64,000 nucleotides of DNA, taken from a virus. The stretch lies in IMG/VR virus record IMGVR_UViG_3300005264_000064, positions 1 through 64,000 of that record. One strand, 5' to 3'. Shown here one piece after another: positions 1 to 64,000 of the stretch. The translations under genes were made by a program, and so were the position numbers. Position 1 is the first letter of the stretch. Every line of letters begins with the position of its first letter. The notes beneath the pieces are model-generated. The model ran no database searches. It saw only the letters and a program-made list of their open reading frames with translations, and was not told the origin of the DNA.

Positions 1-1
1 T

Positions 2-445
2 GCCTTTGTACAGAAGCGGTGGAATGACGCTCCTGATAGTGATGGGTATAACGCGCTGTTGGCTGCTGCTAGTAGATACAGACGAAGTAAACTAGTGAAA
101 CAACTGATGGCACAGAGCCTGCTGCCTGTGAACGTAATGTTTCAAGGAGAGAGAATAAAGGCTGTGAGTGTGCTTGCGACAGAGATGGAAAATGCTGCGT
201 ACAGTAAGGACAGAATTGCTGCTGCTAAAGAGTTGCTGACAGCGACTAAAGGACCTGAACAAGCGAATGTTGAATTACAGATAGGACCAAGTAGCCAGGC
301 GATGGACTTGACGACGAAGTTATTTGACCAGTTGAGCAAGATTAGTGAAAAACAGCATGAGAGACTTGTGGACGGTGCAGACATCGGAGACGTACAGAAA
401 ATCGGAATTACGACTGAGTTCGTCGAGGCGGATGTCGATGAGTAG
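2..445 (+). CDS. N4 gp69-like protein (putative terminase small subunit), 5'-truncated by window edge
   Basis: Frame is open from position 2. YRRSKLVKQLMAQSLLP...DRIAAAKELL..KGPE resembles the gene preceding the terminase in N4-like phages. Confidence 0.6.
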   Translation, partial: AFVQKRWNDAPDSDGYNALLAAASRYRRSKLVKQLMAQSLLPVNVMFQGERIKAVSVLATEMENAAYSKDRIAAAKELLTATKGPEQANVELQIGPSSQAMDLTTKLFDQLSKISEKQHERLVDGADIGDVQKIGITTEFVEADVDE

Positions 446-2113
446 TAGAGAAAGAGAGCCGATATTCGGAAAGATTGAGGGTGATGAAAGTGTACCTTAT
501 GAGAACTGGAAAGAGTACGAGCAGGCTGTAGTCAAAGGTGTTGAGGAGTTACCGAAAGAGATTAAGACTAGGAAGAGACCTGACTACGAGTTTAATGTGG
601 ATAAGGCACTGGACAATATCGACCTGTTGTTTAATGGGTACACCCGAGGAGCCTGAAGTAGAGAATAGCTTGATGCATTACTTCCTTGTGGACCTTGTCT
701 TTGGAAATATTAAGAGAGAGAACTACCCGTATTCAGAAGAAATCAACAAAAAGATTAGAATTAACAGAAAAAAGATTGCCATTATTGCAGGAAGAATGAG
801 CGCGAAGAGTACTGTGATTACTGCCTACTTACCTATCTACCTAGCAATTAAGGGAGAGATGCCTACCTTTGGGCGTATGATGTTCGTTGTAGGATTTGGC
901 GATTCGCAACAAGCAGGTGCCAAAGTGCAGGCAAATACTATTAGAGATTTCTGTGAGGACAGCACCTTCTGTAAGGACTATTTCGAGAAGATGAGGTTTA
1001 CTGATGAGGAGTGTGAGTTCATTAGGAAAGGTAACGGGAGAATAAAGAAGAGGGCCTTCATGTATAAGGTGAAAGGGGCTGCTGGGGGTAGTGTCCGTGG
1101 TATTCGTTATAGGACAGAGAGGCCAAGTATGTTTTTGTTTGATGATATTATTAAGAGTGAGGCAGATGCAAGTAGCCCGGTCATAATGAGGAAGTTGAGA
1201 AGTATGATATATGCAGACGCAGAGAATGCCTTAGGGAGCAAAGGGATGGTCATTGCAGTCAATACACCTTTTAATAAGAAAGATCCTATATACAGTGCCC
1301 TAGAGAGTGGTATATGGACTCCTATATGCTTGCCGTTGTGCGAGAGAATAAGTCTGGACTTACCACGCAAAGATTACAGAAGTAGTTGGCCTGCGATGCA
1401 CCCGTATGAGAAGATGATGGAGAGGTATGAGGATGCACACTACGGAGGAACTCTGAGGGAATTTAATCAGGAATTGATGCTGAGGATTAGCAGTGAAGAA
1501 GATAAAATGATTAAAGAGGGCATGCTTCAGTGGTATGCCAGGAAGAACATACTGAAGAATTTGGCGAATTTTACGTTGTTGATTACGACGGACTTTACTG
1601 CAAGTAACACTTAGAATGGTGCAGAAATGGGGGCGTGGCGGTCGAGTGCTGGAGGTCGGTGTCGAGGTTGATGGTCAGCAGAACTTGAATATCTTTGCCT
1701 TAGAGCGCATGATGATGGAGAAGAATGTGTGGTTCAGGTTCGCAAGGCAGAAAGGCGCCGGAGTGAATACGAAGGGTATTCGGAGTAAGGCAGTCGGCGG
1801 AAATAAGCTGGAGAGATTCAAGTACGTGATGCCGAGCTTTGAGATGCAGAAGATACATTTCCCTGAGGAGATGAGGTCGACGGAAGACATGAAAGAGATG
1901 CTGGAAGAATTGGAGTACTTGACTTACGAGAGTATTAACTCGAAGAAAGATGACGGGATCGACCTAATTAGCCAGATAGCAATGATCGAATACACACTGC
2001 CTGATAACGGAATTGATAGCGTGGATGGTATTAGTGGTAGTGATCGAGGGATGTGGTCTGATATCTGGGATGGTACCCATGAGGAAGAGTCTGGTAGCAG
2101 TGTTATTTTTTAA
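438..2113 (+). pseudogene. terL: Terminase large subunit (N4 gp68-like), in three reading frames (438-656, ~646-1614, 1616-2113)
   Basis: Walker A-like GRMSAKST, Walker B MFLFDDI, NTPFNKKDP, nuclease motifs ITTDFT, VGVEVDGQQ and KKDDGIDLIS. Frame breaks near 645 and 1612. Confidence 0.85.
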
Positions 2114-2142
2114 GTCGGAGTGAAGGTGCTATTAGGTATAAT
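2110..2142 (+). promoter_or_regulatory. Sigma70-type promoter (TTAAGT-N21-TATAAT)
   Basis: TTAAGT at 2110 and TATAAT at 2137-2142 preceded by GG. The same 27-nt offset occurs at five other intergenic sites. Confidence 0.7.
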
Positions 2143-2170
2143 AGGCTAAAATAAGTCAGTAAGGAATAAA

Positions 2171-2833
2171 ATGAAGTTATCACTGATACTAGAGCAGGCG
2201 AGAGCCGGTGAGTTGGCCTCTGTGTCAGCTAAGGATAAAACAGACAGAAAGATTGTTAGTTATGTTAATTTGGCATTGATAGCGTTGTACAATAGATTCC
2301 AGTTGTCGACGGAAGAGGCTATAATCGAGTTGCAAATGGAGCCTGCTAGGACTATATATAGTATGGACGGAACTGACCCTAATGTACTAGTTAAAGGACA
2401 ACCGATGGCAGAAGACGAATTTATGGCTATTGTCGGTGCGTATAACGAGAACGGGACTGTAATTAGTGTAAATGACGACAATGATCCTGCAAGTATATAT
2501 ACTGTCAGTTATAACCAATTGCAGGTTCCCTTAATAGCGGAGAACGCGTTTGTCAGTGTAGTATATAGGCAGAATCCTACGTTGGTAACGTACGTAGATG
2601 ATGGTAACGGAAATGCGGCAGAAGCAGATGTTCGGGTACCTATGCAACTGCTGGACGCAATGCTACACTACATTGGGTATAGAGCACATGGTGCAATCGA
2701 GGGTAACGTGCAGGCAGAAAATAACACACACTACACTAGGTTTAGATTAGCGTGTGACGAAGCGTTAGCTTTAGGAGTACTTCCCGCGGATGATACAGAT
2801 TTTGGTAGTGTAGAAAGTAAGGGGTTTTTATGA
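2171..2833 (+). CDS. N4 gp67-like head-tail adaptor/virion protein
   Basis: Follows terL, AAGGA RBS, N-terminus MKLSLILEQARAGEL and LHYIGYRAH pattern. Confidence 0.6.
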   Translation: MKLSLILEQARAGELASVSAKDKTDRKIVSYVNLALIALYNRFQLSTEEAIIELQMEPARTIYSMDGTDPNVLVKGQPMAEDEFMAIVGAYNENGTVISVNDDNDPASIYTVSYNQLQVPLIAENAFVSVVYRQNPTLVTYVDDGNGNAAEADVRVPMQLLDAMLHYIGYRAHGAIEGNVQAENNTHYTRFRLACDEALALGVLPADDTDFGSVESKGFL

Positions 2834-4347
2834 GAAGAAGTAGTTTTCAGTCTGTTGATGTGAGTATGTCAAGAGAGATATATAGTCAGTACGAAGATGT
2901 GAAGGTAGTTGCTGATAACATCGAAGACGTTGTCAAGGTTGCGGACGGTGTTGACGACAGGACGTTTACGGCGGCGGTGGCGGTTACAACTGAGCCATTT
3001 AAGAGTGAAGTAACTACTGTAGCTGGGGCAGCTACCGAGGTGTCTACTGTAAGCGGAATCTCTGCTGACGTTGTCACTGTCAGTGGGTTACAGACAGAAA
3101 TACAAAGTCTCGTAGCTGACAAGGTAGCACTAGACAGTTTATACGCAGATAAGGCTACACTAGACAGTTTATACGCAGATAAAGCAACGTTGGATAGTTT
3201 ATTTGCAGACAAAGCAACACTAGACTCATTAGTAGCCGATAAAAGTGTGTTGGACAGTCTGTATGCGGATAAAGCCGTATTGGACAGTCTGTATGCGGAT
3301 AAAAGTGTATTGGATACTGTACACAGCAAATTAGCAGAAATCGAAGTAGTCTCTGCAGATATCGACAGTGTTATTACCGTAAGTGATAATATGTTAGCCG
3401 TGAACAGATACTCAGATACGTATTACCCTCCAAGTGCTACTGCTCCTACAACTAAACCTAGTGGCGGAGCAAGGGTTAAAGGTGATATGTACTTTAATAC
3501 GACTGAGGGTAAACTAAAGGTATTTGACGGCACTATTTGGGATAATGCGGGTAGTACTGTAAACGGTACTAGCAAGAGAGCAGTTATTGTTGCTACGGAA
3601 GGACAGACGGTGTTTTCTGTCGCTGGTGGATATGACCCCGGGTATGCAGATGTATATTTGAATGGTAGAAAGCTATTAAACGGAACAGATGTATATGTAA
3701 GCAGTGGAACAGATGTAGTTCTATCAAGTGGAGCTGCTGCAGGAGATGTAATAGACATAGTGGCATACGGGGCGTTTGTGTTAGCAGATTTCTACAGTAA
3801 AGCTGAGATCGACTCAAAAAACAATACGAAAGTGTCAAAGACGGGTGATGAAACAATAGCAGGGGTTAAAACATTTTCAAGTTTTCCTGTTACTCCATCA
3901 AGTGAACCAATCGGTAGCTATGATGTAGTTAACAAGAAGTATGTTGATGATAGTGTAGGGGAGTCAATTCCTTCTGGCGTAATAACTATGTGGAGTGGCC
4001 TCATAAGTGCAGTTCCAAGCGGTTGGTTTCTTTGTAATGGAGCAAATGGTACTCCAGATTTAAGAAATAGATTTGTTTATGGTGCAAGTGTAGATGGGGA
4101 CGTAAGTGCAGTTGGCGGTAGCACGACTACGTCAGAGGCTGGTTCACACACACACAGCATACCAATATCGGGCTGGTCTTATTCAACATCAAACGCAGCA
4201 GGGTATTTGCTCACAGGAAGAAAGTCAGGTGTTATGCACGCAGAGTATGCAAGAGCAAGCGCAACCCAAAATGTAGCTGGCAGTGGGGCTCATACTCATA
4301 CTACGTTACCACCATACATGAAATTAGCATACATAATGAAAGGGTAA
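2830..4347 (+). CDS. Tail fibre protein with 10-aa repeats and C-terminal tail-collar-like domain
   Basis: DSLYADKAxL repeats, GDMYFNTT motif, IPSGVITMWSG...PSGWFLCNGANGTPDLRNRF collar, HTH metal-binding motifs. Confidence 0.8.
   Translation: MRRSSFQSVDVSMSREIYSQYEDVKVVADNIEDVVKVADGVDDRTFTAAVAVTTEPFKSEVTTVAGAATEVSTVSGISADVVTVSGLQTEIQSLVADKVALDSLYADKATLDSLYADKATLDSLFADKATLDSLVADKSVLDSLYADKAVLDSLYADKSVLDTVHSKLAEIEVVSADIDSVITVSDNMLAVNRYSDTYYPPSATAPTTKPSGGARVKGDMYFNTTEGKLKVFDGTIWDNAGSTVNGTSKRAVIVATEGQTVFSVAGGYDPGYADVYLNGRKLLNGTDVYVSSGTDVVLSSGAAAGDVIDIVAYGAFVLADFYSKAEIDSKNNTKVSKTGDETIAGVKTFSSFPVTPSSEPIGSYDVVNKKYVDDSVGESIPSGVITMWSGLISAVPSGWFLCNGANGTPDLRNRFVYGASVDGDVSAVGGSTTTSEAGSHTHSIPISGWSYSTSNAAGYLLTGRKSGVMHAEYARASATQNVAGSGAHTHTTLPPYMKLAYIMKG
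3103..3315 (+). repeat. About 7 x 30-bp in-frame tandem repeat (DSL[YFV]ADK[AS][TV]L)
   Basis: Degenerate repeats of gacagtttatacgcagataaggctacacta visible in the sequence. Confidence 0.9.
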
Positions 4348-4350
4348 CAG

Positions 4351-4815
4351 ATGAACATATATTATTTTGATGAAAACGGAAATCAAACTGGAAGCGGAAC
4401 AAGTGCAACTTGTCCAAGCGAGGAAGCAACGGAGTTAGTGCCTAGTTCAAGTGAAGATACTTGGAATGGAACAAAGTGGATATCTCCGCCACCTCCGCCA
4501 CCTCCAACACAAGAAGAGTTAGCAAAAGAACAACAAAAAGCAATAGACAATGCTATCCAAGAAGCACTAGACAAGAAAGCCCAAGAGTTTAGATGGGATG
4601 ATATGAAATCTGCTAGAGCTGGTGCTGTGTCTGTAAAAGATACGGATAGTGGTATAGTTAGAAACATGAAAGAGAATGCACAGAAACTAACTGATTGGTA
4701 CTATGAAGTATGGGCTTATGCTAGTCAACTAGAGGCTAATGTAAAAAATGGCGATAGAGAAATACCTACTATTGAAGAGGTACTACTAGAGATGCCTAAG
4801 TACGAGGAGCAATAA
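4351..4815 (+). CDS. Tail fibre assembly chaperone-like protein
   Basis: Immediately after the fibre gene. W..W..poly-Pro linker, then LDKKAQEFRWDDM..W..VW pattern. Confidence 0.6.
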   Translation: MNIYYFDENGNQTGSGTSATCPSEEATELVPSSSEDTWNGTKWISPPPPPPPTQEELAKEQQKAIDNAIQEALDKKAQEFRWDDMKSARAGAVSVKDTDSGIVRNMKENAQKLTDWYYEVWAYASQLEANVKNGDREIPTIEEVLLEMPKYEEQ

Positions 4816-6254
4816 TGAGTAAAATTAGGGATATAATAGAGAATGAAAGAGGACTGCATACTGATACCGTAGCTACTGATAGTGAGTTGCAAGGAGTTGC
4901 GGATAAGAGAATAAGTACAGTCACAAGCAATGTAATGACAAGCGGGGGTGCAACAATAGACTCTAACAGTAACTTAGTGATTACAGACGGCGTATTCACT
5001 TACACAGATGGTATAGACGGAAACGGATTTGTTAGAAGTTCAGAACAAGTTACTGAAAGCATAGACTTTGCTGGTGTTAGTGATGGACTGAAATGGGTAG
5101 GTAGAAAGTTAGACGGTAGTGGGTATATCTTTGAAGATAGAAAACCTAGTGTTGGGCTGTATGAAAAAGAAAGTGCTGATGACAACAGGCTAGTGTTTGA
5201 CGTTGAGAGTGGTAAGTACTGTACTACAACTGGTGGAGAGCTGATTACTAATGGTACATTTGATGTTGATACAAGTGGGTGGACTTCAACAGTCTATAAT
5301 GGTTCGACTTATGAAACTTCAACTAGTTCGTTAACATGGAATAGTGGTAGGGGTAAAATAGTAAATCCTACTGGTAAAGACTATGCAGCCATAGAGCAAG
5401 AGCTATCTGGTTTAACTATTGGTGCTAAGTATGTAGCACAGGCTACTTTTGATACAAGCGATACTGGGTATTTTTCAATTGGGGAGTTTTCAGCGATAGG
5501 AAATGGGGCTACTTCAGGGGAGGGATTCCAGAGCTCGGGCCTAACAACTGGGGTTTATACAATCGAATTTATAGCAACTGCTTCTAGCATGTATGTAACT
5601 TTGCAATTAAGTACTAATGTTGACGGGGCATCGCTACATGTAGATGACATCTCAGTCTACAAACTAGAGCCAACACTAGACCAACCACTAGCAACTCCTG
5701 TAAGTTTCTTGCCTAATCCTGTAATGGTAGCAAGTGAGACTCCTATGGAAATTAGAGAAGATGATGAGTTGCTTACTAACGTAATGGACAGTCTTGATGT
5801 GCAAGGTAAAGTGGCAATGGGGTCACCTATATATGGAGATAAGCCAATATACACAGGCTATGCTGGAGGGACTAGTATTAAAGCTGCAGGTGTTATATTT
5901 AACTGGACGACTGAAGTAGATACGCATAATGCCTATAATAATGGCTTGTGGACTTGCCCTAAAGATGGCTGGTATAGATTTAACCCTAGAGTGTGGAATA
6001 AGCATGGTGACACTACGATTACTACTGTAAATTCTGCTATATACATTAACGGTGAGGTTGAGACAGCATTTTACACTAGTGGTACAAATAAACAGAAATA
6101 CATAGGTGTTGAACCCACTATTCTTAAAGAACTAAAAAAGGGAGATACTATGTACATTGAAAGTGTAGCTGCTTCAAGTGCTCACTTTATATACTTCGAG
6201 GATGGTAAAGACTACACAAATATAGTAATTGAATATATAGGAGAAACAAAATGA
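4815..6254 (+). CDS. Second tail fibre/receptor-binding protein (carbohydrate-binding-like module plus C1q-like C-terminus)
   Basis: ELITNGTFDVDTSGW, FNWTTEVDTHNAYNNGLWTCPKDGWYRF, LKKGD. Confidence 0.6.
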   Translation: MSKIRDIIENERGLHTDTVATDSELQGVADKRISTVTSNVMTSGGATIDSNSNLVITDGVFTYTDGIDGNGFVRSSEQVTESIDFAGVSDGLKWVGRKLDGSGYIFEDRKPSVGLYEKESADDNRLVFDVESGKYCTTTGGELITNGTFDVDTSGWTSTVYNGSTYETSTSSLTWNSGRGKIVNPTGKDYAAIEQELSGLTIGAKYVAQATFDTSDTGYFSIGEFSAIGNGATSGEGFQSSGLTTGVYTIEFIATASSMYVTLQLSTNVDGASLHVDDISVYKLEPTLDQPLATPVSFLPNPVMVASETPMEIREDDELLTNVMDSLDVQGKVAMGSPIYGDKPIYTGYAGGTSIKAAGVIFNWTTEVDTHNAYNNGLWTCPKDGWYRFNPRVWNKHGDTTITTVNSAIYINGEVETAFYTSGTNKQKYIGVEPTILKELKKGDTMYIESVAASSAHFIYFEDGKDYTNIVIEYIGETK

Positions 6255-6721
6255 TTTTAAAAATTGCAGATGGAAAATTACATACTTTAGGGGAAGGGAC
6301 TTTGACAGAGTTCCACATCTCTAAAGGGTACAAGGAAGTGCCAACGGAGAACATTTTTACTAAAGAAGATGGTTCATACTACGAATACTATAATGATGAT
6401 TTGACTCCAGACCTAGTTAGAATACAGGCTGAGGATATGGTCAAGCTTGTGGCACATGGGGAAGAGCTTGTAAAAAAGCTGGTACAGACTGAGATTGATA
6501 AATATAACAATGCTAATGGAGTTAGATTTGAGAGTATAACTAATTGTGTGTTGTATAAAGACGATGTAAGTCATCCTCATCAGCAATTTTGTGTTGACAT
6601 AGTTGCGTATAATAGCTTAGTATGGAAAGAAGCTAGAGAGCTACAGCCTACAGTTATGGCTATGAACCCATTACCGACAGATGATGAATTTATAGCTATG
6701 TTTACAAAGTTTGGAGTATAG
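6251..6721 (+). CDS. Second tail fibre assembly chaperone-like protein
   Basis: Follows fibre 2. C-terminal VW....LPTDDEFI parallels IPTIEEVL of 4351-4815. Confidence 0.5.
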   Translation: MILKIADGKLHTLGEGTLTEFHISKGYKEVPTENIFTKEDGSYYEYYNDDLTPDLVRIQAEDMVKLVAHGEELVKKLVQTEIDKYNNANGVRFESITNCVLYKDDVSHPHQQFCVDIVAYNSLVWKEARELQPTVMAMNPLPTDDEFIAMFTKFGV

Positions 6722-6722
6722 T

Positions 6723-7325
6723 ATGATACACATATGGAATATAGCTAAGTTCTTAGTGATGTTCATATTTCAGCTTATAATGACAATTATAGGCTGGTTT
6801 GTGATACCGATAGGAATGTTATGGATGGAAGAGTATGTACCTAGCAATAGAACTAGTGTACTAGTACCTAACCAAAAAAGGTTTAAATGGAAATGGTTTG
6901 ATGCTATATGGGGTAATAGTGAAGATGGGATAGCAGACATTTACTATGTGAAGAAGTATGTCAATGATGTAAGTAAGTACGAAGCTACTTGGTGGAGGAC
7001 TTACAACTTCATGGCGTTACGCAATCCAATTCACAATCTAGCATTAGCTATGGGCGTACACGATTTCATAGATGATTATAAATGGAAAGGAAATCGCTAC
7101 ACAGAGGACAGAATTGGACACGAGGGTTTTGTTTGGAGCACTGCCATAGGCGTTGATGGTACAGAGTATCACATGTATAGATGGTGTAAGCTTTGGACTA
7201 AAACACATGGTATAGAGTTAAATATAGGGTATAAGAACTTTAATATTGGTAAGCTACCTAAGTATTATAAATATAGTTTTACTGTAAGTATAAACCCTTT
7301 TAAGAAATTTGAGCCGGCAAGATGA
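6723..7325 (+). CDS. Conserved phage membrane-anchored protein
   Basis: N-terminal hydrophobic helix and W.WFDAIWGNSEDG / ALRNP motifs. Confidence 0.45.
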   Translation: MIHIWNIAKFLVMFIFQLIMTIIGWFVIPIGMLWMEEYVPSNRTSVLVPNQKRFKWKWFDAIWGNSEDGIADIYYVKKYVNDVSKYEATWWRTYNFMALRNPIHNLALAMGVHDFIDDYKWKGNRYTEDRIGHEGFVWSTAIGVDGTEYHMYRWCKLWTKTHGIELNIGYKNFNIGKLPKYYKYSFTVSINPFKKFEPAR

Positions 7326-7744
7326 AGTTAGCGTTATATAAAGGCGAAGGTGATTGGACTGATAAAGTAATTAGATGGTGGACTAGAAGTGAGTATAGTC
7401 ATTGTGAAATAGTAATAGATGACGTGTGGTATAGCGCCAGTCCCAGAGAAGGAAACGTCCGAGCCAAGGAAATAGAGCCGCAGGAAGGCAATTGGGATTA
7501 CGTAGAAATAGTGTGTAGTCCTGAGCAAGAGCAGATAGTGTTGGGTACATTTGAAGCAAATATGGGTAGTGGGTATGACTACATGGGTATAGTATTAAGT
7601 CAAGTATTGCCTATAGGTATACAAATGAGTTACCGTTGGTTCTGTAGTGAGATATGTGCTCAAGCACTAATGTACGCTAACTTAATGACAAGAACCAAAA
7701 GAGCACAATGGTATAGTCCAGAGAGACTAAGGAAAGCATTATGA
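7322..7744 (+). CDS. Permuted papain-like (YiiX/YebB-like NlpC/P60) amidase
   Basis: YSHCEI, YDY and WFCSEICA in His-before-Cys order. Confidence 0.75.
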   Translation: MKLALYKGEGDWTDKVIRWWTRSEYSHCEIVIDDVWYSASPREGNVRAKEIEPQEGNWDYVEIVCSPEQEQIVLGTFEANMGSGYDYMGIVLSQVLPIGIQMSYRWFCSEICAQALMYANLMTRTKRAQWYSPERLRKAL

Positions 7745-8175
7745 AGACAGTATACCTGTATAGGCTAGAGAGTACCGATGAAGGGACTTTTGGAGTTATG
7801 GTTGTCGACGGGCACTGGTGGTACTCACTTGAGCTGCCTGACAGAGACAACCAACCTAATGTAAGTAGGATCCCTGCAGGAGAATATAATGTAGAGAGAC
7901 GATGGAGTGGACACTTTAGAAAAGAGACATACTGGGTACGGGGTGTACCCGAGAGATCGTACATACTAATTCACGGTGCGAACTTTGCTGGGGATGAGGA
8001 ACTAGGATGGCAGAGTCATTTGCAGGGGTGTATTACCTTAGGAAAGCGGATTGGTAGTTTTCCGAATAAGTACGGCAAGGTGCAGAAAGCTGTACTTAGT
8101 AGCAGGCAGGCAATTACAGCATTTGAAAAGTATTTAGACAAGGAGCCTTTTAGATTGGTGGTAAGTAATGTGTAA
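7741..8175 (+). CDS. DUF5675-family protein, putative endolysin
   Basis: TFG..LELP.RDN...S.IPAGEY, VPERSYILIHGAN, GCI motifs. Confidence 0.7.
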   Translation: MKTVYLYRLESTDEGTFGVMVVDGHWWYSLELPDRDNQPNVSRIPAGEYNVERRWSGHFRKETYWVRGVPERSYILIHGANFAGDEELGWQSHLQGCITLGKRIGSFPNKYGKVQKAVLSSRQAITAFEKYLDKEPFRLVVSNV

Positions 8176-8190
8176 CAGAGGGAGAAGACT

Positions 8191-8793
8191 ATGGATTTTT
8201 TAATGAATATATTTAGCGGTGGGCTATTAGGAGCAGTGACGAATTTGTTTGGGGCTTGGATGAAGCACAAGGATCAGCAAGAGAAGAACAGTCATGAATT
8301 GAAGATGGTGAAAGCTACTAGCGAGGCAGCATTAGCGGAAATACAAGCTAACGTACAAGTCAGCAAGGTTGTTGCCGAGGGTAACGTACTGATGGAGGAA
8401 GCTAGAAGTGATACAGCTGAGAGTATTGGCCGTAGTGGACTGATAGAGAACCTGACAGGTAAGTACCTGAAAGATGGAATTGTTGAGAAAATGATTGACG
8501 ATAATAGCTGGACGGGTAAGGCGTTTAGGCCATTGTTGTATGGGCATCTGCTGCTTATGGATGCTGTTAGGGGTCTAGTTAGACCAGTACTGACTGTCGG
8601 TGTAATCGGGTACATCTCGTTTGTAGTAAATAAGACGTTAACCCCGTTTGTATTAAGTGGGGATGCTGAGTTGTTAATGCGTACAGTAACACAGCCTAGT
8701 GTACAGTTACTGCTGTTTAGCGCAAGTACTATGGTAGGGTTCTGGTTTGCGGATAAATCAATGGCTAAGGACTACAGGAAGAGTAACAAGTAG
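8191..8793 (+). CDS. Putative holin/membrane protein
   Basis: VRGLVRPVLT motif, 2-3 hydrophobic segments, GFWF, basic C-terminus, next to the endolysin. Confidence 0.55.
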   Translation: MDFLMNIFSGGLLGAVTNLFGAWMKHKDQQEKNSHELKMVKATSEAALAEIQANVQVSKVVAEGNVLMEEARSDTAESIGRSGLIENLTGKYLKDGIVEKMIDDNSWTGKAFRPLLYGHLLLMDAVRGLVRPVLTVGVIGYISFVVNKTLTPFVLSGDAELLMRTVTQPSVQLLLFSASTMVGFWFADKSMAKDYRKSNK

Positions 8794-8798
8794 CAACC

Positions 8799-8831
8799 TT
8801 AAGCCACGGCTAAGAGCATGTTAGGTATAAT
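8799..8831 (+). promoter_or_regulatory. Promoter upstream of portal (TTAAGC-N21-TATAAT)
   Basis: TTAAGC 8799, CTAAG 8810, GGTATAAT 8824-8831. Confidence 0.75.
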
Positions 8832-8858
8832 GTTTGCAGATACTAAAGGAATAAATAA

Positions 8859-10859
8859 ATGAAGATAGATACTAAAGAGCTACTGAACGCACTAAAGTTA
8901 GACTTGCAAGCAGCTGAAGAGATGAAGGTGACTAACGACAGTAAAGTACAGAAAAGAAGAGATACCTACGAAGGTAAGCTGTACGGAAATGAAGAAGAGG
9001 GTAAGAGTAAAATTGTACCTAAGGTTGCTAAGAGACAAAGTGAATGGGCGCATGCAACAGTGAAGGATCCATTCGTTGGGAGTCCGGATATTGTAAAATG
9101 TAACCCGATTACTTTTGACGATACTCAGACAGCGAGGCAAGCGGAGATACTGTTGAATTTTCAGTTCTGTAGACAGTTCGATAGGTATGGCTTTATGACT
9201 AAGAGTCTTAAGGTGTTGGATGTCGATGCTACGTTAGTAGTACAAACTGGTTGGTTGTACGAGGATGAAGAAGTCGAAATTGAGAGAGAAGTTGTAGGTA
9301 TAGATGAGTACGGCAATGAATATGTGACCAGTGAGATAGTGACTGAGACAAAAGTGATTAAGAATAGACCTACTGCGAAAGTTTGTCGTAGTGAGGATGT
9401 TTATCTAGATCCGACGTGTCAGGATAATATGGATAATGCACAGTTCGTAATTTATAGGTATGAGACTGACCTCAGTACGTTGAGGAAGGATGGTAGGTAT
9501 CATCACCTTGATGACTTGTTGAAAGAGAGAAGTGACGACGATGCTTCTGAGTATGAGGTTAACGATGGAGCGTTTAAGTTCCAGGATGACCCTAGAAAGA
9601 AGATGGTTGTTTATGAGTACTGGGGAAACTATGACATTGATGATGACGGTGAAGTCGAGCAGATAGTGTGTGCTTGGGTTGGTGACATTGTTATCAGACT
9701 CGAGGACAATCCGTACCCAGATAAGAAGCCTCCGTTTATCGTAGTACCTTATAGTAGTGTACCGTTTGAGTTATATGGTGAAAATAACATGGATGTTATT
9801 GACGATCATCAGAAGGTAATAACTGCCGTGACTAGAGGTATAATTAATAACATGGCGCAAAGTACTAATGGACAAGTTGGCCTTAAGAAGGGGTCGTTGG
9901 ATCCTACACAAAGGAAGAAATTCTTTGCAGGCAAGAACTTTGAGTATAACGGAAACCAGGCAGACATATGGCAGGGTAGTTATAATCAGATTCCGTCGAG
10001 TGCCTTTGACATGTTGGGAATGATGAATAATGAGGTCGAGAGCCTGACAGGTATTAAGGGGTTTAGCGGTGGAATTAACGGTAACGGACTTGGAAGTAGT
10101 GCAACTGCTGCGAGGGGTGTACTGGATGCGACCAGTGTAAGAAGACTAGATTTAGTTAGAAACCTAGCAGAGAATTTGATCAAGCCGTTGATGAGAAAGT
10201 GGATGAGCTATAACTCAGAATTCCTAAGTGACGAAGAAGTGGTTAGAATTACTAGCGAGAAGTTTGTTGAAGTTAGACGTGATGACTTGGGCGGGAAGAT
10301 TGACATAGATATTGCCATCAGTACTGCAGAGGATAATGCTGCTAAGAGTCAGGAGTTAAGTTTTCTGTTGCAGACACTCGGTAATAGTGTACCGTTTGAG
10401 CTGACTCAGAAGGTGTTGGGTAAGATAGCAAGGCTGAGTCGTATGCCGGACTTAGAGAAGGAATTACTGGAGTTTAAACCAGAGCCGGATCCTATGGAGC
10501 AACAGCTTAAGCAATTGGAGATAGAGAAGTTGAAGGCAGAGATTGCAGCGATTAAAGCGGATACTAGAGAGAATCTAGGGGATGAAGCAGAGAAATTCGC
10601 GAAGGCTGATAAAATTAAAGCAGAGACTCAGAAGATATTGAGTGAGACTGAGAAAATTAGTAGCGAGAAAGACTTGAAAGATCTACAGTTCCTGAAAGAA
10701 GACGAGCAGATTGACGCGATAGTAAACAGAGAAAACCTGGCTATTAAGCATGCGCAGGAGTTAGAGAAAGCAGAACAGGCAAGGTTGATAAACTTAGAAG
10801 CAATGCAGCATCAAATGCGTGCTGGTGATAAAAACATAGGAGTAGTGACAAATGGGTAG
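8859..10859 (+). CDS. Portal protein (N4 gp59-like)
   Basis: GKSKIVPKVAKRQSEW, YEYWGNYDID, ENPYPDKKPPF-like, ISTAEDNAAKSQELSFLLQT. Confidence 0.9.
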   Translation: MKIDTKELLNALKLDLQAAEEMKVTNDSKVQKRRDTYEGKLYGNEEEGKSKIVPKVAKRQSEWAHATVKDPFVGSPDIVKCNPITFDDTQTARQAEILLNFQFCRQFDRYGFMTKSLKVLDVDATLVVQTGWLYEDEEVEIEREVVGIDEYGNEYVTSEIVTETKVIKNRPTAKVCRSEDVYLDPTCQDNMDNAQFVIYRYETDLSTLRKDGRYHHLDDLLKERSDDDASEYEVNDGAFKFQDDPRKKMVVYEYWGNYDIDDDGEVEQIVCAWVGDIVIRLEDNPYPDKKPPFIVVPYSSVPFELYGENNMDVIDDHQKVITAVTRGIINNMAQSTNGQVGLKKGSLDPTQRKKFFAGKNFEYNGNQADIWQGSYNQIPSSAFDMLGMMNNEVESLTGIKGFSGGINGNGLGSSATAARGVLDATSVRRLDLVRNLAENLIKPLMRKWMSYNSEFLSDEEVVRITSEKFVEVRRDDLGGKIDIDIAISTAEDNAAKSQELSFLLQTLGNSVPFELTQKVLGKIARLSRMPDLEKELLEFKPEPDPMEQQLKQLEIEKLKAEIAAIKADTRENLGDEAEKFAKADKIKAETQKILSETEKISSEKDLKDLQFLKEDEQIDAIVNRENLAIKHAQELEKAEQARLINLEAMQHQMRAGDKNIGVVTNG

Positions 10860-11163
10860 TGTACTGGACAGTAATGTAACGGGTGTGAGTGTTAACGCAG
10901 AGAAGGCAAAGGCGTATGACGCAAGTATTGCAGCAAGTAATATGAGTAAGGCTGCTGAAGCTGGGCGTGCTCAAGGTGTACAAGAGGGTGCACAAAGTAT
11001 GCTGAGTAGAGTAGCAGAGTACTTCAAAGGCTGGGGTGTACCCGAGACAGCAGAGTACGACGGCCTAGCAGGAAGAGGGTACGATCAGCTGATGGATCAG
11101 AGTAATTACAGACAAGGTATTGGTGCTTATAGTGATGGTACCGGCATGTACAACAGACAATAA
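10852..11163 (+). CDS. Hypothetical protein
   Basis: ORF overlapping the portal stop, with AGGAG RBS. Confidence 0.6.
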   Translation: MGSVLDSNVTGVSVNAEKAKAYDASIAASNMSKAAEAGRAQGVQEGAQSMLSRVAEYFKGWGVPETAEYDGLAGRGYDQLMDQSNYRQGIGAYSDGTGMYNRQ

Positions 11164-11172
11164 AGGATTAAT

Positions 11173-11424
11173 ATGGAACCACAAGGACAAGAAGGATTAG
11201 CAGGAATGGGCGTAGCACAAGACCCACAAGCACAGCAGATGGAACAAATGATACAGGAAGTAGCACAGCTGCTGATGCAGGGTATAAGTCCTGAAGAGTT
11301 GTTGCAAAAAGGAGTACCACAACAAGTAATCGAAGCAGCGATACAACTAGTGCAGCAACAAGGAATGGGCCAGGGTGTACCCGAACAACAGGGGCTCGCG
11401 GCAGGCGGAATGATGGCGGGTTAA
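11173..11424 (+). CDS. Hypothetical Gln-rich protein
   Basis: AAGGA RBS, low-complexity Q/G/M sequence. Confidence 0.65.
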   Translation: MEPQGQEGLAGMGVAQDPQAQQMEQMIQEVAQLLMQGISPEELLQKGVPQQVIEAAIQLVQQQGMGQGVPEQQGLAAGGMMAG

Positions 11425-11453
11425 GCCGTCCTTAAGAGATAGCAAGGTATAAT
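11421..11453 (+). promoter_or_regulatory. Promoter upstream of scaffold/capsid operon
   Basis: TTAAGC 11421, TTAAG 11432, GGTATAAT 11446-11453. Confidence 0.75.
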
Positions 11454-11502
11454 GGGTCAACGAATCACCGTGTATACGGACTCGAATTTAAAGTGAAAAG
11501 GA

Positions 11503-11802
11503 ATGATAATGTGTATCATTAACCAAGAAGCTGTAACATCAAGACCAGTAGAGTATTGGTTAGAGCAGGCAGGATGTTTAGAGAGATTGCAGAGTAATGC
11601 AGACTTTCAGACATTGATGAATGGGTATCTCGAGGATATGAGAGATACAGGAGTTGAGATGCTGGCAGGCATATCAGATGAACAGAGAAGTGAGGTTATC
11701 GAAGTACTCGTTGGAATTAGTTACCTTAGAGAACATCTACAAGATGTGAAAGAAATTGCCGAGAGTATCGAGCAAGATAGACTTGAAGGGGAACTAGAAT
11801 GA
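11503..11802 (+). CDS. N4 gp58-like small protein
   Basis: LERLQSNADFQTLMNGYL pattern, position between portal and scaffold. Confidence 0.55.
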   Translation: MIMCIINQEAVTSRPVEYWLEQAGCLERLQSNADFQTLMNGYLEDMRDTGVEMLAGISDEQRSEVIEVLVGISYLREHLQDVKEIAESIEQDRLEGELE

Positions 11803-12998
11803 GTACAGAAGTAGATATGTTGCATATGTCAGATGAAGATTTTGAAGCTGCGTTTAACCAAGAGGTGAGCACACCAGATGAAGAAATAGAGCAGGAAACT
11901 GTTGTCGATGAACCTGAAGAGGCAATCAAAGAGGACGAACCTGAAGTAATTGAAGGTAACAGCAAAGAAGAAGAAGAAGAAAATGTCTTGGAACAACCTG
12001 GTGATCAGGATTCCGATGATGAGGGTACTGCAGAGGTAGAGGAAGAAACTGAAGACGAAGGCTCAGAGGAAGACGAACCGACGGGTGAGGCTAAGGATGA
12101 GGAACCAGAGGCAGAAGTGGAAGTCAAAACTGAAGAAGTACAGACAACACCAGAGAAGCTAGTTTATAAAGCTAATGGGAAAGAGTTTGAATTTACACAA
12201 GAAGAGGTTGTCAAAGAGTTCGGTAAGACGTTTGCGCAGAGTATGAATTATACTCAGAAGATGCAGGCGATAGCACCGTACAAGAAGATGATTTCAGCTA
12301 TGGAAGAGGAAGGCTTGACGCAGGATGATATGAACTTGATGATCGACGTGTTGAAGGGTGACAAAGCAGCGACAGCAAGCTTACTAAAGAGAACAGGCGT
12401 AGAAGCACTCGATTTAGACGAAGATGTTGACGATGGGTATCAGCCTAACAGTTATGGTCGGAATGAGACTGAACTGGCAATTAAAGAAGTTGTTGACGAG
12501 ATCAGCAGTGACGTAGAGTACCAAGTAACACACCACGTGATAGAGAAAGAATGGGACGATAGAAGTAGGGATGCCTTTGTGAAGAATCCTCAACTGATTA
12601 AAGAGTTACATTCTGATGTACTGAACGGAGTGTACGATAAGGTGAGTCCAGCGGCGTTGAAGATGAAAGTCTTGGATGGTGCAAGGAGATCAGATTTAGA
12701 GTACTACGTGGCAGCAGGTCAGCAGTATTACGCTGAGAAGCAGCAGCAGAGATTGTCAGAGGAGAATAACGCTAGGTTAGCAAAAGAGGCCAAGCTGGAA
12801 GCAGCTAGGGTTCAGAAGCTTGAGCAAGTAAAACGTGAAGAGAAGGCAAGAGTAAACGTGACTCAGAAAAGTGAGCAACGTAGACGAGCAGCACCTACTA
12901 CTAGTAGAGCAGGAAAGCCAAGAGTTACCGATTACTTGAATACGGACAGAATGTCGGATGAGGAATTCTCTGCATTTATGGACAAACAACTAAAATAG
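11799..12998 (+). CDS. N4 gp57-like acidic scaffold-type protein
   Basis: Acidic N-terminus, YKANGKE, MNYTQKMQAIAP, terminal MSDEEF repeat, upstream of capsid gene. Confidence 0.75.
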   Translation: MSTEVDMLHMSDEDFEAAFNQEVSTPDEEIEQETVVDEPEEAIKEDEPEVIEGNSKEEEEENVLEQPGDQDSDDEGTAEVEEETEDEGSEEDEPTGEAKDEEPEAEVEVKTEEVQTTPEKLVYKANGKEFEFTQEEVVKEFGKTFAQSMNYTQKMQAIAPYKKMISAMEEEGLTQDDMNLMIDVLKGDKAATASLLKRTGVEALDLDEDVDDGYQPNSYGRNETELAIKEVVDEISSDVEYQVTHHVIEKEWDDRSRDAFVKNPQLIKELHSDVLNGVYDKVSPAALKMKVLDGARRSDLEYYVAAGQQYYAEKQQQRLSEENNARLAKEAKLEAARVQKLEQVKREEKARVNVTQKSEQRRRAAPTTSRAGKPRVTDYLNTDRMSDEEFSAFMDKQLK

Positions 12999-13007
12999 GA
13001 ATAAGAA

Positions 13008-14255
13008 ATGGCTTACGAACCAGGATTAAATTATAACGGAGGGACTACAGGAGCTCCTTCAACAGTAGATGGAGCAGCAGGAAATGGACAGTTAACACAG
13101 TACCATTATAACAAAAAGGCGATCATAGATATTAAAGACGAGATGATTTTATCTCAGATGTCAGGTACTATGGCTCAGCCAAAGCACAAGGGTAAAGAAG
13201 TAGTTAAACACAGATATGTTCCTTTATTAAGTGATGAGAACAACAATGCAGGTAATGTCGGTATCGATGCTGCTGGTGTTGAGTATGCTGGTGGTAACCT
13301 TTACGGTTCTAGCAGAGGAACTGGTTTTATTACAGGTAAACTACCTGACTTAGGTGAAGATAGCGGTAGAGTAAATAAGGTATCTTTCTCAAGAAAAGAA
13401 GTTAGAGGAAACATTGTTAATAGAGGATTTTTCTTTGAGTGGAGTAAGGATGAAGTTAACTTCGATTCTGATAAGAAATTCAAGCAACATGTGACTACAG
13501 AAGCTGTTAGAGGTGCGAATCAGATTAATGAAGACGTATTGGCTATTGAATTGATCAATGGTGCTGGTGTGAACTATTACGCAGGTGTAGCAACTACAGA
13601 TGCAACTATAGATGCAAGTTCAGTTCCTACGATTCAAGACTTAATTAGACTTGATACAGAGCTTGACAATAACAAGTGTCCTAGAGATACTAAAGTTATT
13701 ACAGGTAGTACACTCACTGATACTAAGACTGTTGCTGCAGCTAGATACATGTTTATATCTCCTGATGTAAAGATGGACTTTATGGCAATTAAAGCACTTA
13801 ACGGTGTTGATGACGCATTCGTTCCAGCTAACCAGTACGAAGCGGCTACAGGCAATAAGAAGATGATTAAGACTATTCACGGTGAGATAGGTAAAGTTGG
13901 TCCATTCAGAATTGTTGTTCATCCTAAGATGGTTAAGCTTTCTGATGCATCTGGCGCAGCAGTTGGTGCAGCGTGGACAAGTAATGTAACTAATGATCCT
14001 TTCAGAAATGATGGAAGTAAGTTCGAAGTTTATGCTAACCTTGTTGTTGGTTCAGAAGCGTTTACGCACATTGGATTTGAGTTCGGTGCAGGTACAGCAG
14101 GTAAGTTCGATGTTACAACTAAGAGTCCTGAAGAGTTAAGAAGTAAGGAAAACCCTTATGGAAAGACTGGTATGACAGTAATAGAGTTCTGGAACGGAAT
14201 TCTTATAGAACGTCCAGAGTGGATAGCTGTTTATAAAACATGTGCGTCTTACTAG
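13008..14255 (+). CDS. Major capsid protein (N4 gp56 family)
   Basis: YVPLLSD.N, GNLYGSSR, GRVNKVSFSR, FRIVVHP, NPYGKTG..IEFWNGILIERPEWIA. Confidence 0.9.
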   Translation: MAYEPGLNYNGGTTGAPSTVDGAAGNGQLTQYHYNKKAIIDIKDEMILSQMSGTMAQPKHKGKEVVKHRYVPLLSDENNNAGNVGIDAAGVEYAGGNLYGSSRGTGFITGKLPDLGEDSGRVNKVSFSRKEVRGNIVNRGFFFEWSKDEVNFDSDKKFKQHVTTEAVRGANQINEDVLAIELINGAGVNYYAGVATTDATIDASSVPTIQDLIRLDTELDNNKCPRDTKVITGSTLTDTKTVAAARYMFISPDVKMDFMAIKALNGVDDAFVPANQYEAATGNKKMIKTIHGEIGKVGPFRIVVHPKMVKLSDASGAAVGAAWTSNVTNDPFRNDGSKFEVYANLVVGSEAFTHIGFEFGAGTAGKFDVTTKSPEELRSKENPYGKTGMTVIEFWNGILIERPEWIAVYKTCASY

Positions 14256-14275
14256 TAAGTAACCACTGAAGACCA

Positions 14276-14308
14276 TTAAGCAAGGTTTAAGCGTATAAGT
14301 GATATAGC
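14276..14308 (+). promoter_or_regulatory. Weaker promoter of the same class (TTAAGC ... TGaTATAGC)
   Basis: TTAAGC 14276, TTAAGC 14287, -10-like element at 14303. Confidence 0.45.
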
Positions 14309-14339
14309 ACCTCTAAGATAACATCAAGGAGGTATCACG

Positions 14340-14531
14340 ATGATACACTACACTTACTTACTAATGGATCCGGACTCTGATAAAATGTATATCGGAGTCA
14401 GGTCCTATAAAGGCAACCCGGTAAACGAAGTAGTAGTGCAGTACTTACTAGGTGCAGGGGGTGTACCCATTCATCAAACACAGACAGCGAGCGGTGGCGA
14501 GAGTCCAATACGTCAGTATCACCAGACGTAA
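14340..14531 (+). pseudogene. GIY-YIG (Seg-like) homing endonuclease remnant
   Basis: HYTYLLMDPDSDKMYIGVRS resembles the GIY-YIG N-terminal strands, then the sequence degenerates. 63 aa only. Confidence 0.6.
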
Positions 14532-14557
14532 AACAAGATAACATATAAGGAAACAAG

Positions 14558-15055
14558 ATGACTAGAGATGAGTTAAAAGTAAAAGCGAAAGAGCTTGATG
14601 TAGAATATAAGAGTAATATTAGTACTGACAAGCTAGAAGAATTAGTGGAAGCCGCAGAGATGGCAAAAAAGGAAGCTGGGTATGAGAAACCAATAAAGAA
14701 GAAAGATGATGAGCCTAAGAGAGTTGATAAGGCGACTATGAGAAAGAACGCAATGCTGATGAAGAGATGTATTATTACACCACTTGATGAGAGACTCAGA
14801 GGAGCTCCAAGTGAGATGTACAGTGTAGGTAACGGGTCACTAGGATTTATTAAAAAAGTAGTACAGTTTGGTGTAGAAACTTTGGAGCCTATGGTAATAA
14901 TTGAGCATCTTAGAGATAAGCAGGCACTAATTCAGCAGGCTACTGTTGTAAAAGGTATGCCGAAAGTAACGAAGAAACTAGGTAAAGCATTTGCTATCGA
15001 GATGCTGCCGGATTACACTGAAGAAGAGTGGAAAGCAATTAAAGAGAACAAGTAA
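14558..15055 (+). CDS. N4 gp55-like protein with N-terminal helix-extension-helix
   Basis: DELKVKAKELDVEYKSNISTDKLEELV, and FAIEMLP near the C-terminus. Confidence 0.7.
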   Translation: MTRDELKVKAKELDVEYKSNISTDKLEELVEAAEMAKKEAGYEKPIKKKDDEPKRVDKATMRKNAMLMKRCIITPLDERLRGAPSEMYSVGNGSLGFIKKVVQFGVETLEPMVIIEHLRDKQALIQQATVVKGMPKVTKKLGKAFAIEMLPDYTEEEWKAIKENK

Positions 15056-15061
15056 TTAGTA

Positions 15062-15081
15062 GAGGTCCTAGTGGGGACCTC
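15062..15081 (+). terminator. Intergenic hairpin GAGGTCC-N6-GGACCTC
   Basis: Perfect 7-bp stem but no U-tract. Confidence 0.35.
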
Positions 15082-15107
15082 GTCTAAATACTTATAAGGA
15101 TTAATCA

Positions 15108-15758
15108 ATGGCATTGAATATAGAGAAAAGAGTTAGAGCACTAGCTACTGACAACTGGGGTGCCTGGACAATCACTACAGACGCACCGCCTTACACAGAT
15201 ACAAATTATACAGACATTGGGCTAGGATTAGCGCAGTACAGAGTCGCAAGTCTCACAGATATAAATATAGCAGATTTCACTAATGGTAGTGCAGTAGCAG
15301 TTGATGACGGTTTTGAGTGGGAGGGTACAGGTGTGTTTGATGTGCTCATGAAGGCAGTGAACGGCAATGTTCGAGTAGAGTTTGACAGTGGTAGAATTAC
15401 TGGGCCAGACTACGCTACAGTGTATTTAGGATCTATACAAACGGCCATTCAGTCGGCGATGCAGTTCTTATTACAAAAGCAGCAGACAGAAGCTCAGACA
15501 GATACAGCCAGAGAACAGAAAAACTTACTACTGAAACAACAGTTACTTGTCGAGAGACAGACTAAAGGGTTTGACGACGATGCTAAGCAGAAATTACTGA
15601 AGCAGACACTAGATAGTTGGTCAGTGGCGTATTCAGTAGCCCAAGATTCCAATTCAATTCCTGATACCATTAAAGTTAACGTAATTGATAGTATTATGAA
15701 AGATGCGTATACTAACCTAGGTATTGCGGTAACTAACGACCCTATCGGAGAACAGTAA
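15108..15758 (+). CDS. N4 gp54-like virion structural protein
   Basis: GTGVFDVLMKAV...EFDSGRITGPDYATVYLG, and GFDDDAKQK. Confidence 0.75.
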   Translation: MALNIEKRVRALATDNWGAWTITTDAPPYTDTNYTDIGLGLAQYRVASLTDINIADFTNGSAVAVDDGFEWEGTGVFDVLMKAVNGNVRVEFDSGRITGPDYATVYLGSIQTAIQSAMQFLLQKQQTEAQTDTAREQKNLLLKQQLLVERQTKGFDDDAKQKLLKQTLDSWSVAYSVAQDSNSIPDTIKVNVIDSIMKDAYTNLGIAVTNDPIGEQ

Positions 15759-15997
15759 TGGAAGAGGTACTAGAGTATATCAACTCCGAGATCAGAGAAG
15801 AGAGAGGCACTAGAGTGACTATCGATAGTAGTCTCCGAGATGCTGACCTGGACAGTTTTGGTATCACGATGGTGTTTGTGGCCCTTGATGGAGAATACGA
15901 TTATTTTACCAAAGGCGGGTACGGCAAAGACCCATTCAAAGAGATACAGTATGATAAAATTACTATTAAAGAGATTGTAGAGACATGTATGTTATAG
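15758..15997 (+). CDS. Acyl carrier protein-like
   Basis: 79 aa, acidic, L.DADLDSFG (phosphopantetheine-Ser motif), ends in TIKEIVE. Confidence 0.7.
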   Translation: MEEVLEYINSEIREERGTRVTIDSSLRDADLDSFGITMVFVALDGEYDYFTKGGYGKDPFKEIQYDKITIKEIVETCML

Positions 15998-16839
15998 ATT
16001 ACCAGTACAGGGTACCTACAGTTGACTGTGGGGACCACTTAGAGATAGAGGGGATTACTCGTGACGATTACACGACTGCACAGTATGTTGAAGGAGCTGA
16101 TAAGATAGTACTGACAAAGCCTACAGCAGTGCTATTCGCAGGAGGGGTGGGTATACATCAGTCTGAGAGTAGAGATGTAACTAGTACTAATAAGCGATAT
16201 GTTGGAAGCGTACCGTACGGTAAGAGTAAAATGCTGGTTAAGGAGATATCTGCGTACAGCCTACACAAGTGGGTTGGTGAGATGGAAAATAATGAGCTAG
16301 TGTGTTACGCGAGTATTAACCACAATACATGTGCTAGTAGTATGCACAGTGTCTACGAGGCACAGAGACTACTGGATAGTGGAGAAGTAGATGAAGTTAT
16401 TGTGATTACAGAGGAGAGAACGAGCTTTAACACGATCAGAATTTTCAAAGAGCACAACATCCCTCTTACAGTGAGTGATGGTTTTGCAATCGTCAGATTT
16501 GGAAGAGAAGGTGCTGTAGAGGTCACGGACACGAAGTGGAAGTATGAGTGGGGTAGAAACCCTTTTGGGACTAGCATTGAAGGGTACAAACTAGTAACAT
16601 CAGAATGTGATGTTGTTAAGCCTCATGGTACAGGGACAGACAGTAATAATGAAGCTGAGGTTGAGTTAGTTGCTGGTAAAAAGACAGTGTACTACAAGCC
16701 TAAGTATGGACATATGCAGGGTGCTAGCTCTCTAGTTGAGATGTGTCTAGTGATGGACGATGATAATGTACACGGGGACGTATTGTGTGTAGCGGCAGGT
16801 TTAGGGGGTTTCTACGGCTCTTGTGTGATACATAAATGA
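15985..16839 (+). CDS. Beta-ketoacyl-ACP synthase-like (thiolase fold, compact)
   Basis: TCASSMHS (Cys), PHGTGTDSNNEAE (His), KPKYGHMQGASSLVE (His), GLGG. Confidence 0.85.
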   Translation: MYVIDYQYRVPTVDCGDHLEIEGITRDDYTTAQYVEGADKIVLTKPTAVLFAGGVGIHQSESRDVTSTNKRYVGSVPYGKSKMLVKEISAYSLHKWVGEMENNELVCYASINHNTCASSMHSVYEAQRLLDSGEVDEVIVITEERTSFNTIRIFKEHNIPLTVSDGFAIVRFGREGAVEVTDTKWKYEWGRNPFGTSIEGYKLVTSECDVVKPHGTGTDSNNEAEVELVAGKKTVYYKPKYGHMQGASSLVEMCLVMDDDNVHGDVLCVAAGLGGFYGSCVIHK

Positions 16840-17333
16840 GAACAAGGTACAAGACAAAGGCAGGAGGAGTTTACGAAGTTAGAAAGTGCAGTATAGAAGA
16901 AGTAGCGGGACACTACCAGAAGCTTAAGGGGAGTACTGAAGACGTTAGTGAAGAGGAGTACTTAGGACGCATGACTAAAGCTGCGGAGCAGAAATGCGCG
17001 TGGGTAGTTATCAAAGACGGCGTAGAAGTAGCCCACATATATGTGTACAAAGTTATCAACATGTGGTTGACTGCTAGTATATGGAGTAAAGATACTATCG
17101 GGGCGTTATTGATGTTCAAGGCGCTACACGATGAGCTGGGGAATATAACAATTAGGCATATACCGCATGCGGATAGGCCTATGGAGCTTAAGTCACTAGC
17201 AACTAAGAAAAGTATTAGGTTGTTCCATGCAGGTAATGAGTATGTACGAATTAGTACCAAAGAGATGGAAACGAAATATAGGCGAATGTATGAAGTACTA
17301 GGAGTCCAGAAATGCCAGGAGCAAAAAAAGTAG
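16836..17333 (+). CDS. Hypothetical protein, possibly GNAT-like acyltransferase
   Basis: AWVVIKDGVEVAHIYV strand pattern, translationally coupled to the KS gene. Confidence 0.35.
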   Translation: MRTRYKTKAGGVYEVRKCSIEEVAGHYQKLKGSTEDVSEEEYLGRMTKAAEQKCAWVVIKDGVEVAHIYVYKVINMWLTASIWSKDTIGALLMFKALHDELGNITIRHIPHADRPMELKSLATKKSIRLFHAGNEYVRISTKEMETKYRRMYEVLGVQKCQEQKK

Positions 17334-19849
17334 TAGAGAGTATTATTGACGCAGTTGTGGACGTAGTTGAGGCGATTATAGACGCAATAGGGGATATATT
17401 AGAGTTTATATGGAAAGATATACTAATGCCTGTGTTCGAGTTTATAGTAGGTTTGTTTGGTATCGAGGATGAAGATGTAATATCAACACAGGTACTGACG
17501 CAGCGTGTTGTACAGGATGATGTTAAAATGAGTGACCTGATGACAAAGATTGCGTTGGAGGAACAACAAGCTCCTGTAGGTATAATAGATAGGCTACAGG
17601 CTTACTCAGAAATTACACGTAAAAGATATAGTGGCTACTTTACCTACGGTGACGAGACTTTCTTAGATGGTTTGCCCGAAGGGAATTTACGAGCACTAGC
17701 AATTAACGAAGGCGTGATAAAGACTACGATTGATAACATTTACGGGATTGACGCCACGCTCATAAGTACAGAGCTAGGTGTTGTAGATAAAGAGGCTTAT
17801 GTAGGGTTTCACCTTCAAGAGTCATACGGCTATACACCTTACAACAACGTCCTGCCTTATGGGGGTGTTGATTGGAGTGTATCTAATATAGATTATAACT
17901 ACACAACTGATGTGTACGACGTGTATATCAGGAGACAAGAAGATCAGACTACTACTACAACTACAACTACGACAATTTCAGTCACAGACAACGTACAAGG
18001 AGCAACAGCTCTTAGTAAGAGTGCGGAGGCTGCGACAACTTATGTTGAGCTGACGATTGACGGTAGCACGCACACAATCGACGTGAGTGAGGGTGCTTGG
18101 GCGTATAGCTTAGCGGGTTACGTGGATGGTAGTTACCTGTACACAGTGGTGGAATATGATGTTAGTGGTGTAGTAGTAACTACTTATGACGACACGGTGC
18201 TTGTTAATAACTACGAAGTAAAAAGAACCTTAGTAGAAGAGCGAGTAGTGGTTGTGGGAAGTATTCAAGGGGAGTTTAGTAATGTTGTAACTGTTCTCAG
18301 TGACACTTCTGAGGATGTCCTGGTAGGTACTACAGTTGAAAGTGTCGAAGATGTAGTAAGCGTTGTGGATGAGGTAGATGTAACATTTGCGACTGATATA
18401 CTCCAAGTAAACTCTTATGAACCTGTAAGGTACTATAAGGTAGTTTACTACACAGTTGACGCAGGTGAGTGGTTGTACTGGGTGTACAAAGCCGGTGCGG
18501 GGACGTACCCTGATGTTGACAACACTTCAGAGTACACAAAAGACTTAGACATGTTGCCAGTAATTACGGTGAGAAACAGCACGATTAGTATCAATGAGGA
18601 TAAGCAGAGTGCTAGGTATATTCAGTCTAAGAAGATGCTAAACTTCTTAGGTATAGAGATTGATAGCTTCACAGAAGGTATTGAGGAAAGTCCCAATATA
18701 GATACCATAGAGGACACATTTATACATTTCGGACTGTTACCAACAGATAACTCTAAGGTAGTTTCGAAAGTGTTGTTCAAGACTTTCGACTATGTGTTTT
18801 ACGACAGTGGTCTTAACCAAGAAGGAAAGTACGTCACAACAATGACGGAAGGTAGTTATAATGCAGCGATGTCCTGGTCTTCGCAGACAAGAGTGGTTGT
18901 TGATGGGATAATAGGAAGCAGAGGGCATTACGAGCATGCAATAGTAGGTAAAAACTTAGTCATGAAATGGCAGGCTGCAGAAGAGCAGTATGTAGTTTTA
19001 ACTATAACAAACTTAAGTAGTGTAACATTTATAGATAGGCAAGGGCTAGTAGGATGTGCCTCTAAAGATGTTGACAGGGACGGATTTTACGTACCTCTGT
19101 CTTACTTCTTTGTAACACAGCTTAGTCCACTGGAGCAGTATGAGTTGTATAACAGAAGCTTACTGCTATCGAACTACGCGGCAGATGTACAGCATTTGGA
19201 GTGGTATGAGACTGATGGGTTTATGAGCTTCTTGCAGATTATTGCAGTTATTATCACAATAGTTAGTTTTGGGTCAATGGCTTGGGTTAACGGAGTAGGG
19301 TTTACCGCTGCGGCAGTGACACAGGCAGCAGTAAATGTAGCGATAGGTTTAGCGGTATCGATAGGTGCCACAATGCTGTTAAAGCTGGTTATGGAAAGTA
19401 CTGACAGTGAATTTGTTAGAATACTCGCTGCGGTAGTATACATAGTTGGGATGTCCTATGGTGCAGGCATGGCAATGCCCACAGACGCAAGTATGCTGGT
19501 ACAAGGTGTTACAATGTTCGCTACAGTAGTGGCTACAGCAAGTACCGCAGTAAGTATTAACACTAACATTGAGATGGCTAAACTACAAGAAGAAATGGGC
19601 ATATTTAATACTAAACTTGAACAAAGAGAAGAGGAGTTAGACAAGGCACAGGAAGCTTTAGACGTGGGGTTGAGCGTGGAAGAAATTACAGGAATAGTAA
19701 GCCTAGAGTTAGAGCCTGCGTACTTGTACGGAGTTGATGCGATGATGCACAGGGCAGTGGGTATGCAGTACGAGTTTGGCACTATGTACGATTACGGACC
19801 TCTAGTTGGGGACTTTTATGAAAAGAAAAAGCAATTAGGTGTAGTTTAA
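17312..19849 (+). CDS. N4 gp53-like large virion protein with C-terminal transmembrane helices
   Basis: 845 aa, amphipathic N-terminus, HLEWYET followed by several hydrophobic helices and a coiled coil. Confidence 0.65.
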   Translation: MPGAKKVVESIIDAVVDVVEAIIDAIGDILEFIWKDILMPVFEFIVGLFGIEDEDVISTQVLTQRVVQDDVKMSDLMTKIALEEQQAPVGIIDRLQAYSEITRKRYSGYFTYGDETFLDGLPEGNLRALAINEGVIKTTIDNIYGIDATLISTELGVVDKEAYVGFHLQESYGYTPYNNVLPYGGVDWSVSNIDYNYTTDVYDVYIRRQEDQTTTTTTTTTISVTDNVQGATALSKSAEAATTYVELTIDGSTHTIDVSEGAWAYSLAGYVDGSYLYTVVEYDVSGVVVTTYDDTVLVNNYEVKRTLVEERVVVVGSIQGEFSNVVTVLSDTSEDVLVGTTVESVEDVVSVVDEVDVTFATDILQVNSYEPVRYYKVVYYTVDAGEWLYWVYKAGAGTYPDVDNTSEYTKDLDMLPVITVRNSTISINEDKQSARYIQSKKMLNFLGIEIDSFTEGIEESPNIDTIEDTFIHFGLLPTDNSKVVSKVLFKTFDYVFYDSGLNQEGKYVTTMTEGSYNAAMSWSSQTRVVVDGIIGSRGHYEHAIVGKNLVMKWQAAEEQYVVLTITNLSSVTFIDRQGLVGCASKDVDRDGFYVPLSYFFVTQLSPLEQYELYNRSLLLSNYAADVQHLEWYETDGFMSFLQIIAVIITIVSFGSMAWVNGVGFTAAAVTQAAVNVAIGLAVSIGATMLLKLVMESTDSEFVRILAAVVYIVGMSYGAGMAMPTDASMLVQGVTMFATVVATASTAVSINTNIEMAKLQEEMGIFNTKLEQREEELDKAQEALDVGLSVEEITGIVSLELEPAYLYGVDAMMHRAVGMQYEFGTMYDYGPLVGDFYEKKKQLGVV

Positions 19850-19867
19850 GGTAAGAAAGGGTATAAT
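19835..19867 (+). promoter_or_regulatory. Promoter (TTAGGT ... TTAAG ... GGTATAAT)
   Basis: TATAAT at 19862-19867 with the same 27-nt offset. Confidence 0.65.
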
Positions 19868-19893
19868 GATGAAAGATAGTATAGGAGAAAATA

Positions 19894-20448
19894 ATGACTA
19901 AAAATAAATATGGCAACACGTCGTTCAACACAAGACCTTCTACATACACGGATATGATGTATGGGACTGGGAAATATAAAAGCTATTCCCCCTCAATGTA
20001 CAGTGATGTGTACACAGGGGCACAAATGTCAGGCGGGCCTATTAAAGTAGCCCCCTCACAGGTTGGTGGATTCCCTGAAGGACTCGCCGGCAGTAAGCTA
20101 GCGGGGGTCTACGGGGCGGTAGGTACAAAAGTACCTCAGACGAAGACAGGTCCAGGTTGGATGGGTAAAGGTGGTTACTTGGATACAGGTGCTAGCGTTG
20201 TCGGTGCTCTTAGTGGGCTAGCAAGCGCATACACAGGGTACAAGGGGCTACAACTAGCTGAAGACGAATTTGAGTTTAATAAAGCATTGTCACAGACTAA
20301 CCTAGCTAATCAGGCGAAGTTGATTAATGAGCAAAGGCTTAACGCAGGTAATGTTGGACTCGCGCTAGCAGGGAACACTATGTCTGAAGCAGATAGGACA
20401 GCTACCAGAAGTAAAATTACTGCAGGCAATGTTGCCGGAAAGATATAG
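19894..20448 (+). CDS. N4 gp52-like ejection/virion protein
   Basis: GLASAYTGYKGLQLAEDEFEFNK...NLANQ, conserved position. Confidence 0.6.
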   Translation: MTKNKYGNTSFNTRPSTYTDMMYGTGKYKSYSPSMYSDVYTGAQMSGGPIKVAPSQVGGFPEGLAGSKLAGVYGAVGTKVPQTKTGPGWMGKGGYLDTGASVVGALSGLASAYTGYKGLQLAEDEFEFNKALSQTNLANQAKLINEQRLNAGNVGLALAGNTMSEADRTATRSKITAGNVAGKI

Positions 20449-20457
20449 GGAGACACT

Positions 20458-22398
20458 ATGGGTAGACCAATATCGTGGAAAGATGTAGGATTTAGAGGTG
20501 GAAGTGCAGCCAACATGGCAGTAGCTCAGCGGGGGTTTAATAACCTCGGCAAAGCTGCTAAGGACTTTCAAGATAAAATAGCAAAAGATGCTGCTTACGA
20601 GGATACGCTGCAGCAGAGAGCAATTGAGAATGAGAGAGCAGATACTAGTCTAAGACTGTTGCAGAATGCTGATACGAGAGCGCAAGGTGAGGTTACCAGA
20701 GCACTTACAAGTGAGCAGGCTATCAAGGACGCGCTTCTGGGTACAGCCAAGAGTGCAGCAATAGATAGCAAAGTAAACAACGCGTATGAAGAGTTGACTA
20801 AGAGGTTCAAAGGTAACTATGGTACTGGATTAGAGACAGATGAGTACACGCGAGAGTTGGACAAGCTCAACGCACAGGCGATAAACGCGCACAAGCAAGG
20901 GAATATCTTTGGAACTGTGTATGACTCACATGCCTATGGGCAGAGAGTGCTGGAGGAGGCCTTGAAAAATGGTGCGACCCCTAGTGAAGCGAAGGCTGCT
21001 GGTGTACATGCAGAGAAGATGTATGAGCAGAGATTGAGTAATGAGGACGCAGCACGTAAGGCACAGCTTCTGGGTACTATCAATGCTAGCGAGACAGCTA
21101 ATGTCAAAGCAATTATGGATAGTGTGTCGACCGTGACTAGCAAGACTGGGACCACCAGCGGAGGTAAGGGAAGCAGTAAAAGTGGTCCAGGTAGTAACAA
21201 AGCCTTTTGGACAACACCTGCTGCAATGAACATGGACGCCACAATAGCGACTCTTAAGAAGAACGGCGTGGACGACAGCTGGCTGAATACTGACGGGGAG
21301 TTAAAAGACGCAGGGAAATTGTCGGAGGTACTTAGGAGTGCGTATACTACAGACCCAAAGACAGGGAAAGTAGTATACTTCTCACCTAAGCTGCAGTCTG
21401 ACTTACTGACGAGAGCGATCGGGTCTAATACATTTGCGGGTAACCAAGTAGTTACTGATAGGCTAGTTAAGTTGATTGAAGAGGCTAAGAAAGATCCACT
21501 GTTGTTGCAGTCTATATCGTCTGGGCACGATGGTAGCAAGGGCGGGCGTACCAGCAGTGTGTCAGTGAAGTCGAAGCAGATGTCACAGGCACAGAGTGAC
21601 GCGATAGCTAGCCTTAGGACTCAGGCAAGAAACGCAAGGGCAGCGATTGAGAGAGAGTACGCGCTACCTACTGCCTCTAGCGAATTTAGTAAATACTTCG
21701 GAGGTGGACAAAAGACTGTAGAGCCTGCTGTAGTGAATGGAAGTAAGACGAACAAAGAGGGCAAGGTGTACAAGACAGCAGGTAATGACTTGCTGGTGGA
21801 AACAGTAAAGAAGACGAAGCCGAAGGTCGACAGCAGGGGTGGTACCCAGACAACGAATAGTACCGAAGGTACGAACGATGCGGATATACTGTCTAGAGCA
21901 TTCGAGCAATCAGATGCGCAGGCAGTTGAGAATGAGAAAGACGGGTTTGGGGGAGAGCAGCTAACAGCCTTAGAAAAAGCTGTAGCACTTCGTGCTGAGC
22001 AGCAAAAACAACGACAACTCGATACCCGTAACGACAGAGAAATTCTTAGGGACAGGCTGAAAACACAGGTAAATCCTACAGGCAGTGGCGGGCAAGATCC
22101 TTTTAACTTGAAGGATGCACGAGCACAACTTAGCTGGTTGAGTGATACTTTAGGGTTAAATGACAAAGGTATTAACATTGATATAGACCCTCGTAACTTG
22201 CAGAGTGGCCTATTCACACAGCAACCAACTAGTCCTCGTAGGAATAAAATGTTGCAAACTCCTCAACTAACTCCGTTGCAGTTAAGTGAAATAGCGAAGC
22301 AACCACCAGAGGAACTAGAGCGTACCTACAACAAATTAGGCGAGTTAGACAAGTTGTTGCTTGCGCAATACCTACAGACACATAGAAAGAAACAATAA
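20458..22398 (+). CDS. N4 gp51-like internal virion protein
   Basis: N-terminal PISWKDV, 646 aa, directly before the vRNAP. Confidence 0.55.
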   Translation: MGRPISWKDVGFRGGSAANMAVAQRGFNNLGKAAKDFQDKIAKDAAYEDTLQQRAIENERADTSLRLLQNADTRAQGEVTRALTSEQAIKDALLGTAKSAAIDSKVNNAYEELTKRFKGNYGTGLETDEYTRELDKLNAQAINAHKQGNIFGTVYDSHAYGQRVLEEALKNGATPSEAKAAGVHAEKMYEQRLSNEDAARKAQLLGTINASETANVKAIMDSVSTVTSKTGTTSGGKGSSKSGPGSNKAFWTTPAAMNMDATIATLKKNGVDDSWLNTDGELKDAGKLSEVLRSAYTTDPKTGKVVYFSPKLQSDLLTRAIGSNTFAGNQVVTDRLVKLIEEAKKDPLLLQSISSGHDGSKGGRTSSVSVKSKQMSQAQSDAIASLRTQARNARAAIEREYALPTASSEFSKYFGGGQKTVEPAVVNGSKTNKEGKVYKTAGNDLLVETVKKTKPKVDSRGGTQTTNSTEGTNDADILSRAFEQSDAQAVENEKDGFGGEQLTALEKAVALRAEQQKQRQLDTRNDREILRDRLKTQVNPTGSGGQDPFNLKDARAQLSWLSDTLGLNDKGINIDIDPRNLQSGLFTQQPTSPRRNKMLQTPQLTPLQLSEIAKQPPEELERTYNKLGELDKLLLAQYLQTHRKKQ

Positions 22399-22427
22399 GC
22401 TAACCTTAATGTGCTATCTGGTATACT
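22395..22427 (+). promoter_or_regulatory. Promoter upstream of vRNAP (ATAAGC ... GGTATACT)
   Basis: TATACT at 22422-22427, 27-nt offset. Confidence 0.6.
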
Positions 22428-22455
22428 ATACTAAGATAATGCATTAAGGAACATA

Positions 22456-23598
22456 ATGAAAGATATAAACTTAAACGACCTATTGCAGCCAGCTGACTTA
22501 GCGGTTGAGGGAGTTACAGCAGCGTTGCCTGCATATACACCAGATACTAATACAAATACAAGTAACCCGAAGGTAGCGGGACTAGAAGCACGTAAGAAAG
22601 CTAAAGTTACCTCGTTGTCTGGTACCTTTCAGGCTGATACACTGTTGAGGATGAACGACGCCGACAGTCTGGTAACTACATTGTCAGTAGCGGATGTAGA
22701 AGACCCGATGTATGCCGGTGGAAACACAAGAAGTGCGACGGATGTGAAGTACGGGTACGACGCTGTTGAGATAAGCCATGAGAGAGCCGACGGTAGTGTG
22801 AGTGACCCTCTTGCAGAGATTAAGAAAAATAAGTGGAAAAGACCTCAACTAGACTTAGTGGCAAGTTTGATGGGGAAGACTGTTGATGAGGTTACTAGCC
22901 AGGATGTGAATGACGTTGGTAACATGCAGCAGATACAGAAGTTGGCGGATCTTAGTAACCCTGAAGGTCATGGGTGGAAGGCTCCTCTGATTAAGGGTAG
23001 TGAACGCACGGATCTGACTGGGTACTACAAGGATGAAAATGGTAAAGACCTAGACATCCCGTTGAATATATCGATTACAAGTAAGCAGGTTGGTGAGGGT
23101 ACTTATAGACCGACGTACTCGTTTGGCAATGTCGATGGGTATGACGTGACTAAAGCGACTGAGAACGACCCTAGACTTAATGCGAATTATGCGTACGCAC
23201 AACAAGCTAGCGATGCAGATGCTGAGAGAATATACCAGAAGGCGTTAGCAGAGCTTAATGGTGATGGGTATTTAGAGACTATGATGAAGAACACTGCGGC
23301 TGGAGTTGGTGCGATGGCTGCTGATTCTGTTGATGCGGTATTTGACTTAGGTGCCGGAATAGGACAAAGAGCATATGAAGGCATTACCGGAAAGAAAGTA
23401 AAACCTGAGGACTTGAAGAACTTAGGTATGCTCGGATTTGAAGTGGACGACAATGGGTACGTCCAACATAAATGGGACTATGAGAAAGGCAAGGATGCCA
23501 TTGACAGTAAAAAGGCATACCAGAACTTACTTGGAGTTGATAATAGTAAAATAGAGGAGAGTGCTGCTGCATACACCAGTACTACCATATCGAAGTAG
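22456..23598 (+). CDS. N-terminal part of the virion RNA polymerase locus (frame-broken from 23610-31139)
   Basis: Strong RBS. The downstream ORF has only a GTG without RBS, in another frame. Confidence 0.5.
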   Translation: MKDINLNDLLQPADLAVEGVTAALPAYTPDTNTNTSNPKVAGLEARKKAKVTSLSGTFQADTLLRMNDADSLVTTLSVADVEDPMYAGGNTRSATDVKYGYDAVEISHERADGSVSDPLAEIKKNKWKRPQLDLVASLMGKTVDEVTSQDVNDVGNMQQIQKLADLSNPEGHGWKAPLIKGSERTDLTGYYKDENGKDLDIPLNISITSKQVGEGTYRPTYSFGNVDGYDVTKATENDPRLNANYAYAQQASDADAERIYQKALAELNGDGYLETMMKNTAAGVGAMAADSVDAVFDLGAGIGQRAYEGITGKKVKPEDLKNLGMLGFEVDDNGYVQHKWDYEKGKDAIDSKKAYQNLLGVDNSKIEESAAAYTSTTISK

Positions 23599-23609
23599 TA
23601 CCCCCATTA

Positions 23610-26600
23610 GTGGTCGACTCGTTTGTGTATATGAAAGCACTGATGAGTCCTAAAACTGCGGTACAAATGCTGATGGGTGCCACTAATCAACATCTTGAAG
23701 AAAGACTGAAGAATAATGATGGTGATCATGCTAACTGGGAAGAAGTACTAGCTGCAAGTGCAGGAACATCTGTGGAACTGGCTACGGACTTAATTGCAAG
23801 TAAAATGACCTTTGGGATAGGCAAAGGCGTAGGGGCAGTAAATAAGAGAATACTAGGTGCACTGTTCGGTGCAGCGGAGAAATCTAGTAAAAGTATGGTG
23901 AAAACTGTAGCAGTTAAAACAATGAAGACTATAGTCGGAGCTGGAGCAGTTGCCGCAGAAGAAGGCTTAACAGAAGCTGCACAAGAAGCAATGGGTGTCG
24001 TAATAGAGAGGCTACATACGGCAGGATACTCTGACGGTGACATAGATAAGATGTTTGACGAGAAGACTATGAAGAGAATCCGTGAAGCAGGGTATATGGG
24101 CGCATACATTGGTCATGGTCAAGCTGTTATGGGTAAAGGCTTGAATGCTGTCGGGTACGGTGCCGGAAAAGGTGCTAAAGGCCTGGCAGAGAAGATCAGT
24201 AACAAGTACAAGAAAGAGAGCGGTACCGATAAAGCAAGTAATAAAGCACGTGTCGCTGCGGTTAAGAAAAGGTTGCAGGCGGACCTGCGTACACGTGGCG
24301 AATACACGGACACTGTGGACTTAAGCGCACTACCTGATGAGGGGTTGATGGGGCAGTTCAAGGAGTTGAAAGTCCTGTATCAGGCATCTCAGCAGGTTGG
24401 CGATGATAGATTAGAGAAGGAATATGGTAAGAGACTGAAGTTGTTTACAACTGAAGTCGGTAAGAGACTTGGGGATAGAAAAGGTAGCGTAGAGGGACTA
24501 ATAGATAGACCGTTAGGGAATAGAGAAGTTGCCGGAGACTTCTACGACGAGGCGTTTGACGCAGCTGCAGAGGCTATTGATGACGGTAGTGCGGACTACG
24601 AGACAGCGAAGCTGATACACGCTTTAGGTGGGTTAGACGCTGTGAATATTGATGGTATTAACGACAACGTTAAGGACATGTTGAAGCAGATTGATGGTGA
24701 CTTGGCAGACGTGATGACAGCGGAGTTTGTTGATAAGAGTTCACAGAAAGATACTGCTATCGGGAAATTTGTTAAAGATAGTGCTATGGATAGAGTGGAG
24801 AGTATCGAGAAAGCATATAGAGATACGTCGGGTACTATCCAGAAGTTGCAGAATAAGTACATAAATGTACTGAAGAAGATCGGCAAGAGTAGAGTGAAGG
24901 ATGGTACCAGCACGAAAGGTGCTGGTGATACTGACTACAGTATTGGGTTAAAGGCGGTTGCTGCTGGAGAGAACGTAGAGGCATTGAGAGACCTGGTAGG
25001 TGAGACTAGTGATGCCGGGGTGGCTGTGAAAGACGTGATACAGCATTTGATTACGTTGCATAATAAGGAAGATAAGAACAGTACTGTCGTAGGTAAGAAA
25101 ATAAAGGTGGCTGAGGATAGGCTTAAGGGGCTTATCAGTAGGGCTAAGAGGGTCGGGGCGAAGATTAATACTAGTACGCAGAGGGCTGGGTACGAGACGT
25201 TAGTGACCACTGTGGCGGAGATCGGTGAGCTTAGAGCACAGGTAGAGGGTACGGAGGATGCTGAGAAGCGTGCCGAGGCTAGTGCTACCTTAGGGGTGTT
25301 AGAAAAGAGTTTGAATGAGCAGCTGATTGGTAACACGCTGTTTAATAAAGATGCTGTTATGGACAAGTTAGTAAGTAACTTGAAGGCAGTGAAGAAAAAG
25401 CAGGATGCAATTAAGGTACTTAGCAGCAAGAAAGATCTACAGGCGTTTATGAAAGCTTATGGGCGTAGCATTAAAAGTCCGAAGATAAGAAAGGCAGTTA
25501 ATGCTGCGATTAAGAAGATGAAGGCGACAGACAAGATTGGCGGTCTTAGTAAGGGCGTAAGAGCAGCTATACTGAGGGCGGCTAGGGTGAAGAGAACTGA
25601 GTTCTCAAAGAAGGTAAAAAGCACTGAGAGTGCAATCAGATTTGTTGGTCTGGAGAGATACAACGGTAATAGTGTAAAGAACGGTGCACTGGATATTATT
25701 GCTGGCGCGTTGGCAGATAAAGAAGTCACAGTTGTGAAGAGCATCGAGAAAAGAAAAGAGACTAAGAGTAGAGTTGACGAATTGCGCGAAACAGTGAAGT
25801 CACAGATAGCGGATGACACTGGGCTTGAGAGCTTGACAGTTAGTGGTAAAAAGAGACGCAAAGTAGCAGGTAATCTAGGTACGTTGGAGAAGACACTCGA
25901 AAGTGGGGAGAGTACCCAGAAAGAACTGAGAGAAGCGTATGCCTCGCTAGAAGCGTATAAGAGAAAGTTAGATGAAGAGCATAAGGAAGCGCTGGACAGT
26001 CTTAAGGAAGTTCATGAGATTAAAGCGGACATTGAAGAGAATGCTGTCGGGGATGCCTTTCAGGAGATGCTGATGAGTGTTATCAGCGAGCATGACGGGG
26101 TGTTGAGTAAGGCTGCTGTTGGTAGTTTTATAACTAGAGCTAAGGCTACTATATCAGCAACTGAGAGAAAAATAGAGCTTAAGGCGCAGTTCGATGCAGT
26201 AGGAATGCCTACAGTAGAGACTATTGATAGAGCACTCGAGTTAGGGTCTATTGATGATGAGGCTGCTGAATTGATGAAAGAGGTCATTGCTAGTGACCTT
26301 GACGCTGGAGAGATGAAAGTTTTCGGCGAGTTAGTTAAGTTTATGTATAGCATGGTTCCTGGGATGGACTCAGCGGATGTGCTTAGTGATGAAGATGTAG
26401 CAGGTGTACTAACTAGTTACCTTGAAAGTAGGGTGGACATGATGTCTAAGGCATCTAAGGTACTTGGGGCGAAGTCACCGATTAAGGTTGCTGTGAAGGA
26501 AGAGAAGATCGCAGGTATTCATGAGAAGACTGCGGAGACTATTGATAGATTTAGATCGACAAGGGAAGCAGTACAGCAAGATATGCAGGCTGAGTTGAGG

Positions 26601-29600
26601 AAGATTAGAACCGCTAAGACTATGCTGTCGGTGGATAGACGTAATAAAGAGCTATCTAGAAAGCAGAAGAGTGGCCTGCAAGCGTTGTTGAAAGACGCTG
26701 AGGATAATATCAAGAAACTTAAGAAGAGTTTGATGGTTGAGACGGGCCAGATGGTTAAGGTTATCAATGAGAGCTCTTTAGAGGCTGCAGTTAACGATGA
26801 GTTGAAGAAGCCTACAGGAAAAAGAAATAACGTAGGTAAGGTTGTTAATACTATTGAGAGTCACAATGAAGGTGGTAAGAACCATAAGGATGTGACATCA
26901 GCGTTGAATTCAATAGTGGCACTGACTGACATGGTTACTTTTAGTGACACTATGGCTAATAGCATTGACTTTGAGGCTCAAGAGGCGTTGAAGGCATTGG
27001 CAGATGACGTTAATGAAGTGCTAAGTGAGGCGTTTTATAAGGGTACTGATGTAGATTTTAATGTACATTTGTACGCGAAGAATGTAGTACAGAGATCGCT
27101 GATGACGTTGGCGGAAGGGGCTAACAAGAGTAAGCTGGAAGGTAAGGACCTTAAGTTTACAGATACTGTTGCATTTGCGATACATACGACGGCGATGAGT
27201 GTGCTGGACACAGAGTTACTGGGGTGGATCGGGTACAAGGATGACGAGCAGTTGAACAAGTTCTTCGGTAACCCTGAAGCGACGGGTGAGTTGCCCGGTA
27301 GTAATAAGGCAGGTAAGTTGAGACATGCGTACCCATTGAAGTATGCACAAGACCATGCAGGTAAGATATTTGCAAAAGCGTTGGGTATGGACTTTAAGAC
27401 AGCTGCAATTTCAGATAAGCAGAGAGCAATAATATACACGCAGTTGGGGCATATTATAATTACGTACATGAAGCAAGCTGGGTACCTGAAGAAAAAAGAC
27501 TTAGTTTACACTGTGGAACAGCAGAATGTGCATAGAGTTAAAGGTAACAAGATTACGTCGGCGTCAGCGGCTACTCAGAACTTTGTAGTGGTAAACGACC
27601 AGTACAAAGGTAAGAACGTTGAGAAGCTTAGAGCGTTGATAAATGAGGGTGGTATTAGTGACTTCCTGGATGTGTTTATGCCGGATAGAGAGGCGAATAA
27701 GAAGTTTGATACTGTGGTAGTGCACGGAAAGAATGATACCCCGAAGAATACGATGATAGGTAAGAACTTGTCAGTGTTGTCTCAGGATGCGATTAGCAGT
27801 GCGGAGAATACTGCGTATACGTTGAATCAGGAGAAGACAAAAGAAGTGCTGGCAGAGTACGATCAGTTGACTGTGAAAGAGGACGGTACACTCAAAGACC
27901 CTCATATGGACGAGGCAGAAATTGTCGAGTATGTTAATGAAGGGGTAGCGAGTAAGTTCTTCACTCAGTTCGGTGTGATGACGCCTAAAGAGATTGCTGG
28001 TAGTGCGATGCTGTATTCGGATAGAAATGCAGCGTATGAGAACTACAGCACATTCGTGCGTACTTTAGGGTACTTGAGAGAGCTTGATGATAATATTGAT
28101 AAGACTAGAAAAGACATAGCTAGTGTGATTGGTGGTGATAACGTAGGTGCGTTGCCTGTGTATACTAAGTACTTTTACAGTAAGAATGGTAGATTCTTTA
28201 TGGATGCAGCTAATGGCCTGAATCCGCAGACAGAGAAAGAACTGGCTAGATGGTTGTTGACTCCTAGTGGGACGACTAGCCAGGTGGTTACGAGTAAGGA
28301 AGTTATGACTGACGAGCGTAACAGCGGTGTGTTGAATGCTGCTGTTGGTGTAGCGCAGGCATTTGGGCACAGCATTGACAAGTCTACTACGACAGAGTCT
28401 ATTGCCTTTGGTACTAGAATGCTGCAGATGAACTTAGCTGAACTGAAGAGTATGCGTAACAGACTTGCGGCCGGTGAAGACGTGCAAGTTGAATATGGGT
28501 ACAGAGCGATTAACTTTGTCGATGGTAGTGAGAGTGGTGTACTGAAGAAGACTGCGTCTATTGGTAAAGAGCATGAGGTACAAAGACAAGTCGTGTTAGA
28601 TAGCTTGATTGAGAGAGCTAAAGGTAGTGACTCGTTGACTGCTCCGTACGAGATTGACGGTGTGACTAACGGTACTTACTTCAAGACAGCGGAGGCACCT
28701 GTTATCGAAGGGTTCGAGAGTATGTTGAGTAAGACCGGGTTTTATACTGAGAATATGAAGATCTTTGGAACTACTTTTGGGAAGTTGACGGTTAAGCCGT
28801 CGTCTCAGGATGTAATAGCGTTGACTAGACATGTTGCCGCGGGTAAGTCTGATGAGCAGATTGCAAAGGAGTTAGGCTTTGCAGAGCTGCAGATGAGTGC
28901 TGCAGAGAAGAAGTTCTTTAATGACGCGTACGTGTCTATCATTGATGGGTTTACTGTGTTGGAGACTGCTGATGATGCGATGGTATGGGTTAGAGATAGA
29001 CTAAAGAATCTCGACAAGGGCATGGTTAACGCTGGGATTGTGGCGATACCTCAGCTGTATGGTAGTGTAAGACACTTTATGCCGTCAGCGAAAGATAGGT
29101 TAGGTATGGTAACTAAGGCGTTTAGAGATTTTGTCAAATATCCGAAGATGACCTTCGACTACGGTGCGGCGGTGAATAACGTTAGAAAGACATTCGTTAA
29201 TGACATTACAAACGCAGTACTGACTAACGTGTTAACAGAGGCGCAAGAGTTGTTAGAGAGCACTGGAGACATTGACAGAAAGAAGTACGAGAGTCTTCTT
29301 GGCTTGCTTATAGCAGATGCTGCTAGCGCTACAGATAAGGACATTAGAAAGGCTGTGGCTGACGCTGTTGCCGGTATGCAGAAAATGGATATTGAGAAAG
29401 CTGTTAAGATGCCTAAAATGGCTAGCATGGATGTTGTGAAAATTAACGGTAAGATTGTTAGCGTAGGTAAGAACGTTACGTTGCACGGTATGGTCAGTCA
29501 GATGGTTGACGTCCTTGAAGGTAATATGATTAAAGATAAGCTGTTGAAGGACAGTAGTGCGCTGATTGATTATAATAATACGTTGAATACTGCTGCGAAG

Positions 29601-31139
29601 CTTATGGGACATATATTTAAAGTGAAGCTTGAAAAAGGTCTTGAGAAGATAACAGAGTATAACAAGGCTGACCTTAGCGCCAGGGGTATTGACGTAAGTA
29701 AGGTGGAAGCGTCTGTTACTGAGCCTAGTATAAAGCAGGTAGAAGAACTTATAGTTGAACTGGACAGACAAGGGTTTACGCCAGTTGTCAAAGTACCGGG
29801 AAGTTCGGTTGGTGACGGCTCTGGTATTGAGCTGATAGACACTAAGGTGGCTAAAGATAGTGATTCTGTACAGGCACCGTTAGCGGAGGGTGCTAAAGAG
29901 GGTAAGAACTCTATGAGCAAGACGGTATCGACTATATTGAAGGAGCCTGCTGTAGTGCACGCGCTAGCAAGTGTAACAGATACTCACTTCAGTGATGGTG
30001 CAGCGATGGCAGAGTTGTTGAAGAGATATGGAGTGACACCGATACATGACGCTGTTATACTAAACGGGGCGATTGCAGATAGAATTTCAGAGCTGTACGG
30101 GGAGAAGAGTTTTACGATTATGATGGCTCATAGCCCTGTGCACAACTATGCGGATAAGTTGAAGCAGATGTCAGACCAGTTGACAGCGGGTGAGATGGAG
30201 GTACTGTTGACTGGGCTTGAAGGCTTGCCTGACGTAGAGAAGGTAATACTCCCGGCTAGGTACGCAGTGATTGATGAGAATGGTATACCCGAATATGGGA
30301 ATACAGTACAGGAAGAGATTGATAAAGAGTCTAAAGTTGATGTTACACCTGCTGAGGATTTACTTGAGCAAATGAGAAGATGGGGATTACTCGTTGCAGA
30401 GAACAAAGATAAGCTACTGGCGCAAGACATCTGGATAAGCCAGTTAGCGGGCACTGTGAACGGCGTGTATGAGTACAAGCGCGGAAGTATTTCACACGGT
30501 CTTACGGAGATCGAAACAGGACTAACGCATACGGAAACTGCTGTTGAGGTGACTCCGGGGGTTGTGTCAAAGAAAGTCCTGCCTGAGAGACTCTTTAAAG
30601 TGATATGGGGACATACTATAAGACAGGCAATTGGCGAGATTACAACGATTAGCGCAGTGGACCGTACACTTGTCAACACGGAACTGAGGAAGGCTGTAAA
30701 TGAGAATCCGGAACTTGCAGAAGATAAGAAGTACTGGAGCAGTAAGAAGGGTCTTGTCAGCGCACTTACAAAGATCTCAGTTATTGTAGGGCAACGAGAA
30801 GGAAAGCTTAGAGAACTTACTGACGGCGACGTAAATGAACTGATACAGCTTCTGCACAGCGCAGCGGGTACGGAGACTCCTGTTGCTATCATTGACCTGT
30901 ATAATGAGTACATCCTACCTAAGTTGAAAGAGAGAGGTCTTGATGACTTAGGAGAGTGGGTGGAGGATGAAGTGGGGAGTACCGATAGAGCAAATAACCA
31001 AGAGGAAGAAGATATAAGCGGTAATGAAGCTGAAGAAGAGTATACTAGTGAAGATAAAGTTGCTGAAGGTATTAGCGGTCTAGACGATCCAGTAGCACAG
31101 CAAATAATAAGAGACAACTTAAATGAATGCGGAGCGTAG
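23610..31139 (+). CDS. Virion-encapsidated single-subunit RNA polymerase (N4 gp50-like)
   Basis: SKNGRFFM..NPQ, motif A YEIDGVTNG, motif B RDFVKYPKMTFDYG, motif C PIHDA. Confidence 0.85.
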   Translation: MVDSFVYMKALMSPKTAVQMLMGATNQHLEERLKNNDGDHANWEEVLAASAGTSVELATDLIASKMTFGIGKGVGAVNKRILGALFGAAEKSSKSMVKTVAVKTMKTIVGAGAVAAEEGLTEAAQEAMGVVIERLHTAGYSDGDIDKMFDEKTMKRIREAGYMGAYIGHGQAVMGKGLNAVGYGAGKGAKGLAEKISNKYKKESGTDKASNKARVAAVKKRLQADLRTRGEYTDTVDLSALPDEGLMGQFKELKVLYQASQQVGDDRLEKEYGKRLKLFTTEVGKRLGDRKGSVEGLIDRPLGNREVAGDFYDEAFDAAAEAIDDGSADYETAKLIHALGGLDAVNIDGINDNVKDMLKQIDGDLADVMTAEFVDKSSQKDTAIGKFVKDSAMDRVESIEKAYRDTSGTIQKLQNKYINVLKKIGKSRVKDGTSTKGAGDTDYSIGLKAVAAGENVEALRDLVGETSDAGVAVKDVIQHLITLHNKEDKNSTVVGKKIKVAEDRLKGLISRAKRVGAKINTSTQRAGYETLVTTVAEIGELRAQVEGTEDAEKRAEASATLGVLEKSLNEQLIGNTLFNKDAVMDKLVSNLKAVKKKQDAIKVLSSKKDLQAFMKAYGRSIKSPKIRKAVNAAIKKMKATDKIGGLSKGVRAAILRAARVKRTEFSKKVKSTESAIRFVGLERYNGNSVKNGALDIIAGALADKEVTVVKSIEKRKETKSRVDELRETVKSQIADDTGLESLTVSGKKRRKVAGNLGTLEKTLESGESTQKELREAYASLEAYKRKLDEEHKEALDSLKEVHEIKADIEENAVGDAFQEMLMSVISEHDGVLSKAAVGSFITRAKATISATERKIELKAQFDAVGMPTVETIDRALELGSIDDEAAELMKEVIASDLDAGEMKVFGELVKFMYSMVPGMDSADVLSDEDVAGVLTSYLESRVDMMSKASKVLGAKSPIKVAVKEEKIAGIHEKTAETIDRFRSTREAVQQDMQAELRKIRTAKTMLSVDRRNKELSRKQKSGLQALLKDAEDNIKKLKKSLMVETGQMVKVINESSLEAAVNDELKKPTGKRNNVGKVVNTIESHNEGGKNHKDVTSALNSIVALTDMVTFSDTMANSIDFEAQEALKALADDVNEVLSEAFYKGTDVDFNVHLYAKNVVQRSLMTLAEGANKSKLEGKDLKFTDTVAFAIHTTAMSVLDTELLGWIGYKDDEQLNKFFGNPEATGELPGSNKAGKLRHAYPLKYAQDHAGKIFAKALGMDFKTAAISDKQRAIIYTQLGHIIITYMKQAGYLKKKDLVYTVEQQNVHRVKGNKITSASAATQNFVVVNDQYKGKNVEKLRALINEGGISDFLDVFMPDREANKKFDTVVVHGKNDTPKNTMIGKNLSVLSQDAISSAENTAYTLNQEKTKEVLAEYDQLTVKEDGTLKDPHMDEAEIVEYVNEGVASKFFTQFGVMTPKEIAGSAMLYSDRNAAYENYSTFVRTLGYLRELDDNIDKTRKDIASVIGGDNVGALPVYTKYFYSKNGRFFMDAANGLNPQTEKELARWLLTPSGTTSQVVTSKEVMTDERNSGVLNAAVGVAQAFGHSIDKSTTTESIAFGTRMLQMNLAELKSMRNRLAAGEDVQVEYGYRAINFVDGSESGVLKKTASIGKEHEVQRQVVLDSLIERAKGSDSLTAPYEIDGVTNGTYFKTAEAPVIEGFESMLSKTGFYTENMKIFGTTFGKLTVKPSSQDVIALTRHVAAGKSDEQIAKELGFAELQMSAAEKKFFNDAYVSIIDGFTVLETADDAMVWVRDRLKNLDKGMVNAGIVAIPQLYGSVRHFMPSAKDRLGMVTKAFRDFVKYPKMTFDYGAAVNNVRKTFVNDITNAVLTNVLTEAQELLESTGDIDRKKYESLLGLLIADAASATDKDIRKAVADAVAGMQKMDIEKAVKMPKMASMDVVKINGKIVSVGKNVTLHGMVSQMVDVLEGNMIKDKLLKDSSALIDYNNTLNTAAKLMGHIFKVKLEKGLEKITEYNKADLSARGIDVSKVEASVTEPSIKQVEELIVELDRQGFTPVVKVPGSSVGDGSGIELIDTKVAKDSDSVQAPLAEGAKEGKNSMSKTVSTILKEPAVVHALASVTDTHFSDGAAMAELLKRYGVTPIHDAVILNGAIADRISELYGEKSFTIMMAHSPVHNYADKLKQMSDQLTAGEMEVLLTGLEGLPDVEKVILPARYAVIDENGIPEYGNTVQEEIDKESKVDVTPAEDLLEQMRRWGLLVAENKDKLLAQDIWISQLAGTVNGVYEYKRGSISHGLTEIETGLTHTETAVEVTPGVVSKKVLPERLFKVIWGHTIRQAIGEITTISAVDRTLVNTELRKAVNENPELAEDKKYWSSKKGLVSALTKISVIVGQREGKLRELTDGDVNELIQLLHSAAGTETPVAIIDLYNEYILPKLKERGLDDLGEWVEDEVGSTDRANNQEEEDISGNEAEEEYTSEDKVAEGISGLDDPVAQQIIRDNLNECGA

Positions 31140-31142
31140 ACA

Positions 31143-34100
31143 ATGGGAGAATGTAAAACACCTGAAGAAGTAAAGAAGTCACTACAAGCTGCGGGGGTCA
31201 AAGGTGACTCCCTCCAGCAGGCAATGATGATAGTGGATAAAGCGAATGTACTGGTAGCGAATGGGGAAGCAACTACGAAGAACATCGCAGCTAAAATAGA
31301 CGATGGTGTCAAAGCGCCATTCGTTAACCTAGGGCTGAAACAGGTTCATGTTAGCCGTGGTAGAGGAGTTGTTACCGCTCGTGTGCTATACAACTCAGAG
31401 AACCAGGATGTAATACTACAACTCAACAAAGAAGAGTACACGTTTGGTGCAGAGGATGATTTTACTAGTAGACCGAGTAAGGCCAGTGGTAGGACTATCA
31501 GAGCCAAAGGAGTAGCAGCCCTCAGGGATGAGGGGTACGGGATGTCTTCGAAGAAGGCAGGTAGTACAGTTGTTACAACTCCTGAAGGTCTTGTGAAGGC
31601 GATAGTTAAAGGAGTGTCACCGATTAACGTGATGACTCGTGCAGGTACCAAGGGGCTTAAAGAGGCCGGGTATGTACTTTCGAGTGGTATTACGTGGAAG
31701 CTTGCGGATGGTACTAGTGAGAAGAAGGAGGCACTTGCTGACAAGGGTGTACCCATTACTCCGCGTACTGAGGTGTATCAATTAGGTGTTGACTTCCTCC
31801 AAAGTGAGAAGAATAAAGCAGTGCAGGTGTTGGTCGATGAAGTTGCTAGAGTTAAAGTTAAAGAATTTAGTAGTGTGTTCGGTGCGATTAGTGACTTAGA
31901 GACTTTCACGGTCGTGAGGCCCGGTGACAAAGAGTTCAGAGCAGAGTGGCAAGTGTTGCAGGACATTAGTCCAGAAGCTGGGGGTGTACTGTACACTCTG
32001 AGTGCTGTCAACAAAGTTGCCCATGCTAATGGCAGTAATGAAAGATTGCCTATGTACGTAAAGGTCGACGGTGTTGCTAGTGAGTTACTGGGGATTGTTG
32101 TGAGAGATGGCAGTATTAAGTACGTCGTAAAGAGCAAAGTGGTTAAGTATGTTGATGGTGGAGCGCTGAGTACCGATGAAACAAAGACTGGGAAAGAGCT
32201 TTCGGGTGGAAATGAGGTGTGGGTACTAAAGCCTAAGAACCTTAAAGACGTCGAAGGCCTTGTAGGTAGTGGTAGTGCGGAGACAGCCGAGTTGGAGAGA
32301 AAAATACAAGAGCAGTTGACGACATCGATGTTCGGGATGAACAATGCACTGAAGCCGGAGGCGTTTAAAGAGCTAGCTAGTAGAAATGCTGTAGAGTTTG
32401 AGAATGATAAGACCGCTGAGGGTATTGTCAATGTCAGTAATAACGGTAAATTAAAAGTATGGGTTTACAGAAAGAACAGCAAGGACAGCGAGGGCAATCA
32501 TAAGTTGGCTGGTGTAGTTGAATCAGAATATGCTGTTGGTGATAAGGTTGTGCTGAGTGATAAGTGGAAGAACGGCGAGATAAGGGTTGATAAGTACAGT
32601 GAAATACTGGAGAGTAACGATGGGGCTCCTGTACTGTTTAACACTAGTAACAGTAAGAAGAAGTGGAAGAAGAGCGGTTTTAAGCAGAGTAAGTATAGGC
32701 ATAAAGATGTAGTGGATAATAATGGGTTAGTGGAGCTGGCTAGGGAGTTGCAGGAGGCGTCAAAGACGGATGTTGGAGTAGAACATCAAGAACACCTCAT
32801 CGAGGTGCTGGGGCGTATTGCTGGGGCACATGTGATGGAAGAGACGGACGTGTACTTGAGTAAGAGTAGTACGAAGAATGGGATGGTTGAAGGGTTCTAC
32901 AACTATGTAGAGAAGAAAGGTATGAAGGCTGGTGTGTACTTGACGGATAGTGGGATGGTTAATACTGACGGTGATATGAGTATGTTGGAGACGTTCGCGC
33001 ATGAAGTAATACATACTATTGAGAAGACGGGGTTGTCTTTGAGTAGTCCTAGAGTGGTGCAGATTAGAAGAGAACTTGAGGCGATGCGTGAGTACATTAT
33101 GGGTAAATACGATTATACTATGTTGCTGGATGACAGCGAGACTGCCAGTAGGAGGGCTAAAAGGAAGGCGAAGGCTACTTGGGAGTACATGGTTAGTGAT
33201 AATGGGCTGCATGAATTTGTGGCACTCGGGTTGACTAACGAGAAGCTTGCGTCGAAGCTGAAAGATGTTTCGTACAAGGACGTGAAAGACGCCGGTGTGA
33301 ACAGCGTATTTGGTAAACTTATGCAGATTTTTGCTAGGACTGTTGAGGCAGTGCTTGCTGTGATTAAAGGTGAGGTGCCGTTAGGGCGTAAAGATAGCTT
33401 TGAGGCGTTGCTACATATGAACATTGAGTTAGGGAAGATATCTAGAAATACTAAGAGGAGCAGTGTAAAGAATAACCTTAACACCTTGAGGAATACGCTT
33501 GATAAAAAAGTAAGTAATGCAATTAGTAAGTTACTGAAATCAGATAAATTGGGTACACTCGGGCTGGAGAGTATAACTAGTAAGCCTAAGTGGTTGAGAC
33601 CTTTCTTCCTTATACCTAAATTGGGTAAGTTACTGGCGTTGGGTGATGTAGGTAAGGGTACGCTGTACTATGCCCTAGACGCTATTGGTCTAGACACTGG
33701 CGGAGCATTCCAGATGTTGTTGAGGAACTTTATTACCCCGGATGACTTGGATAAGACAGTAGAGAAGTTGGGATTGTTGTCCGCTAATGTAGATACACAG
33801 AGATCTCAGATTATTAAGGATATGACAGCGAATGTTAAAGGTGAATTAGGTAAAGATATAACTGATAGGATTGAAGAAGATTTAGGTAGGGTGCTTGTTA
33901 TGGGTGACCTGCAGGCATTACTCGGTAAGTTTACGCCTAAGCAGATTAGTGCCCTTATAACTAACGACAGTAAGCTTGAAGAAGCTACTAAGAAATATAC
34001 AGATGAAGTGTTTAAAGGTGCTGGTAATAGAGGTAACATGGTGTATAACCAAGCTAAAGGCTTGGCGTATTTGATGTATAGCGGTAAAGGGAACGAGGCG

Positions 34101-36338
34101 CAGTTACCGAATGCTAGGGCGATTGTGGACGGTTTCGGTACAGCTGGGCATAAAGTTAATAGAGCTCCTAAGCTGACTAAGAGCGTTGATGTGTTGGTAA
34201 GTTTGAAGGCGTTGAAGATGCTTAAAGAGGATATTGACCCGAGTACCATTATGTATATTGAGAGTAACCCGGATGCGGTTAAGCATGTGTTGTCTGCGAT
34301 GAAGTATCATGAAGAGAACTTCTCTGGGGAGTTATTTAAAGAAGATAACTACAATAGAGTTAAGGGACATGCTGCCGAGGTCGCTAATAGTAACGTTGAG
34401 ATTAGATTTGGGCTGCTTAGTGATGAAAAGAAAATGAAGGCTAAAGGCTTTACGAAAGTTAAAGAGCTGGAGAGTAGGGTTGGTAAGGGTAAGGTAGCCG
34501 TGTACGTAAACAAGTTTCCTACTGACGCGTCGTTTACTAAGCAGGCAATTAGGTTGACTGATACTAGTAGAAGAGGTACAGATATTGAAACTATGTTGAG
34601 TAACAGCTATGATGATGAGACTCAGACGTTGATGATTGATAGTTTTAAGGCTAAGGTTGAACAGCTTACTAGTGATCAGTGGGTGTCGGATAGCACTGTG
34701 TACAGAAAGCTGATTGGTGAAATGGCTAAGAATGTGAAGAAGGACTATGAAGTGAAACGTCGTAAGTTGTTGAAGGCTTACAATGGGGACTCTAAGGCTT
34801 TTGATCGTGAGAGTGTTAACGATGGCTTTATGCCGACGTTTACTAAGGAAGGTAAGGTTGCTACGTATAGATTGCAGATGAACAGAGAGATGAAAGAAGA
34901 CCTGTTGAATTTGGATACTAAGGTTAGTAGGCTAGTTGGGCATACGTTCGGGCAGACTATGGATGTGCTGGAGACTATGAAACAGAATAAGCGTACTATT
35001 GATGTTATTGAAAGGGATATGAGGGCTAACTACAGACTTGGTAGTAAGTTTGGTAAGAACAGATTTAAGTATAAGCTAATAAAACCTATGCAAGCTGCTA
35101 AAGGTGAGGAGATAGGTTATTGGGAGATGCTGCCTTACGCGGCTAAGGAGAGGTTTAAAAAAATCGCATCAGCTCAGTACAAGAAAGCACTTAGAGAGTA
35201 CATGCCTAAAGGGCTACGTAAGGGCTCGGCGGAGTATAACGTGGAGGCTGAGAAGATTAGGGAGAAGTACTACGGGGTACCGATTAGAGAAGATTTGGCT
35301 AGGTATTATCTAGGTGAGAGATCTATGAGTGTTGCTAACACTAGACTGGTGAAGATGTTACCAGCAGCTGTTCAGAAGAATATAGCTAGGGCAGGTGCTG
35401 TGTGGGTTGACATTGTGCAGATTGCTAAGACGAATATTATTGCTAAGCTGCCGCAGGTTGTTGTAGGGAATGGTATATCGAATACTGTGCTGATGGTTCA
35501 GTACGGAGTACCTGTAACGAAAGTAGTGTCGTTACCTGCGAAGGGGGTTAGCGAGTTACACAAGTATAGAGTTAACGTGAAGAAAATTCGTGCTATAAAT
35601 GCAAAGATGACGACTGCGACAGCGAGAGAGAAAAGTAGGTTGACAATTGAAAGAAAGAGATTGGAAAATGAGAATAAGGATAACTCGGCTGAGTATTTGA
35701 TTAGAAATGGTGGATTTTTAGGATTGGTTGAAGAATTGGCAGAAGAGGATAATGCGTACAGAAATCATCTTGTGAATGCGTTTCACGGATTAGTAGGTAA
35801 GATGCCTAATATTGCACAGACGTTGGTTAATTACCTGACGTTGAACAGCAAGACGGCGCCTTTTCAGTTTATGGAGAAAGCGATACAGGAGCATGACTTT
35901 GCGACTGGGTACGCTATATTTATGCACCTCTATGGTCAGAGGTTGCTGGAATTTGAAAAGAGTAAAGGCAGTAGAGCTACGACTGCGGAACAGAATAAAA
36001 TTCGTGATGAAGTATTTATTACTTCAAAAGTGGCGACTGTGCTGTATAGTAAGTTGGATAATAAGTACGTGAAGTACCTGAATGATACTGGTCCGGTGAT
36101 CTTTACTAAATTTGCTGTAGGTGCGAACAGAGTTATTAAGGAACTGACTGAGAAACATCCTGTGAGTGCACTGATGACTATGGGGGTTCAGACAGTACTA
36201 CCTGTCGATGATATGTTAGACCACTCCATCATAGAGACAGACTGGACTAACTTAGTTAACACACCGAGTGACATTCTTGATAGCGCGTTTTACACTATCT
36301 TTGAACTGCCTGATGATATTAAAAGTGCTTTGAGGTAG
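31143..36338 (+). CDS. Large virion protein with HExxH motif, probably equivalent to the N4 vRNAP C-terminal region
   Basis: 1731 aa, TFAHEVIH and LHEFVALGLTN, own RBS 3 nt after the vRNAP stop. Confidence 0.6.
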   Translation: MGECKTPEEVKKSLQAAGVKGDSLQQAMMIVDKANVLVANGEATTKNIAAKIDDGVKAPFVNLGLKQVHVSRGRGVVTARVLYNSENQDVILQLNKEEYTFGAEDDFTSRPSKASGRTIRAKGVAALRDEGYGMSSKKAGSTVVTTPEGLVKAIVKGVSPINVMTRAGTKGLKEAGYVLSSGITWKLADGTSEKKEALADKGVPITPRTEVYQLGVDFLQSEKNKAVQVLVDEVARVKVKEFSSVFGAISDLETFTVVRPGDKEFRAEWQVLQDISPEAGGVLYTLSAVNKVAHANGSNERLPMYVKVDGVASELLGIVVRDGSIKYVVKSKVVKYVDGGALSTDETKTGKELSGGNEVWVLKPKNLKDVEGLVGSGSAETAELERKIQEQLTTSMFGMNNALKPEAFKELASRNAVEFENDKTAEGIVNVSNNGKLKVWVYRKNSKDSEGNHKLAGVVESEYAVGDKVVLSDKWKNGEIRVDKYSEILESNDGAPVLFNTSNSKKKWKKSGFKQSKYRHKDVVDNNGLVELARELQEASKTDVGVEHQEHLIEVLGRIAGAHVMEETDVYLSKSSTKNGMVEGFYNYVEKKGMKAGVYLTDSGMVNTDGDMSMLETFAHEVIHTIEKTGLSLSSPRVVQIRRELEAMREYIMGKYDYTMLLDDSETASRRAKRKAKATWEYMVSDNGLHEFVALGLTNEKLASKLKDVSYKDVKDAGVNSVFGKLMQIFARTVEAVLAVIKGEVPLGRKDSFEALLHMNIELGKISRNTKRSSVKNNLNTLRNTLDKKVSNAISKLLKSDKLGTLGLESITSKPKWLRPFFLIPKLGKLLALGDVGKGTLYYALDAIGLDTGGAFQMLLRNFITPDDLDKTVEKLGLLSANVDTQRSQIIKDMTANVKGELGKDITDRIEEDLGRVLVMGDLQALLGKFTPKQISALITNDSKLEEATKKYTDEVFKGAGNRGNMVYNQAKGLAYLMYSGKGNEAQLPNARAIVDGFGTAGHKVNRAPKLTKSVDVLVSLKALKMLKEDIDPSTIMYIESNPDAVKHVLSAMKYHEENFSGELFKEDNYNRVKGHAAEVANSNVEIRFGLLSDEKKMKAKGFTKVKELESRVGKGKVAVYVNKFPTDASFTKQAIRLTDTSRRGTDIETMLSNSYDDETQTLMIDSFKAKVEQLTSDQWVSDSTVYRKLIGEMAKNVKKDYEVKRRKLLKAYNGDSKAFDRESVNDGFMPTFTKEGKVATYRLQMNREMKEDLLNLDTKVSRLVGHTFGQTMDVLETMKQNKRTIDVIERDMRANYRLGSKFGKNRFKYKLIKPMQAAKGEEIGYWEMLPYAAKERFKKIASAQYKKALREYMPKGLRKGSAEYNVEAEKIREKYYGVPIREDLARYYLGERSMSVANTRLVKMLPAAVQKNIARAGAVWVDIVQIAKTNIIAKLPQVVVGNGISNTVLMVQYGVPVTKVVSLPAKGVSELHKYRVNVKKIRAINAKMTTATAREKSRLTIERKRLENENKDNSAEYLIRNGGFLGLVEELAEEDNAYRNHLVNAFHGLVGKMPNIAQTLVNYLTLNSKTAPFQFMEKAIQEHDFATGYAIFMHLYGQRLLEFEKSKGSRATTAEQNKIRDEVFITSKVATVLYSKLDNKYVKYLNDTGPVIFTKFAVGANRVIKELTEKHPVSALMTMGVQTVLPVDDMLDHSIIETDWTNLVNTPSDILDSAFYTIFELPDDIKSALR

Positions 36339-36351
36339 CTTAGGCTACTTC
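36332..36351. terminator. Hairpin at the convergence of the two transcription arms
   Basis: GAGGTAGC-ttag-GCTACTTC stem overlapping the last + strand stop codon. Confidence 0.35.
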
Positions 36352-36636
36352 TCCGTTGGTGGTATCTTCTTTTTAGGCTTACCTATGGTGAGCTGAAGGA
36401 GTCTATCTAGGTAGCCTGCGAGCTTATCGCTTACAGGCTTCTTTTCTTTTGTTTCTGCAGTTGCCATTAGCGCATCCTTAGATGTCGGGACACAAGTGCT
36501 TGTCTAGCTTCTGCTATTAAGGCACTTGGACTGAATATATCGATTTTTACTGATAGTATGTCGTTAGTCTTTTTGGTATCGCGATATACTTTCTTCAGTA
36601 CTGCTTTAGTTATTTTATACGCTTGTTTTGTCATAA

Positions 36637-37089
36637 TTAGTTCCTTTTATGTAGTAAGGTTTGAAGTTCGGCTTCAGGTCCTACGAAGTCTGCGGGCTTG
36701 TTTAGTTTGCCTGCTGAGTCTGTCTTTTGGCCGAGCTTTGTAAAATTGGCTTTCATTACTATATTGAGAGCCTTCTTTATTGCACGATGATCGAGTCCTA
36801 GCTTGGCCATGGAACCGACAGCGAAGACCACTGCATCACATGCTTTGTCTAAGCGATCGACGTCAGAGAGAGTACCCGAACAACAATTTGTAATGTAGCG
36901 AGAGTGTGACTTAGGGTCTGCGCAGGTTACTGCTGTTGTACCATGTGACAAGTAGCCTAGATTTACTGTGTCAAAACCCTCGAGGGCTTCTTCGATGAGG
37001 AAAGAGGCTTCGAGTTTGTCGTCGTAACCCTTGTTGAGGAGACCCGCTTCTTTATTAAAGCGGATGATTTCTTTGATAGGATCGAGCAT
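36637..37089 (-). CDS. MazG-like/PRA-PH nucleotide pyrophosphohydrolase
   Basis: LIEEALE, DKACDAVVFAVG, ANFTK, KLNKPADF. Start taken at MLDPIKE. Confidence 0.7.
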   Translation of the reverse strand: MLDPIKEIIRFNKEAGLLNKGYDDKLEASFLIEEALEGFDTVNLGYLSHGTTAVTCADPKSHSRYITNCCSGTLSDVDRLDKACDAVVFAVGSMAKLGLDHRAIKKALNIVMKANFTKLGQKTDSAGKLNKPADFVGPEAELQTLLHKRN

Positions 37090-37475
37090 TACGCAACGAC
37101 CCAGTTGTCTGCTAATATGTCCTCTGTGTCCGGTTGCCACGGCAGTAGATTGTCTCCACTAACCATAGTGAAATACGGTTGTGGGTAATACTCCGCGTTG
37201 TCAATTATGACAGCTTCTGTCTGCGTGACTAAGTAAACTGACGCTGCTGCTCCCCATGTTGTACGTCTGATTCTGATGTTGTTGTCGTCGTTTTTCACGA
37301 TGTCGAGGATGTCGGAGAAATCGTAAGTGCCGTCAGTATCTGGTTCGCAGATTGTTTGCTGTCTCATCTGGCTTTCGGCAATTTCTTGAAGTTCCGCGTT
37401 AGCTTTTTCAAGCTCCTCTTGCCTAAGTGCATATTCCATGTACTCCATGAAGTCTAATAGTGTTGGTTGTCTCAT
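37089..37475 (-). CDS. DUF2829/Tad2-like domain protein
   Basis: DFSDIL..RRTTW...VYL...PYFTM...PWQPDTEDILADNW. Confidence 0.6.
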   Translation of the reverse strand: MRQPTLLDFMEYMEYALRQEELEKANAELQEIAESQMRQQTICEPDTDGTYDFSDILDIVKNDDNNIRIRRTTWGAAASVYLVTQTEAVIIDNAEYYPQPYFTMVSGDNLLPWQPDTEDILADNWVVA

Positions 37476-37484
37476 GTGTTTCCT

Positions 37485-38840
37485 TTATGTTAATAAATCT
37501 TTACTAAAGATATTTTCTGACCATTCCGCCATATTACTACGGATAACTTTTGACAAGTTAACAGCGTGTAGGTGGATTAGTGGCTGGGGTTTTGTTGCCT
37601 CGTTCATTAAAACAGAGAGGCCGTTGTTGAATTTGGTGACATACTGGTTATCAATCTGACGTTGAGAGCCTATAATGATTACTTTGCAGTCTTTACCAAT
37701 ACGCGTTAGCATCTTCTGGAGTGAAGCTTTAGATTGACCTTGTACTTCATCTATGATAATGACAGCGTTAGTGAACGTACGTCCTCTGAGGCCGAGGCCT
37801 GTTAGGAGTTGTATGTTGTAACTTTCGTAAGCGTCTGCTATTTTGCTTTGTATCATAGCCTCGTAGCCTGATTGTGAGCCTTTCTTCTTTGAGTACTTAG
37901 CTCGCATAATGTGTTCTAGTGAGTCTTCTACCGGGGTGAAGTACGGGTTGACCTTTTCATCATTACCGGAGCGGAAGCCCATTTCCTCGATTTTTTCAAC
38001 GTCGTCGATTGAGGCCCTGATGTATACTATTGAATCGTAGGGATTGTTGCCTTTGACTAGCCTCATAGCGTTGGAAAGAGTTACCAGGGTTTTACCGGAG
38101 CCCGCTCTTGCCTCGCATATTATAACATCGATGTCTGGGCGTTGTATTGCCCTGCTTAGGAGGAGTTGCTCAGCGCCTATCGGATTAACTTCCTGTTTAC
38201 GTAGTTCAGCCTCAGTTGCACGGCCTATGATTTCGATTACTCCACGGTGGACAATGCCTAGTTTGGTATTGCCTGACGTTAGGTCAGTGAATATGTAATT
38301 GTGGTTTTCTAGAGTGTAGTCTGGGTCTATTTCCGCAATAGCTGCGTTATGCAGATTTGGGAAGAACTCAGAGGGTACATTGAGGTGTTTTGTGAACTTA
38401 TATGTAGTCTGTTCAACTTCTTTTAGGTCAGAGACCTTGAGACCTTTAGCCATTGCTTGTATGCGGCAGGCTACGTCATTTGACATGAACGTTGTGTCGC
38501 AGAAGGAATTGTATGCAGTGGCGATTGAGATTATCTTCTGGTCGTTATTGCTGTTTTCCGGGTACGAGGGTGCTGATACTATCTTGATGGTGACATCGTC
38601 TATGATCAATGTGGCTTCTGTTAGGTTGCCTATGACGTTGTTGATCTTGATGTTAGTGGATTGTGCCAGAAGACGGCCGAATGCTCTTGCTTGATAGCCG
38701 AGTTCGTTTAAGAGTGTCTTCTTGGTATCGAGTTCCTGGACTACGGTCTCAGGAAGAACTATTGTATAGTCCTGCCCTAGTGTGAGGATGTTATTGTGGT
38801 CTAGTAGGATGATGTTTGTGTCGAGGACTAAATGTTTCAT
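37485..38840 (-). CDS. phoH: PIN-PhoH (PhoH2-type) ATPase
   Basis: VLDTNII PIN, AGSGKT Walker A, LRGRTF, IIDEVQ. Confidence 0.9.
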   Translation of the reverse strand: MKHLVLDTNIILLDHNNILTLGQDYTIVLPETVVQELDTKKTLLNELGYQARAFGRLLAQSTNIKINNVIGNLTEATLIIDDVTIKIVSAPSYPENSNNDQKIISIATAYNSFCDTTFMSNDVACRIQAMAKGLKVSDLKEVEQTTYKFTKHLNVPSEFFPNLHNAAIAEIDPDYTLENHNYIFTDLTSGNTKLGIVHRGVIEIIGRATEAELRKQEVNPIGAEQLLLSRAIQRPDIDVIICEARAGSGKTLVTLSNAMRLVKGNNPYDSIVYIRASIDDVEKIEEMGFRSGNDEKVNPYFTPVEDSLEHIMRAKYSKKKGSQSGYEAMIQSKIADAYESYNIQLLTGLGLRGRTFTNAVIIIDEVQGQSKASLQKMLTRIGKDCKVIIIGSQRQIDNQYVTKFNNGLSVLMNEATKPQPLIHLHAVNLSKVIRSNMAEWSENIFSKDLLT

Positions 38841-39403
38841 GCTGCTACCTTTCTGTCCCAACGTTCCTTGACTTCTTCACTGTTGAGCCACATGTCACGG
38901 CCGTCGATTACAGCGTCCATTTCGTCTTCTGTAAGGAAACCTGCGTAGGCTGTTCTGAAGAACTCGTTGAGGTGTGCATCCTGGAATTTTTGCTGACTTT
39001 TCAACTCGTGACCTTTACCTTGTAGGCCACTACTGTAGTTGTGTACCATAAATGACAGGTGGTCGGATATTATTATACGATGGGCGAACATCGGGATTAT
39101 AGTACCCGCTGAGGCAACTGTGCCTGTTAGGTGTGCAATAACTATGCCCTGGGTGTTCTTCATTGCATCGCAAATAGCTAGAGCTGAGTCGATTACACCG
39201 CCAGGGGTGTTGATATGGAGAATTAGCTGTTCACCTTTGTCGAGGGTGCTAATTGAAAATGCTAACTTGTTGTACATAAAGGGGTCTTCAATACTTCCAT
39301 GCAGGTAGGCGTGATACACGTCCTTAGATTTGATTATGGGTACCTCATGGTCCCAGACTGACTTGTCGTCTACTTTTGGCTCGTGCGGGATTATTATTTC
39401 CAT
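38837..39403 (-). CDS. ClpP-like serine protease
   Basis: HINTPGG, ASAGTII, FMVHN. Confidence 0.85.
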   Translation of the reverse strand: MEIIIPHEPKVDDKSVWDHEVPIIKSKDVYHAYLHGSIEDPFMYNKLAFSISTLDKGEQLILHINTPGGVIDSALAICDAMKNTQGIVIAHLTGTVASAGTIIPMFAHRIIISDHLSFMVHNYSSGLQGKGHELKSQQKFQDAHLNEFFRTAYAGFLTEDEMDAVIDGRDMWLNSEEVKERWDRKVAA

Positions 39404-39687
39404 TAAGTTTCCTTTACTGTAATTTCTTTAGTTCGATTTACTATCACGTTTTCTACGAATGTGATCAGTATATTGTCTATTGTGTCGAACGGACTTGACT
39501 CATGTTGCACGTTTATTTGCTTTATGGCAAATGCCGCTACTGCGCCTTTGGCAAGTTCACGTATTCGAGGTTTTATGTACGCAAGGATTTCCTCCTCAAC
39601 TCTGTCAATGAGTTCGGACTGGATTGCCTGCTTAGCGAATTCTGTTGCAACGCGGTCGTTATCGTGAGTTGGTACTGATGCCATCAT
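39403..39687 (-). CDS. Hypothetical protein
   Basis: AAGGAGG RBS before MMASVP. Confidence 0.6.
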   Translation of the reverse strand: MMASVPTHDNDRVATEFAKQAIQSELIDRVEEEILAYIKPRIRELAKGAVAAFAIKQINVQHESSPFDTIDNILITFVENVIVNRTKEITVKET

Positions 39688-40231
39688 GTTCCTCCTTAGT
39701 GGCTGATTTCTTACTTTCGAAGTATTGAAGGAATGCTGCATTCGTTGCTGCATGGTCTAGGTGTGAAAGTCCGGACTCTGGGTCGTGACTTTCTCCTGCT
39801 CTGTAAGCTTCAAGGTGGCGATATAGGGCATCGAGGTAGCGTTCTTCTGCATTATCGACGAGTTGCCAGTTGTTGGGGCCATACTTGGAGGCACCAAAAG
39901 TAAGAACTTCTGCAATGCCTTTGATAGCAACTGGTGGGACTAAGGAGTACCGTAATTTACCAGTATCGTACTTACGACCCTTAGTGGGGGTGTTTTTGGT
40001 AGTCTGCAGTATACAACTTATACAGTAGTCTGAGCCTGATTCAGCAGACTTTTTTCCACATTTAGTGCACGTAGGTGTTTTGTCTTCGTATTCGAACGAG
40101 TACTCCTTGTCTTCGATGGATTGCCGTATTGCAGCTCTCAGGACTTCGTTAGGTAGTTTTTTACTCTCACTAGCTGATGTGTATTTGTCGCAAGTATTTT
40201 TTGCTTCATGAATGTGTGCTTCTAGGCTCAT
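39659..40231 (-). CDS. dATP/dGTP diphosphohydrolase domain protein (DUF5664-like) with N-terminal CxxC-CxxC
   Basis: GRKYDTGKLRYSL, FGASKYGPNNW, ALYRHL, DPESGLSHLDHA. Confidence 0.8.
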   Translation of the reverse strand: MSLEAHIHEAKNTCDKYTSASESKKLPNEVLRAAIRQSIEDKEYSFEYEDKTPTCTKCGKKSAESGSDYCISCILQTTKNTPTKGRKYDTGKLRYSLVPPVAIKGIAEVLTFGASKYGPNNWQLVDNAEERYLDALYRHLEAYRAGESHDPESGLSHLDHAATNAAFLQYFESKKSATKEEHDGISTNSR

Positions 40232-40395
40232 GTCAGCAGCTTTATCAGAGTCTTACGGGTTGGGCCTTTCTTTGGGGAACGGATCATGGAAGGGTTTGCT
40301 TTACATAAAGCCTTCATGTTGTCGTAGCCACATAAGCGGATGATTTGTTTCTTGGATAAGAGCAGTAAGTCTGCTCTTGTATATTCTGTTGGCAT
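40228..40395 (-). CDS. Small basic hypothetical protein (55 aa, not in ORF track)
   Basis: AAGGAGG RBS, MPTEYTRADLLLL...IKLLT, stop overlaps next start. Confidence 0.55.
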   Translation of the reverse strand: MPTEYTRADLLLLSKKQIIRLCGYDNMKALCKANPSMIRSPKKGPTRKTLIKLLT

Positions 40396-40404
40396 TGCGC
40401 CTCC

Positions 40405-40881
40405 TTAGAATAACTTGAATTTTCCGAAGATTGTCCATAGCTGGTAGCTGCGGAGATGTTCGAGAAAAGATGATGAGTCTTGGGTACTCTCTTTGGCTGA
40501 TTGTAGAGCCTTAAGAGTAGACGCCTTTGTGTGAGGAATGTCACACTTGGAGCAGTCACAATGTTTGACGTTGCCTGTTGTAAATACAGCGCTAAATCTG
40601 CTATTAATTGTGCATATAGATTCAGTGATGTATCCCTGGATGTCAGGTGCTGGGTTGTCTACTACTTTGAAGTGAGGACAAGCACACTGGAAACAGTTGA
40701 GGTCTTTCATATTGTGACAGCGTGTGTTCGACTTGTAGAGAGGACAGAAGTCTGGCTCATTCTTTCGCATGTTATCGTACATGAAGTACTGATAGACTGC
40801 CTCCGGGGATTTATCCCGGAGTGAGCCATAGATTGCTGCAACTTTCTTCGAGTGTTCAGCTGACCATTCTGAATATGTCAT
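40405..40881 (-). CDS. Cysteine-rich small (zinc-binding) domain protein
   Basis: FCPLY..CH...LNCFQCACPHF...CDCSKCDIPH. Confidence 0.7.
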   Translation of the reverse strand: MTYSEWSAEHSKKVAAIYGSLRDKSPEAVYQYFMYDNMRKNEPDFCPLYKSNTRCHNMKDLNCFQCACPHFKVVDNPAPDIQGYITESICTINSRFSAVFTTGNVKHCDCSKCDIPHTKASTLKALQSAKESTQDSSSFLEHLRSYQLWTIFGKFKLF

Positions 40882-40894
40882 GGACGAGGTTCCT

Positions 40895-43800
40895 TTAGAA
40901 TTCGAGTTCACAATTGCCTCCGGAACAACCGGATGATCCTAGAGTGTCCACATCAACGAATTTCTTTGCTGAGAGGTGTGTTGTCCAGTTAATCTCGGAT
41001 GCTGTTGACGTTATTTTCCACCACTTGTGGAGGTTGTAAACGTCTTTGAGGCAGTTGGCGCATTGGTCTTCTGAGTCGAAGTTAAATGCGAATTTCTTGA
41101 AGCGACGTACGAAGTCTCTTTTTAGGAGATCTTTGTGGTCGTCTGTTAGAGTTTCACCATAACCTAAGCATGTACTGATTGCAGTCCACAAGTCATTGTT
41201 GAAGGCAGAAAGTCCTGCTTCAATGAGGGCTGATGTGAATAGTGCTGGTTGGCCATAGGTTTCAACGATTTGCTCGTGTGTGAATACCTCTGTGAACGGT
41301 GCTTGTGGGTACGCCCTATCTCCTGCTGCTGATAGGAGTGATACTCCGCAGAGTGAGCGACGGTTTTCGTAGATGTAGTCTGTAACAGCATCCCAGTCGT
41401 CTACTGTTATCGTGTTTGAGACGTTGTGTTTGAGGAATGGTTTAACGCACAGGTCGTGGTTTGTTCCATGCTCGATCCAGTAGTCTTGTGCTAATTTAAC
41501 GTATTCTAGCTGCTTTACACCTAGTAAGTCTGACTTGTAAATTGAGCCTTCGATAGGTTCGATTGGAAACCCTATGGTGTAGTCTAACGAAGACCATACT
41601 GATGTCTCTACCATAGAGGGGTTTGTTGCTGCGAATAGCTGTCCTACTTCTGTCTCCTTGTTCATTTGAACGTGACGGATGTACCGTGGCGAGTGTTCGC
41701 CATGAATGCCTGATGCAGTGCCTAGAAGGACACTAGCGTTGCCGCTGGGCTTCACGCAAGTTACTCTTGCTGCTTGGTTGATACCTATTAATGCTGCTAC
41801 TGTTTTATTCCAATACTTAACCTCATTTGCACCATCAATCATGTTCTTTTTGTCGAATAGAACCTCTGGGTTGTTCATCCATCCAGTAACCCCGACACCT
41901 ATTAGGGCTTCACGGTCGACGATTTCCTTAGTAGCTTTTGAGACATACGAGAAGTCCGTATAACCCGCCTGTAGTGTACCGATAATGGCACCTGCCTTAC
42001 ATTGAGCTAAGAATTTTTCTCTAGTCGTACTTAAGCTACCATTCAGTTCTGAAAGGTTGCACATCTGGAATCCTGACCTGCCATCCGGGGTGTACCCTTG
42101 CATACCAATTTCGACGCAAGGGTTGAAGAGAATGTCTAGGTCGTCTGTCCAAACAAAGCCAGGTTCACCAGAATGTTTAACTGACTCCATAATAGATGTG
42201 AATTGTTCCTTAGTAGTATCAGAGCGGAGTAGTACTGCTGAATTATTACTACGTCCTCTTTGTGAGGCTTTTTCCCACCAGTCTCCTGTCTTACATGTAA
42301 TCATATCTTGGTCGTCGGCGGAGAACATGCAGATAGTGGCTGCTCTTCGTACTCCTCCTGAGATTACCGCATCTGCTATGTGCATGACACAGTCATAGGC
42401 TGCTAGTGTTGTTAGGCGAGTTTGACCGTTGCTTAAGAGTGACTTGATTAAATTCTCAATTTTGTCTAGTGCTTTACGTAGTGGTTCTGGGCCAGGTGCC
42501 TTGAAGCCTCCTGAGATCTCAGCGCCTTTTGGGCGAATTTGTGATAGGTCAAAGTAGACGGGGTGTCCGCTGTTAGGTTGATCGACGAAGAAGGAATTCA
42601 TCAGGGCTTGAACTGCGTCAGCCCACCCTTCAATTGAGTCGTCTACTATGTGGTTGATAGGTGTACCTGAACGTTTAGCTATAGCTGGGAGTTTGGCAAT
42701 GTGTTGCTTTTGCACTGAGAAGCCGACACCGCAGCCGCATAACATCAGCCAGAAGCACTCGCCGAAGAAGTCTGGGCGATCAAGGTAGGATGCTGTGCAG
42801 TTACCTGTCACTATCCCGCCTTCTAGAAGGAAAGAATGGTCGTCTTCTACTTCAAGGCACCAAACTTCTTCAGTCCCTAGGGGACTGATATCAGTAACTT
42901 TAGTTACTGCTGAGGTCTTTCCTCCTGGATGGTCTTTTATAGTGAACTTAATAGTGTACGGGCGTATGCCATAGTTAGTGACTTGATTTGTCAATTCTGT
43001 CTCACTAGTTATAGTAATACCAGCTATCGGAAAGCACTTTCTGATGAAATTGATGTGTTCTAAATCAGAGGCTTGTATAGAGGTATAGCGTTTGCCAGAC
43101 TTGTTTTTAGCCTTCTCACCATCTGCTTGTAAGTAACCTGCAACAAATGCACGGATTAGACGTGGTTCGTCTACTGAAGGGTCTGGGGAAGTTTTCTTAT
43201 ATGTCCCGGTGTAGGCATAAAAATCCCCAGCAAGAGACTCAGTAGTGGATGTTTTGAAGCCTAGGCGACTGAAACGCTCAGCGAATTGCTTATCATGACC
43301 ACATAAGCGGATGTGAGAGTGCTTGCCGTTTATGGCTCCGTCCCCGTAGACTAAACCGTATAGCCAGTACTTTTGTTCGTCTGTTGGCGCTGTGTCGAAG
43401 TTAAAATCTCCGAAATAGTCAAACGGCTTTAGTAGTTTGTCTCCTACGGCTAATGCTGTAGTGTCTGTGCCATCAGCGAGTAACCATCTGTGGTCTTTCG
43501 TGACTTGTTTAGTGTAAATGTTTGTCCCACGCTGAATAGTTATTGAATACAACTGCTGAGTGCCGTAGTTCTTGACTACTGCTTTTTTCCAAGCACCAGT
43601 ATGTGTAAGTACTCGAATGTTGGCTCCATCTACAAAGTTGTTGAAAGATCTGAGGCCTTCTGAGGTTACAAAAGTTGTATTAGCTGAGAAGCAGTTATAC
43701 ATCTTTGCGTTCTTGCTTAAGAGTTGCTCCCCTCCGAATTGAAGAGCTCTTTGAGCACCTAGTATTTCCTTGTTAGTGTATGCGTCTTGAGCATACTGGA

Positions 43801-43969
43801 TTAAAGACTCAAGTTCCGGTGTCATTACTGACTTGTAGCGGGTGCGATGCATCTGCATTACACGAGCGACAGCCTCAGGCCACGTTTCATAGCGGCTGAG
43901 GTTATTGTCGTATCTAGCATATGACTCATAGAACTTGGCGTCTGCCATGAGCTGTGCTGTCTTAGTCAT
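40895..43969 (-). CDS. nrdJ: Ribonucleotide reductase (class II NrdJ-like), intein-containing
   Basis: GCGVGFSVQ, GGVRRAA, NPCVEI, CNLSE, CVKPSG, C-terminal CSGGNC. No nrdB in the window. Confidence 0.75.
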   Translation of the reverse strand: MTKTAQLMADAKFYESYARYDNNLSRYETWPEAVARVMQMHRTRYKSVMTPELESLIQYAQDAYTNKEILGAQRALQFGGEQLLSKNAKMYNCFSANTTFVTSEGLRSFNNFVDGANIRVLTHTGAWKKAVVKNYGTQQLYSITIQRGTNIYTKQVTKDHRWLLADGTDTTALAVGDKLLKPFDYFGDFNFDTAPTDEQKYWLYGLVYGDGAINGKHSHIRLCGHDKQFAERFSRLGFKTSTTESLAGDFYAYTGTYKKTSPDPSVDEPRLIRAFVAGYLQADGEKAKNKSGKRYTSIQASDLEHINFIRKCFPIAGITITSETELTNQVTNYGIRPYTIKFTIKDHPGGKTSAVTKVTDISPLGTEEVWCLEVEDDHSFLLEGGIVTGNCTASYLDRPDFFGECFWLMLCGCGVGFSVQKQHIAKLPAIAKRSGTPINHIVDDSIEGWADAVQALMNSFFVDQPNSGHPVYFDLSQIRPKGAEISGGFKAPGPEPLRKALDKIENLIKSLLSNGQTRLTTLAAYDCVMHIADAVISGGVRRAATICMFSADDQDMITCKTGDWWEKASQRGRSNNSAVLLRSDTTKEQFTSIMESVKHSGEPGFVWTDDLDILFNPCVEIGMQGYTPDGRSGFQMCNLSELNGSLSTTREKFLAQCKAGAIIGTLQAGYTDFSYVSKATKEIVDREALIGVGVTGWMNNPEVLFDKKNMIDGANEVKYWNKTVAALIGINQAARVTCVKPSGNASVLLGTASGIHGEHSPRYIRHVQMNKETEVGQLFAATNPSMVETSVWSSLDYTIGFPIEPIEGSIYKSDLLGVKQLEYVKLAQDYWIEHGTNHDLCVKPFLKHNVSNTITVDDWDAVTDYIYENRRSLCGVSLLSAAGDRAYPQAPFTEVFTHEQIVETYGQPALFTSALIEAGLSAFNNDLWTAISTCLGYGETLTDDHKDLLKRDFVRRFKKFAFNFDSEDQCANCLKDVYNLHKWWKITSTASEINWTTHLSAKKFVDVDTLGSSGCSGGNCELEF
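42800..43693 (-). mobile_element. Intein (298 aa) with LAGLIDADG homing endonuclease
   Basis: Starts CFSANT after YN and ends VWCLEVEDDHSFLLEGGIVTGN before Cys. LAGLIDADG-like WLYGLVYGDG and FVAGYLQADG. Confidence 0.9.
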
Positions 43970-43971
43970 AG

Positions 43972-44211
43972 CTAAGCTACTTGTAGCTTAAAGGCTTCAA
44001 ATGGACGGAATTTAGGCACTACTTTGCCGTTTGCTAGCTTGAACGGTTCGAACTTGCCGAAGCCGGCGATGCTGACAGTGTTACCTTCACTTACTTCTGT
44101 AGTGATGATGCCGAAGAAATCCTCTACGAATCTCCTAGACTGTACTTTTGTTTCGAAGTTATCGAATTCGTACACGCGCTCGATTAAAGCGTCTTTGTTA
44201 AATGTTGCCAT
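43972..44211 (-). CDS. HU-like DNA-binding protein (short arm)
   Basis: NKDALI, VSIAGFGKFE, VPKFRP. Confidence 0.85.
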   Translation of the reverse strand: MATFNKDALIERVYEFDNFETKVQSRRFVEDFFGIITTEVSEGNTVSIAGFGKFEPFKLANGKVVPKFRPFEAFKLQVA

Positions 44212-44222
44212 GTGTGGTTCCT

Positions 44223-44516
44223 TTACAATTTTATTAGTGTTCTGCTGATGCAGACACCATTGTCGTCAAACGTCTCTGATAGTTTGACACCTGGTACGAA
44301 TGTAACGGCCTCTGCTACGTTGCCGTACTGTTGTGTAGTAACTTGAGCTACGCAGCCTATTGGTGTTTCCATTACCTTAGTGGACTTCATCCATTCTTCT
44401 GCAACGCTCGATGCTTTGCTTAAGAGCTTGAATTTGTCACCGTCGCCCCAGAATACTATATCTTTGACGTTCTTTGTAGCTCCGTTTGAGTCGGTGTTAC
44501 TGAGTGTTTTTGTCAT
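44223..44516 (-). CDS. Conserved hypothetical phage protein
   Basis: AAGGAG RBS, WMKSTKVME..GCVAQVTTQ..AEAVTFVPGV. Confidence 0.65.
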   Translation of the reverse strand: MTKTLSNTDSNGATKNVKDIVFWGDGDKFKLLSKASSVAEEWMKSTKVMETPIGCVAQVTTQQYGNVAEAVTFVPGVKLSETFDDNGVCISRTLIKL

Positions 44517-44563
44517 GTGGCTCCTTTATGTGATGTTGAAGGGTGTTTAGTGGCACACCCTCC

Positions 44564-46417
44564 TTAGCCATGGAATGAGTCGAGGACTGACTGGATGTCG
44601 GAAGTCGATGCGTTGTGCGGGATTTGTCTCATGTCGGCCCAGTCGTATCCGATTTCAGCCGTTGCTTCGTTACGGATGGTCTGGTTGTCCATGAAGTCCC
44701 TTGTTAGAACGGGTACAAGCCAGTTGTTGAGGGCCTGGATGATGACGGGATCGTCGTCTACAACATAGTAGATGGAGTCATAGATGGTGGAAATGCACTC
44801 GATTGAGTCTTGGAGTCCTGAGGCATCTATGAGTTGGTGTACTTTGTTGATTGCCAGTAATGTGAGGAGAGACCAAAACTGGCAGGTGGCGTTATTGAGA
44901 GTACGTATGTCCTTACGAGGCGAGTCGGTGCTAATGTAGCAGCCGAGGCCTAGGTGGATTTTGCCGTTGTCCTTTGCTGTAGGGAGGACGTACTTCTCTC
45001 GGTATTCGGTGATACCGGGATACAAGACTTCGTGGTAACGGTTGAATATGGCTTCAGCCGCGGGTAAAGAGATCTTGAGGGACGAGGCTACCTTTGGCGG
45101 GTATGAGCCATAACTTAAGCCAAACGTGGCAGGCTTTCCTTTTTGTCGGATTGCCTTGAGGGGTTTGTGGCCGTCTTCTACAAGGCGGTAGAACTCGGTG
45201 ACGTCGATTCTAGTGTCGTCGGTGAGGGTCATGTGCTCTGCTATTTCTTCCTTGAAGTACCCGTAGGCATTTAGGCAATGGCCGTCGAGGCCGTCGAGGA
45301 ATATTGAACACTTGTTGGTGTCTCGTGAAAGGGAGGCGATAACACGGTCTTCTAACGCACCGTAATCGATTGCCAGTATCACTTTGCCTGGAGGGGCGAT
45401 GAGGCATTGCTTGACAGGTTTTGCGTAAATTGATCTTGTTGAAGGGAGATTCAACATGTTAGGATTGGAACTTGTTAATCTAAATGATTTCGCTCCGAAG
45501 AGCTTTATGTTTCCGTGTAGTCTTCCATCGTGGGTGTACTCGTAAAACCCGGCGATGAAATTTTGTTTGACTATGGCTGAGAATGAGAAATCAATAAATG
45601 CCTGAGTAAAGTCCTTGATGTCTTCGTTGTCGGTTTCTCTGTTGACGCGTTCTACTTCGTCGCGGTCCCACGATGGTAGACCTGTATCCTTTGATTTCTT
45701 GTCGGATTCCAGGCCGAGCCAGGCGAAGAGCTTACCTTTTTGTAGGGATGAAGCAGGGTTAAACGGTGGAAGTGGTATTGTATCGACGTTGCTAATTAGA
45801 TCGTGGTATGCTCTGTTGTAAATTGTTGCCTTGTCGATTGCTAGTTGCTTCATTGCTGCTTTCGCGTATTTGTTGGATGGTGCTATTTTCTTGGATAGTA
45901 GGAGGCGAATAGCTGGGTGTTGTGACTCGTAACGCTTGCAGAGGCGTGCTGGCCATTTGGGTACACCCGTTGGTAGAGTGTCTGTTGGTGGTACAGGTTT
46001 ATTGGGCATGTCCTCAATTACTTGCTGCATAAAGTAGGAACGATGCTCCATCTTGGAAGGGTCGAATTCTTTTAAATAGTGTTTGGGTGTTCGCATCTTG
46101 GAACGCTTTTCGGCTATGAATTCGGCCTTGAGTGTAGTGTGCTGCAATGTCTGGAATTGCCGGATTAACGGGTTCTTGGCTAGTCTGCGAGTAACATCTG
46201 CTAAGACGTTGTCGAGGACTTGCTCTAGGGCTTCGACTTTAGTGAGGTCGATGGGAATGCCGTTGTGCATGATACGGACGGTGTCTTTGATTAAGTGCTT
46301 ACTGACTTGATGATAGAATTGTCCCTCAGGCGGACTGACTGTTCTAGGTTCAGGAGCAGGTAGTAAGTCGTGGGGGCTGTACCCAGGATCTGAAGTTGAT
46401 GGTATTGTGTATGTCAT
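44564..46417 (-). CDS. Family A DNA polymerase, polymerase domain
   Basis: RLTSSNPNMLNLP, motif A IDYGALEDR, motif B RQKGKPATFGLSYG, motif C TIYDSI. Confidence 0.9.
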   Translation of the reverse strand: MTYTIPSTSDPGYSPHDLLPAPEPRTVSPPEGQFYHQVSKHLIKDTVRIMHNGIPIDLTKVEALEQVLDNVLADVTRRLAKNPLIRQFQTLQHTTLKAEFIAEKRSKMRTPKHYLKEFDPSKMEHRSYFMQQVIEDMPNKPVPPTDTLPTGVPKWPARLCKRYESQHPAIRLLLSKKIAPSNKYAKAAMKQLAIDKATIYNRAYHDLISNVDTIPLPPFNPASSLQKGKLFAWLGLESDKKSKDTGLPSWDRDEVERVNRETDNEDIKDFTQAFIDFSFSAIVKQNFIAGFYEYTHDGRLHGNIKLFGAKSFRLTSSNPNMLNLPSTRSIYAKPVKQCLIAPPGKVILAIDYGALEDRVIASLSRDTNKCSIFLDGLDGHCLNAYGYFKEEIAEHMTLTDDTRIDVTEFYRLVEDGHKPLKAIRQKGKPATFGLSYGSYPPKVASSLKISLPAAEAIFNRYHEVLYPGITEYREKYVLPTAKDNGKIHLGLGCYISTDSPRKDIRTLNNATCQFWSLLTLLAINKVHQLIDASGLQDSIECISTIYDSIYYVVDDDPVIIQALNNWLVPVLTRDFMDNQTIRNEATAEIGYDWADMRQIPHNASTSDIQSVLDSFHG

Positions 46418-46426
46418 TAGTCTCCT

Positions 46427-47098
46427 TTACGTATTACTTTTATTGACTTCTTTTAAGTAAGCCTGCTGGGCTTGCCAAAGAGCGTAAGTAGCCGCAGCGT
46501 CTATCCCTGCATATTTAATCAGCTTTTCATCGAAGAGGTTGTCTTCTACAAATTTGTCGGCAGAGACAGCCCAGGCTCCATACTTGTGGCCCATTAGGAG
46601 CTTAAGTTGTGTATTAGCTTGCCAACTGTTAACGTGATTGAGGATGGACTTTGCTAGCTGTTGTGTGTCTTCGTAGTTCTTAGGGAACTTGCCTGTTTGA
46701 TAGTAAATATGTTTAAAGTCGAATGAAGCGTTGTGCCATATTTGTAGAATATCTGTCGTCGTTAGCCAGTGAAGTACTCGACGGGTGACTAGCGGTTTGT
46801 CTAAGATAACGATACGTGCTGACGTATCACTGTCAGTAAATGAGACGTGTGTCAGACGGGATAGTGATGGATGTGACAGACCCGTGGAGTTAATACGTTG
46901 TCGGAGTACTCTTTTGCGTAGTTTGTCACTAGAGATTTCTAGCTCTTGTGCGTATCTAGTTTTGTCTTCAGCAGAGTACTTTGAGGCTGTTTCAAAGTCG
47001 AAGGCCGCAACAGGTCCCAAGTTATTGAGCCAACGGATAGCAGTAAATGGGTCGTTAGTGTACTCATAATCGACTTTCGTGTTTAGGGTTTTGACCAT
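46427..47098 (-). CDS. 3'-5' exonuclease domain of the split DNA polymerase
   Basis: FDFET (ExoI), HNASFD (ExoII), YAGIDA (ExoIII). Confidence 0.85.
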   Translation of the reverse strand: MVKTLNTKVDYEYTNDPFTAIRWLNNLGPVAAFDFETASKYSAEDKTRYAQELEISSDKLRKRVLRQRINSTGLSHPSLSRLTHVSFTDSDTSARIVILDKPLVTRRVLHWLTTTDILQIWHNASFDFKHIYYQTGKFPKNYEDTQQLAKSILNHVNSWQANTQLKLLMGHKYGAWAVSADKFVEDNLFDEKLIKYAGIDAAATYALWQAQQAYLKEVNKSNT

Positions 47099-47107
47099 GG
47101 GTACTCC

Positions 47108-48532
47108 TTATAGGTGTTCAGCGTTGTAGAGACGGTGGCGTGCTCTAGAGCAGGCGACATAGTATAAGTAGATCTCAGACTTCATTTCCTGTGGAAGAGC
47201 CTGTGGGCAAAAGTTGTCTGGCAATTGGTCAAAGATTTTGCTGAGGGCGTGGTTCATATCATCTGCTAGAGAAACGAAATCTGCCTCTAGACCTTTGAAG
47301 GAGTGGGCAGTACCCACAAGGTAATTTGTCTTTGTCTTTTCGTGTGACTTAGCCTCGTTGTAGCAACTTGTTATATCTTCTGCTCCGTAGCGTTGAATTA
47401 AAGCTATTGCATTCTGTAGTGAGATGTCGTCCTCGTGCAAGTGCTTTAGGTACATTAGAGGTGTACGAAATTGGGCTTTCAGTTCATCGTCTAGAAAGTA
47501 CTCATCTACGTCTTGTTGTAGATGTTTGAAAGATGGGTCACCTATGAAGCCCTTGAACGTGAGTTTCATTATTGAGAGTATCGGTTTAAAGATTGTATCG
47601 GCTGCTCGGACTAAGGTGTACGGCGTGCGGTGCCTGTTTAGTACCATTAGTTGACTGATTAGACCAGCGTTGGTACGTGAGATAAAAGCAGTTGTTGGTG
47701 TCTTTGGTGTAGGACTGTCGACTCCTAGAAACTGCATGGTGGGATCGATGTTTGCGTTTGCGAATGCCTGTATTGACGCGGCTATTTGCTTTGAGACACG
47801 GAATGACTGTGTCATAGTAAACAAGGTGCCTTGGTTTTTCATTACATCGAAGCAGTTGATAGTGTGATTGAAGGCGAAGATATTTTGCATTGCGTCGCCA
47901 ACTAGGATCTTTTTCTTTGCTGGTAGTAGCTTGAAAATTTCTAGTGTGACTTCGTTTAAGTCTCCTGCTTCGTCTAACATAAGGAGGTCAAGCTCGTCAT
48001 ATTCTAAGTCTCCCGACGCTAGTAACAGGTGGAAGTACTTGAGGTAGAAGTCATGGGAAGCTTCGATGTCGCCTTCCATCATTAAGTTGAGGTGACGAAC
48101 GCAGTGGTCTGCTATTACTCGTGGTATTTCATACTCTTCAGCGAATTGCTCGAAGGATGTGAACCTAGAGAGGCAGAATTGCTTTATGTACTCTAGGATA
48201 GCTACTTTTTGATCGTAACGTTTTACTTTTTGTATAGAGCGGTAGTTGAACATACCTAGCTTTATGTTGCGGTCTACGACTGTCGGGCGGTATGCTAATG
48301 AGTGCGTAGTACAGCAAGTAACTGAAGAGGGGAATTTTGTCTTGGCCTCCGTCGCGACTGCTTTTGTGTATGCTAGGTAGAGAGCGCTACTAGGGTTTAA
48401 TTGCTTAGAGATTTCGACAAGGAGTGAGGTCTTACCGGAACCGGCTACTGAGCTGACTAATGTGAGGGCATTGTCGGCTGTGTCTGATTTAATATGGTCT
48501 ATAATTGCTTGCTGCTCAGGTGTACAGTTCAT
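47108..48532 (-). CDS. Superfamily 1 (UvrD-like) helicase
   Basis: AGSGKT, TTHSLAY, LDEAGD, VGD..QNIF, SFR, TAHSFKGLE, YVACSRA. Confidence 0.9.
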   Translation of the reverse strand: MNCTPEQQAIIDHIKSDTADNALTLVSSVAGSGKTSLLVEISKQLNPSSALYLAYTKAVATEAKTKFPSSVTCCTTHSLAYRPTVVDRNIKLGMFNYRSIQKVKRYDQKVAILEYIKQFCLSRFTSFEQFAEEYEIPRVIADHCVRHLNLMMEGDIEASHDFYLKYFHLLLASGDLEYDELDLLMLDEAGDLNEVTLEIFKLLPAKKKILVGDAMQNIFAFNHTINCFDVMKNQGTLFTMTQSFRVSKQIAASIQAFANANIDPTMQFLGVDSPTPKTPTTAFISRTNAGLISQLMVLNRHRTPYTLVRAADTIFKPILSIMKLTFKGFIGDPSFKHLQQDVDEYFLDDELKAQFRTPLMYLKHLHEDDISLQNAIALIQRYGAEDITSCYNEAKSHEKTKTNYLVGTAHSFKGLEADFVSLADDMNHALSKIFDQLPDNFCPQALPQEMKSEIYLYYVACSRARHRLYNAEHL

Positions 48533-48684
48533 TTATTATTTTGTCCTTTATTTTAATTTTTATTAGTGTTTATTAGTCAATGCCTACATTACTGTAGAGG
48601 GTGTACCCATTAATCTATGGAAAATGCTGGCTCTTGAACTATTAGAGTAGTCGTGGCTGTTTACAATGAAGTAGACTTGTGACA

Positions 48685-48936
48685 TTAAGGTATCCTTACG
48701 TAATGGGTACCCTCTTTGACGAAGGTTAGGGAATTGAGTATTAAAGTTTGCTGTTCTGTGAGCGGTTGCCAGTAAAAACGTGATAGGTGGGTATACCTAC
48801 GTTCTTGTGCTTGTCCACACTCGGGACAATAGCGATGGGAAATAATGTCTGTGTGCATAGGCTGCCCTAGGTATGTCGACTGAGTAGCTTTGTGAACATT
48901 AACCCAATTATGTAAATGTATCCCGAAGATTTTCAT
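48685..48936 (-). CDS. Hypothetical protein (HNW, CPECG)
   Basis: AAGGA RBS, CxxC motif. Confidence 0.55.
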   Translation of the reverse strand: MKIFGIHLHNWVNVHKATQSTYLGQPMHTDIISHRYCPECGQAQERRYTHLSRFYWQPLTEQQTLILNSLTFVKEGTHYVRIP

Positions 48937-48958
48937 AGCGGTCCTTTGTAGATATTAG

Positions 48959-48980
48959 AGAGCCCTCCGAAGAGGACTCG
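48959..48980 (-). terminator. cUUCGg tetraloop hairpin after the metallophosphoesterase gene
   Basis: Minus strand GAGTCCTC-TTCG-GAGGGCTC. Confidence 0.5.
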
Positions 48981-48986
48981 AAATAG

Positions 48987-50126
48987 CTAAATGACGGTGT
49001 ATGTGTTGCGAGAAATCTCGCCTCTGTCGTCTTTGAAGGTAATTGACTTCATTGTACCTAATTGACGTCGGTACCCCATGTCATGGGCCCAGAAGTTGTT
49101 GGAGGGTATGTTGCGGAAGGACTCAGCCTTGCATATACGTCCGTCGACAACTGCGTCCACATGTGTGTGACCGAAGAAAGCGTAACGAAACTTTGAGTCA
49201 GAGAATGTGCTGGCGCAATCTACTGCGAGTACTTCACCTGCATTCTTCATCTTCAATGAATCGCCGTGGGCGAATTGAAAGATGTTTTGTCCGAAGTGGT
49301 GATACTTGATAGGATTGGCTGAATCACATACAATGACTCGTGGTTCGTTGCGGTAGTATTGAAGAATTACTTCGCGGACTGCGGTACTCATAACGAATGA
49401 GTGGTTACCAATTATGTTATAGAAGTAGACTATCTCGTGTTTAGCGAGGGCCTTGTCAATTAGATTGATTAAGGCTTTATACGCTACGCGTAGAACTTTA
49501 GGTAGTCTGCTGTCGACGTCTAGCTGGTTTCCTGATTTGGCGGTCGTGTTAGATGTAGAGTCTGCTTCTACGAGATCACCAAGGTCAACTACAAGACCGT
49601 ATTTAGACATAGGGGCAGCGTCTACTAAGTAGGTAACGGCTTTGTCTAGTTCAGTTTCTGCTGTGTGAATGTCCCAATCTTTGCCAGTTTCATCACCCCA
49701 AGAGAGCATTCCGAAGTGTAAGTCATTGCTGATATACATCGTTAGTGAGTGCTCGTCTAGGTTGACGTCTGCTAGCGGCTCGGGTACGGGTTCACTCGGT
49801 GTGAGTGTTGCTGCTAGATTTTTAACTGCATCAGCTACTGCTGACAGTTGGTCTTCCTTTGCAACGTCTGACTTTACCCACTGAATTATGACATTTCCAG
49901 AATCATCATACAGCGTACTTGTGCCTTTTAGGACCTCTCCAACAGAGACATAGTTCCCAGAGTCTATAGGCAGTAAGCCCTTGCGTCGGTAACGTTCTAG
50001 GCGTTCCTTTACGCGTTGTTTTGACATCTTTGGGTTTGTCTCCCGTATACGTTCGAGCATGGCAGTAAGGTTGTGGTTACAGTCATTAGCTATTGTTATG
50101 AATTCTTCTGACTTTATATACGTCAT
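48987..50126 (-). CDS. Calcineurin-like metallophosphoesterase (possible nuclease)
   Basis: DLHFG, LGDLVE, GNH, AHGD, GHTH. Confidence 0.8.
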   Translation of the reverse strand: MTYIKSEEFITIANDCNHNLTAMLERIRETNPKMSKQRVKERLERYRRKGLLPIDSGNYVSVGEVLKGTSTLYDDSGNVIIQWVKSDVAKEDQLSAVADAVKNLAATLTPSEPVPEPLADVNLDEHSLTMYISNDLHFGMLSWGDETGKDWDIHTAETELDKAVTYLVDAAPMSKYGLVVDLGDLVEADSTSNTTAKSGNQLDVDSRLPKVLRVAYKALINLIDKALAKHEIVYFYNIIGNHSFVMSTAVREVILQYYRNEPRVIVCDSANPIKYHHFGQNIFQFAHGDSLKMKNAGEVLAVDCASTFSDSKFRYAFFGHTHVDAVVDGRICKAESFRNIPSNNFWAHDMGYRRQLGTMKSITFKDDRGEISRNTYTVI

Positions 50127-50174
50127 CGAACTCCTTTGTGTTGATCTAGGACTTACTCCGAGGATGCCTTGATG

Positions 50175-50879
50175 CTATTTGAACTTTGCGAATTTACTAC
50201 CAGCAGTACCCGTTTTCTTTGGTGCTGGGGCTTTCTTACCGCCTTTGCTACCACGTTTTGCTTCGATCCAGGCTGCTACCTCTTCTGGAGTTGGGGCTGC
50301 TTCGCCTGCTGATTTATTTTCTTTATAGAAAGGCTGGGTAGTAGCGTCTTTAGTTAGGATCTTTTCTAACTGAGCGCCTAGTACTACCTTGTCGTCATCT
50401 TCTTTCTGTGTTAACTCGTCAGCTGTTGCGCCTTCTGCTGAAAAGAAGTTATAAGGAACCATAGATTCTCTGATTTCGCCTTTGTATTTAGTAAACTCTT
50501 GTTTGATTTGGATTTTAATTTCCAAGTCTGCTAAGTCTGTTAAGCACATAAACTCTTGAGGCTTGTTATCCTTACCTACGTTGTGCACCTCTTCTTCCAT
50601 TGTCGGCTCTTGTCCATCTTCCATACCACCTATTACTAGTAGTTTATTTAGTAGACGTGCTCCGATTTCGTTTGTAGACTCGTCGATGTTTTGTACAGTC
50701 GAGCCATATATAGTCTGAGAGTTACCGTTGTAGTCTACGTTCATATTGAAAGAGACTGCACCTTTTGCTGATTGGTCTAATGAAACGAAGTTAATTTTAA
50801 CATCGTAAACTCCTGATGCGCCTATAAAAGATGATCCTGTAGATTCTTTTAACGCGTCTTTATTTTTACTTACTTTAAG
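50175..50879 (-). CDS. Putative ssDNA-binding protein; frame open 45 codons upstream of the first ATG (50744) but no start codon or RBS there
   Basis: LKVSKNKDALKESTGSSFIGASGVYDVKI.. precedes MNVDY. Lys/Ala-rich tail ending in aromatic residues. Follows the AAA ATPase. Confidence 0.55.
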   Translation of the reverse strand, partial: LKVSKNKDALKESTGSSFIGASGVYDVKINFVSLDQSAKGAVSFNMNVDYNGNSQTIYGSTVQNIDESTNEIGARLLNKLLVIGGMEDGQEPTMEEEVHNVGKDNKPQEFMCLTDLADLEIKIQIKQEFTKYKGEIRESMVPYNFFSAEGATADELTQKEDDDKVVLGAQLEKILTKDATTQPFYKENKSAGEAAPTPEEVAAWIEAKRGSKGGKKAPAPKKTGTAGSKFAKFK

Positions 50880-50889
50880 CGGGTTCGAG

Positions 50890-51552
50890 CTAAAGTTCGA
50901 AATCTACTACCTGGTCTGTTAACTTACTAAGTTGTGCCATATGTTCTGCTAAGTTGTAGCTTTCTACTGGTTGGCTAGCTGGTAGGTCATTTAGAACTGT
51001 ACGTGCTGGGAACTTTGTTGAGCGGTGATGAATAATACGTTTATTGTTTTTAGTTTCTACAAATACGCTATTATCAACTTCTGCAAGGAAGCCCCCTCTT
51101 TTGGCAAAATTACCTTTTCCCACTAAGTTGTACATAGCGGTGTCGGGATCCCATATTGCATGAGAGATTAGCACTACATTTATGTCAGATCCTATGAGAG
51201 TATTCTGGACATACGAGGTAAACTCATTTATTTCTCTATCTAATTCTGAGTAGACTTTAAACCCTGTATGTTTTTGGTTACAGTTATCTAAGATTGTATC
51301 GAATATTTTTGATACGGAATCCCACACAATCGTTGCTGGGTACGTGCTAAACTTACTTTTGTAAGCCTCTATCTTAGAATTTGTTAGCTTAATTAGCTCA
51401 TCAACTGAATCAAATGTTGTGATGTTTGTATGAGGTATTGGAAAGGGGTAATTCTTACCGTCATGAGACATTACAAGTGTATCTTTTAGTGGTTCTGTCA
51501 ATGTAGTTTTACCCGCGTTAGACTGCCCACTTACTAATAGTTTAATTGCCAT
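50890..51552 (-). CDS. AAA_24/Sak4-like ATPase
   Basis: GQSNAGKTT, IVWDSVS, VLISH. Confidence 0.8.
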   Translation of the reverse strand: MAIKLLVSGQSNAGKTTLTEPLKDTLVMSHDGKNYPFPIPHTNITTFDSVDELIKLTNSKIEAYKSKFSTYPATIVWDSVSKIFDTILDNCNQKHTGFKVYSELDREINEFTSYVQNTLIGSDINVVLISHAIWDPDTAMYNLVGKGNFAKRGGFLAEVDNSVFVETKNNKRIIHHRSTKFPARTVLNDLPASQPVESYNLAEHMAQLSKLTDQVVDFEL

Positions 51553-51709
51553 ATAATTCCTTATTATTTTAGTATGTAGCTGATAATACCATCAGGAAAT
51601 AGATCTCCTTGAGGATTACCAAGTGTTAGAATTAACAAAGTTAATTCGCCTATGGAGCATACCGATATAAGTACTACCTGTTGTTGGTATTGTCACGGCT
51701 ACTCCTTGT

Positions 51710-51921
51710 ATTAAGTTGTCACAATAAAACTAAGTACCAAATTTTCGCGCTAAGATGTCCTGGATTCTAGATCTGGCTGATGCAGCATGCGCTAGGTAGT
51801 TATCGTGAGCTTTAGCGTAGATAACTACCTTATTAGTACCATTATGTTACATAGCTGATGGAGGCTACTACAGTACTAACGTAGTTATTGTTCGTACTTA
51901 GCTTTAATGTAACAACTTAAT
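51710..51921 (-). ncRNA. Retron-like msr-msd cassette C (orphan)
   Basis: 28-nt terminal inverted arms (51710-51737 / 51894-51921, 25 WC plus 2 G-U), unpaired G at 51893, conserved core 51851-51869, 11-bp hairpin 51794-51830. Confidence 0.75.
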
Positions 51922-51926
51922 GAAGG

Positions 51927-52868
51927 CTACTTTAGTCTATAGTCTTTGTAGAGTAAATAGTTAAGTGATGGATTTTCTTTTGACTTTTGCATTGTTTCTG
52001 CCACTAGTTTAAGGAGTGATGTGATGAAACGAATGTCGTCGAGGTTAATGTACTCTGTTGTTTGGGTACACGTCGCTGGATAATCTTTTATTTTGTTGCC
52101 TTTGGTTCCTGTCCTGTTGATATTGTCACGAGTAATCCAGATAATTCGGATACGGTCCACTTTGTACCCTAACGCTGTGTAGATGTAGGCGTAGCATAGA
52201 AGCTGAAGCTTATAGGCATAGGGGATTGTTTTAGGTGGAGTAAGTGCAGACGTGGTTTTGTAATCCTCAATGCAAAGTGACGTTTTATTTCCTTGGGCTG
52301 CGTCACATGACCCACATACGTGATAGCCAGGAATAACTTCAGCGTGTATGAGTTCTTCGGAGTGTGCTGGCAGACCATTCTGTCTGATGTACTGAATGAG
52401 GGCGTTACCCATTGGTTTATATTGTTGGAGTATGATGTCGGCGTCTATATCTGGATTTTGCCAACGTTCGCTGAGTAGTTCCTCGATGTCGCATTTAACA
52501 TCGTCTTTATAACGTACATCGTCGTCGTATGTTTCATCGTTTGGAGCAGGCTGTAGGGTGTCAAATTCCTCTAGTAGCTGAAGGAATTGTTGTTCGTAGT
52601 TGGCAGGTATTTTACCTTGGGTGAATAAATACTTCCACATTTCTCGTGAGTCGACTTTCTGTGTCTTGGTAAAGTCCTCTGCTATAAAGTGTATTAAAGT
52701 TCCGAGCACACTGGCCGTTGAACCTGTGAAGCCTTCGTTACCGAGGATTTCAGTGTCATACCACTTATGCGGTTCTTTAAAGAACCTTGCAAACTGTGAT
52801 GGAGATATTCCCTCTGTGTTAGGAGGAAGGACTGACTTCCCACTGATATAGTCTAATTTAGTTTTCAT
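51927..52868 (-). CDS. PD-(D/E)XK (Cas4/RecB-like) exonuclease
   Basis: LGTLIH, GSCD, IEDYKTT, YKLQLLCYA. Confidence 0.75.
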   Translation of the reverse strand: MKTKLDYISGKSVLPPNTEGISPSQFARFFKEPHKWYDTEILGNEGFTGSTASVLGTLIHFIAEDFTKTQKVDSREMWKYLFTQGKIPANYEQQFLQLLEEFDTLQPAPNDETYDDDVRYKDDVKCDIEELLSERWQNPDIDADIILQQYKPMGNALIQYIRQNGLPAHSEELIHAEVIPGYHVCGSCDAAQGNKTSLCIEDYKTTSALTPPKTIPYAYKLQLLCYAYIYTALGYKVDRIRIIWITRDNINRTGTKGNKIKDYPATCTQTTEYINLDDIRFITSLLKLVAETMQKSKENPSLNYLLYKDYRLK

Positions 52869-53826
52869 GGACGCGCCTTTTCTTGTAATATGATAGTAAG
52901 AGATGATCGAGGAATTTCCTATCTACTTCTTCTGGGAGGTCACTGTTTCGTATTAGCTGCTCTACTTCGTCAAGTGCAACTTTGATGTTATCTAGAGTTG
53001 CTGACAATAGGGATTCATCTGTGTTATATTTGACTTGTTTGACGCTGTCTGCGTACGCTAAAGGGAACTTGATATTGTTTGTCGATATGAGTTCTCGTAA
53101 TTCTAAGGTTACCCGTAGAGCATGACTGAGGGCCTTCCAGTCAGTACCTGTTGCTGAGGACTTAGCCCGTGAACCGTATTGGTCACGTGCTGCGAGAACT
53201 CTGTCTTTTAGGAGCTGGACAGGTAGAGACATGTCATGAAGCTTGCCGAGAACTGAGATGTACTTCTTACCCTTTTGTTCTATGCGCATGATGTATTTAT
53301 ACCCTTCTGTAGATACTTGATAGCAGTTGGAACATGTAGAAAGGTGTTTTGCAAATTCTACTATTTCTCCATAGCGTGAGCCCTTGATGCCGTACTTCGA
53401 TGCTTGTTGCATGCAGTAACCTACAAATGATGATGTGTTGTTTGTTAGAAGTTTGTCGAGGTTTCTGTGAAGTGTGTCGACAAAACTCGGGTCAGAAAAA
53501 ATTGCTGAGGATGATTTCATTGAGAACAGTAGGTCGAGGGCAGATGTTTCTCCCTTGCTGAGAAGCTTAAAGTATTGCTGGACACTGTAGAGACTGATGT
53601 CGATGTCGTCTGCTGTGTTCTTTGAGTTCTGGTTACCGGATGAGTACTCGTATGTGGACTTGTTGCTGCCAAGGATGACAGAGTCAATCGATGGTAGGAA
53701 GATGCCCTTGTAGTCGATGTCGGATGATGGAGAGTCTGTGCCATACAAGGTACTACCGAATTCTGTTAGGTAGATGAGGCGGTCGCCTGGTTGTAATAAA
53801 GATTTAGCTCGTTGTACGGGTGTCAT
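52858..53826 (-). CDS. Pol-beta-family nucleotidyltransferase (RlaP/YcgL-like)
   Basis: FGSTLYGTDSPSSDIDYKGIF, QASKYG.KGSR, DWKALSHALR. Confidence 0.8.
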   Translation of the reverse strand: MTPVQRAKSLLQPGDRLIYLTEFGSTLYGTDSPSSDIDYKGIFLPSIDSVILGSNKSTYEYSSGNQNSKNTADDIDISLYSVQQYFKLLSKGETSALDLLFSMKSSSAIFSDPSFVDTLHRNLDKLLTNNTSSFVGYCMQQASKYGIKGSRYGEIVEFAKHLSTCSNCYQVSTEGYKYIMRIEQKGKKYISVLGKLHDMSLPVQLLKDRVLAARDQYGSRAKSSATGTDWKALSHALRVTLELRELISTNNIKFPLAYADSVKQVKYNTDESLLSATLDNIKVALDEVEQLIRNSDLPEEVDRKFLDHLLLSYYKKRRVHEN

Positions 53827-54814
53827 TGAGTAGTCCTATAAAATATGTGCGAGCTAGTCTGCTTAGGGGTTTGCTGACCTGTTTTGTGGTGAGTTTAGCC
53901 TCTTCTAGTATGTCATACTCTTCCTTCCAGGTGTCTTCGAGGACCCACTTTAAGTAAGTACCTAGCTCTTTGTAACTGATGTCTTGTTCCCAGTTGGGGC
54001 CATAGATTTCAAATATTGCCTGTTGGCAACGTTCAGGTGAGAATAGCTGGCGTGCTACGCGGTCGTAATTGGCGGTGTTTGCTAATTCCTCTGGAGTAAA
54101 TGGTTGTTTGGGTACACGAGAAGCTTTACTGTGTTTATCCCCTTTCACTTTAAAGCGGATTACTTTATCATTGAACATTGCTTTCCAGACTACACCTTCA
54201 CCGATAAGATTAGTGTCGTCAGGTAGGTAGTGTGCGGCTACTGGGCAGCAGTCTTCTACTTCTTGTGTATATGGTGCTAAGAGAGTTGTCAGTTCTTCCA
54301 AAGACTTGGAGAAGTCGATAGCTATTGATTTGTAGTAGAATGACTGAATAGCATTGTACGCCGGTAGATTCAATTCTGGATTTAACCAAGGCTCTGTTGT
54401 TGTGGGACTCGTATCTTCTATATGACTTTCGATTTCGAAAGCGTAGAATGATTTTGGTAATTTGCTGATGCCAATGTTCTTTTGAATACCTTTGCCAGCG
54501 AATTCTCCGAAGACGATAACGGTCTCTTTGGGGTGTTGGATGGCGTTAAACAGTACGTCGAAAGAATGTTTGTGCTCTACTACGTACTTGGCGAAACCCA
54601 TATGGTCGTCTTCTGGAGTAATGATTTTGTTGCGAGACTGTGCGTAACGAGTACCATCTGGTAGTTGTACTACAGCAGCATTGACTCCGTGGAGTTTAAC
54701 TGTACCACTGAAGTTGATAGTTGGATACGGAAGGTTGTCGTACTCAGCTTGTTCACGAATTGCTTTGTACACGTGACGGAATTGTTCGATTGATGGGTAC
54801 TTGTAATGTGTCAT
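53804..54814 (-). CDS. ATP-dependent RNA ligase (Rnl2-like adenylation domain)
   Basis: KYPSI, KLHGVN, QSR, FGEFAGKGIQK, GEGVVWK, FKVK. Confidence 0.8.
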   Translation of the reverse strand: MTHYKYPSIEQFRHVYKAIREQAEYDNLPYPTINFSGTVKLHGVNAAVVQLPDGTRYAQSRNKIITPEDDHMGFAKYVVEHKHSFDVLFNAIQHPKETVIVFGEFAGKGIQKNIGISKLPKSFYAFEIESHIEDTSPTTTEPWLNPELNLPAYNAIQSFYYKSIAIDFSKSLEELTTLLAPYTQEVEDCCPVAAHYLPDDTNLIGEGVVWKAMFNDKVIRFKVKGDKHSKASRVPKQPFTPEELANTANYDRVARQLFSPERCQQAIFEIYGPNWEQDISYKELGTYLKWVLEDTWKEEYDILEEAKLTTKQVSKPLSRLARTYFIGLLNDTRTTS

Positions 54815-54815
54815 G

Positions 54816-55082
54816 TTAGTCCTTTAGGTTGATTACTGAGCTGTCTTGAAGGTAGTGAACGCCGCGTATGTTGTAATAATGGTGGAAATCGTGGTTGCCA
54901 GCGACTAAGAATTTGTCCTTATAAGGCTGTTGACAAAACCAGTCTAGGAACTCAATAGATTCATCTTTGTGCTGTACCCGAGAAGCAGTGAAGTCGCCAA
55001 CATGGATTAAGACGTCAGCTGGTGGTAGGTTACGTGGTTTGTAGCCGTGGGTGTCTGATATGCAACATATGGTCATATTCAT
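54816..55082 (-). pseudogene. Truncated metallophosphoesterase
   Basis: ISDTHG, HVGDF, AGNHD, YLQDS then stop. The C-terminal H and GHxH motifs are absent. Confidence 0.65.
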
Positions 55083-55083
55083 A

Positions 55084-55311
55084 TCAGTGTTCTCTACCAA
55101 AGTAGTTGTACACTGCAGTGTAGAGCTCCAGTAGTACCATTCGCATTGCTACTATTGCTGTTAGTAAGAAATAAATTATACCTACGTTAGTCAAATATGC
55201 TGCAGGCTGTTCTAAGATACTGGTATGTGGCTGTGTGTACACAGCTAGGACGAAAGGTGACCCTAGTAGTAGTATAGTTTTTAGGTGTGTTAGTACTTTA
55301 TGTTTTGTCAT
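55084..55311 (-). CDS. Small membrane protein
   Basis: Two hydrophobic segments. Confidence 0.55.
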   Translation of the reverse strand: MTKHKVLTHLKTILLLGSPFVLAVYTQPHTSILEQPAAYLTNVGIIYFLLTAIVAMRMVLLELYTAVYNYFGREH

Positions 55312-55323
55312 GTCTGGCCTTTG

Positions 55324-55431
55324 TTAGTCTTCATTTACCGCGTTATATAGCATTACGCCTAGTAGTATGAATGCTGCTACAATTGGTGCAAAAACCACTA
55401 TGAGGCCTACTGTATGCACTAAAGCGGTCAT
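55324..55431 (-). CDS. Small single-TM protein
   Basis: MTALVHTVGLIVVF.., ATGA overlap with the upstream stop. Confidence 0.45.
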   Translation of the reverse strand: MTALVHTVGLIVVFAPIVAAFILLGVMLYNAVNED

Positions 55432-56144
55432 ATCTGTCTCTTTACTTGGACTACTTCGAAGGATGGTAGTAGGATAGCTGTGAGGTACCCGCGATGGCGA
55501 GTGTCGTAACAGCAACCTGTGTCGAGGTTAAGGGTGTTATGTTTATATTCGGCTGTTGGTGGTTGAGTGTAAGTGTTAGTATATTTTCCTTGCTTCCAGT
55601 AATCGACTGGTGTGTGGCCGAATACGTTGAAGTAAAGTTGCTTGCGAGGTCTAGTGGAGCGGTTCCATGTTGACGGTTCATCGAGTAAGGTGTGCTGACG
55701 GCAGGCGTCGTCATGGATAGCAAAAAGTCCCGTAATGTCAGTGTGCGATACAATGATTGGTAGGCCTTCTGACGTGACATGGCCAGTGTTAATTGCTAGC
55801 GGGAGAGTTTTGAAGTATTCTATGTCGGAGTACAGCTGTTGCATGTCGTCGGAGTATGACCGTATACAAGTACCACCGCCGTTGGTATACCATGGGGTGT
55901 ACTCTATGTCAGCGGATTGGAGTGCGGGAGAGTCCTGAATGGCCATGAGCTCATGGTTGCCAACTACACATTTGTAGTTGTTGTCACGAAATAATTTGAT
56001 TACTTTAGCGGAGTCAGGGCCTCTGTCGATGAGATCTCCTACAGCGACTACGTTTGTTGTTGTGAGGTCTACTTTAGTAAGGAGCTCTTGTAATTCAGAA
56101 AAACATCCGTGGATATCTCCGATGATTAGCGTTTGTCGTTTCAT
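55428..56144 (-). CDS. Ser/Thr protein phosphatase (PPP/ApaH-like)
   Basis: GDIHG, GDLIDRG, GNHE, FGHTP, LDTGC. Confidence 0.9.
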   Translation of the reverse strand: MKRQTLIIGDIHGCFSELQELLTKVDLTTTNVVAVGDLIDRGPDSAKVIKLFRDNNYKCVVGNHELMAIQDSPALQSADIEYTPWYTNGGGTCIRSYSDDMQQLYSDIEYFKTLPLAINTGHVTSEGLPIIVSHTDITGLFAIHDDACRQHTLLDEPSTWNRSTRPRKQLYFNVFGHTPVDYWKQGKYTNTYTQPPTAEYKHNTLNLDTGCCYDTRHRGYLTAILLPSFEVVQVKRQI

Positions 56145-56440
56145 CTTTTTTCCTTATAGAGCTGACATATTAATTTTGTCGTGTCGTGTACTCTTGCTTT
56201 TGACCACCAATATGGGAGGTCTAGTGATCCTAATCCGTAACGTAACCACAGGACTTGCCCAAAGAAGGTGTCCTTGAACATGTGGTCTTTACTGAGGTCG
56301 TACTTGCAGAGGAACTCCAGGGCTTCTGCTGCTGAGGCCTTGCGCCAACGGTACGTGAGTAAGCCTGGGGATTCCAGTGGTACTTTCTCTTTTACCATGA
56401 GTACTTGTTTACAGAATCCCTGTTTAAACATATATTGCAT
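56141..56440 (-). CDS. Hypothetical protein
   Basis: ORF coupled to both neighbours. Confidence 0.5.
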   Translation of the reverse strand: MQYMFKQGFCKQVLMVKEKVPLESPGLLTYRWRKASAAEALEFLCKYDLSKDHMFKDTFFGQVLWLRYGLGSLDLPYWWSKARVHDTTKLICQLYKEKR

Positions 56441-56442
56441 GA

Positions 56443-56592
56443 TTAGCCTTTGATATTGAGGATGGGCACCACTCTGTCTAGGACTTCTACTAGGTCGGAC
56501 TGGTTGTTCATAACCTCGAAGATGTTTTTGTAGGCTAGAGGCGCCTCGTCTAAGTTGCTGTCTGAGTGGTTTGTTGCTAGATCTGGTCTCAT
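56443..56592 (-). pseudogene. rtcB: RtcB RNA ligase C-terminal remnant (49 aa, not in ORF track)
   Basis: AAGGAG RBS, MRPDLATNHSDSNLDEAPLAYKNIFEVMNNQSDLVEVLDRVVPILNIKG. DEAP.AYK and terminal IKG are RtcB signatures. Confidence 0.75.
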
Positions 56593-56632
56593 TTAACTCC
56601 TTTGTAGGTATTGTTTCTATCGTAACCTGTAG

Positions 56633-58876
56633 TTAAAATCTTCTAATTTGCTTAAGTATAGTTTTCTCTAGACGTTCTTCGCTTAATGGGGATACCCAGA
56701 AGTCGTTGATGTCTTTGACTAAGTCGATGATTTCTTCTACTGAAGCACCTAATTCTTTGGCATGGTGTGCTGCTGAAATTAGTCGACGAGATCCCTGTCC
56801 GTCAGGTGCGTCGTAGGCATAGTTGAATGTTGCCATAGTGTCACCGAGGGCTGAGGTTTTCTGAGCTGCTGTTAGGGCCTTCGTTGTTGAAGGATTCTTC
56901 GCTGTGTCGTTAGCGTGCATAATGTGGTCACGTACCTTGATCGGTGAGGCGTCTGTTACGGACAGTACTGGAGATGTCGAGTACGAGAAGAATATCTGTG
57001 ACTGAGGTAGTGGATCTACATTAAGAGCTAGCTCACGAGCTATTGACTTGTAGAACGGAATCCATGCGTCGCTGTCTAGGGTGACGACGGCTTCTAATTC
57101 GACAATGACACGAAACTTAAAGTTATTTTCAGGGTCTGACGATAGGGCCACGTGGTGGTTGATGTCGGATAGAATGAAGTGAGCTTCGTCGGCGGTTATT
57201 GTGGAGTCATCGATGTCGAGGACTAGCCATTTGGTACCTGGTAGGAGGTTGTCCTTATTTCGGATACCATCCTTGAAGCGGTACGGACTATAGGCAAAGT
57301 CTCCTTTTAAGAGGTCACCTAGTTCAGCGAACGTTGTTTCTGCTACCTCGAGACCGGAGTTTGCTGTAGAGGCTACCTTATTTTTGGCAGCGTCGATTAG
57401 CTTTTTGTCTTTAGTAGGTACTGCATTGAATATAGGGGTGTTATCTATTTCTTTATAGGTAATGTTGATTGCCGTTACTGGTTCAATGCCTTCATACGTA
57501 ATGCCTGTTTCTGATGCTGTATAAACACCGTTAACATCGTAAGAAGCTGATAGGTGACAAAGATCTCGTAGTTTTTCGATCATGCGTCCTACCCCGTTTA
57601 TGTACCCTAATTTACGTAACATGTGCAGAGATGCTGTAGATTGGTTGTTAACTGCGTTTGCTCGCATATAGTCGGAGAATAGTTGATATGGCTCTTTGAT
57701 GAGTTCGTTTTCGAAATTTGATAAGTCGTCAGCTAGTAGTTCACAGAAGTTGATGGCATGGACATAGTCTTCTGGCTCAATGCGGTCGTGTTGATTGTAG
57801 AGGGCGTAAGCACCTGCCATTTTAAGTGCCTTCCATTGCATATGTTCACGTGAAATTGTAGCTATTGGGTGTAAGGGTGACATTGTAAGCGCAACTTCCT
57901 GGTTGTAACGTTTATACGTGGCGAATAAGAAACGTACCTTAGGGTTTACTTCTAGTGGTTGTCCTAGATGTTTTAGTCCCCACTCAGTCACTATTTCGAC
58001 ACCAGTATTTACTACGGCACGTGCCTCTAGGGCTTTGTCGTCTATTGCAATTTCTGCTTGTATCATCTCCTCGTTGCTTGTGTAATGTACGAGTGGCATT
58101 TCCTCAGGGTTGAAATTGAAGAATGAACGTCTAGCGAGGCGGTTGGAAAACTCCTCACGAAAGAGGTTCTTGGATACCTGGCTTTCGAGTAAGTTTGCCT
58201 GAGAGCCTGCGAATACTGCTGATACAGGAAGGTTGCGGATAGAACGTCCTTGCTCCTCCTTGGCTCCAATTAACTTGACTTCCTTGTGGCCCGTGTCATA
58301 GACTTCTGACATAAAAAGCATAAGTTCTTTGGCGTTTCCTGATGCAAGTTCGCTTGTTACTTCACCAGTGTAGATAAAACCACCGCCGATACCGGAGTCT
58401 TCAAGGTCATTGAAGTGCATAGTCAGACCCTTGATTGAGGATGCTGATGATGCAATGATGTCTTCTGGTTGTCTATAGAACTCTTCATAGTTTTCTGGTG
58501 CTCTAGGGTTGTCAACTCCTGCCTCCATGGCTCTACGGATTGCAAGGTTTGTTGCTTCTACTTGTCTGCGAGACTCTAGTTGGTCGTAGCCTGATTTGAA
58601 GCATTTACGTGCTGCGTTGATTGAGGAGTCTTTTCCTTTTCCCGACTTTGCAAATATGAAAGTTAGGCAGTTGACGGGGATTAGTCCGCCATCCCAGTGT
58701 TGGATATTGCGGCGTAGATGAGATGCAAACAGCATTGCTTCTGTTGCAGCGATAGTTAATTTCATTCGGTGAGGTATTGCTGCAGGAATAGCCTCTGCTA
58801 CTTTGGTGACTATTGGTGCATATGTATTTGACAAAGCTCCTGCTTTTAGAAGTTCGTCTCTTGTTATATCTAGCAT
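56633..58876 (-). CDS. Primase/helicase-type replication protein (P-loop domain plus prim-pol-like C-terminus)
   Basis: AKSGKGKD P-loop, WLVLDID, KFRVIV, helical PriCT-like end. Confidence 0.6.
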   Translation of the reverse strand: MLDITRDELLKAGALSNTYAPIVTKVAEAIPAAIPHRMKLTIAATEAMLFASHLRRNIQHWDGGLIPVNCLTFIFAKSGKGKDSSINAARKCFKSGYDQLESRRQVEATNLAIRRAMEAGVDNPRAPENYEEFYRQPEDIIASSASSIKGLTMHFNDLEDSGIGGGFIYTGEVTSELASGNAKELMLFMSEVYDTGHKEVKLIGAKEEQGRSIRNLPVSAVFAGSQANLLESQVSKNLFREEFSNRLARRSFFNFNPEEMPLVHYTSNEEMIQAEIAIDDKALEARAVVNTGVEIVTEWGLKHLGQPLEVNPKVRFLFATYKRYNQEVALTMSPLHPIATISREHMQWKALKMAGAYALYNQHDRIEPEDYVHAINFCELLADDLSNFENELIKEPYQLFSDYMRANAVNNQSTASLHMLRKLGYINGVGRMIEKLRDLCHLSASYDVNGVYTASETGITYEGIEPVTAINITYKEIDNTPIFNAVPTKDKKLIDAAKNKVASTANSGLEVAETTFAELGDLLKGDFAYSPYRFKDGIRNKDNLLPGTKWLVLDIDDSTITADEAHFILSDINHHVALSSDPENNFKFRVIVELEAVVTLDSDAWIPFYKSIARELALNVDPLPQSQIFFSYSTSPVLSVTDASPIKVRDHIMHANDTAKNPSTTKALTAAQKTSALGDTMATFNYAYDAPDGQGSRRLISAAHHAKELGASVEEIIDLVKDINDFWVSPLSEERLEKTILKQIRRF

Positions 58877-58896
58877 AGGATTCCTTTATTTTATTT

Positions 58897-59123
58897 ATGT
58901 AATTAAATGGATAGTACACGGTACTGAAAAATTTCTGAAGGAATTGGTCTCCAGGTGTTAACATGTGCTGCCCATAGTGGTGTCCAAACAATTTAGAATA
59001 AATTGTTCGGGGAGCCACGGTTGGGCAGCACATGTTAGTGAATAGCGTTGTGTTACATAACCGATGTAGGCTACTACACTATCCGGTGTGCTTATTCTAC
59101 CGATACTACCCATTTAATTACAT
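58897..59123 (-). ncRNA. Retron-like msr-msd cassette B
   Basis: Terminal arms 58897-58923 / 59098-59123, unpaired G at 59097, core 59057-59075, 16-bp perfect stem 58959-58974 / 59022-59037 with an inner 9-bp stem. Confidence 0.8.
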
Positions 59124-59334
59124 TACTGCTACCAGAAACCTACACGTACGAGACTAGCTCTATGCTAGACATGTGTTGAACTGCATTGAACCTGAGAGAT
59201 CTCTCGTAGAGTAGATTCTGGGTTCATTCAGTTCAACACATGTGGTCATAAGCAGTTTATAGATAGCCGATGGAGGCTACTCCACTTACGTGTGTGTTGT
59301 TTATTTCTACGTGTAGGCTTGTGGTAGCAGTAAT
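59122..59334 (-). ncRNA. Retron-like msr-msd cassette A
   Basis: 27-nt arms 59122-59148 / 59308-59334 (25 WC plus 1 G-U), unpaired G at 59307, core 59263-59281, 15-bp perfect stem 59169-59183 / 59229-59243. Confidence 0.8.
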
Positions 59335-59336
59335 TG

Positions 59337-59461
59337 AGTCCTGCTGAACTGTAGGCATACCCTGGCTTTCTCCCGTCTACAGGATTTTAAGAATATGTGT
59401 AACGGAGTATGTACACCGCCTATTGTGGTCGGATCTCTGTTACAAAGAATTTCCAGGAACT
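59337..59461 (-). ncRNA. Structured spacer (two hairpins in a closing stem) between RT stop and cassette A
   Basis: Hairpins 59349-59382 and 59398-59443, imperfect closing pairing 59337-59349 with 59451-59461. Confidence 0.4.
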
Positions 59462-59471
59462 GTTAGTTTGG

Positions 59472-60215
59472 TTATCTGAGAGCTCTTGGTAGTAAGAGTC
59501 TTGACGAGGTGACTAAACCTCCGAGTGATGGACCATTTCTTTGGTGTCTGGCACATCTGATTTTCTTACGTATTTTTCTGGTAGGTGAAATACCTTCTGA
59601 TCCTACCATGACTCCTAGAATACGACGGTTGCCGAATTTGGCGTGATGTATACGGGTTTTAGCCGGGTTGATGGTAAGTCCGTAGTCTGACATGACCTCG
59701 GTGACTATTGCTATTGCTTCGTTGAGTTTTGTATATGACGAAGGCGGAAAAGATAGTTGGATATCATCGGCGTATACCGTAAGTTTGTAGTCTGTATAGT
59801 ATATATCGAATATGTCGCAGATTTCTTTTACCGGTGTAAGTAGATATATGTTTGCAAGCATAGGAGAGGTTGCAAAACCTTGTGCAAGAGTACCATCCGT
59901 GTGGGAAAAATGCTCAGGGTTTTCTAGAGGTACGTTAATGGCATCTATTTTGATTGTGTCGAAACAATTAGATATGTCGAGGCCGATAGTATGGGCGTAG
60001 CCTATGTGCTGGATAGCTGCTGTTACACAGTTCCTGTCTTTGATGAATCCATGGAAAATTTTGTTGTCTCCGAAAAGTTGCGTTTCTCTTGAGTTAAATA
60101 GTGCTGACAACGTTGGTAATATGTTACGCTGTGTAGCTAGCAGATCTGCGTCAGGTGCACATATTCTACGATGTTTGCCGTTCTTTTTCTTTATAGTAAA
60201 TTCACGGTATGTCAT
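59472..60215 (-). CDS. Retron-type reverse transcriptase (compact, 247 aa)
   Basis: YREFTIKKKNGKHRRICAP, HGF..AAIQH (NAxxH-like), LDISNCFDTI, LAQGFATSPMLAN, YADD, INPAKT, ILG (VTG-like). Confidence 0.9.
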   Translation of the reverse strand: MTYREFTIKKKNGKHRRICAPDADLLATQRNILPTLSALFNSRETQLFGDNKIFHGFIKDRNCVTAAIQHIGYAHTIGLDISNCFDTIKIDAINVPLENPEHFSHTDGTLAQGFATSPMLANIYLLTPVKEICDIFDIYYTDYKLTVYADDIQLSFPPSSYTKLNEAIAIVTEVMSDYGLTINPAKTRIHHAKFGNRRILGVMVGSEGISPTRKIRKKIRCARHQRNGPSLGGLVTSSRLLLPRALR

Positions 60216-60224
60216 GTATGTCCT

Positions 60225-61460
60225 TTATTCGGGGTATGCTTCTTCGTGGTATTTCGCTAGTTGTTCGTCTGTGAGATTAACAAGGATAGCTTTATCTACA
60301 CCTATTGCGAGTAGCTCTTCTTGCATCACAATCTTGTCATACTCACGTACTGCTAGCTCGTCGTTGATTTCTTCGTAGCCTTCTAATATTGTTGTAACTA
60401 AATCTTTGCGTGAATAGATACTGTAATCGGTATAGTCCAGGTTAAAGAAGTCGTCTATCGTATGTGCCGCGGCATATAATTTTTCTAAAGGTAGTTGCTC
60501 TAGCTCAGAGAGTTCATACATCTTTGGCACATCTGGTCGTTTTACACTCATTCCTGGTAGTTGTGGAGTTTTAAGCCAGCTGCCTGCGGAAGTATAACGG
60601 AACGTAGACGGTGATATTGCCTTCTTTGTTACGTGCTTAGGGTTAATTAAGAGAAGCGGTAATAGAGTAGTTTGTAGGATGGAAACCAAGGCTGTGTTAT
60701 GGGTTTCCAATAAGGCCGAATTCTTAGCTCTAATTTCGTAGGGTGTATCTTTGCATTGTCCTAGTAACCTTTCTACTGTACTCAGTTGTATGGGTACTCC
60801 CAGTGCTATAGAGTGACAGCGTGCTTCTGTATACGTTGTAGTAGACTCTGTTGAGTTTACGATGCGATACTCTGTGTGCGCTAAGTTGCACTGCCCATTG
60901 TCGATAGCCATAATTGATGCAAAATTCGGTGTTAGGTTACCGGATGTTAATGGGTATACTATACCTGGCTCAGTGATCGTACGGTCTAGATCTGTACCAG
61001 AGAATGATTGTCGCGCAGAGCCTCCAGGATGTCTGTGGATACTGTTGACTGTTGATGTTACAGGTGTGAATTTTACGTTGAACAGATCTTCTAGTTGCTG
61101 CTGGAGGGATGTACCCAATAGCTTAGTTACCTGAGTAGTGTGTACTGGTCTTATTTTCTCTGATGTGGCTTTGACGTCTTTTAATTCGAAGTCGATGTGT
61201 GCACTAGTTACCTGTTGTGGGTAATTGAAGAATACTGTCGGTACTGCGACGTCGAGTATTGAGTCGTCGGCTGCTATGTGCCTGAAGACTAGAGCGTAAT
61301 AGTGCACTTGGAATTCGTTGGAAATTGCTGCAGGGCCTGACCGTGTGTAGATTTCCTGTAGGGTTGCTTGGTTTAAGAGTAGAACTCCTTGATGACGTGA
61401 TGACTCGTAAGTCTGGAAGGTCTTCTTAGTCTTCTGTTGTGGTGGTATTATTGGCTTCAT
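60225..61460 (-). CDS. JAB/JAMM (MPN+) metallopeptidase domain protein
   Basis: NEFQ (catalytic Glu) and IHRHPGGSARQSFSGTD = HxH-x-S-x2-D. Confidence 0.75.
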   Translation of the reverse strand: MKPIIPPQQKTKKTFQTYESSRHQGVLLLNQATLQEIYTRSGPAAISNEFQVHYYALVFRHIAADDSILDVAVPTVFFNYPQQVTSAHIDFELKDVKATSEKIRPVHTTQVTKLLGTSLQQQLEDLFNVKFTPVTSTVNSIHRHPGGSARQSFSGTDLDRTITEPGIVYPLTSGNLTPNFASIMAIDNGQCNLAHTEYRIVNSTESTTTYTEARCHSIALGVPIQLSTVERLLGQCKDTPYEIRAKNSALLETHNTALVSILQTTLLPLLLINPKHVTKKAISPSTFRYTSAGSWLKTPQLPGMSVKRPDVPKMYELSELEQLPLEKLYAAAHTIDDFFNLDYTDYSIYSRKDLVTTILEGYEEINDELAVREYDKIVMQEELLAIGVDKAILVNLTDEQLAKYHEEAYPE

Positions 61461-63039
61461 CGAATTCCTTTATGACATCCTGTAGTGGACGTAAGTATTT
61501 AGTTGTCAGTTTAGCGATCAGCTCAGCGCGGGCTACTTGTGCCATGCGGTAATTTTTAAAGAAGGGGTCTTTTAGAGTACTGAAGTTATCACAGGCAACT
61601 ACTTTAAAGTAACCAGAACCGACGTATATTGTAGTAATATCCGTTGAGGCCATGTTATCTTTAAACAATTGTTCAAAACGTCTTTCTGAGATTAGTGCGG
61701 GGACCTCCAGTTCTATGACATAGTGTTCGTCTTCATCTGTGTACTTTAAGCTTATTTCTTGCTGAGTGTTTGGTTGTAGCTCCAGGTAAGCGTGTATCTC
61801 TTTGTGGTAGTATGCTGCTTGTAGTGTTGTGCAGTCTTGTAACTTTTTAAGTTGGATAATAGCTGCGGCAGGACTGTTGTTCTTGAAAACAGCTATGTGC
61901 TCGGCTGGAAAAACTACTGGAGGAGTGGGTTCTTTTACTATCGGTGTGTAGTCTTCTATGTAACCTGCTTTGTGGTAAAGGAACATCGAGGTATCAATGC
62001 ATTGGTCAGCGTATAGAAGAGCTCCTGGTCGTATCAGTGTACGGTTTAGTGGTGAACCTAAGTATGAGTGATTGAGCGTTGAGAGTCCTTCAAGTGTTTG
62101 CTTCGATTGGCTGCCTGTACAGACGTTATTGAAGATTATGCGATTGTCGTCTGCTTGGATAGTTGAATATGATATATTTGCTGCTAGAAACGGGGTTATC
62201 TGGCAACACTCGCCGTTAGCGCCTGGAGTTAGACGGAGTATTGATGTTCCGTAATAGGGAGCAATGTTTCCTCTTGTTAGTAATTGGTGAGGAAGAGTGT
62301 AGTGTACTGCGGCTGGGTCGTAATATGAGTTGTAGTTCTCAGGTATGTCGACTGCTGGCACTGTCTTGACTACTGTTACTGATGTGCTATCTTTACTTGG
62401 TATTACATCTGTAATTTTAGAAGTGTCTAGTATAACTTCTGTGTTTTTCTTAGAAAGACGTAGTAAGTTGGTAACAGCTGTTGATACCTCGGCTACGGTA
62501 GTATTGTAGGACTTATACGTCTTATCCATTGCTTTTCTGTTAGGGTAGAAATAAACTAGGACTTTAAACTTTATGTTTGAATACGTAGATGTAGTTAAAA
62601 TAGCAGACGCTACCAGTGGGTGGAGTGGGTTAATCATAAGTGCTTTACTCTTTACACCCCGCAGTACTACACCGTAGAAGTTATTGCCGGCCTTTTTTAT
62701 TAGTGTATTTATTATAGGTATTGCTTCTTTGATGGTGTATTCACCATCGAGGGTTAAAATACTTTTTGTGATACTTGTGAAGAACGCTGTACCGTTTGAT
62801 TGTTCTGGATTGAAGTCTGTACCTAGTCGGCCGCGACTGACTGCTAAGCGCTTATAGACGTTTGTGTTTGTGTATATCGGAGTGATGGGTACACCCTTCT
62901 TATAGAACATCAGGGGCTCTTGGTTGCTGGGTTGTGCGCTGAAGGTAGGTACGGCGACTGCTTTTACAAACTCCTTGAACTCGGCTTTGTGCAGGCGTTG
63001 TATGAAAGTATCGCTAGTTCCGGTTATTTGATTATACAT
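61426..63039 (-). CDS. Putative prokaryotic E2-like protein
   Basis: TPFLAANI...FNNVCTGS recalls the catalytic Cys loop of prokaryotic E2 families. Lies between E1 and JAB. Start at MYNQ with AAGGA RBS. Confidence 0.45.
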   Translation of the reverse strand: MYNQITGTSDTFIQRLHKAEFKEFVKAVAVPTFSAQPSNQEPLMFYKKGVPITPIYTNTNVYKRLAVSRGRLGTDFNPEQSNGTAFFTSITKSILTLDGEYTIKEAIPIINTLIKKAGNNFYGVVLRGVKSKALMINPLHPLVASAILTTSTYSNIKFKVLVYFYPNRKAMDKTYKSYNTTVAEVSTAVTNLLRLSKKNTEVILDTSKITDVIPSKDSTSVTVVKTVPAVDIPENYNSYYDPAAVHYTLPHQLLTRGNIAPYYGTSILRLTPGANGECCQITPFLAANISYSTIQADDNRIIFNNVCTGSQSKQTLEGLSTLNHSYLGSPLNRTLIRPGALLYADQCIDTSMFLYHKAGYIEDYTPIVKEPTPPVVFPAEHIAVFKNNSPAAAIIQLKKLQDCTTLQAAYYHKEIHAYLELQPNTQQEISLKYTDEDEHYVIELEVPALISERRFEQLFKDNMASTDITTIYVGSGYFKVVACDNFSTLKDPFFKNYRMAQVARAELIAKLTTKYLRPLQDVIKEFDEANNTTTTED

Positions 63040-63047
63040 GAGGATCC

Positions 63048-63998
63048 TTAAAAATTGTTTGCTTCGGTTGTTGTCATTACGAGATTGTTGTGGTCTAACT
63101 GCCAATGGTAGTTACGATCCGGACGGAGTTTTAGTGTGCCGTCGAATTCGAAATCCATGATGTGTTTATCTGCTTCATGTAAGTCTTGGTCTGAGGCTAA
63201 TAATTTTAGTAGCTCGATCGTCATTTGTAATTGGTTCATAAAGAATGATCCAAGTTGTATGATGCCGTATGTCTCAATTTGGAGATCCATATTTTGTTTA
63301 GGGTTAAGCCAAATTGAACATGACGTGTTGGCATGAGTTGCGCAGATTAAGGGACCAATTTTTGCAAGTTCGTCCCTGTACTCGATTCCGGGTGCGCCGT
63401 ATAGTACTGTGTTATCTACTACGTGCTCTGTTGGGTGTCTCTTTACTATTTCTGAAGATATATATTTCTTTGCTGGTAAGTATTGTTCGTGTATTTCTAA
63501 TGTTCTTGAACCGAGGTTTTTTAGTAGAGGGGTAATAAGCTGTATTTTGTTCAGGTTGCCTCTGGGTATGTTATAGGCAGAACTGTCTAGTGGGAAACGC
63601 AGCATGTTAGAATACTCTACAGATTCTTTTTCGAATACTGCTACTTTTGAAAATATTTTATAGGTGCTTGTCAGCTTTGTTAATTCTGATAGCCAATAAG
63701 CTGTGTTCATTCCGGTACCCCCCGCCCCAAGAAATACGAAGTTTAACTTCTTTCTTTTGACTTCTGTCAGTAGCTGTTTAATGTCCTTTAGGGTGTACCC
63801 GAGAACTCTAAGTAGCTGGTCTGTAGGGACTTTTTTTACGTTTAGATACTCTGCTACAAATGGTGAGATAGCTACTGCCGTTGATGGTATATCGCTATTT
63901 TCTTGGATTTGTTTTTTGTCGCCGTTGTATCTAAACATTAATCGAGGAAAGAAGCTGTCCATTACTACGTTGGAAAGTCCTGACTTTGGTCTGTCGAA
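63048..63998 (-). CDS. ThiF/E1-like adenylating enzyme, 5'-truncated by window edge
   Basis: FVFLGAGGTG Rossmann loop, FEKESVEYSNMLRFP (D.D.VE.SNL.RQ-like), NK. Frame is open to the window end. Confidence 0.75.
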   Translation of the reverse strand, partial: FDRPKSGLSNVVMDSFFPRLMFRYNGDKKQIQENSDIPSTAVAISPFVAEYLNVKKVPTDQLLRVLGYTLKDIKQLLTEVKRKKLNFVFLGAGGTGMNTAYWLSELTKLTSTYKIFSKVAVFEKESVEYSNMLRFPLDSSAYNIPRGNLNKIQLITPLLKNLGSRTLEIHEQYLPAKKYISSEIVKRHPTEHVVDNTVLYGAPGIEYRDELAKIGPLICATHANTSCSIWLNPKQNMDLQIETYGIIQLGSFFMNQLQMTIELLKLLASDQDLHEADKHIMDFEFDGTLKLRPDRNYHWQLDHNNLVMTTTEANNF

Positions 63999-64000
63999 GA

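Follow-up and report, generated by a model that had tools for sequence, protein, structure and literature searches.

An acyl-carrier-like protein, a compact ketosynthase and a GNAT-fold protein encoded beside the tail-plug gene of a marine N4-like phage: a candidate system for virion-protein acylation

Acyl transfer and ejection-protein morphogenesis in described systems

Small acyltransferases of the HlyC/TAAT type use acyl-ACP, not acyl-CoA, to fatty-acylate a membrane-active protein that is encoded alongside them, as in the RTX toxins. Picornavirus VP4 and reovirus mu1N, capsid proteins that are internal or become released and then attack the host membrane, are acylated at their N-terminus by an enzyme of the GNAT fold. 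Phage T7 encodes IVP-A, a non-structural, acetyltransferase-like protein that is needed for morphogenesis and whose gene sits at a place equivalent to that of the GNAT-fold gene described here (PMC4819975). In phage N4, gp54 forms the tail tube, gp53 the tail plug, gp52 an outer-membrane channel and gp51 a periplasmic tunnel (PMC13434306). An acyl carrier protein of the Alteromonas phage R22Y was published as an auxiliary metabolic gene of host fatty-acid metabolism (PMC11705849).

In this study, we analysed a cassette of three overlapping plus-strand genes (positions 15758-17333) in a 64,000-nt stretch of DNA from a marine N4-like phage (the window). The cassette encodes a carrier protein (ACP), a ketosynthase (KS) and a GNAT-fold protein (ORF3). 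As proposed below, it would resemble the HlyC/TAAT systems by analogy, with an acyl-ACP-fed transferase acting on a target encoded alongside. HlyC draws on host ACP, whereas this phage brings its own ACP and KS. The HlyC family gave no Pfam match at E<=1 and TAAT is not among the fold matches listed, although such absence is not proof. The likeness to VP4 and mu1N is an analogy only, since those viruses rely on host N-myristoyltransferase and acyl-CoA, whereas acylation is here proposed from the genes; moreover, the candidate proteins downstream of the cassette begin with Gly, Ser, Pro or Ala and not strictly with Gly. The R22Y ACP belongs to the same ACP-like family as the ACP of the window and occupies the same genomic place. 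In the literature searched, we found no publication describing the cassette and no report of an IVP-A with an ACP or KS partner.

Gene layout and distribution of the cassette

The cassette and its neighbours, all on the plus strand, are organized as follows.

15108..15758, plus strand: gp54-like virion protein (phrog_2050 match, E 1.7e-34)
15758..15997, plus strand: 79-aa acyl-carrier-like protein, ACP (Asp32-Ser33, profile matches)
15985..16839, plus strand: 284-aa minimal ketosynthase of the CHH type, KS (Cys116, His214, Lys238, His243; fold)
16836..17333, plus strand: 165-aa GNAT-fold protein, ORF3, in the slot held by IVP-A in other podoviruses (fold matches)
17312..19849, plus strand: 845-aa gp53-like tail-plug homologue, a candidate target (phrog_2220, E 1.4e-51)
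17312..17476, plus strand: N-terminal hydrophobic/acidic extension of the 845-aa protein, approximately residues 1-46, followed by GLFGIEDED at residues 47-55
19894..22398, plus strand: 184-aa and 646-aa proteins at the N4 gp52 and gp51 positions, alternative candidate targets (by position only)

The gp54-like assignment is also consistent with named schitovirus records, in which the gene at the same position is annotated as N4 gp54-like. In tblastn, the 845-aa protein matched proteins at the gp53 position in 78 named schitovirus records, of which one is annotated 'N4 gp53 protein', and homologues of the 184-aa and 646-aa proteins are syntenic across the loci. The gp54-like and ACP genes meet in a TAATG, ACP and KS overlap by 13 nt, KS and ORF3 share an ATGA and ORF3 overlaps the 845-aa gene by 22 nt; the cassette genes are thus tightly coupled and share their translation with the gene of the gp53-like plug. 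The original prediction of three coupled genes between a gp54-like and a gp53-like gene, which N4 would lack, therefore holds: the open reading frames lie exactly at the predicted coordinates with overlapping junctions, and in N4 gp54 is followed directly by gp53. No promoter or terminator of its own was found for the cassette, and its GC composition shows no anomaly against the surroundings. A moron or a recent transfer was rejected on these grounds.

The prediction had been accompanied by a proposal for a synteny survey, which shows the cassette at a constant position, immediately before the gp53-like or ejection genes, even in phages that have diverged widely. The order ACP-KS-GNAT was found in over 40 viral contigs with different backbones, where it immediately precedes genes of the tail plug or of ejection, and its place is fixed though the capsid proteins of these phages are only 24-45% identical. 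In one locus (L020) the cassette precedes genes of phrog_511 ('internal virion protein') and phrog_21132 ('DNA ejection'), and one group of cassette phages (L027-31) has no vRNAP. The KS family comprises no fewer than 176 clusters, and that of ORF3 237 clusters at 50% identity, which places conservation of the cassette far above chance. A graded series of slot states was observed: gp54 joined directly to gp53 in N4 and seven other cassette-free schitoviruses (eight in total), GNAT only (L063, L077), ACP and GNAT (the cultured Alteromonas phages PT11-V19 and R22Y), and finally ACP, KS and GNAT. This series would mark the GNAT as the effector and ACP and KS as its supply.

Properties of the cassette proteins and the tail plug

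The ACP is acidic (pI 4.29), and its candidate phosphopantetheine site is Ser33 within LDSFG. The predicted D-S motif is indeed retained, as Asp32-Ser33 is invariant in 25 homologues. Against the PDB, the family profile matched almost only acyl carrier or D-alanyl carrier proteins (NodF, E 2.4e-4), and in NodF and further ACPs the residue at the position of Ser33 is the Ser of attachment, the 4'-phosphopantetheine site of the D-S-(L/F) motif at which helix II starts. Pfam PP-binding (PF00550) is matched by 6 of the 25 family members (best E 1.8e-4); the ACP of the window alone gave no Pfam match at E<=1. The Atlas's own model of its fold (pLDDT 0.87) resembles PP-binding clusters with a TM of 0.65, which agrees with the small, acidic helical bundle of carrier proteins. 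From its sequence, the first cassette gene encodes a carrier protein with an attachment Ser, for which phosphopantetheinylation is predicted.

The KS was predicted to keep the Cys-His-His triad in spite of its 284 residues, and this could be extended: in an alignment of 36 family members Cys116, His214 (KPHGTGT), Lys238 and His243 (GHxQG) are all invariant. Its model (AF2, pLDDT 95.3) was matched by Foldseek to the actinorhodin KS (E 4e-12) and to FabB/F and PKS KS domains, and the VIA structure comparison aligned 261 of the 284 residues (Z 27.4, rmsd 2.4 A). It shares with FabF/FabB, type II PKS KS and modular PKS KS the thiolase fold (Z 26-27 over the whole protein), and with elongating ketosynthases the Cys-His-His triad plus Lys and the HGTGT, GHxxGA and C-terminal GxGG motifs. 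However, it does not reach the canonical length of about 400 aa (~400-420 in the elongating enzymes) and lacks approximately 120-130 residues of loop and cap insertions. Identity to these enzymes is 12-19%, and scores stay below the curated family cut-offs (Ketoacyl-synt_C 19.9 bits against 20.8; NCBIfam fabF 21 bits against 494). Unlike them, it comes without a KR, DH, ER or CLF partner, and it was found in viral sequence only. Relatives among viral contigs were missed by a scan with the single protein and recovered with the family alignment; none was found in ~185,000 cellular species genomes, and the family was found only in viral or metagenomic DNA. Among cassette phages the KS is the best conserved protein of the region (33-68% identity). 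Judged by its sequence and model, the second gene encodes a compact ketosynthase whose Cys-His-His-Lys site is complete and whose activity is predicted, and a virus-only enzyme of 284 aa is of potential interest for enzymologists.

ORF3 is basic (pI 9.33) and was modelled with an AF2 pLDDT of 92.2. The original prediction had placed a possible acyltransferase at 16836-17333, and Foldseek there gives a GNAT fold, for which the order of elements is beta1-alpha1-alpha2-beta2-4-alpha3-beta5-alpha4-beta6: the top 50 matches are all GNATs (best E 1.5e-4). Essentially all rows of the VIA-wide structure search are GNATs as well (Z up to 9.2), the Atlas structure rows are mostly GNAT families, and the BFVD fold matches are all GNAT-class, mostly unnamed, so that IVP-A is not confirmable from them. 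A link by sequence, seen with a shallow profile against 3bln (E 4.8e-4), vanished with a deeper profile; the GNAT call therefore rests on fold and not on sequence. None of the 78 family members has a Pfam match. The (Q/R)xxGx(G/A) loop after beta4, which binds the CoA pyrophosphate, is present in 3 of the 78, and its columns are not conserved. No residue is invariant, the best conserved being Tyr69 (75/78) and His111 (70/78), and hence ORF3 could be non-catalytic. By its model, ORF3 is a GNAT-fold protein without the CoA-pyrophosphate motif and with predicted transferase activity.

Like IVP-A (T7 gp13, PF11090; PF11039/DUF2824), ORF3 is a small acetyltransferase-like gene product encoded between tail-tube and ejection-protein genes. 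In contrast to this likeness of position and fold, there is no similarity to the IVP-A families at the sequence level: the PF11090 and PF11039 models gave no match to the phage genome at E<=10, and hhalign gave 0.45% to T7 gp13 and 0.18% to the PF11039 protein of L059. In that locus a PF11039 GNAT (32.9 bits, cut-off 25) fills the ORF3 slot upstream of the gp53-like gene, in place of ACP, KS and the ORF3-type GNAT.

The original prediction described the 845-aa protein as membrane-spanning. Hydrophobic segments are present (residues 8-33 and 633-722), but the protein is not simply a membrane protein, being a homologue of the N4 tail plug. Nor is MPGAKK, the N-terminus singled out at that time, the conserved feature; the motif GLFGIEDED, in which the extension ends, is conserved. 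In a survey anchored on the gp53-like gene, the downstream protein carries a hydrophobic N-terminal extension in each of the 17 loci with a full cassette, whereas gp53 begins at or near MG(L/W/F)FS(K/S)K in the eight cassette-free schitoviruses. The association of extension and cassette is imperfect, as three loci (L054, L062, L075) have the extension and an LGIEDE motif with no detectable ACP, KS or GNAT, and it may be confounded by shared ancestry of the cassette-bearing lineages. A Met-Gly start was rejected as a marker of the putative acylation site, since gp53 of cassette-free phages, N4 included, likewise starts with Met-Gly.

Possible functions of the cassette

It is tempting to speculate that a phage-private supply of acyl-ACP feeds an IVP-A-like GNAT, and that this GNAT in turn acylates either the tail plug or one of the ejection proteins, which is the best reading at hand and one that we consider credible though still short of an even chance. 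No PPTase, FabD, reductase or dehydratase partner was found in the phage. With no PPTase or FabD of its own, the phage would depend on host AcpS to prime Ser33 and on host FabD to load malonate. The KS might then take an acyl primer on Cys116 and condense it with malonyl-ACP, which would leave a (3-oxo)acyl chain on an ACP that belongs to the phage and is kept apart from the lipid synthesis of the host. A KS without reductases yields only a 3-oxoacyl product, unless this is finished by host enzymes. The basic GNAT would dock the acidic acyl-ACP and move the acyl group onto an amine. The likeliest acceptor would lie within the hydrophobic extension at the N-terminus of the gp53-like protein, either its alpha-amine once Met has been removed or a Lys; a downstream-encoded ejection protein could serve instead. 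The lipid could help the plug or ejectosome to assemble, or to enter the outer membrane of the host during infection. In favour of acyl transfer are the absent CoA motif, the opposite charge of ACP and GNAT, the fixed place of the cassette upstream of gp53-like and ejection genes with overlapping stops and starts, the IVP-A-type PF11039 GNAT in the slot of L059 and the equivalent place of T7 IVP-A. From the genetic linkage and the N-terminal hydrophobic extension, we infer that a virion protein may be acylated, with the 845-aa protein as the candidate target.

The missing cofactor motif and the lack of any invariant residue in ORF3 could also be accounted for if it were, like T7 gp13 and P22 gp14, a non-catalytic assembly factor, a chaperone or scaffold for incorporation of the plug and ejection proteins. 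Acyl-ACP would then be a holdase, whose acyl-pantetheine arm covers the hydrophobic helices at the plug N-terminus before assembly. Mitochondria offer a parallel for such a role in the acyl-ACP that LYR proteins bind. The requirement of the non-structural IVP-A for morphogenesis (PMC4819975), the Pfam label 'probable scaffold protein' of T7 gp13 and the co-occurrence of extension and cassette all agree with it. However, the strict conservation of the KS catalytic site is then unexplained beyond making an acyl chain, some loci have the GNAT but no phage ACP, and a link to LYR proteins is not seen in sequence; overall, we regard this role as unlikely.

Two acyl-ACP-dependent GNATs, FeeM (Z 7.5) and the CurA loading GNAT (Foldseek E 5.4e-3), are structural neighbours of ORF3, and type II PKS KS/CLF pairs are among the nearest folds of the KS. 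Potentially, the cassette might make a small molecule, for example a short polyketide, a signal resembling acyl-homoserine lactones or an N-acyl amino acid in free form. The GNAT would then work as FeeM or LuxI does, or would prime the KS by decarboxylating malonyl-ACP in the manner of CurA, and the product would join the virion or manipulate the host. Against this, the genes overlap those of the tail tube and tail plug and keep this place on unrelated backbones, and the existence of ACP+GNAT and GNAT-only versions means that decarboxylation for a KS cannot be the core function. ORF3 has no Pfam match to LuxI or other synthases, and a LuxI-type synthase is not among the fold matches listed, an absence that is not proof. 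Synthesis of a small molecule is thus rather improbable.

ACP and KS are components of fatty-acid synthesis, and the R22Y ACP was annotated in this sense (PMC11705849), so that auxiliary metabolic genes boosting or redirecting host fatty-acid synthesis during infection have to be considered. The original prediction had argued against an auxiliary fatty-acid pathway from the absence of reductase and dehydratase genes, which stands, and it is joined by the fixed place in the late tail operon, the native composition and the lack of an own promoter or terminator. Furthermore, the proteins differ widely from the ACP and FabF of cells and score under the Pfam cut-offs, and the KS family is absent from the species genomes searched. 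The R22Y ACP itself is a gene of the structural module, with the tail-tube gene on one side and, on the other, an ORF3 homologue overlapping that of the gp53-like protein, which argues for a role in virion assembly. A metabolic role is therefore very unlikely. Modification of the host envelope (lipid A, lipoprotein or peptidoglycan) for lysis timing or superinfection exclusion, by genes that ride in the late operon, would fit late expression and the many amine substrates that GNATs acylate, but it meets the same objection of tight, conserved coupling to plug and ejection genes and has hardly any likelihood. On informal inspection, the three proteins showed neither a signal peptide nor a membrane segment.

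Taken as virion-protein acylation, the cassette bears on the questions of how podoviruses prepare their ejection proteins for assembly and envelope crossing and, adjacent to this, of what IVP-A does. An IVP-A slot equipped with a dedicated carrier protein and ketosynthase suggests a definite chemistry, namely acyl transfer from a carrier protein, and the locus corrects the published reading in which a phage ACP serves fatty-acid metabolism as an 'auxiliary metabolic gene'. The hypothesis can be tested in the cultured phages R22Y and PT11-V19, which carry the ACP+GNAT form. A further-reaching reading, less likely than not, is that these tailed phages attach lipid to a tail plug or ejection protein of their own by means of an acyl-ACP pathway that they encode themselves, together with a GNAT of the IVP-A type. 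If true, IVP-A (T7 gp13, P22 gp14) would be protein N-acyl or acetyl transferases that ready ejection proteins for membrane insertion, and the system would be the bacterial-virus counterpart of myristoylated VP4 and mu1N.

Position of the cassette among the tail genes

The source record (102,937 bp) is complete according to CheckV, and the window covers its first 64 kb. The window is N4-like; its plus strand encodes the portal (phrog_1216), the major head protein (phrog_1357) and the virion RNA polymerase (vRNAP, phrog_2206). The three ORFs of the predicted cassette were found exactly at 15758-17333, and are listed here with two landmark genes:

15758-15997, +, acyl carrier protein (ACP)-like gene, 79 aa
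15985-16839, +, ketosynthase (KS) gene, 284 aa
16836-17333, +, ORF3 (GNAT fold), 165 aa
17312-19849, +, gp53-like gene following the cassette, 845 aa (phrog_2220)
31143-36338, +, virion RNA polymerase (phrog_2206)

The cassette junctions are, in order, TAATG, a 13-nt overlap, ATGA and a 22-nt overlap. In the cassette region, neither an excess of promoter- or terminator-like sites nor an anomaly in GC composition was found. In N4, gp54 is the tail tube, gp53 the single-copy tail plug with a hydrophobic knot that corks the tube, gp52 the outer-membrane channel, gp51 the periplasmic tunnel and gp50 the vRNAP (PMC13434306). The 216-aa protein of the window is gp54-like (phrog_2050), the 845-aa protein has tblastn matches to gp53-position proteins in 78 named schitovirus records, and gp53 follows gp54 without an intervening gene in N4, VBP47, D505, Pollock, pVa5, Littlefix, phi50-12 and 1.238.A. 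Therefore, the cassette is located between the tail-tube and tail-plug genes.

Two further features of the window were observed. A 63-aa ORF (14340-14531, +) in the gap between the capsid and gp55-like genes has an N-terminus (YTYLLMDP...KMYIGV) that recalls the GIY-YIG motif, and may be a remnant of such a homing endonuclease. The phrog_2206 match (profile positions 2235-3046) is confined to the 1731-aa ORF at 31143-36338 (+); the 2509-aa ORF ahead of it (23610-31139, +) has no PHROG match, and vRNAP matches in relatives are distributed over two giant frames. This lineage may thus have a split or much enlarged vRNAP.

Properties of the three gene products

The ACP-like protein is acidic (pI 4.29), and Asp32-Ser33 (within LDSFG), the D-S motif of the original prediction, is invariant among 25 syntenic homologues. 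The family profile matches nearly exclusively acyl or D-alanyl carrier proteins, with this Ser on the attachment Ser; Pfam PP-binding is reached by six of the 25 homologues, and the Atlas model matches PP-binding clusters (TM 0.65).

Against Pfam and NCBIfam the KS yielded only ketosynthase matches, all sub-threshold. Its family comprises at least 176 metagenomic clusters with members of ~280 aa; no relatives were found in a pattern-based scan of ~185,000 cellular species genomes. The predicted Cys-His-His triad is borne out by a 36-member alignment in which Cys116 (NTCASS), His214 (KPHGTGT), Lys238, His243 (GHxQG) and a C-terminal GxGGxYGSC are invariant. The family profile retrieved only ketosynthases from the PDB, with catalytic motifs aligned, and the AF2 model (pLDDT 95.3) matched FabF/FabB, type II PKS KS and modular KS domains in Foldseek (E down to 4e-12). 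Since the VIA alignment (Z 27.4, rmsd 2.4 Å) takes 261 of 284 residues across residues 14-398 of a ~400-aa enzyme, the phage KS is, as modelled, a complete thiolase-fold core that lacks ~120-130 residues of insertions.

ORF3 is basic (pI 9.33), has no Pfam match, and its family comprises 237 clusters (50% identity), each of ~160 aa. Its model (pLDDT 92.2) has a GNAT fold: GNATs occupy the best 50 Foldseek matches throughout, the VIA-wide rows (Z up to 9.2) are essentially all GNAT, and the Atlas structure rows concur, consistent with the acyltransferase originally proposed as a possibility. Among 78 members, the CoA-pyrophosphate loop is present in just three and no residue is invariant; Tyr69, Ala55, Met46 and His111 are best kept (each in 70-75).

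Conservation and variation of the slot

In a synteny survey of 32 viral loci with KS relatives, proposed with the original prediction, nearly all kept the order portal, gp57-like, capsid, gp55-like, gp54-like, ACP (~80 aa), KS (~285 aa), ORF3 (~160 aa), gp53-like, gp52-like, gp51-like. KS identity was 33-68%, whereas that of the capsid protein was just 24-45%. The vRNAP is encoded in eight of ten records tested. In locus L020 the cassette is followed by an 'internal virion protein' (phrog_511) and a 'DNA ejection' protein (phrog_21132).

Several loci deviate. In the L027-L031 group (~47 kb; one record complete, one flagged as provirus) no vRNAP was found, and the ACP-KS-GNAT triad is located in the interval from the head to the tail-fibre genes; the protein encoded after it (300 aa) has a similar type of N-terminus, Met-Gly-Gly and amphipathic. 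Two variants are incomplete: L018 lacks ORF3 but has ACP and KS, and in L033 no ACP-like ORF lies upstream of the KS relative. The capsid of L025 (IMGVR_UViG_3300019760_000001, 107.7 kb) is 72% identical to that of the window, the KS just 34%, and no relationship of its gp54- and gp53-like proteins to those of the window was detectable; sequence comparison indicates a putative mosaic exchange of the tail/ejection module along with a divergent cassette.

Two cultured Alteromonas phages, PT11-V19 and R22Y, each encode, besides an ACP-like gene, an ORF3 homologue (hhalign 99% and 98.7%), and these genes overlap into the gp53-like gene; in R22Y (PP212876; L035, 4158-4938) the ACP gene overlaps the GNAT gene, which overlaps the gp53-like gene. 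No KS was detected across either whole genome. Of 33 further loci surveyed with gp53 as the anchor, 17 had the full cassette, two (L063 and L077) ORF3 only and several neither. The GNAT is the constant element of the slot, to which ACP and then KS are add-ons.

In locus L059, the start of the gp53-like gene is overlapped by an ORF that is a genuine PF11039/DUF2824 member (32.9 bits, cut-off 25) and also matches GNAT models. The podoviral internal virion protein A (IVP-A) of T7, gp13, is described as non-structural, acetyltransferase-like and needed for morphogenesis (Hardies et al., PMC4819975). The comparison of ORF3 with IVP-A is positive by slot and negative by sequence: since its sequence resembles neither T7 gp13 nor the L059 protein, ORF3 is analogous to IVP-A by slot and class of fold, and close homology is not demonstrable.

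The downstream protein and the proposed function

In all eight cassette-free schitoviruses gp53 starts at or near MG(L/W/F)FS(K/S)K, with a hydropathy of at most 0.27 over residues 2-45. Cassette-linked downstream proteins carry ~40-50 additional hydrophobic or acidic N-terminal residues (hydropathy ≥1.0 in 15 of 22), followed by a conserved (G/S)LFGI(E/K/T)DE motif, which seems to correspond to the GLFS N-terminus. In L025, L027 and L031, where the downstream protein is short and not gp53-like, it starts with MGG(I/V)(A/V)K and an amphipathic helix. Extension and cassette do not coincide strictly: no ACP, KS or ORF3-type GNAT accompanies the less hydrophobic extensions of L054, L059, L062 and L075 (L059 has the PF11039 GNAT instead), and shared ancestry may underlie the association. 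The MG(L/W/F)FS(S/K)K start is common to schitoviruses of E. coli, Pseudomonas and Vibrio (L036-L042; N4 is L044, gp53 start 8195); no explanation for it was found in the literature searched.

No paper describing an ACP-KS-GNAT cassette was found in our literature search. We consider it unlikely that the cassette is a non-catalytic chaperone or holdase, and rather doubtful that it serves small-molecule synthesis. The R22Y ACP was termed an auxiliary metabolic gene (PMC11705849), which is probably wrong, and for the cassette such a role is very improbable; modification of the host envelope is the least credible. No PPTase, FabD or second carrier protein was found in the phage genome; the host would supply ACP priming and malonyl loading, and the KS is predicted to yield a 3-oxoacyl chain, or an acyl chain completed by the host. 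With the GNAT constant and ACP and KS added, it is most economical to propose a GNAT acting on the plug/ejection module, with the ACP (and KS) as its predicted private acyl donor.

Follow-up and report, generated by a model that had tools for sequence, protein, structure and literature searches.

We found that the minus-strand gene cluster at one end of the 64,000-nt window (the whole stretch of phage DNA analyzed here) appears to combine two separable modules lying side by side, a ubiquitin-type peptide conjugation operon (module A) and an autonomous retron-like unit (module B), a reading to which we assign a probability of about 0.5. Judged from its sequence, the operon is an undescribed variant of the E1/JAB conjugation systems placed beside a retron-like module.

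The phage record spans 102,937 bp with a CheckV completeness of 100, and the genome encodes an N4-type virion RNA polymerase, a DNA polymerase and a primase. The DNA came from a marine sediment metagenome. The ORF and translation check confirmed the four packed minus-strand genes of the earlier note together with the motifs quoted there and the spacing of the genes: 8 nt separate the E1 stop from the ATG of the middle protein, the middle-protein and JAB genes overlap by 35 nt, and 9 nt lie between the JAB stop and the ATG of the reverse transcriptase (RT). The starts of the middle protein, JAB and RT genes each carry an AAGGA box 6–8 nt on the 5′ side. The start of the middle protein was placed at the ATG at 63039, common to its homologues, and an alternative TTG at 63105 is unlikely. 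The E1 ORF described previously was correct at its stop (63048) and not at its start, where the window cuts the gene; the full gene reaches genome position 64661 and codes for 537 aa, compared with 450–500 aa in homologues. The surrounding block is devoted to nucleotide metabolism and replication, with genes for ThyX, a DHH phosphoesterase and ribonucleotide reductase. Among the related loci, 38 extend far enough for the gene order to be read, and all of them keep E1, middle protein, JAB. The three proteins matched no Pfam, NCBIfam, PHROG or PADLOC model, the GenBank phages gave neither a DNA match to the region nor a tblastn match to E1 or JAB, and our literature searches returned no paper describing this operon. 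The key motif residues were invariant or nearly so across the family alignments, indicating that the motifs did not arise by chance.

Table 1. Features of the two modules and their flanks (window coordinates unless a locus is named)
Feature	Position	Strand	Basis or remark
E1/ThiF-like enzyme, C-terminal two thirds	63048..64000 in window	minus	ORF list
Rossmann nucleotide-binding loop GAGGTG of E1	63711..63728	minus	translation, invariant columns
SNMLRFP of E1, counterpart of the ThiF SNLxRQ arginine-finger motif	63591..63611	minus	translation, alignment
Middle Cys protein, 537 aa	61426..63039	minus	ORF list
Cys307 codon (VCTG), candidate thioester acceptor	62119..62121	minus	invariant in family
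JAB/JAMM metallopeptidase, 411 aa	60225..61460	minus	ORF, AlphaFold model, Foldseek
Catalytic Glu49 codon of JAB	61314..61316	minus	nearly invariant
JAMM block HRHPGGSARQSFSGTD, HxH-x9-SxxD	60990..61037	minus	translation, alignment
Retron-like RT, 247 aa	59472..60215	minus	RVT_1, PADLOC matches
YADD of RT, intact	59763..59774	minus	translation
Structured non-coding region 3′ of RT	58877..59471	minus	MFE vs shuffles
DNA primase, next gene beyond the RT/RNA module	56633..58876	minus	phrog_2135, 5e-93
46-aa peptide	L002 6657-6797	minus	upstream of E1, beyond window end
Small alpha/beta protein	L002 6799-7071	minus	precedes peptide

The first protein of the operon carried both signatures of a ThiF-type enzyme, the nucleotide loop GAGGTG and the arginine motif FEKESVEYSNMLRFP, and in an alignment of 20 sequences G312, G314, G315, T316, N352, R355, F356 and P357 were invariant. 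All of its family-bearing structure neighbors in the Atlas were ThiF families; over residues ~290–514 of the low-confidence Atlas model (pLDDT 0.51), the compact ThiF families reached TM scores by target of 0.60–0.72, and two families of longer fusion proteins scored lower. Thus, the earlier assignment to E1/ThiF was borne out by both the motifs and the fold. Sequence profiles gave fainter signals: ThiF, the sole Pfam family matching more than one member, was found in 2 of 20 relatives (best E 0.018), the E1 of the window had no Pfam match and did not reach the ThiF gathering threshold (PF00899), and the family profile yielded a marginal ThiF-type row in the PDB (9egc, E 1.1) in which SNMLRFP was aligned to SNLNRQ. 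The Mg-binding Asp (DxxDN in MoeB/ThiF), expected beyond the nucleotide loop after the fourth strand, was not evident in the family alignment, which shows an invariant YGAP...R there instead, followed by an Asp in some members only; adenylation activity is therefore not certain. A complex prediction of E1 (195–537) with the peptide described below (1–42) and ATP scored 0.01, which is evidence neither way.

The middle protein begins with an alpha/beta domain, continues as a beta-meander core and ends in a helical extension that some family members lack. This large family (382 clusters, none annotated) had invariant Cys307, Asn288 and Asn137 and a nearly invariant His140; Cys307 and Asn288 remained invariant, and His140 nearly so, in 54 distant members. 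The VCTG loop singled out in the earlier note was thereby confirmed, and the invariant Cys with upstream Asn and His is reminiscent of the HPN-like arrangement of conjugating enzymes. It differs from that of UBC/E2 proteins, which have an N-to-C spacing shorter than the 14–19 residues found here, whereas the His of the middle protein lies 170 residues upstream. Searches for a known fold gave no Pfam match in 34 + 54 members, no match of the profile to PDB sequences, nothing at E ≤ 0.001 when the model was run through Foldseek against the PDB, and no usable feature match in the ESM Atlas. Comparison by hhalign with seven Cap2-type E2 (Prok-E2_B) domains returned probabilities of 0.1–0.4%; it was low in power because the positive control, the phage E1 core against Cap2 E1 domains, reached only P 0.003. 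Short helical matches to residues 373–428 and 496–533 filled the list of the wide VIA search, so that the core was barely tested by it.

The third protein was identified by its fold and its motif. It has an N-terminal MPN domain of ~240 aa followed by a variable helical C-terminal part, and its AlphaFold model (pLDDT 86) had JAB1/MPN-domain proteins as the best 50 of 61 Foldseek matches in the PDB at E ≤ 0.001 (best match E 2.5e-5, probability 1.00), Prp8 Jab1, CSN5, Npl4, Rpn8/Rpn11 and the BRCA1-A complex being among the matches listed. Across 33 sequences the JAMM zinc and catalytic residues H142, H144, P145, S154 and D157 were invariant and E49 nearly so, with x9 spacing in the JAB of the window and x7 in shorter homologues. 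The intact motif and the fold uphold the earlier JAMM/JAB call; no Pfam or NCBIfam JAB model matched this protein, and its family profile matched no PDB sequence.

The earlier note had suggested that a modifier gene might lie beyond position 64000. In 23 of the relatives' loci the sequence preceding E1 was usable, and 22 of these have a peptide ORF of 38–50 aa immediately before the E1 gene. Its translation is usually coupled to that of the preceding gene, and the genome of the window carries such an ORF as well. The peptide has an invariant Gly preceded by a nearly invariant Ser, and then a tail of 1–9 residues that varies in length and sequence among relatives. In the 46-aa version an amphipathic N-terminal helix leads into a central stretch rich in Thr and Ser, and ...KSG precedes the tail VHPN. 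A conserved SG-plus-tail peptide thus occupies the expected place; it is, however, far too short for the beta-grasp fold foreseen for the modifier, which sets it apart from every known Ubl-type E1 substrate. In most relatives the peptide is preceded by a small alpha/beta protein with no convincing family (ThiS in one member at E 0.11), which we ranked below the peptide as a modifier since its relatives do not conserve the C-terminal Gly. An HNH homing endonuclease separates peptide and E1 in this genome only, giving the full operon order alpha/beta protein, peptide, HNH endonuclease, E1, Cys protein, JAB.

The RT matched RVT_1 of Pfam at 1.6e-20, and the PADLOC retron RT models were its best PADLOC matches (up to 4e-32). 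It scored below every NCBIfam retron cut-off (84 bits against 235 bits for retron St85 RT), and the earlier retron RT call is upheld here as a retron-like RT starting 9 nt after JAB. Its family alignment shows AAxxH and ILG at the positions where retron RTs have NAxxH and VTG. The sequence of motif 4 separates DGR RTs from others, and identity as a DGR RT was ruled out because motif 4 reads QGxxxSP. A non-coding gap of 0.3–1 kb always lies 3′ of the RT and was very strongly structured where tested: in the window the region had an MFE of −228.8 kcal/mol against −135 ± 6.5 in shuffles (z −14.4), and the same gap in relatives gave z −13.4 and −9.2. The region folded into two abutting closed domains, candidate templates for the RT, and looks like a tandem array; in L015, L017, L018, L020 and L023 its sequence is conserved and its stems are variable. 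Rfam had no match within 56000–64000. The unit resembles retrons in its best-matching models and in the strongly structured RNA adjoining the RT gene, and differs from them in that the RNA lies upstream of the RT in retrons and downstream here, and in having a short RT (247 aa) with no constant effector gene.

In the preferred reading of module A, the JAB peptidase would trim the 1–9-residue tail of the peptide back to the invariant Gly, whose exposed carboxylate the E1/ThiF-like enzyme would adenylate. The activated peptide would then form a thioester with Cys307 of the middle protein, acting as the E2 whatever its fold, and would finally be transferred to an amine, for which a lysine in a host or phage protein is the likeliest candidate; JAB may in addition undo this link. 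Module B would comprise the RT with the structured RNAs on its 3′ side and would not be needed by module A. We infer the chemical steps and the target; the ThiF-like and JAB folds, the motifs, the invariant Cys and the SG of the peptide, the gene content and order with their conservation, and the distribution of the two modules were observed.

Bacterial E1/E2/JAB systems function in antiphage immunity, according to 10.1101/2023.09.26.559546 and 10.1101/2024.11.21.623953, and with this recent tie a phage version would show a viral use of the same chemistry. Both Bil (BilABCD) and Bub resemble the phage operon in grouping an E1-like enzyme, a conjugating protein encoded on its own, a peptidase that processes the modifier or takes it off, and a gene for a small modifier, and Bil in addition has a JAB as the peptidase. 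Their modifier is a beta-grasp Ubl, whereas the phage modifier would be the SG-ending peptide of 38–50 aa; the phage middle protein has no UBC similarity detectable by sequence or profile, the phage operon fits no PADLOC, Pfam or NCBIfam model, and it is carried by a lytic-type phage rather than in bacterial defence islands. Bub, as described in 10.1101/2024.11.21.623953, uses oxyester chemistry with a serine protease, in contrast to the invariant Cys and the JAMM peptidase of the phage family. CBASS type II Cap2/Cap3 shares the E1-type chemistry, the JAB peptidase and the lack of a beta-grasp Ubl, the C-terminus of another protein being activated there; Cap2, however, is an E2-E1 fusion, while the phage E1 and Cys protein are separate genes, and the phage operon has no cyclase or effector. 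The peptide itself is comparable in size to Pup of the Pup/PafA/Dop system, likewise a small modifier with a helix-forming segment (the phage one presumed disordered) that is joined by its processed C-terminus to target lysines, as proposed here; the ligase that activates Pup resembles glutamine synthetase and is not an E1, and the sequences are unrelated. If our reading is true, a tiny peptide would replace the ubiquitin fold as the modifier, which would widen the notion of a ubiquitin-like modifier, and three unannotated protein families would gain a testable function, with the 382-cluster family in the E2 position.

We weighed other uses of the same enzymes and consider each of them unlikely. 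Sulfur-carrier pathways pair a ThiF-type E1 with a JAMM peptidase that cuts residues after a C-terminal Gly (QbsCDE, CysO/Mec+). The phage operon shares with QbsC/D/E, CysO/Mec+, ThiF-ThiS and MoeB-MoaD this combination that exposes or frees the Gly, and adenylation of the peptide Gly could lead to a thiocarboxylate, with a persulfide relay at Cys307, the sulfur ending up in a nucleotide, tRNA or cofactor and the carrier being trimmed by JAB. The location among the ThyX, DHH phosphoesterase and ribonucleotide reductase genes and the nearly invariant Cys448 in the E1 family alignment would fit such a role, which we nevertheless regard as improbable: known carriers are beta-grasp proteins with a GG end, the examined neighbors include no rhodanese, cysteine desulfurase, thiolation enzyme or other sulfur donor, and a large invariant-Cys protein stands between E1 and JAB. 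A RiPP-like pathway appears equally improbable. There, the small ORF would encode a precursor peptide whose C-terminus is modified by the E1-like enzyme to give a free peptide product, as a ThiF/E1-like enzyme does with a short ribosomal peptide encoded alongside in MccB-MccA and PaaA-PaaP, and other tailoring or maturation steps would fall to the Cys protein and JAB, which set the phage operon apart from those two systems. The phage peptide lacks the conserved C-terminal Asn of MccA and the N-P nucleotide-adduct logic; what it conserves is a Gly with a tail behind it that differs in length and sequence, the mark of a cleavage site exposing the Gly. The genes adjoining the operon include no transporter or immunity gene, and an exported antibiotic would be of no obvious use to a lytic phage. 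The least probable alternative in our estimation is counter-defence, in which JAB, perhaps with E1 and the Cys protein, would remove or hijack host Ubl conjugates of Bil, CBASS type II or Bub. The immune function of the bacterial systems and the phage location of the module among replication and nucleotide-metabolism genes are consistent with it. For that purpose, however, a deconjugase alone would suffice, whereas here conservation extends to a dedicated peptide along with an activating enzyme, and E1, middle protein and JAB match no PADLOC Cap2, Cap3 or other defence model.

The remaining alternative was the proposal of the earlier note that the conjugation machinery is the partner of the retron, with E1, Cys protein and JAB as effectors of a new retron type and msDNA restraining or directing these effectors or having a modifier attached to it. 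A partner effector is normal for retrons, as stated in PMC7736814, and the local arrangement points the same way: the RT starts immediately after JAB with its own SD box, and this adjacency, already seen in the earlier note, proved recurrent, the RT following JAB directly in about seven lineages with E1 identities of 40–59%. In genomes with both modules the two almost always adjoin (about 7 of 8 lineages, gaps −4 to +21 nt), the exception being the L003/L042 lineage with the RT 4.6 kb from JAB. The distribution of the modules speaks against it. About 11 lineages, complete genomes included, have the operon with its peptide and no adjacent RT, and RVT_1 was absent from the operon-bearing genomes G002 and G003 (both 100% complete), G004, G007 and G008. 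Conversely, E1 and JAB were absent from three genomes with this RT family, G009, G011 and G013, of which the last two are 100% complete and also have no middle protein, while the controls G014 and G015 were positive. The genes 3′ of JAB vary among RT-less loci, and the RT without the operon had no constant protein neighbor, its upstream neighbors being unrelated to one another; no cognate effector co-occurred with the RT. The refuting condition named in the earlier note, independent occurrence in relatives, was thus observed in both directions, and the coupling is not obligate. Most RT-bearing loci fall into one clade of the E1 tree (support 94/95), and the adjacency may thus be inherited, reflecting only 1–3 events; its near constancy could mean more than shared descent. 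Taken together, the independent distribution and the RT's own structured RNA make a new retron type with E1-E2-JAB effectors quite unlikely, and so correct an idea that is attractive and probably wrong.

We return to the two-module reading, in which module B, in one branch of these phages, has module A on one side and the primase gene on the other and is probably co-transcribed with A. A bolder version, which we advance only tentatively, is that N4-like marine phages employ a new kind of protein tagging, in which a JAMM-matured, Pup-sized tag without a beta-grasp fold would pass from a ThiF-type E1 through a non-UBC Cys carrier to host or phage proteins, and that in one branch the system is wired to the multi-template RT, with tagging and RT-DNA synthesis working jointly in infection. 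The RT and its downstream RNA array are hereby defined as a self-contained phage module open to separate study, and the order of RT and RNA followed by primase was also observed in L017, L018, L020, L023, L028, L032 and L046.

The virus record, assembled from marine sediment metagenomes and rated complete at 102,937 bp (the window covers bases 1-64000), encodes an N4-type virion RNA polymerase, a DNA polymerase, a primase, ThyX and ribonucleotide reductase. Since the 2509-aa ORF directly before the polymerase ORF had no PHROG match, the two ORFs may each encode one part of the giant virion protein. The endonuclease-like stretch within the ribonucleotide reductase ORF may stem from an intein or from insertion of a homing endonuclease. 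ORF calls confirmed the run of four tightly packed minus-strand genes described in the earlier note, with gaps of 8 and 9 nt at the first and last junctions, an overlap of 35 nt at the middle one and an AAGGA box preceding each of the three downstream starts. The operon formed by E1, the middle protein and JAB was not described in the literature searched and had no homologue among 50,697 GenBank phage records.

Coordinates of the operon, its neighbours and other features in the window phage (window or genome positions; L002, the stretch of its genome running past the window end) and in relatives' loci (L003, L024)
Feature	Location	Strand	Details
RT	window 59472-60215	-	247 aa
RT C-terminal block	window 59472-59560	-	N-G-P-S-x-G-G-L-x-T-x-S-R
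JAB	window 60225-61460	-	
Middle protein	window 61426-63039	-	
E1	ends at 64661	-	cut by window end; 537 aa in full record
HNH homing-endonuclease gene	L002:5713-6600 (genome 64713-65600)	-	295 aa; phrog_374, 1.7e-34
Peptide gene	L002:6657-6797	-	
Alpha/beta protein gene	L002:6799-7071	-	
2509-aa and 1731-aa ORFs	window 23610-36338	+	virion RNA polymerase similarity in the 1731-aa ORF; phrog_2206, 3.5e-111
Ribonucleotide reductase ORF	window 40895-43969	-	1024 aa; endonuclease-like residues 274-336, phrog_4645, 5e-7
Broken JAB gene	L003:10032-11748		144- and 308-aa ORFs
ORF between JAB pieces	L003:10493-10822		109 aa
Broken middle-protein and JAB genes	L024:2005-4224		metagenome contig; three short ORFs each

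We compared 8 viral and 30 metagenome loci carrying E1 and 13 viral loci carrying the RT, scored by HMMs of the four proteins. The gene order E1, middle protein, JAB was universal. The RT directly followed JAB, at −4 to +21 nt, in the window phage and in relatives' loci L014, L028, L046, L032/L056, L044/L045 and the L015-L023 group. It was not adjacent to JAB in L005, L006, L007, L008, L009, L010, L024, L026, L030, L035 and L003/L042, the last pair carrying an RT of the same family (44% identity) 4.6 kb further on. Two complete operon-bearing genomes yielded no RT when their whole records were searched; two complete genomes that carry this RT family likewise yielded no E1 and no JAB, in a run that recovered its positive controls. 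Because each module thus occurs without the other, the proposed partnership of a retron RT with the conjugation genes is unlikely, and the RT lies beside the operon without being its obligate partner. Ordinary replication genes in varying order followed JAB at RT-less loci, and the genes upstream of the RT in operon-less phages were unrelated to each other. Most RT-bearing loci fell into one clade of the E1 tree (support 94/95), with one RT-less locus inside and one RT-bearing locus outside it; this distribution suggests that the adjacency may trace to one to three events.

The RT, reaching 331 aa in relatives, retained YADD and QGxxxSP, and its best-scoring models were those of retron RTs, yet with scores below the curated cut-offs. 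A non-coding gap of 0.3-1 kb followed it in nearly all loci, folding in the window phage into two abutting closed domains (z −14.4) and in two distant relatives at z −13.4 and −9.2, while closer relatives shared the gap sequence with variable stems. Since the gap accompanies the RT and nearly vanishes behind JAB at loci without an RT, the RT and its RNAs, usually placed upstream of the primase, behave as a single self-contained insert. The strongly conserved C-terminal block of the RT, located after a thumb-like region, could not be related to any known RT motif. The nearest cellular RT relatives found in species-representative genomes came from Bacteroidia MAGs (L057 and L058, 28-29% identity), a hint that the hosts of the phage group may be Bacteroidota.

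No model in Pfam, NCBIfam, PHROGs or PADLOC matched E1, the middle protein or JAB; they were therefore identified through alignments of their families and through structure. E1 homologues were mostly 450-500 aa long, and in 20 relatives E1 carried GxGGTG, followed by F-E/D-x-E/D-x-x-E/D-x-S/T-N-x-x-R-F-P, YGAP, ATH...C and ESYG..L..FFMNQL, the first two blocks being the nucleotide loop and the arginine motif of ThiF. Searching the PDB with a profile weakly aligned the arginine-motif block to a ThiF-type protein (E 1.1), and ThiF was the sole Pfam family matched by more than one E1 family member. Over residues about 290-514, every family-bearing neighbour of the ESM Atlas model belonged to a ThiF/MoeB family, the compact ones giving TM of 0.60-0.72 by target. 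We accept a ThiF-like fold for E1. The usual Mg-binding Asp of ThiF-type enzymes was not evident in the family. In JAB, E49, H142-x-H144 and S154-x-x-D157 were kept in 33 relatives, with the canonical x7 spacing in shorter members, and the top 50 PDB matches listed for its AlphaFold model (pLDDT 86) were all JAB1/MPN-domain proteins (best E 2.5e-5), indicating an intact JAMM peptidase. Both assignments made in the earlier note were therefore right. The JAB gene of L003 was broken at the HxH motif, as also in L004, L027, L042, L048 and L049, and this split may reflect an intron or homing element within the catalytic motif; the broken genes of L024 could reflect operon decay or sequencing errors.

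The E2 assignment turns on the middle protein. The family comprised 382 clusters at 50% identity (331 below 1e-10), and in 54 distant relatives G123, N137, P261, Y263, N288, C307 and S329 were invariant and H140, Q252, T308 and G309 nearly so. Within a model confident over residues 40-420, residues 182-357 ran through a helix, four to five strands, the N288 loop, C307 and helices, an order that would be compatible with a UBC fold. No E2 family emerged when 88 family members were scanned with Pfam, and comparing profiles with those of seven Cap2-type E2 domains from bacterial genomes showed no similarity, with little power because its E1 control reached only P 0.003. The invariance of the Cys stands. 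E2 is a reasonable functional guess, with the UBC fold unproven.

Reading beyond the window end and in relatives' loci revealed a small ORF of 38-50 aa directly upstream of E1 in the window phage's genome and in 22 of the 23 loci from relatives whose upstream sequence was usable. The peptide had an amphipathic helix at its N-terminus, then a stretch rich in Thr and Ser and, near the C-terminus, K/E-S-G followed by 1-9 unconserved residues; across 21 aligned sequences the Gly was invariant and the preceding Ser nearly so. This pattern looks like that of a modifier precursor whose C-terminal Gly a peptidase has yet to expose, the simplest reading because a JAMM peptidase and E1 share the operon. 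A candidate for the modifier suspected beyond position 64000 was thus located upstream of E1, but as a mini-peptide too short for the beta-grasp fold expected. In most loci its gene was translationally coupled to that of an 85-105 aa alpha/beta protein (family alignment A6), for which searches with the family yielded no recognisable fold. The two genes abut or share one base (ATGA type) in L002, L003, L007 and L015, a junction that suggests translational coupling, or possibly a fused product by recoding. Only in the window phage's genome did an HNH gene lie between the peptide gene and E1, where it appears to be a mobile element that recently entered the operon.
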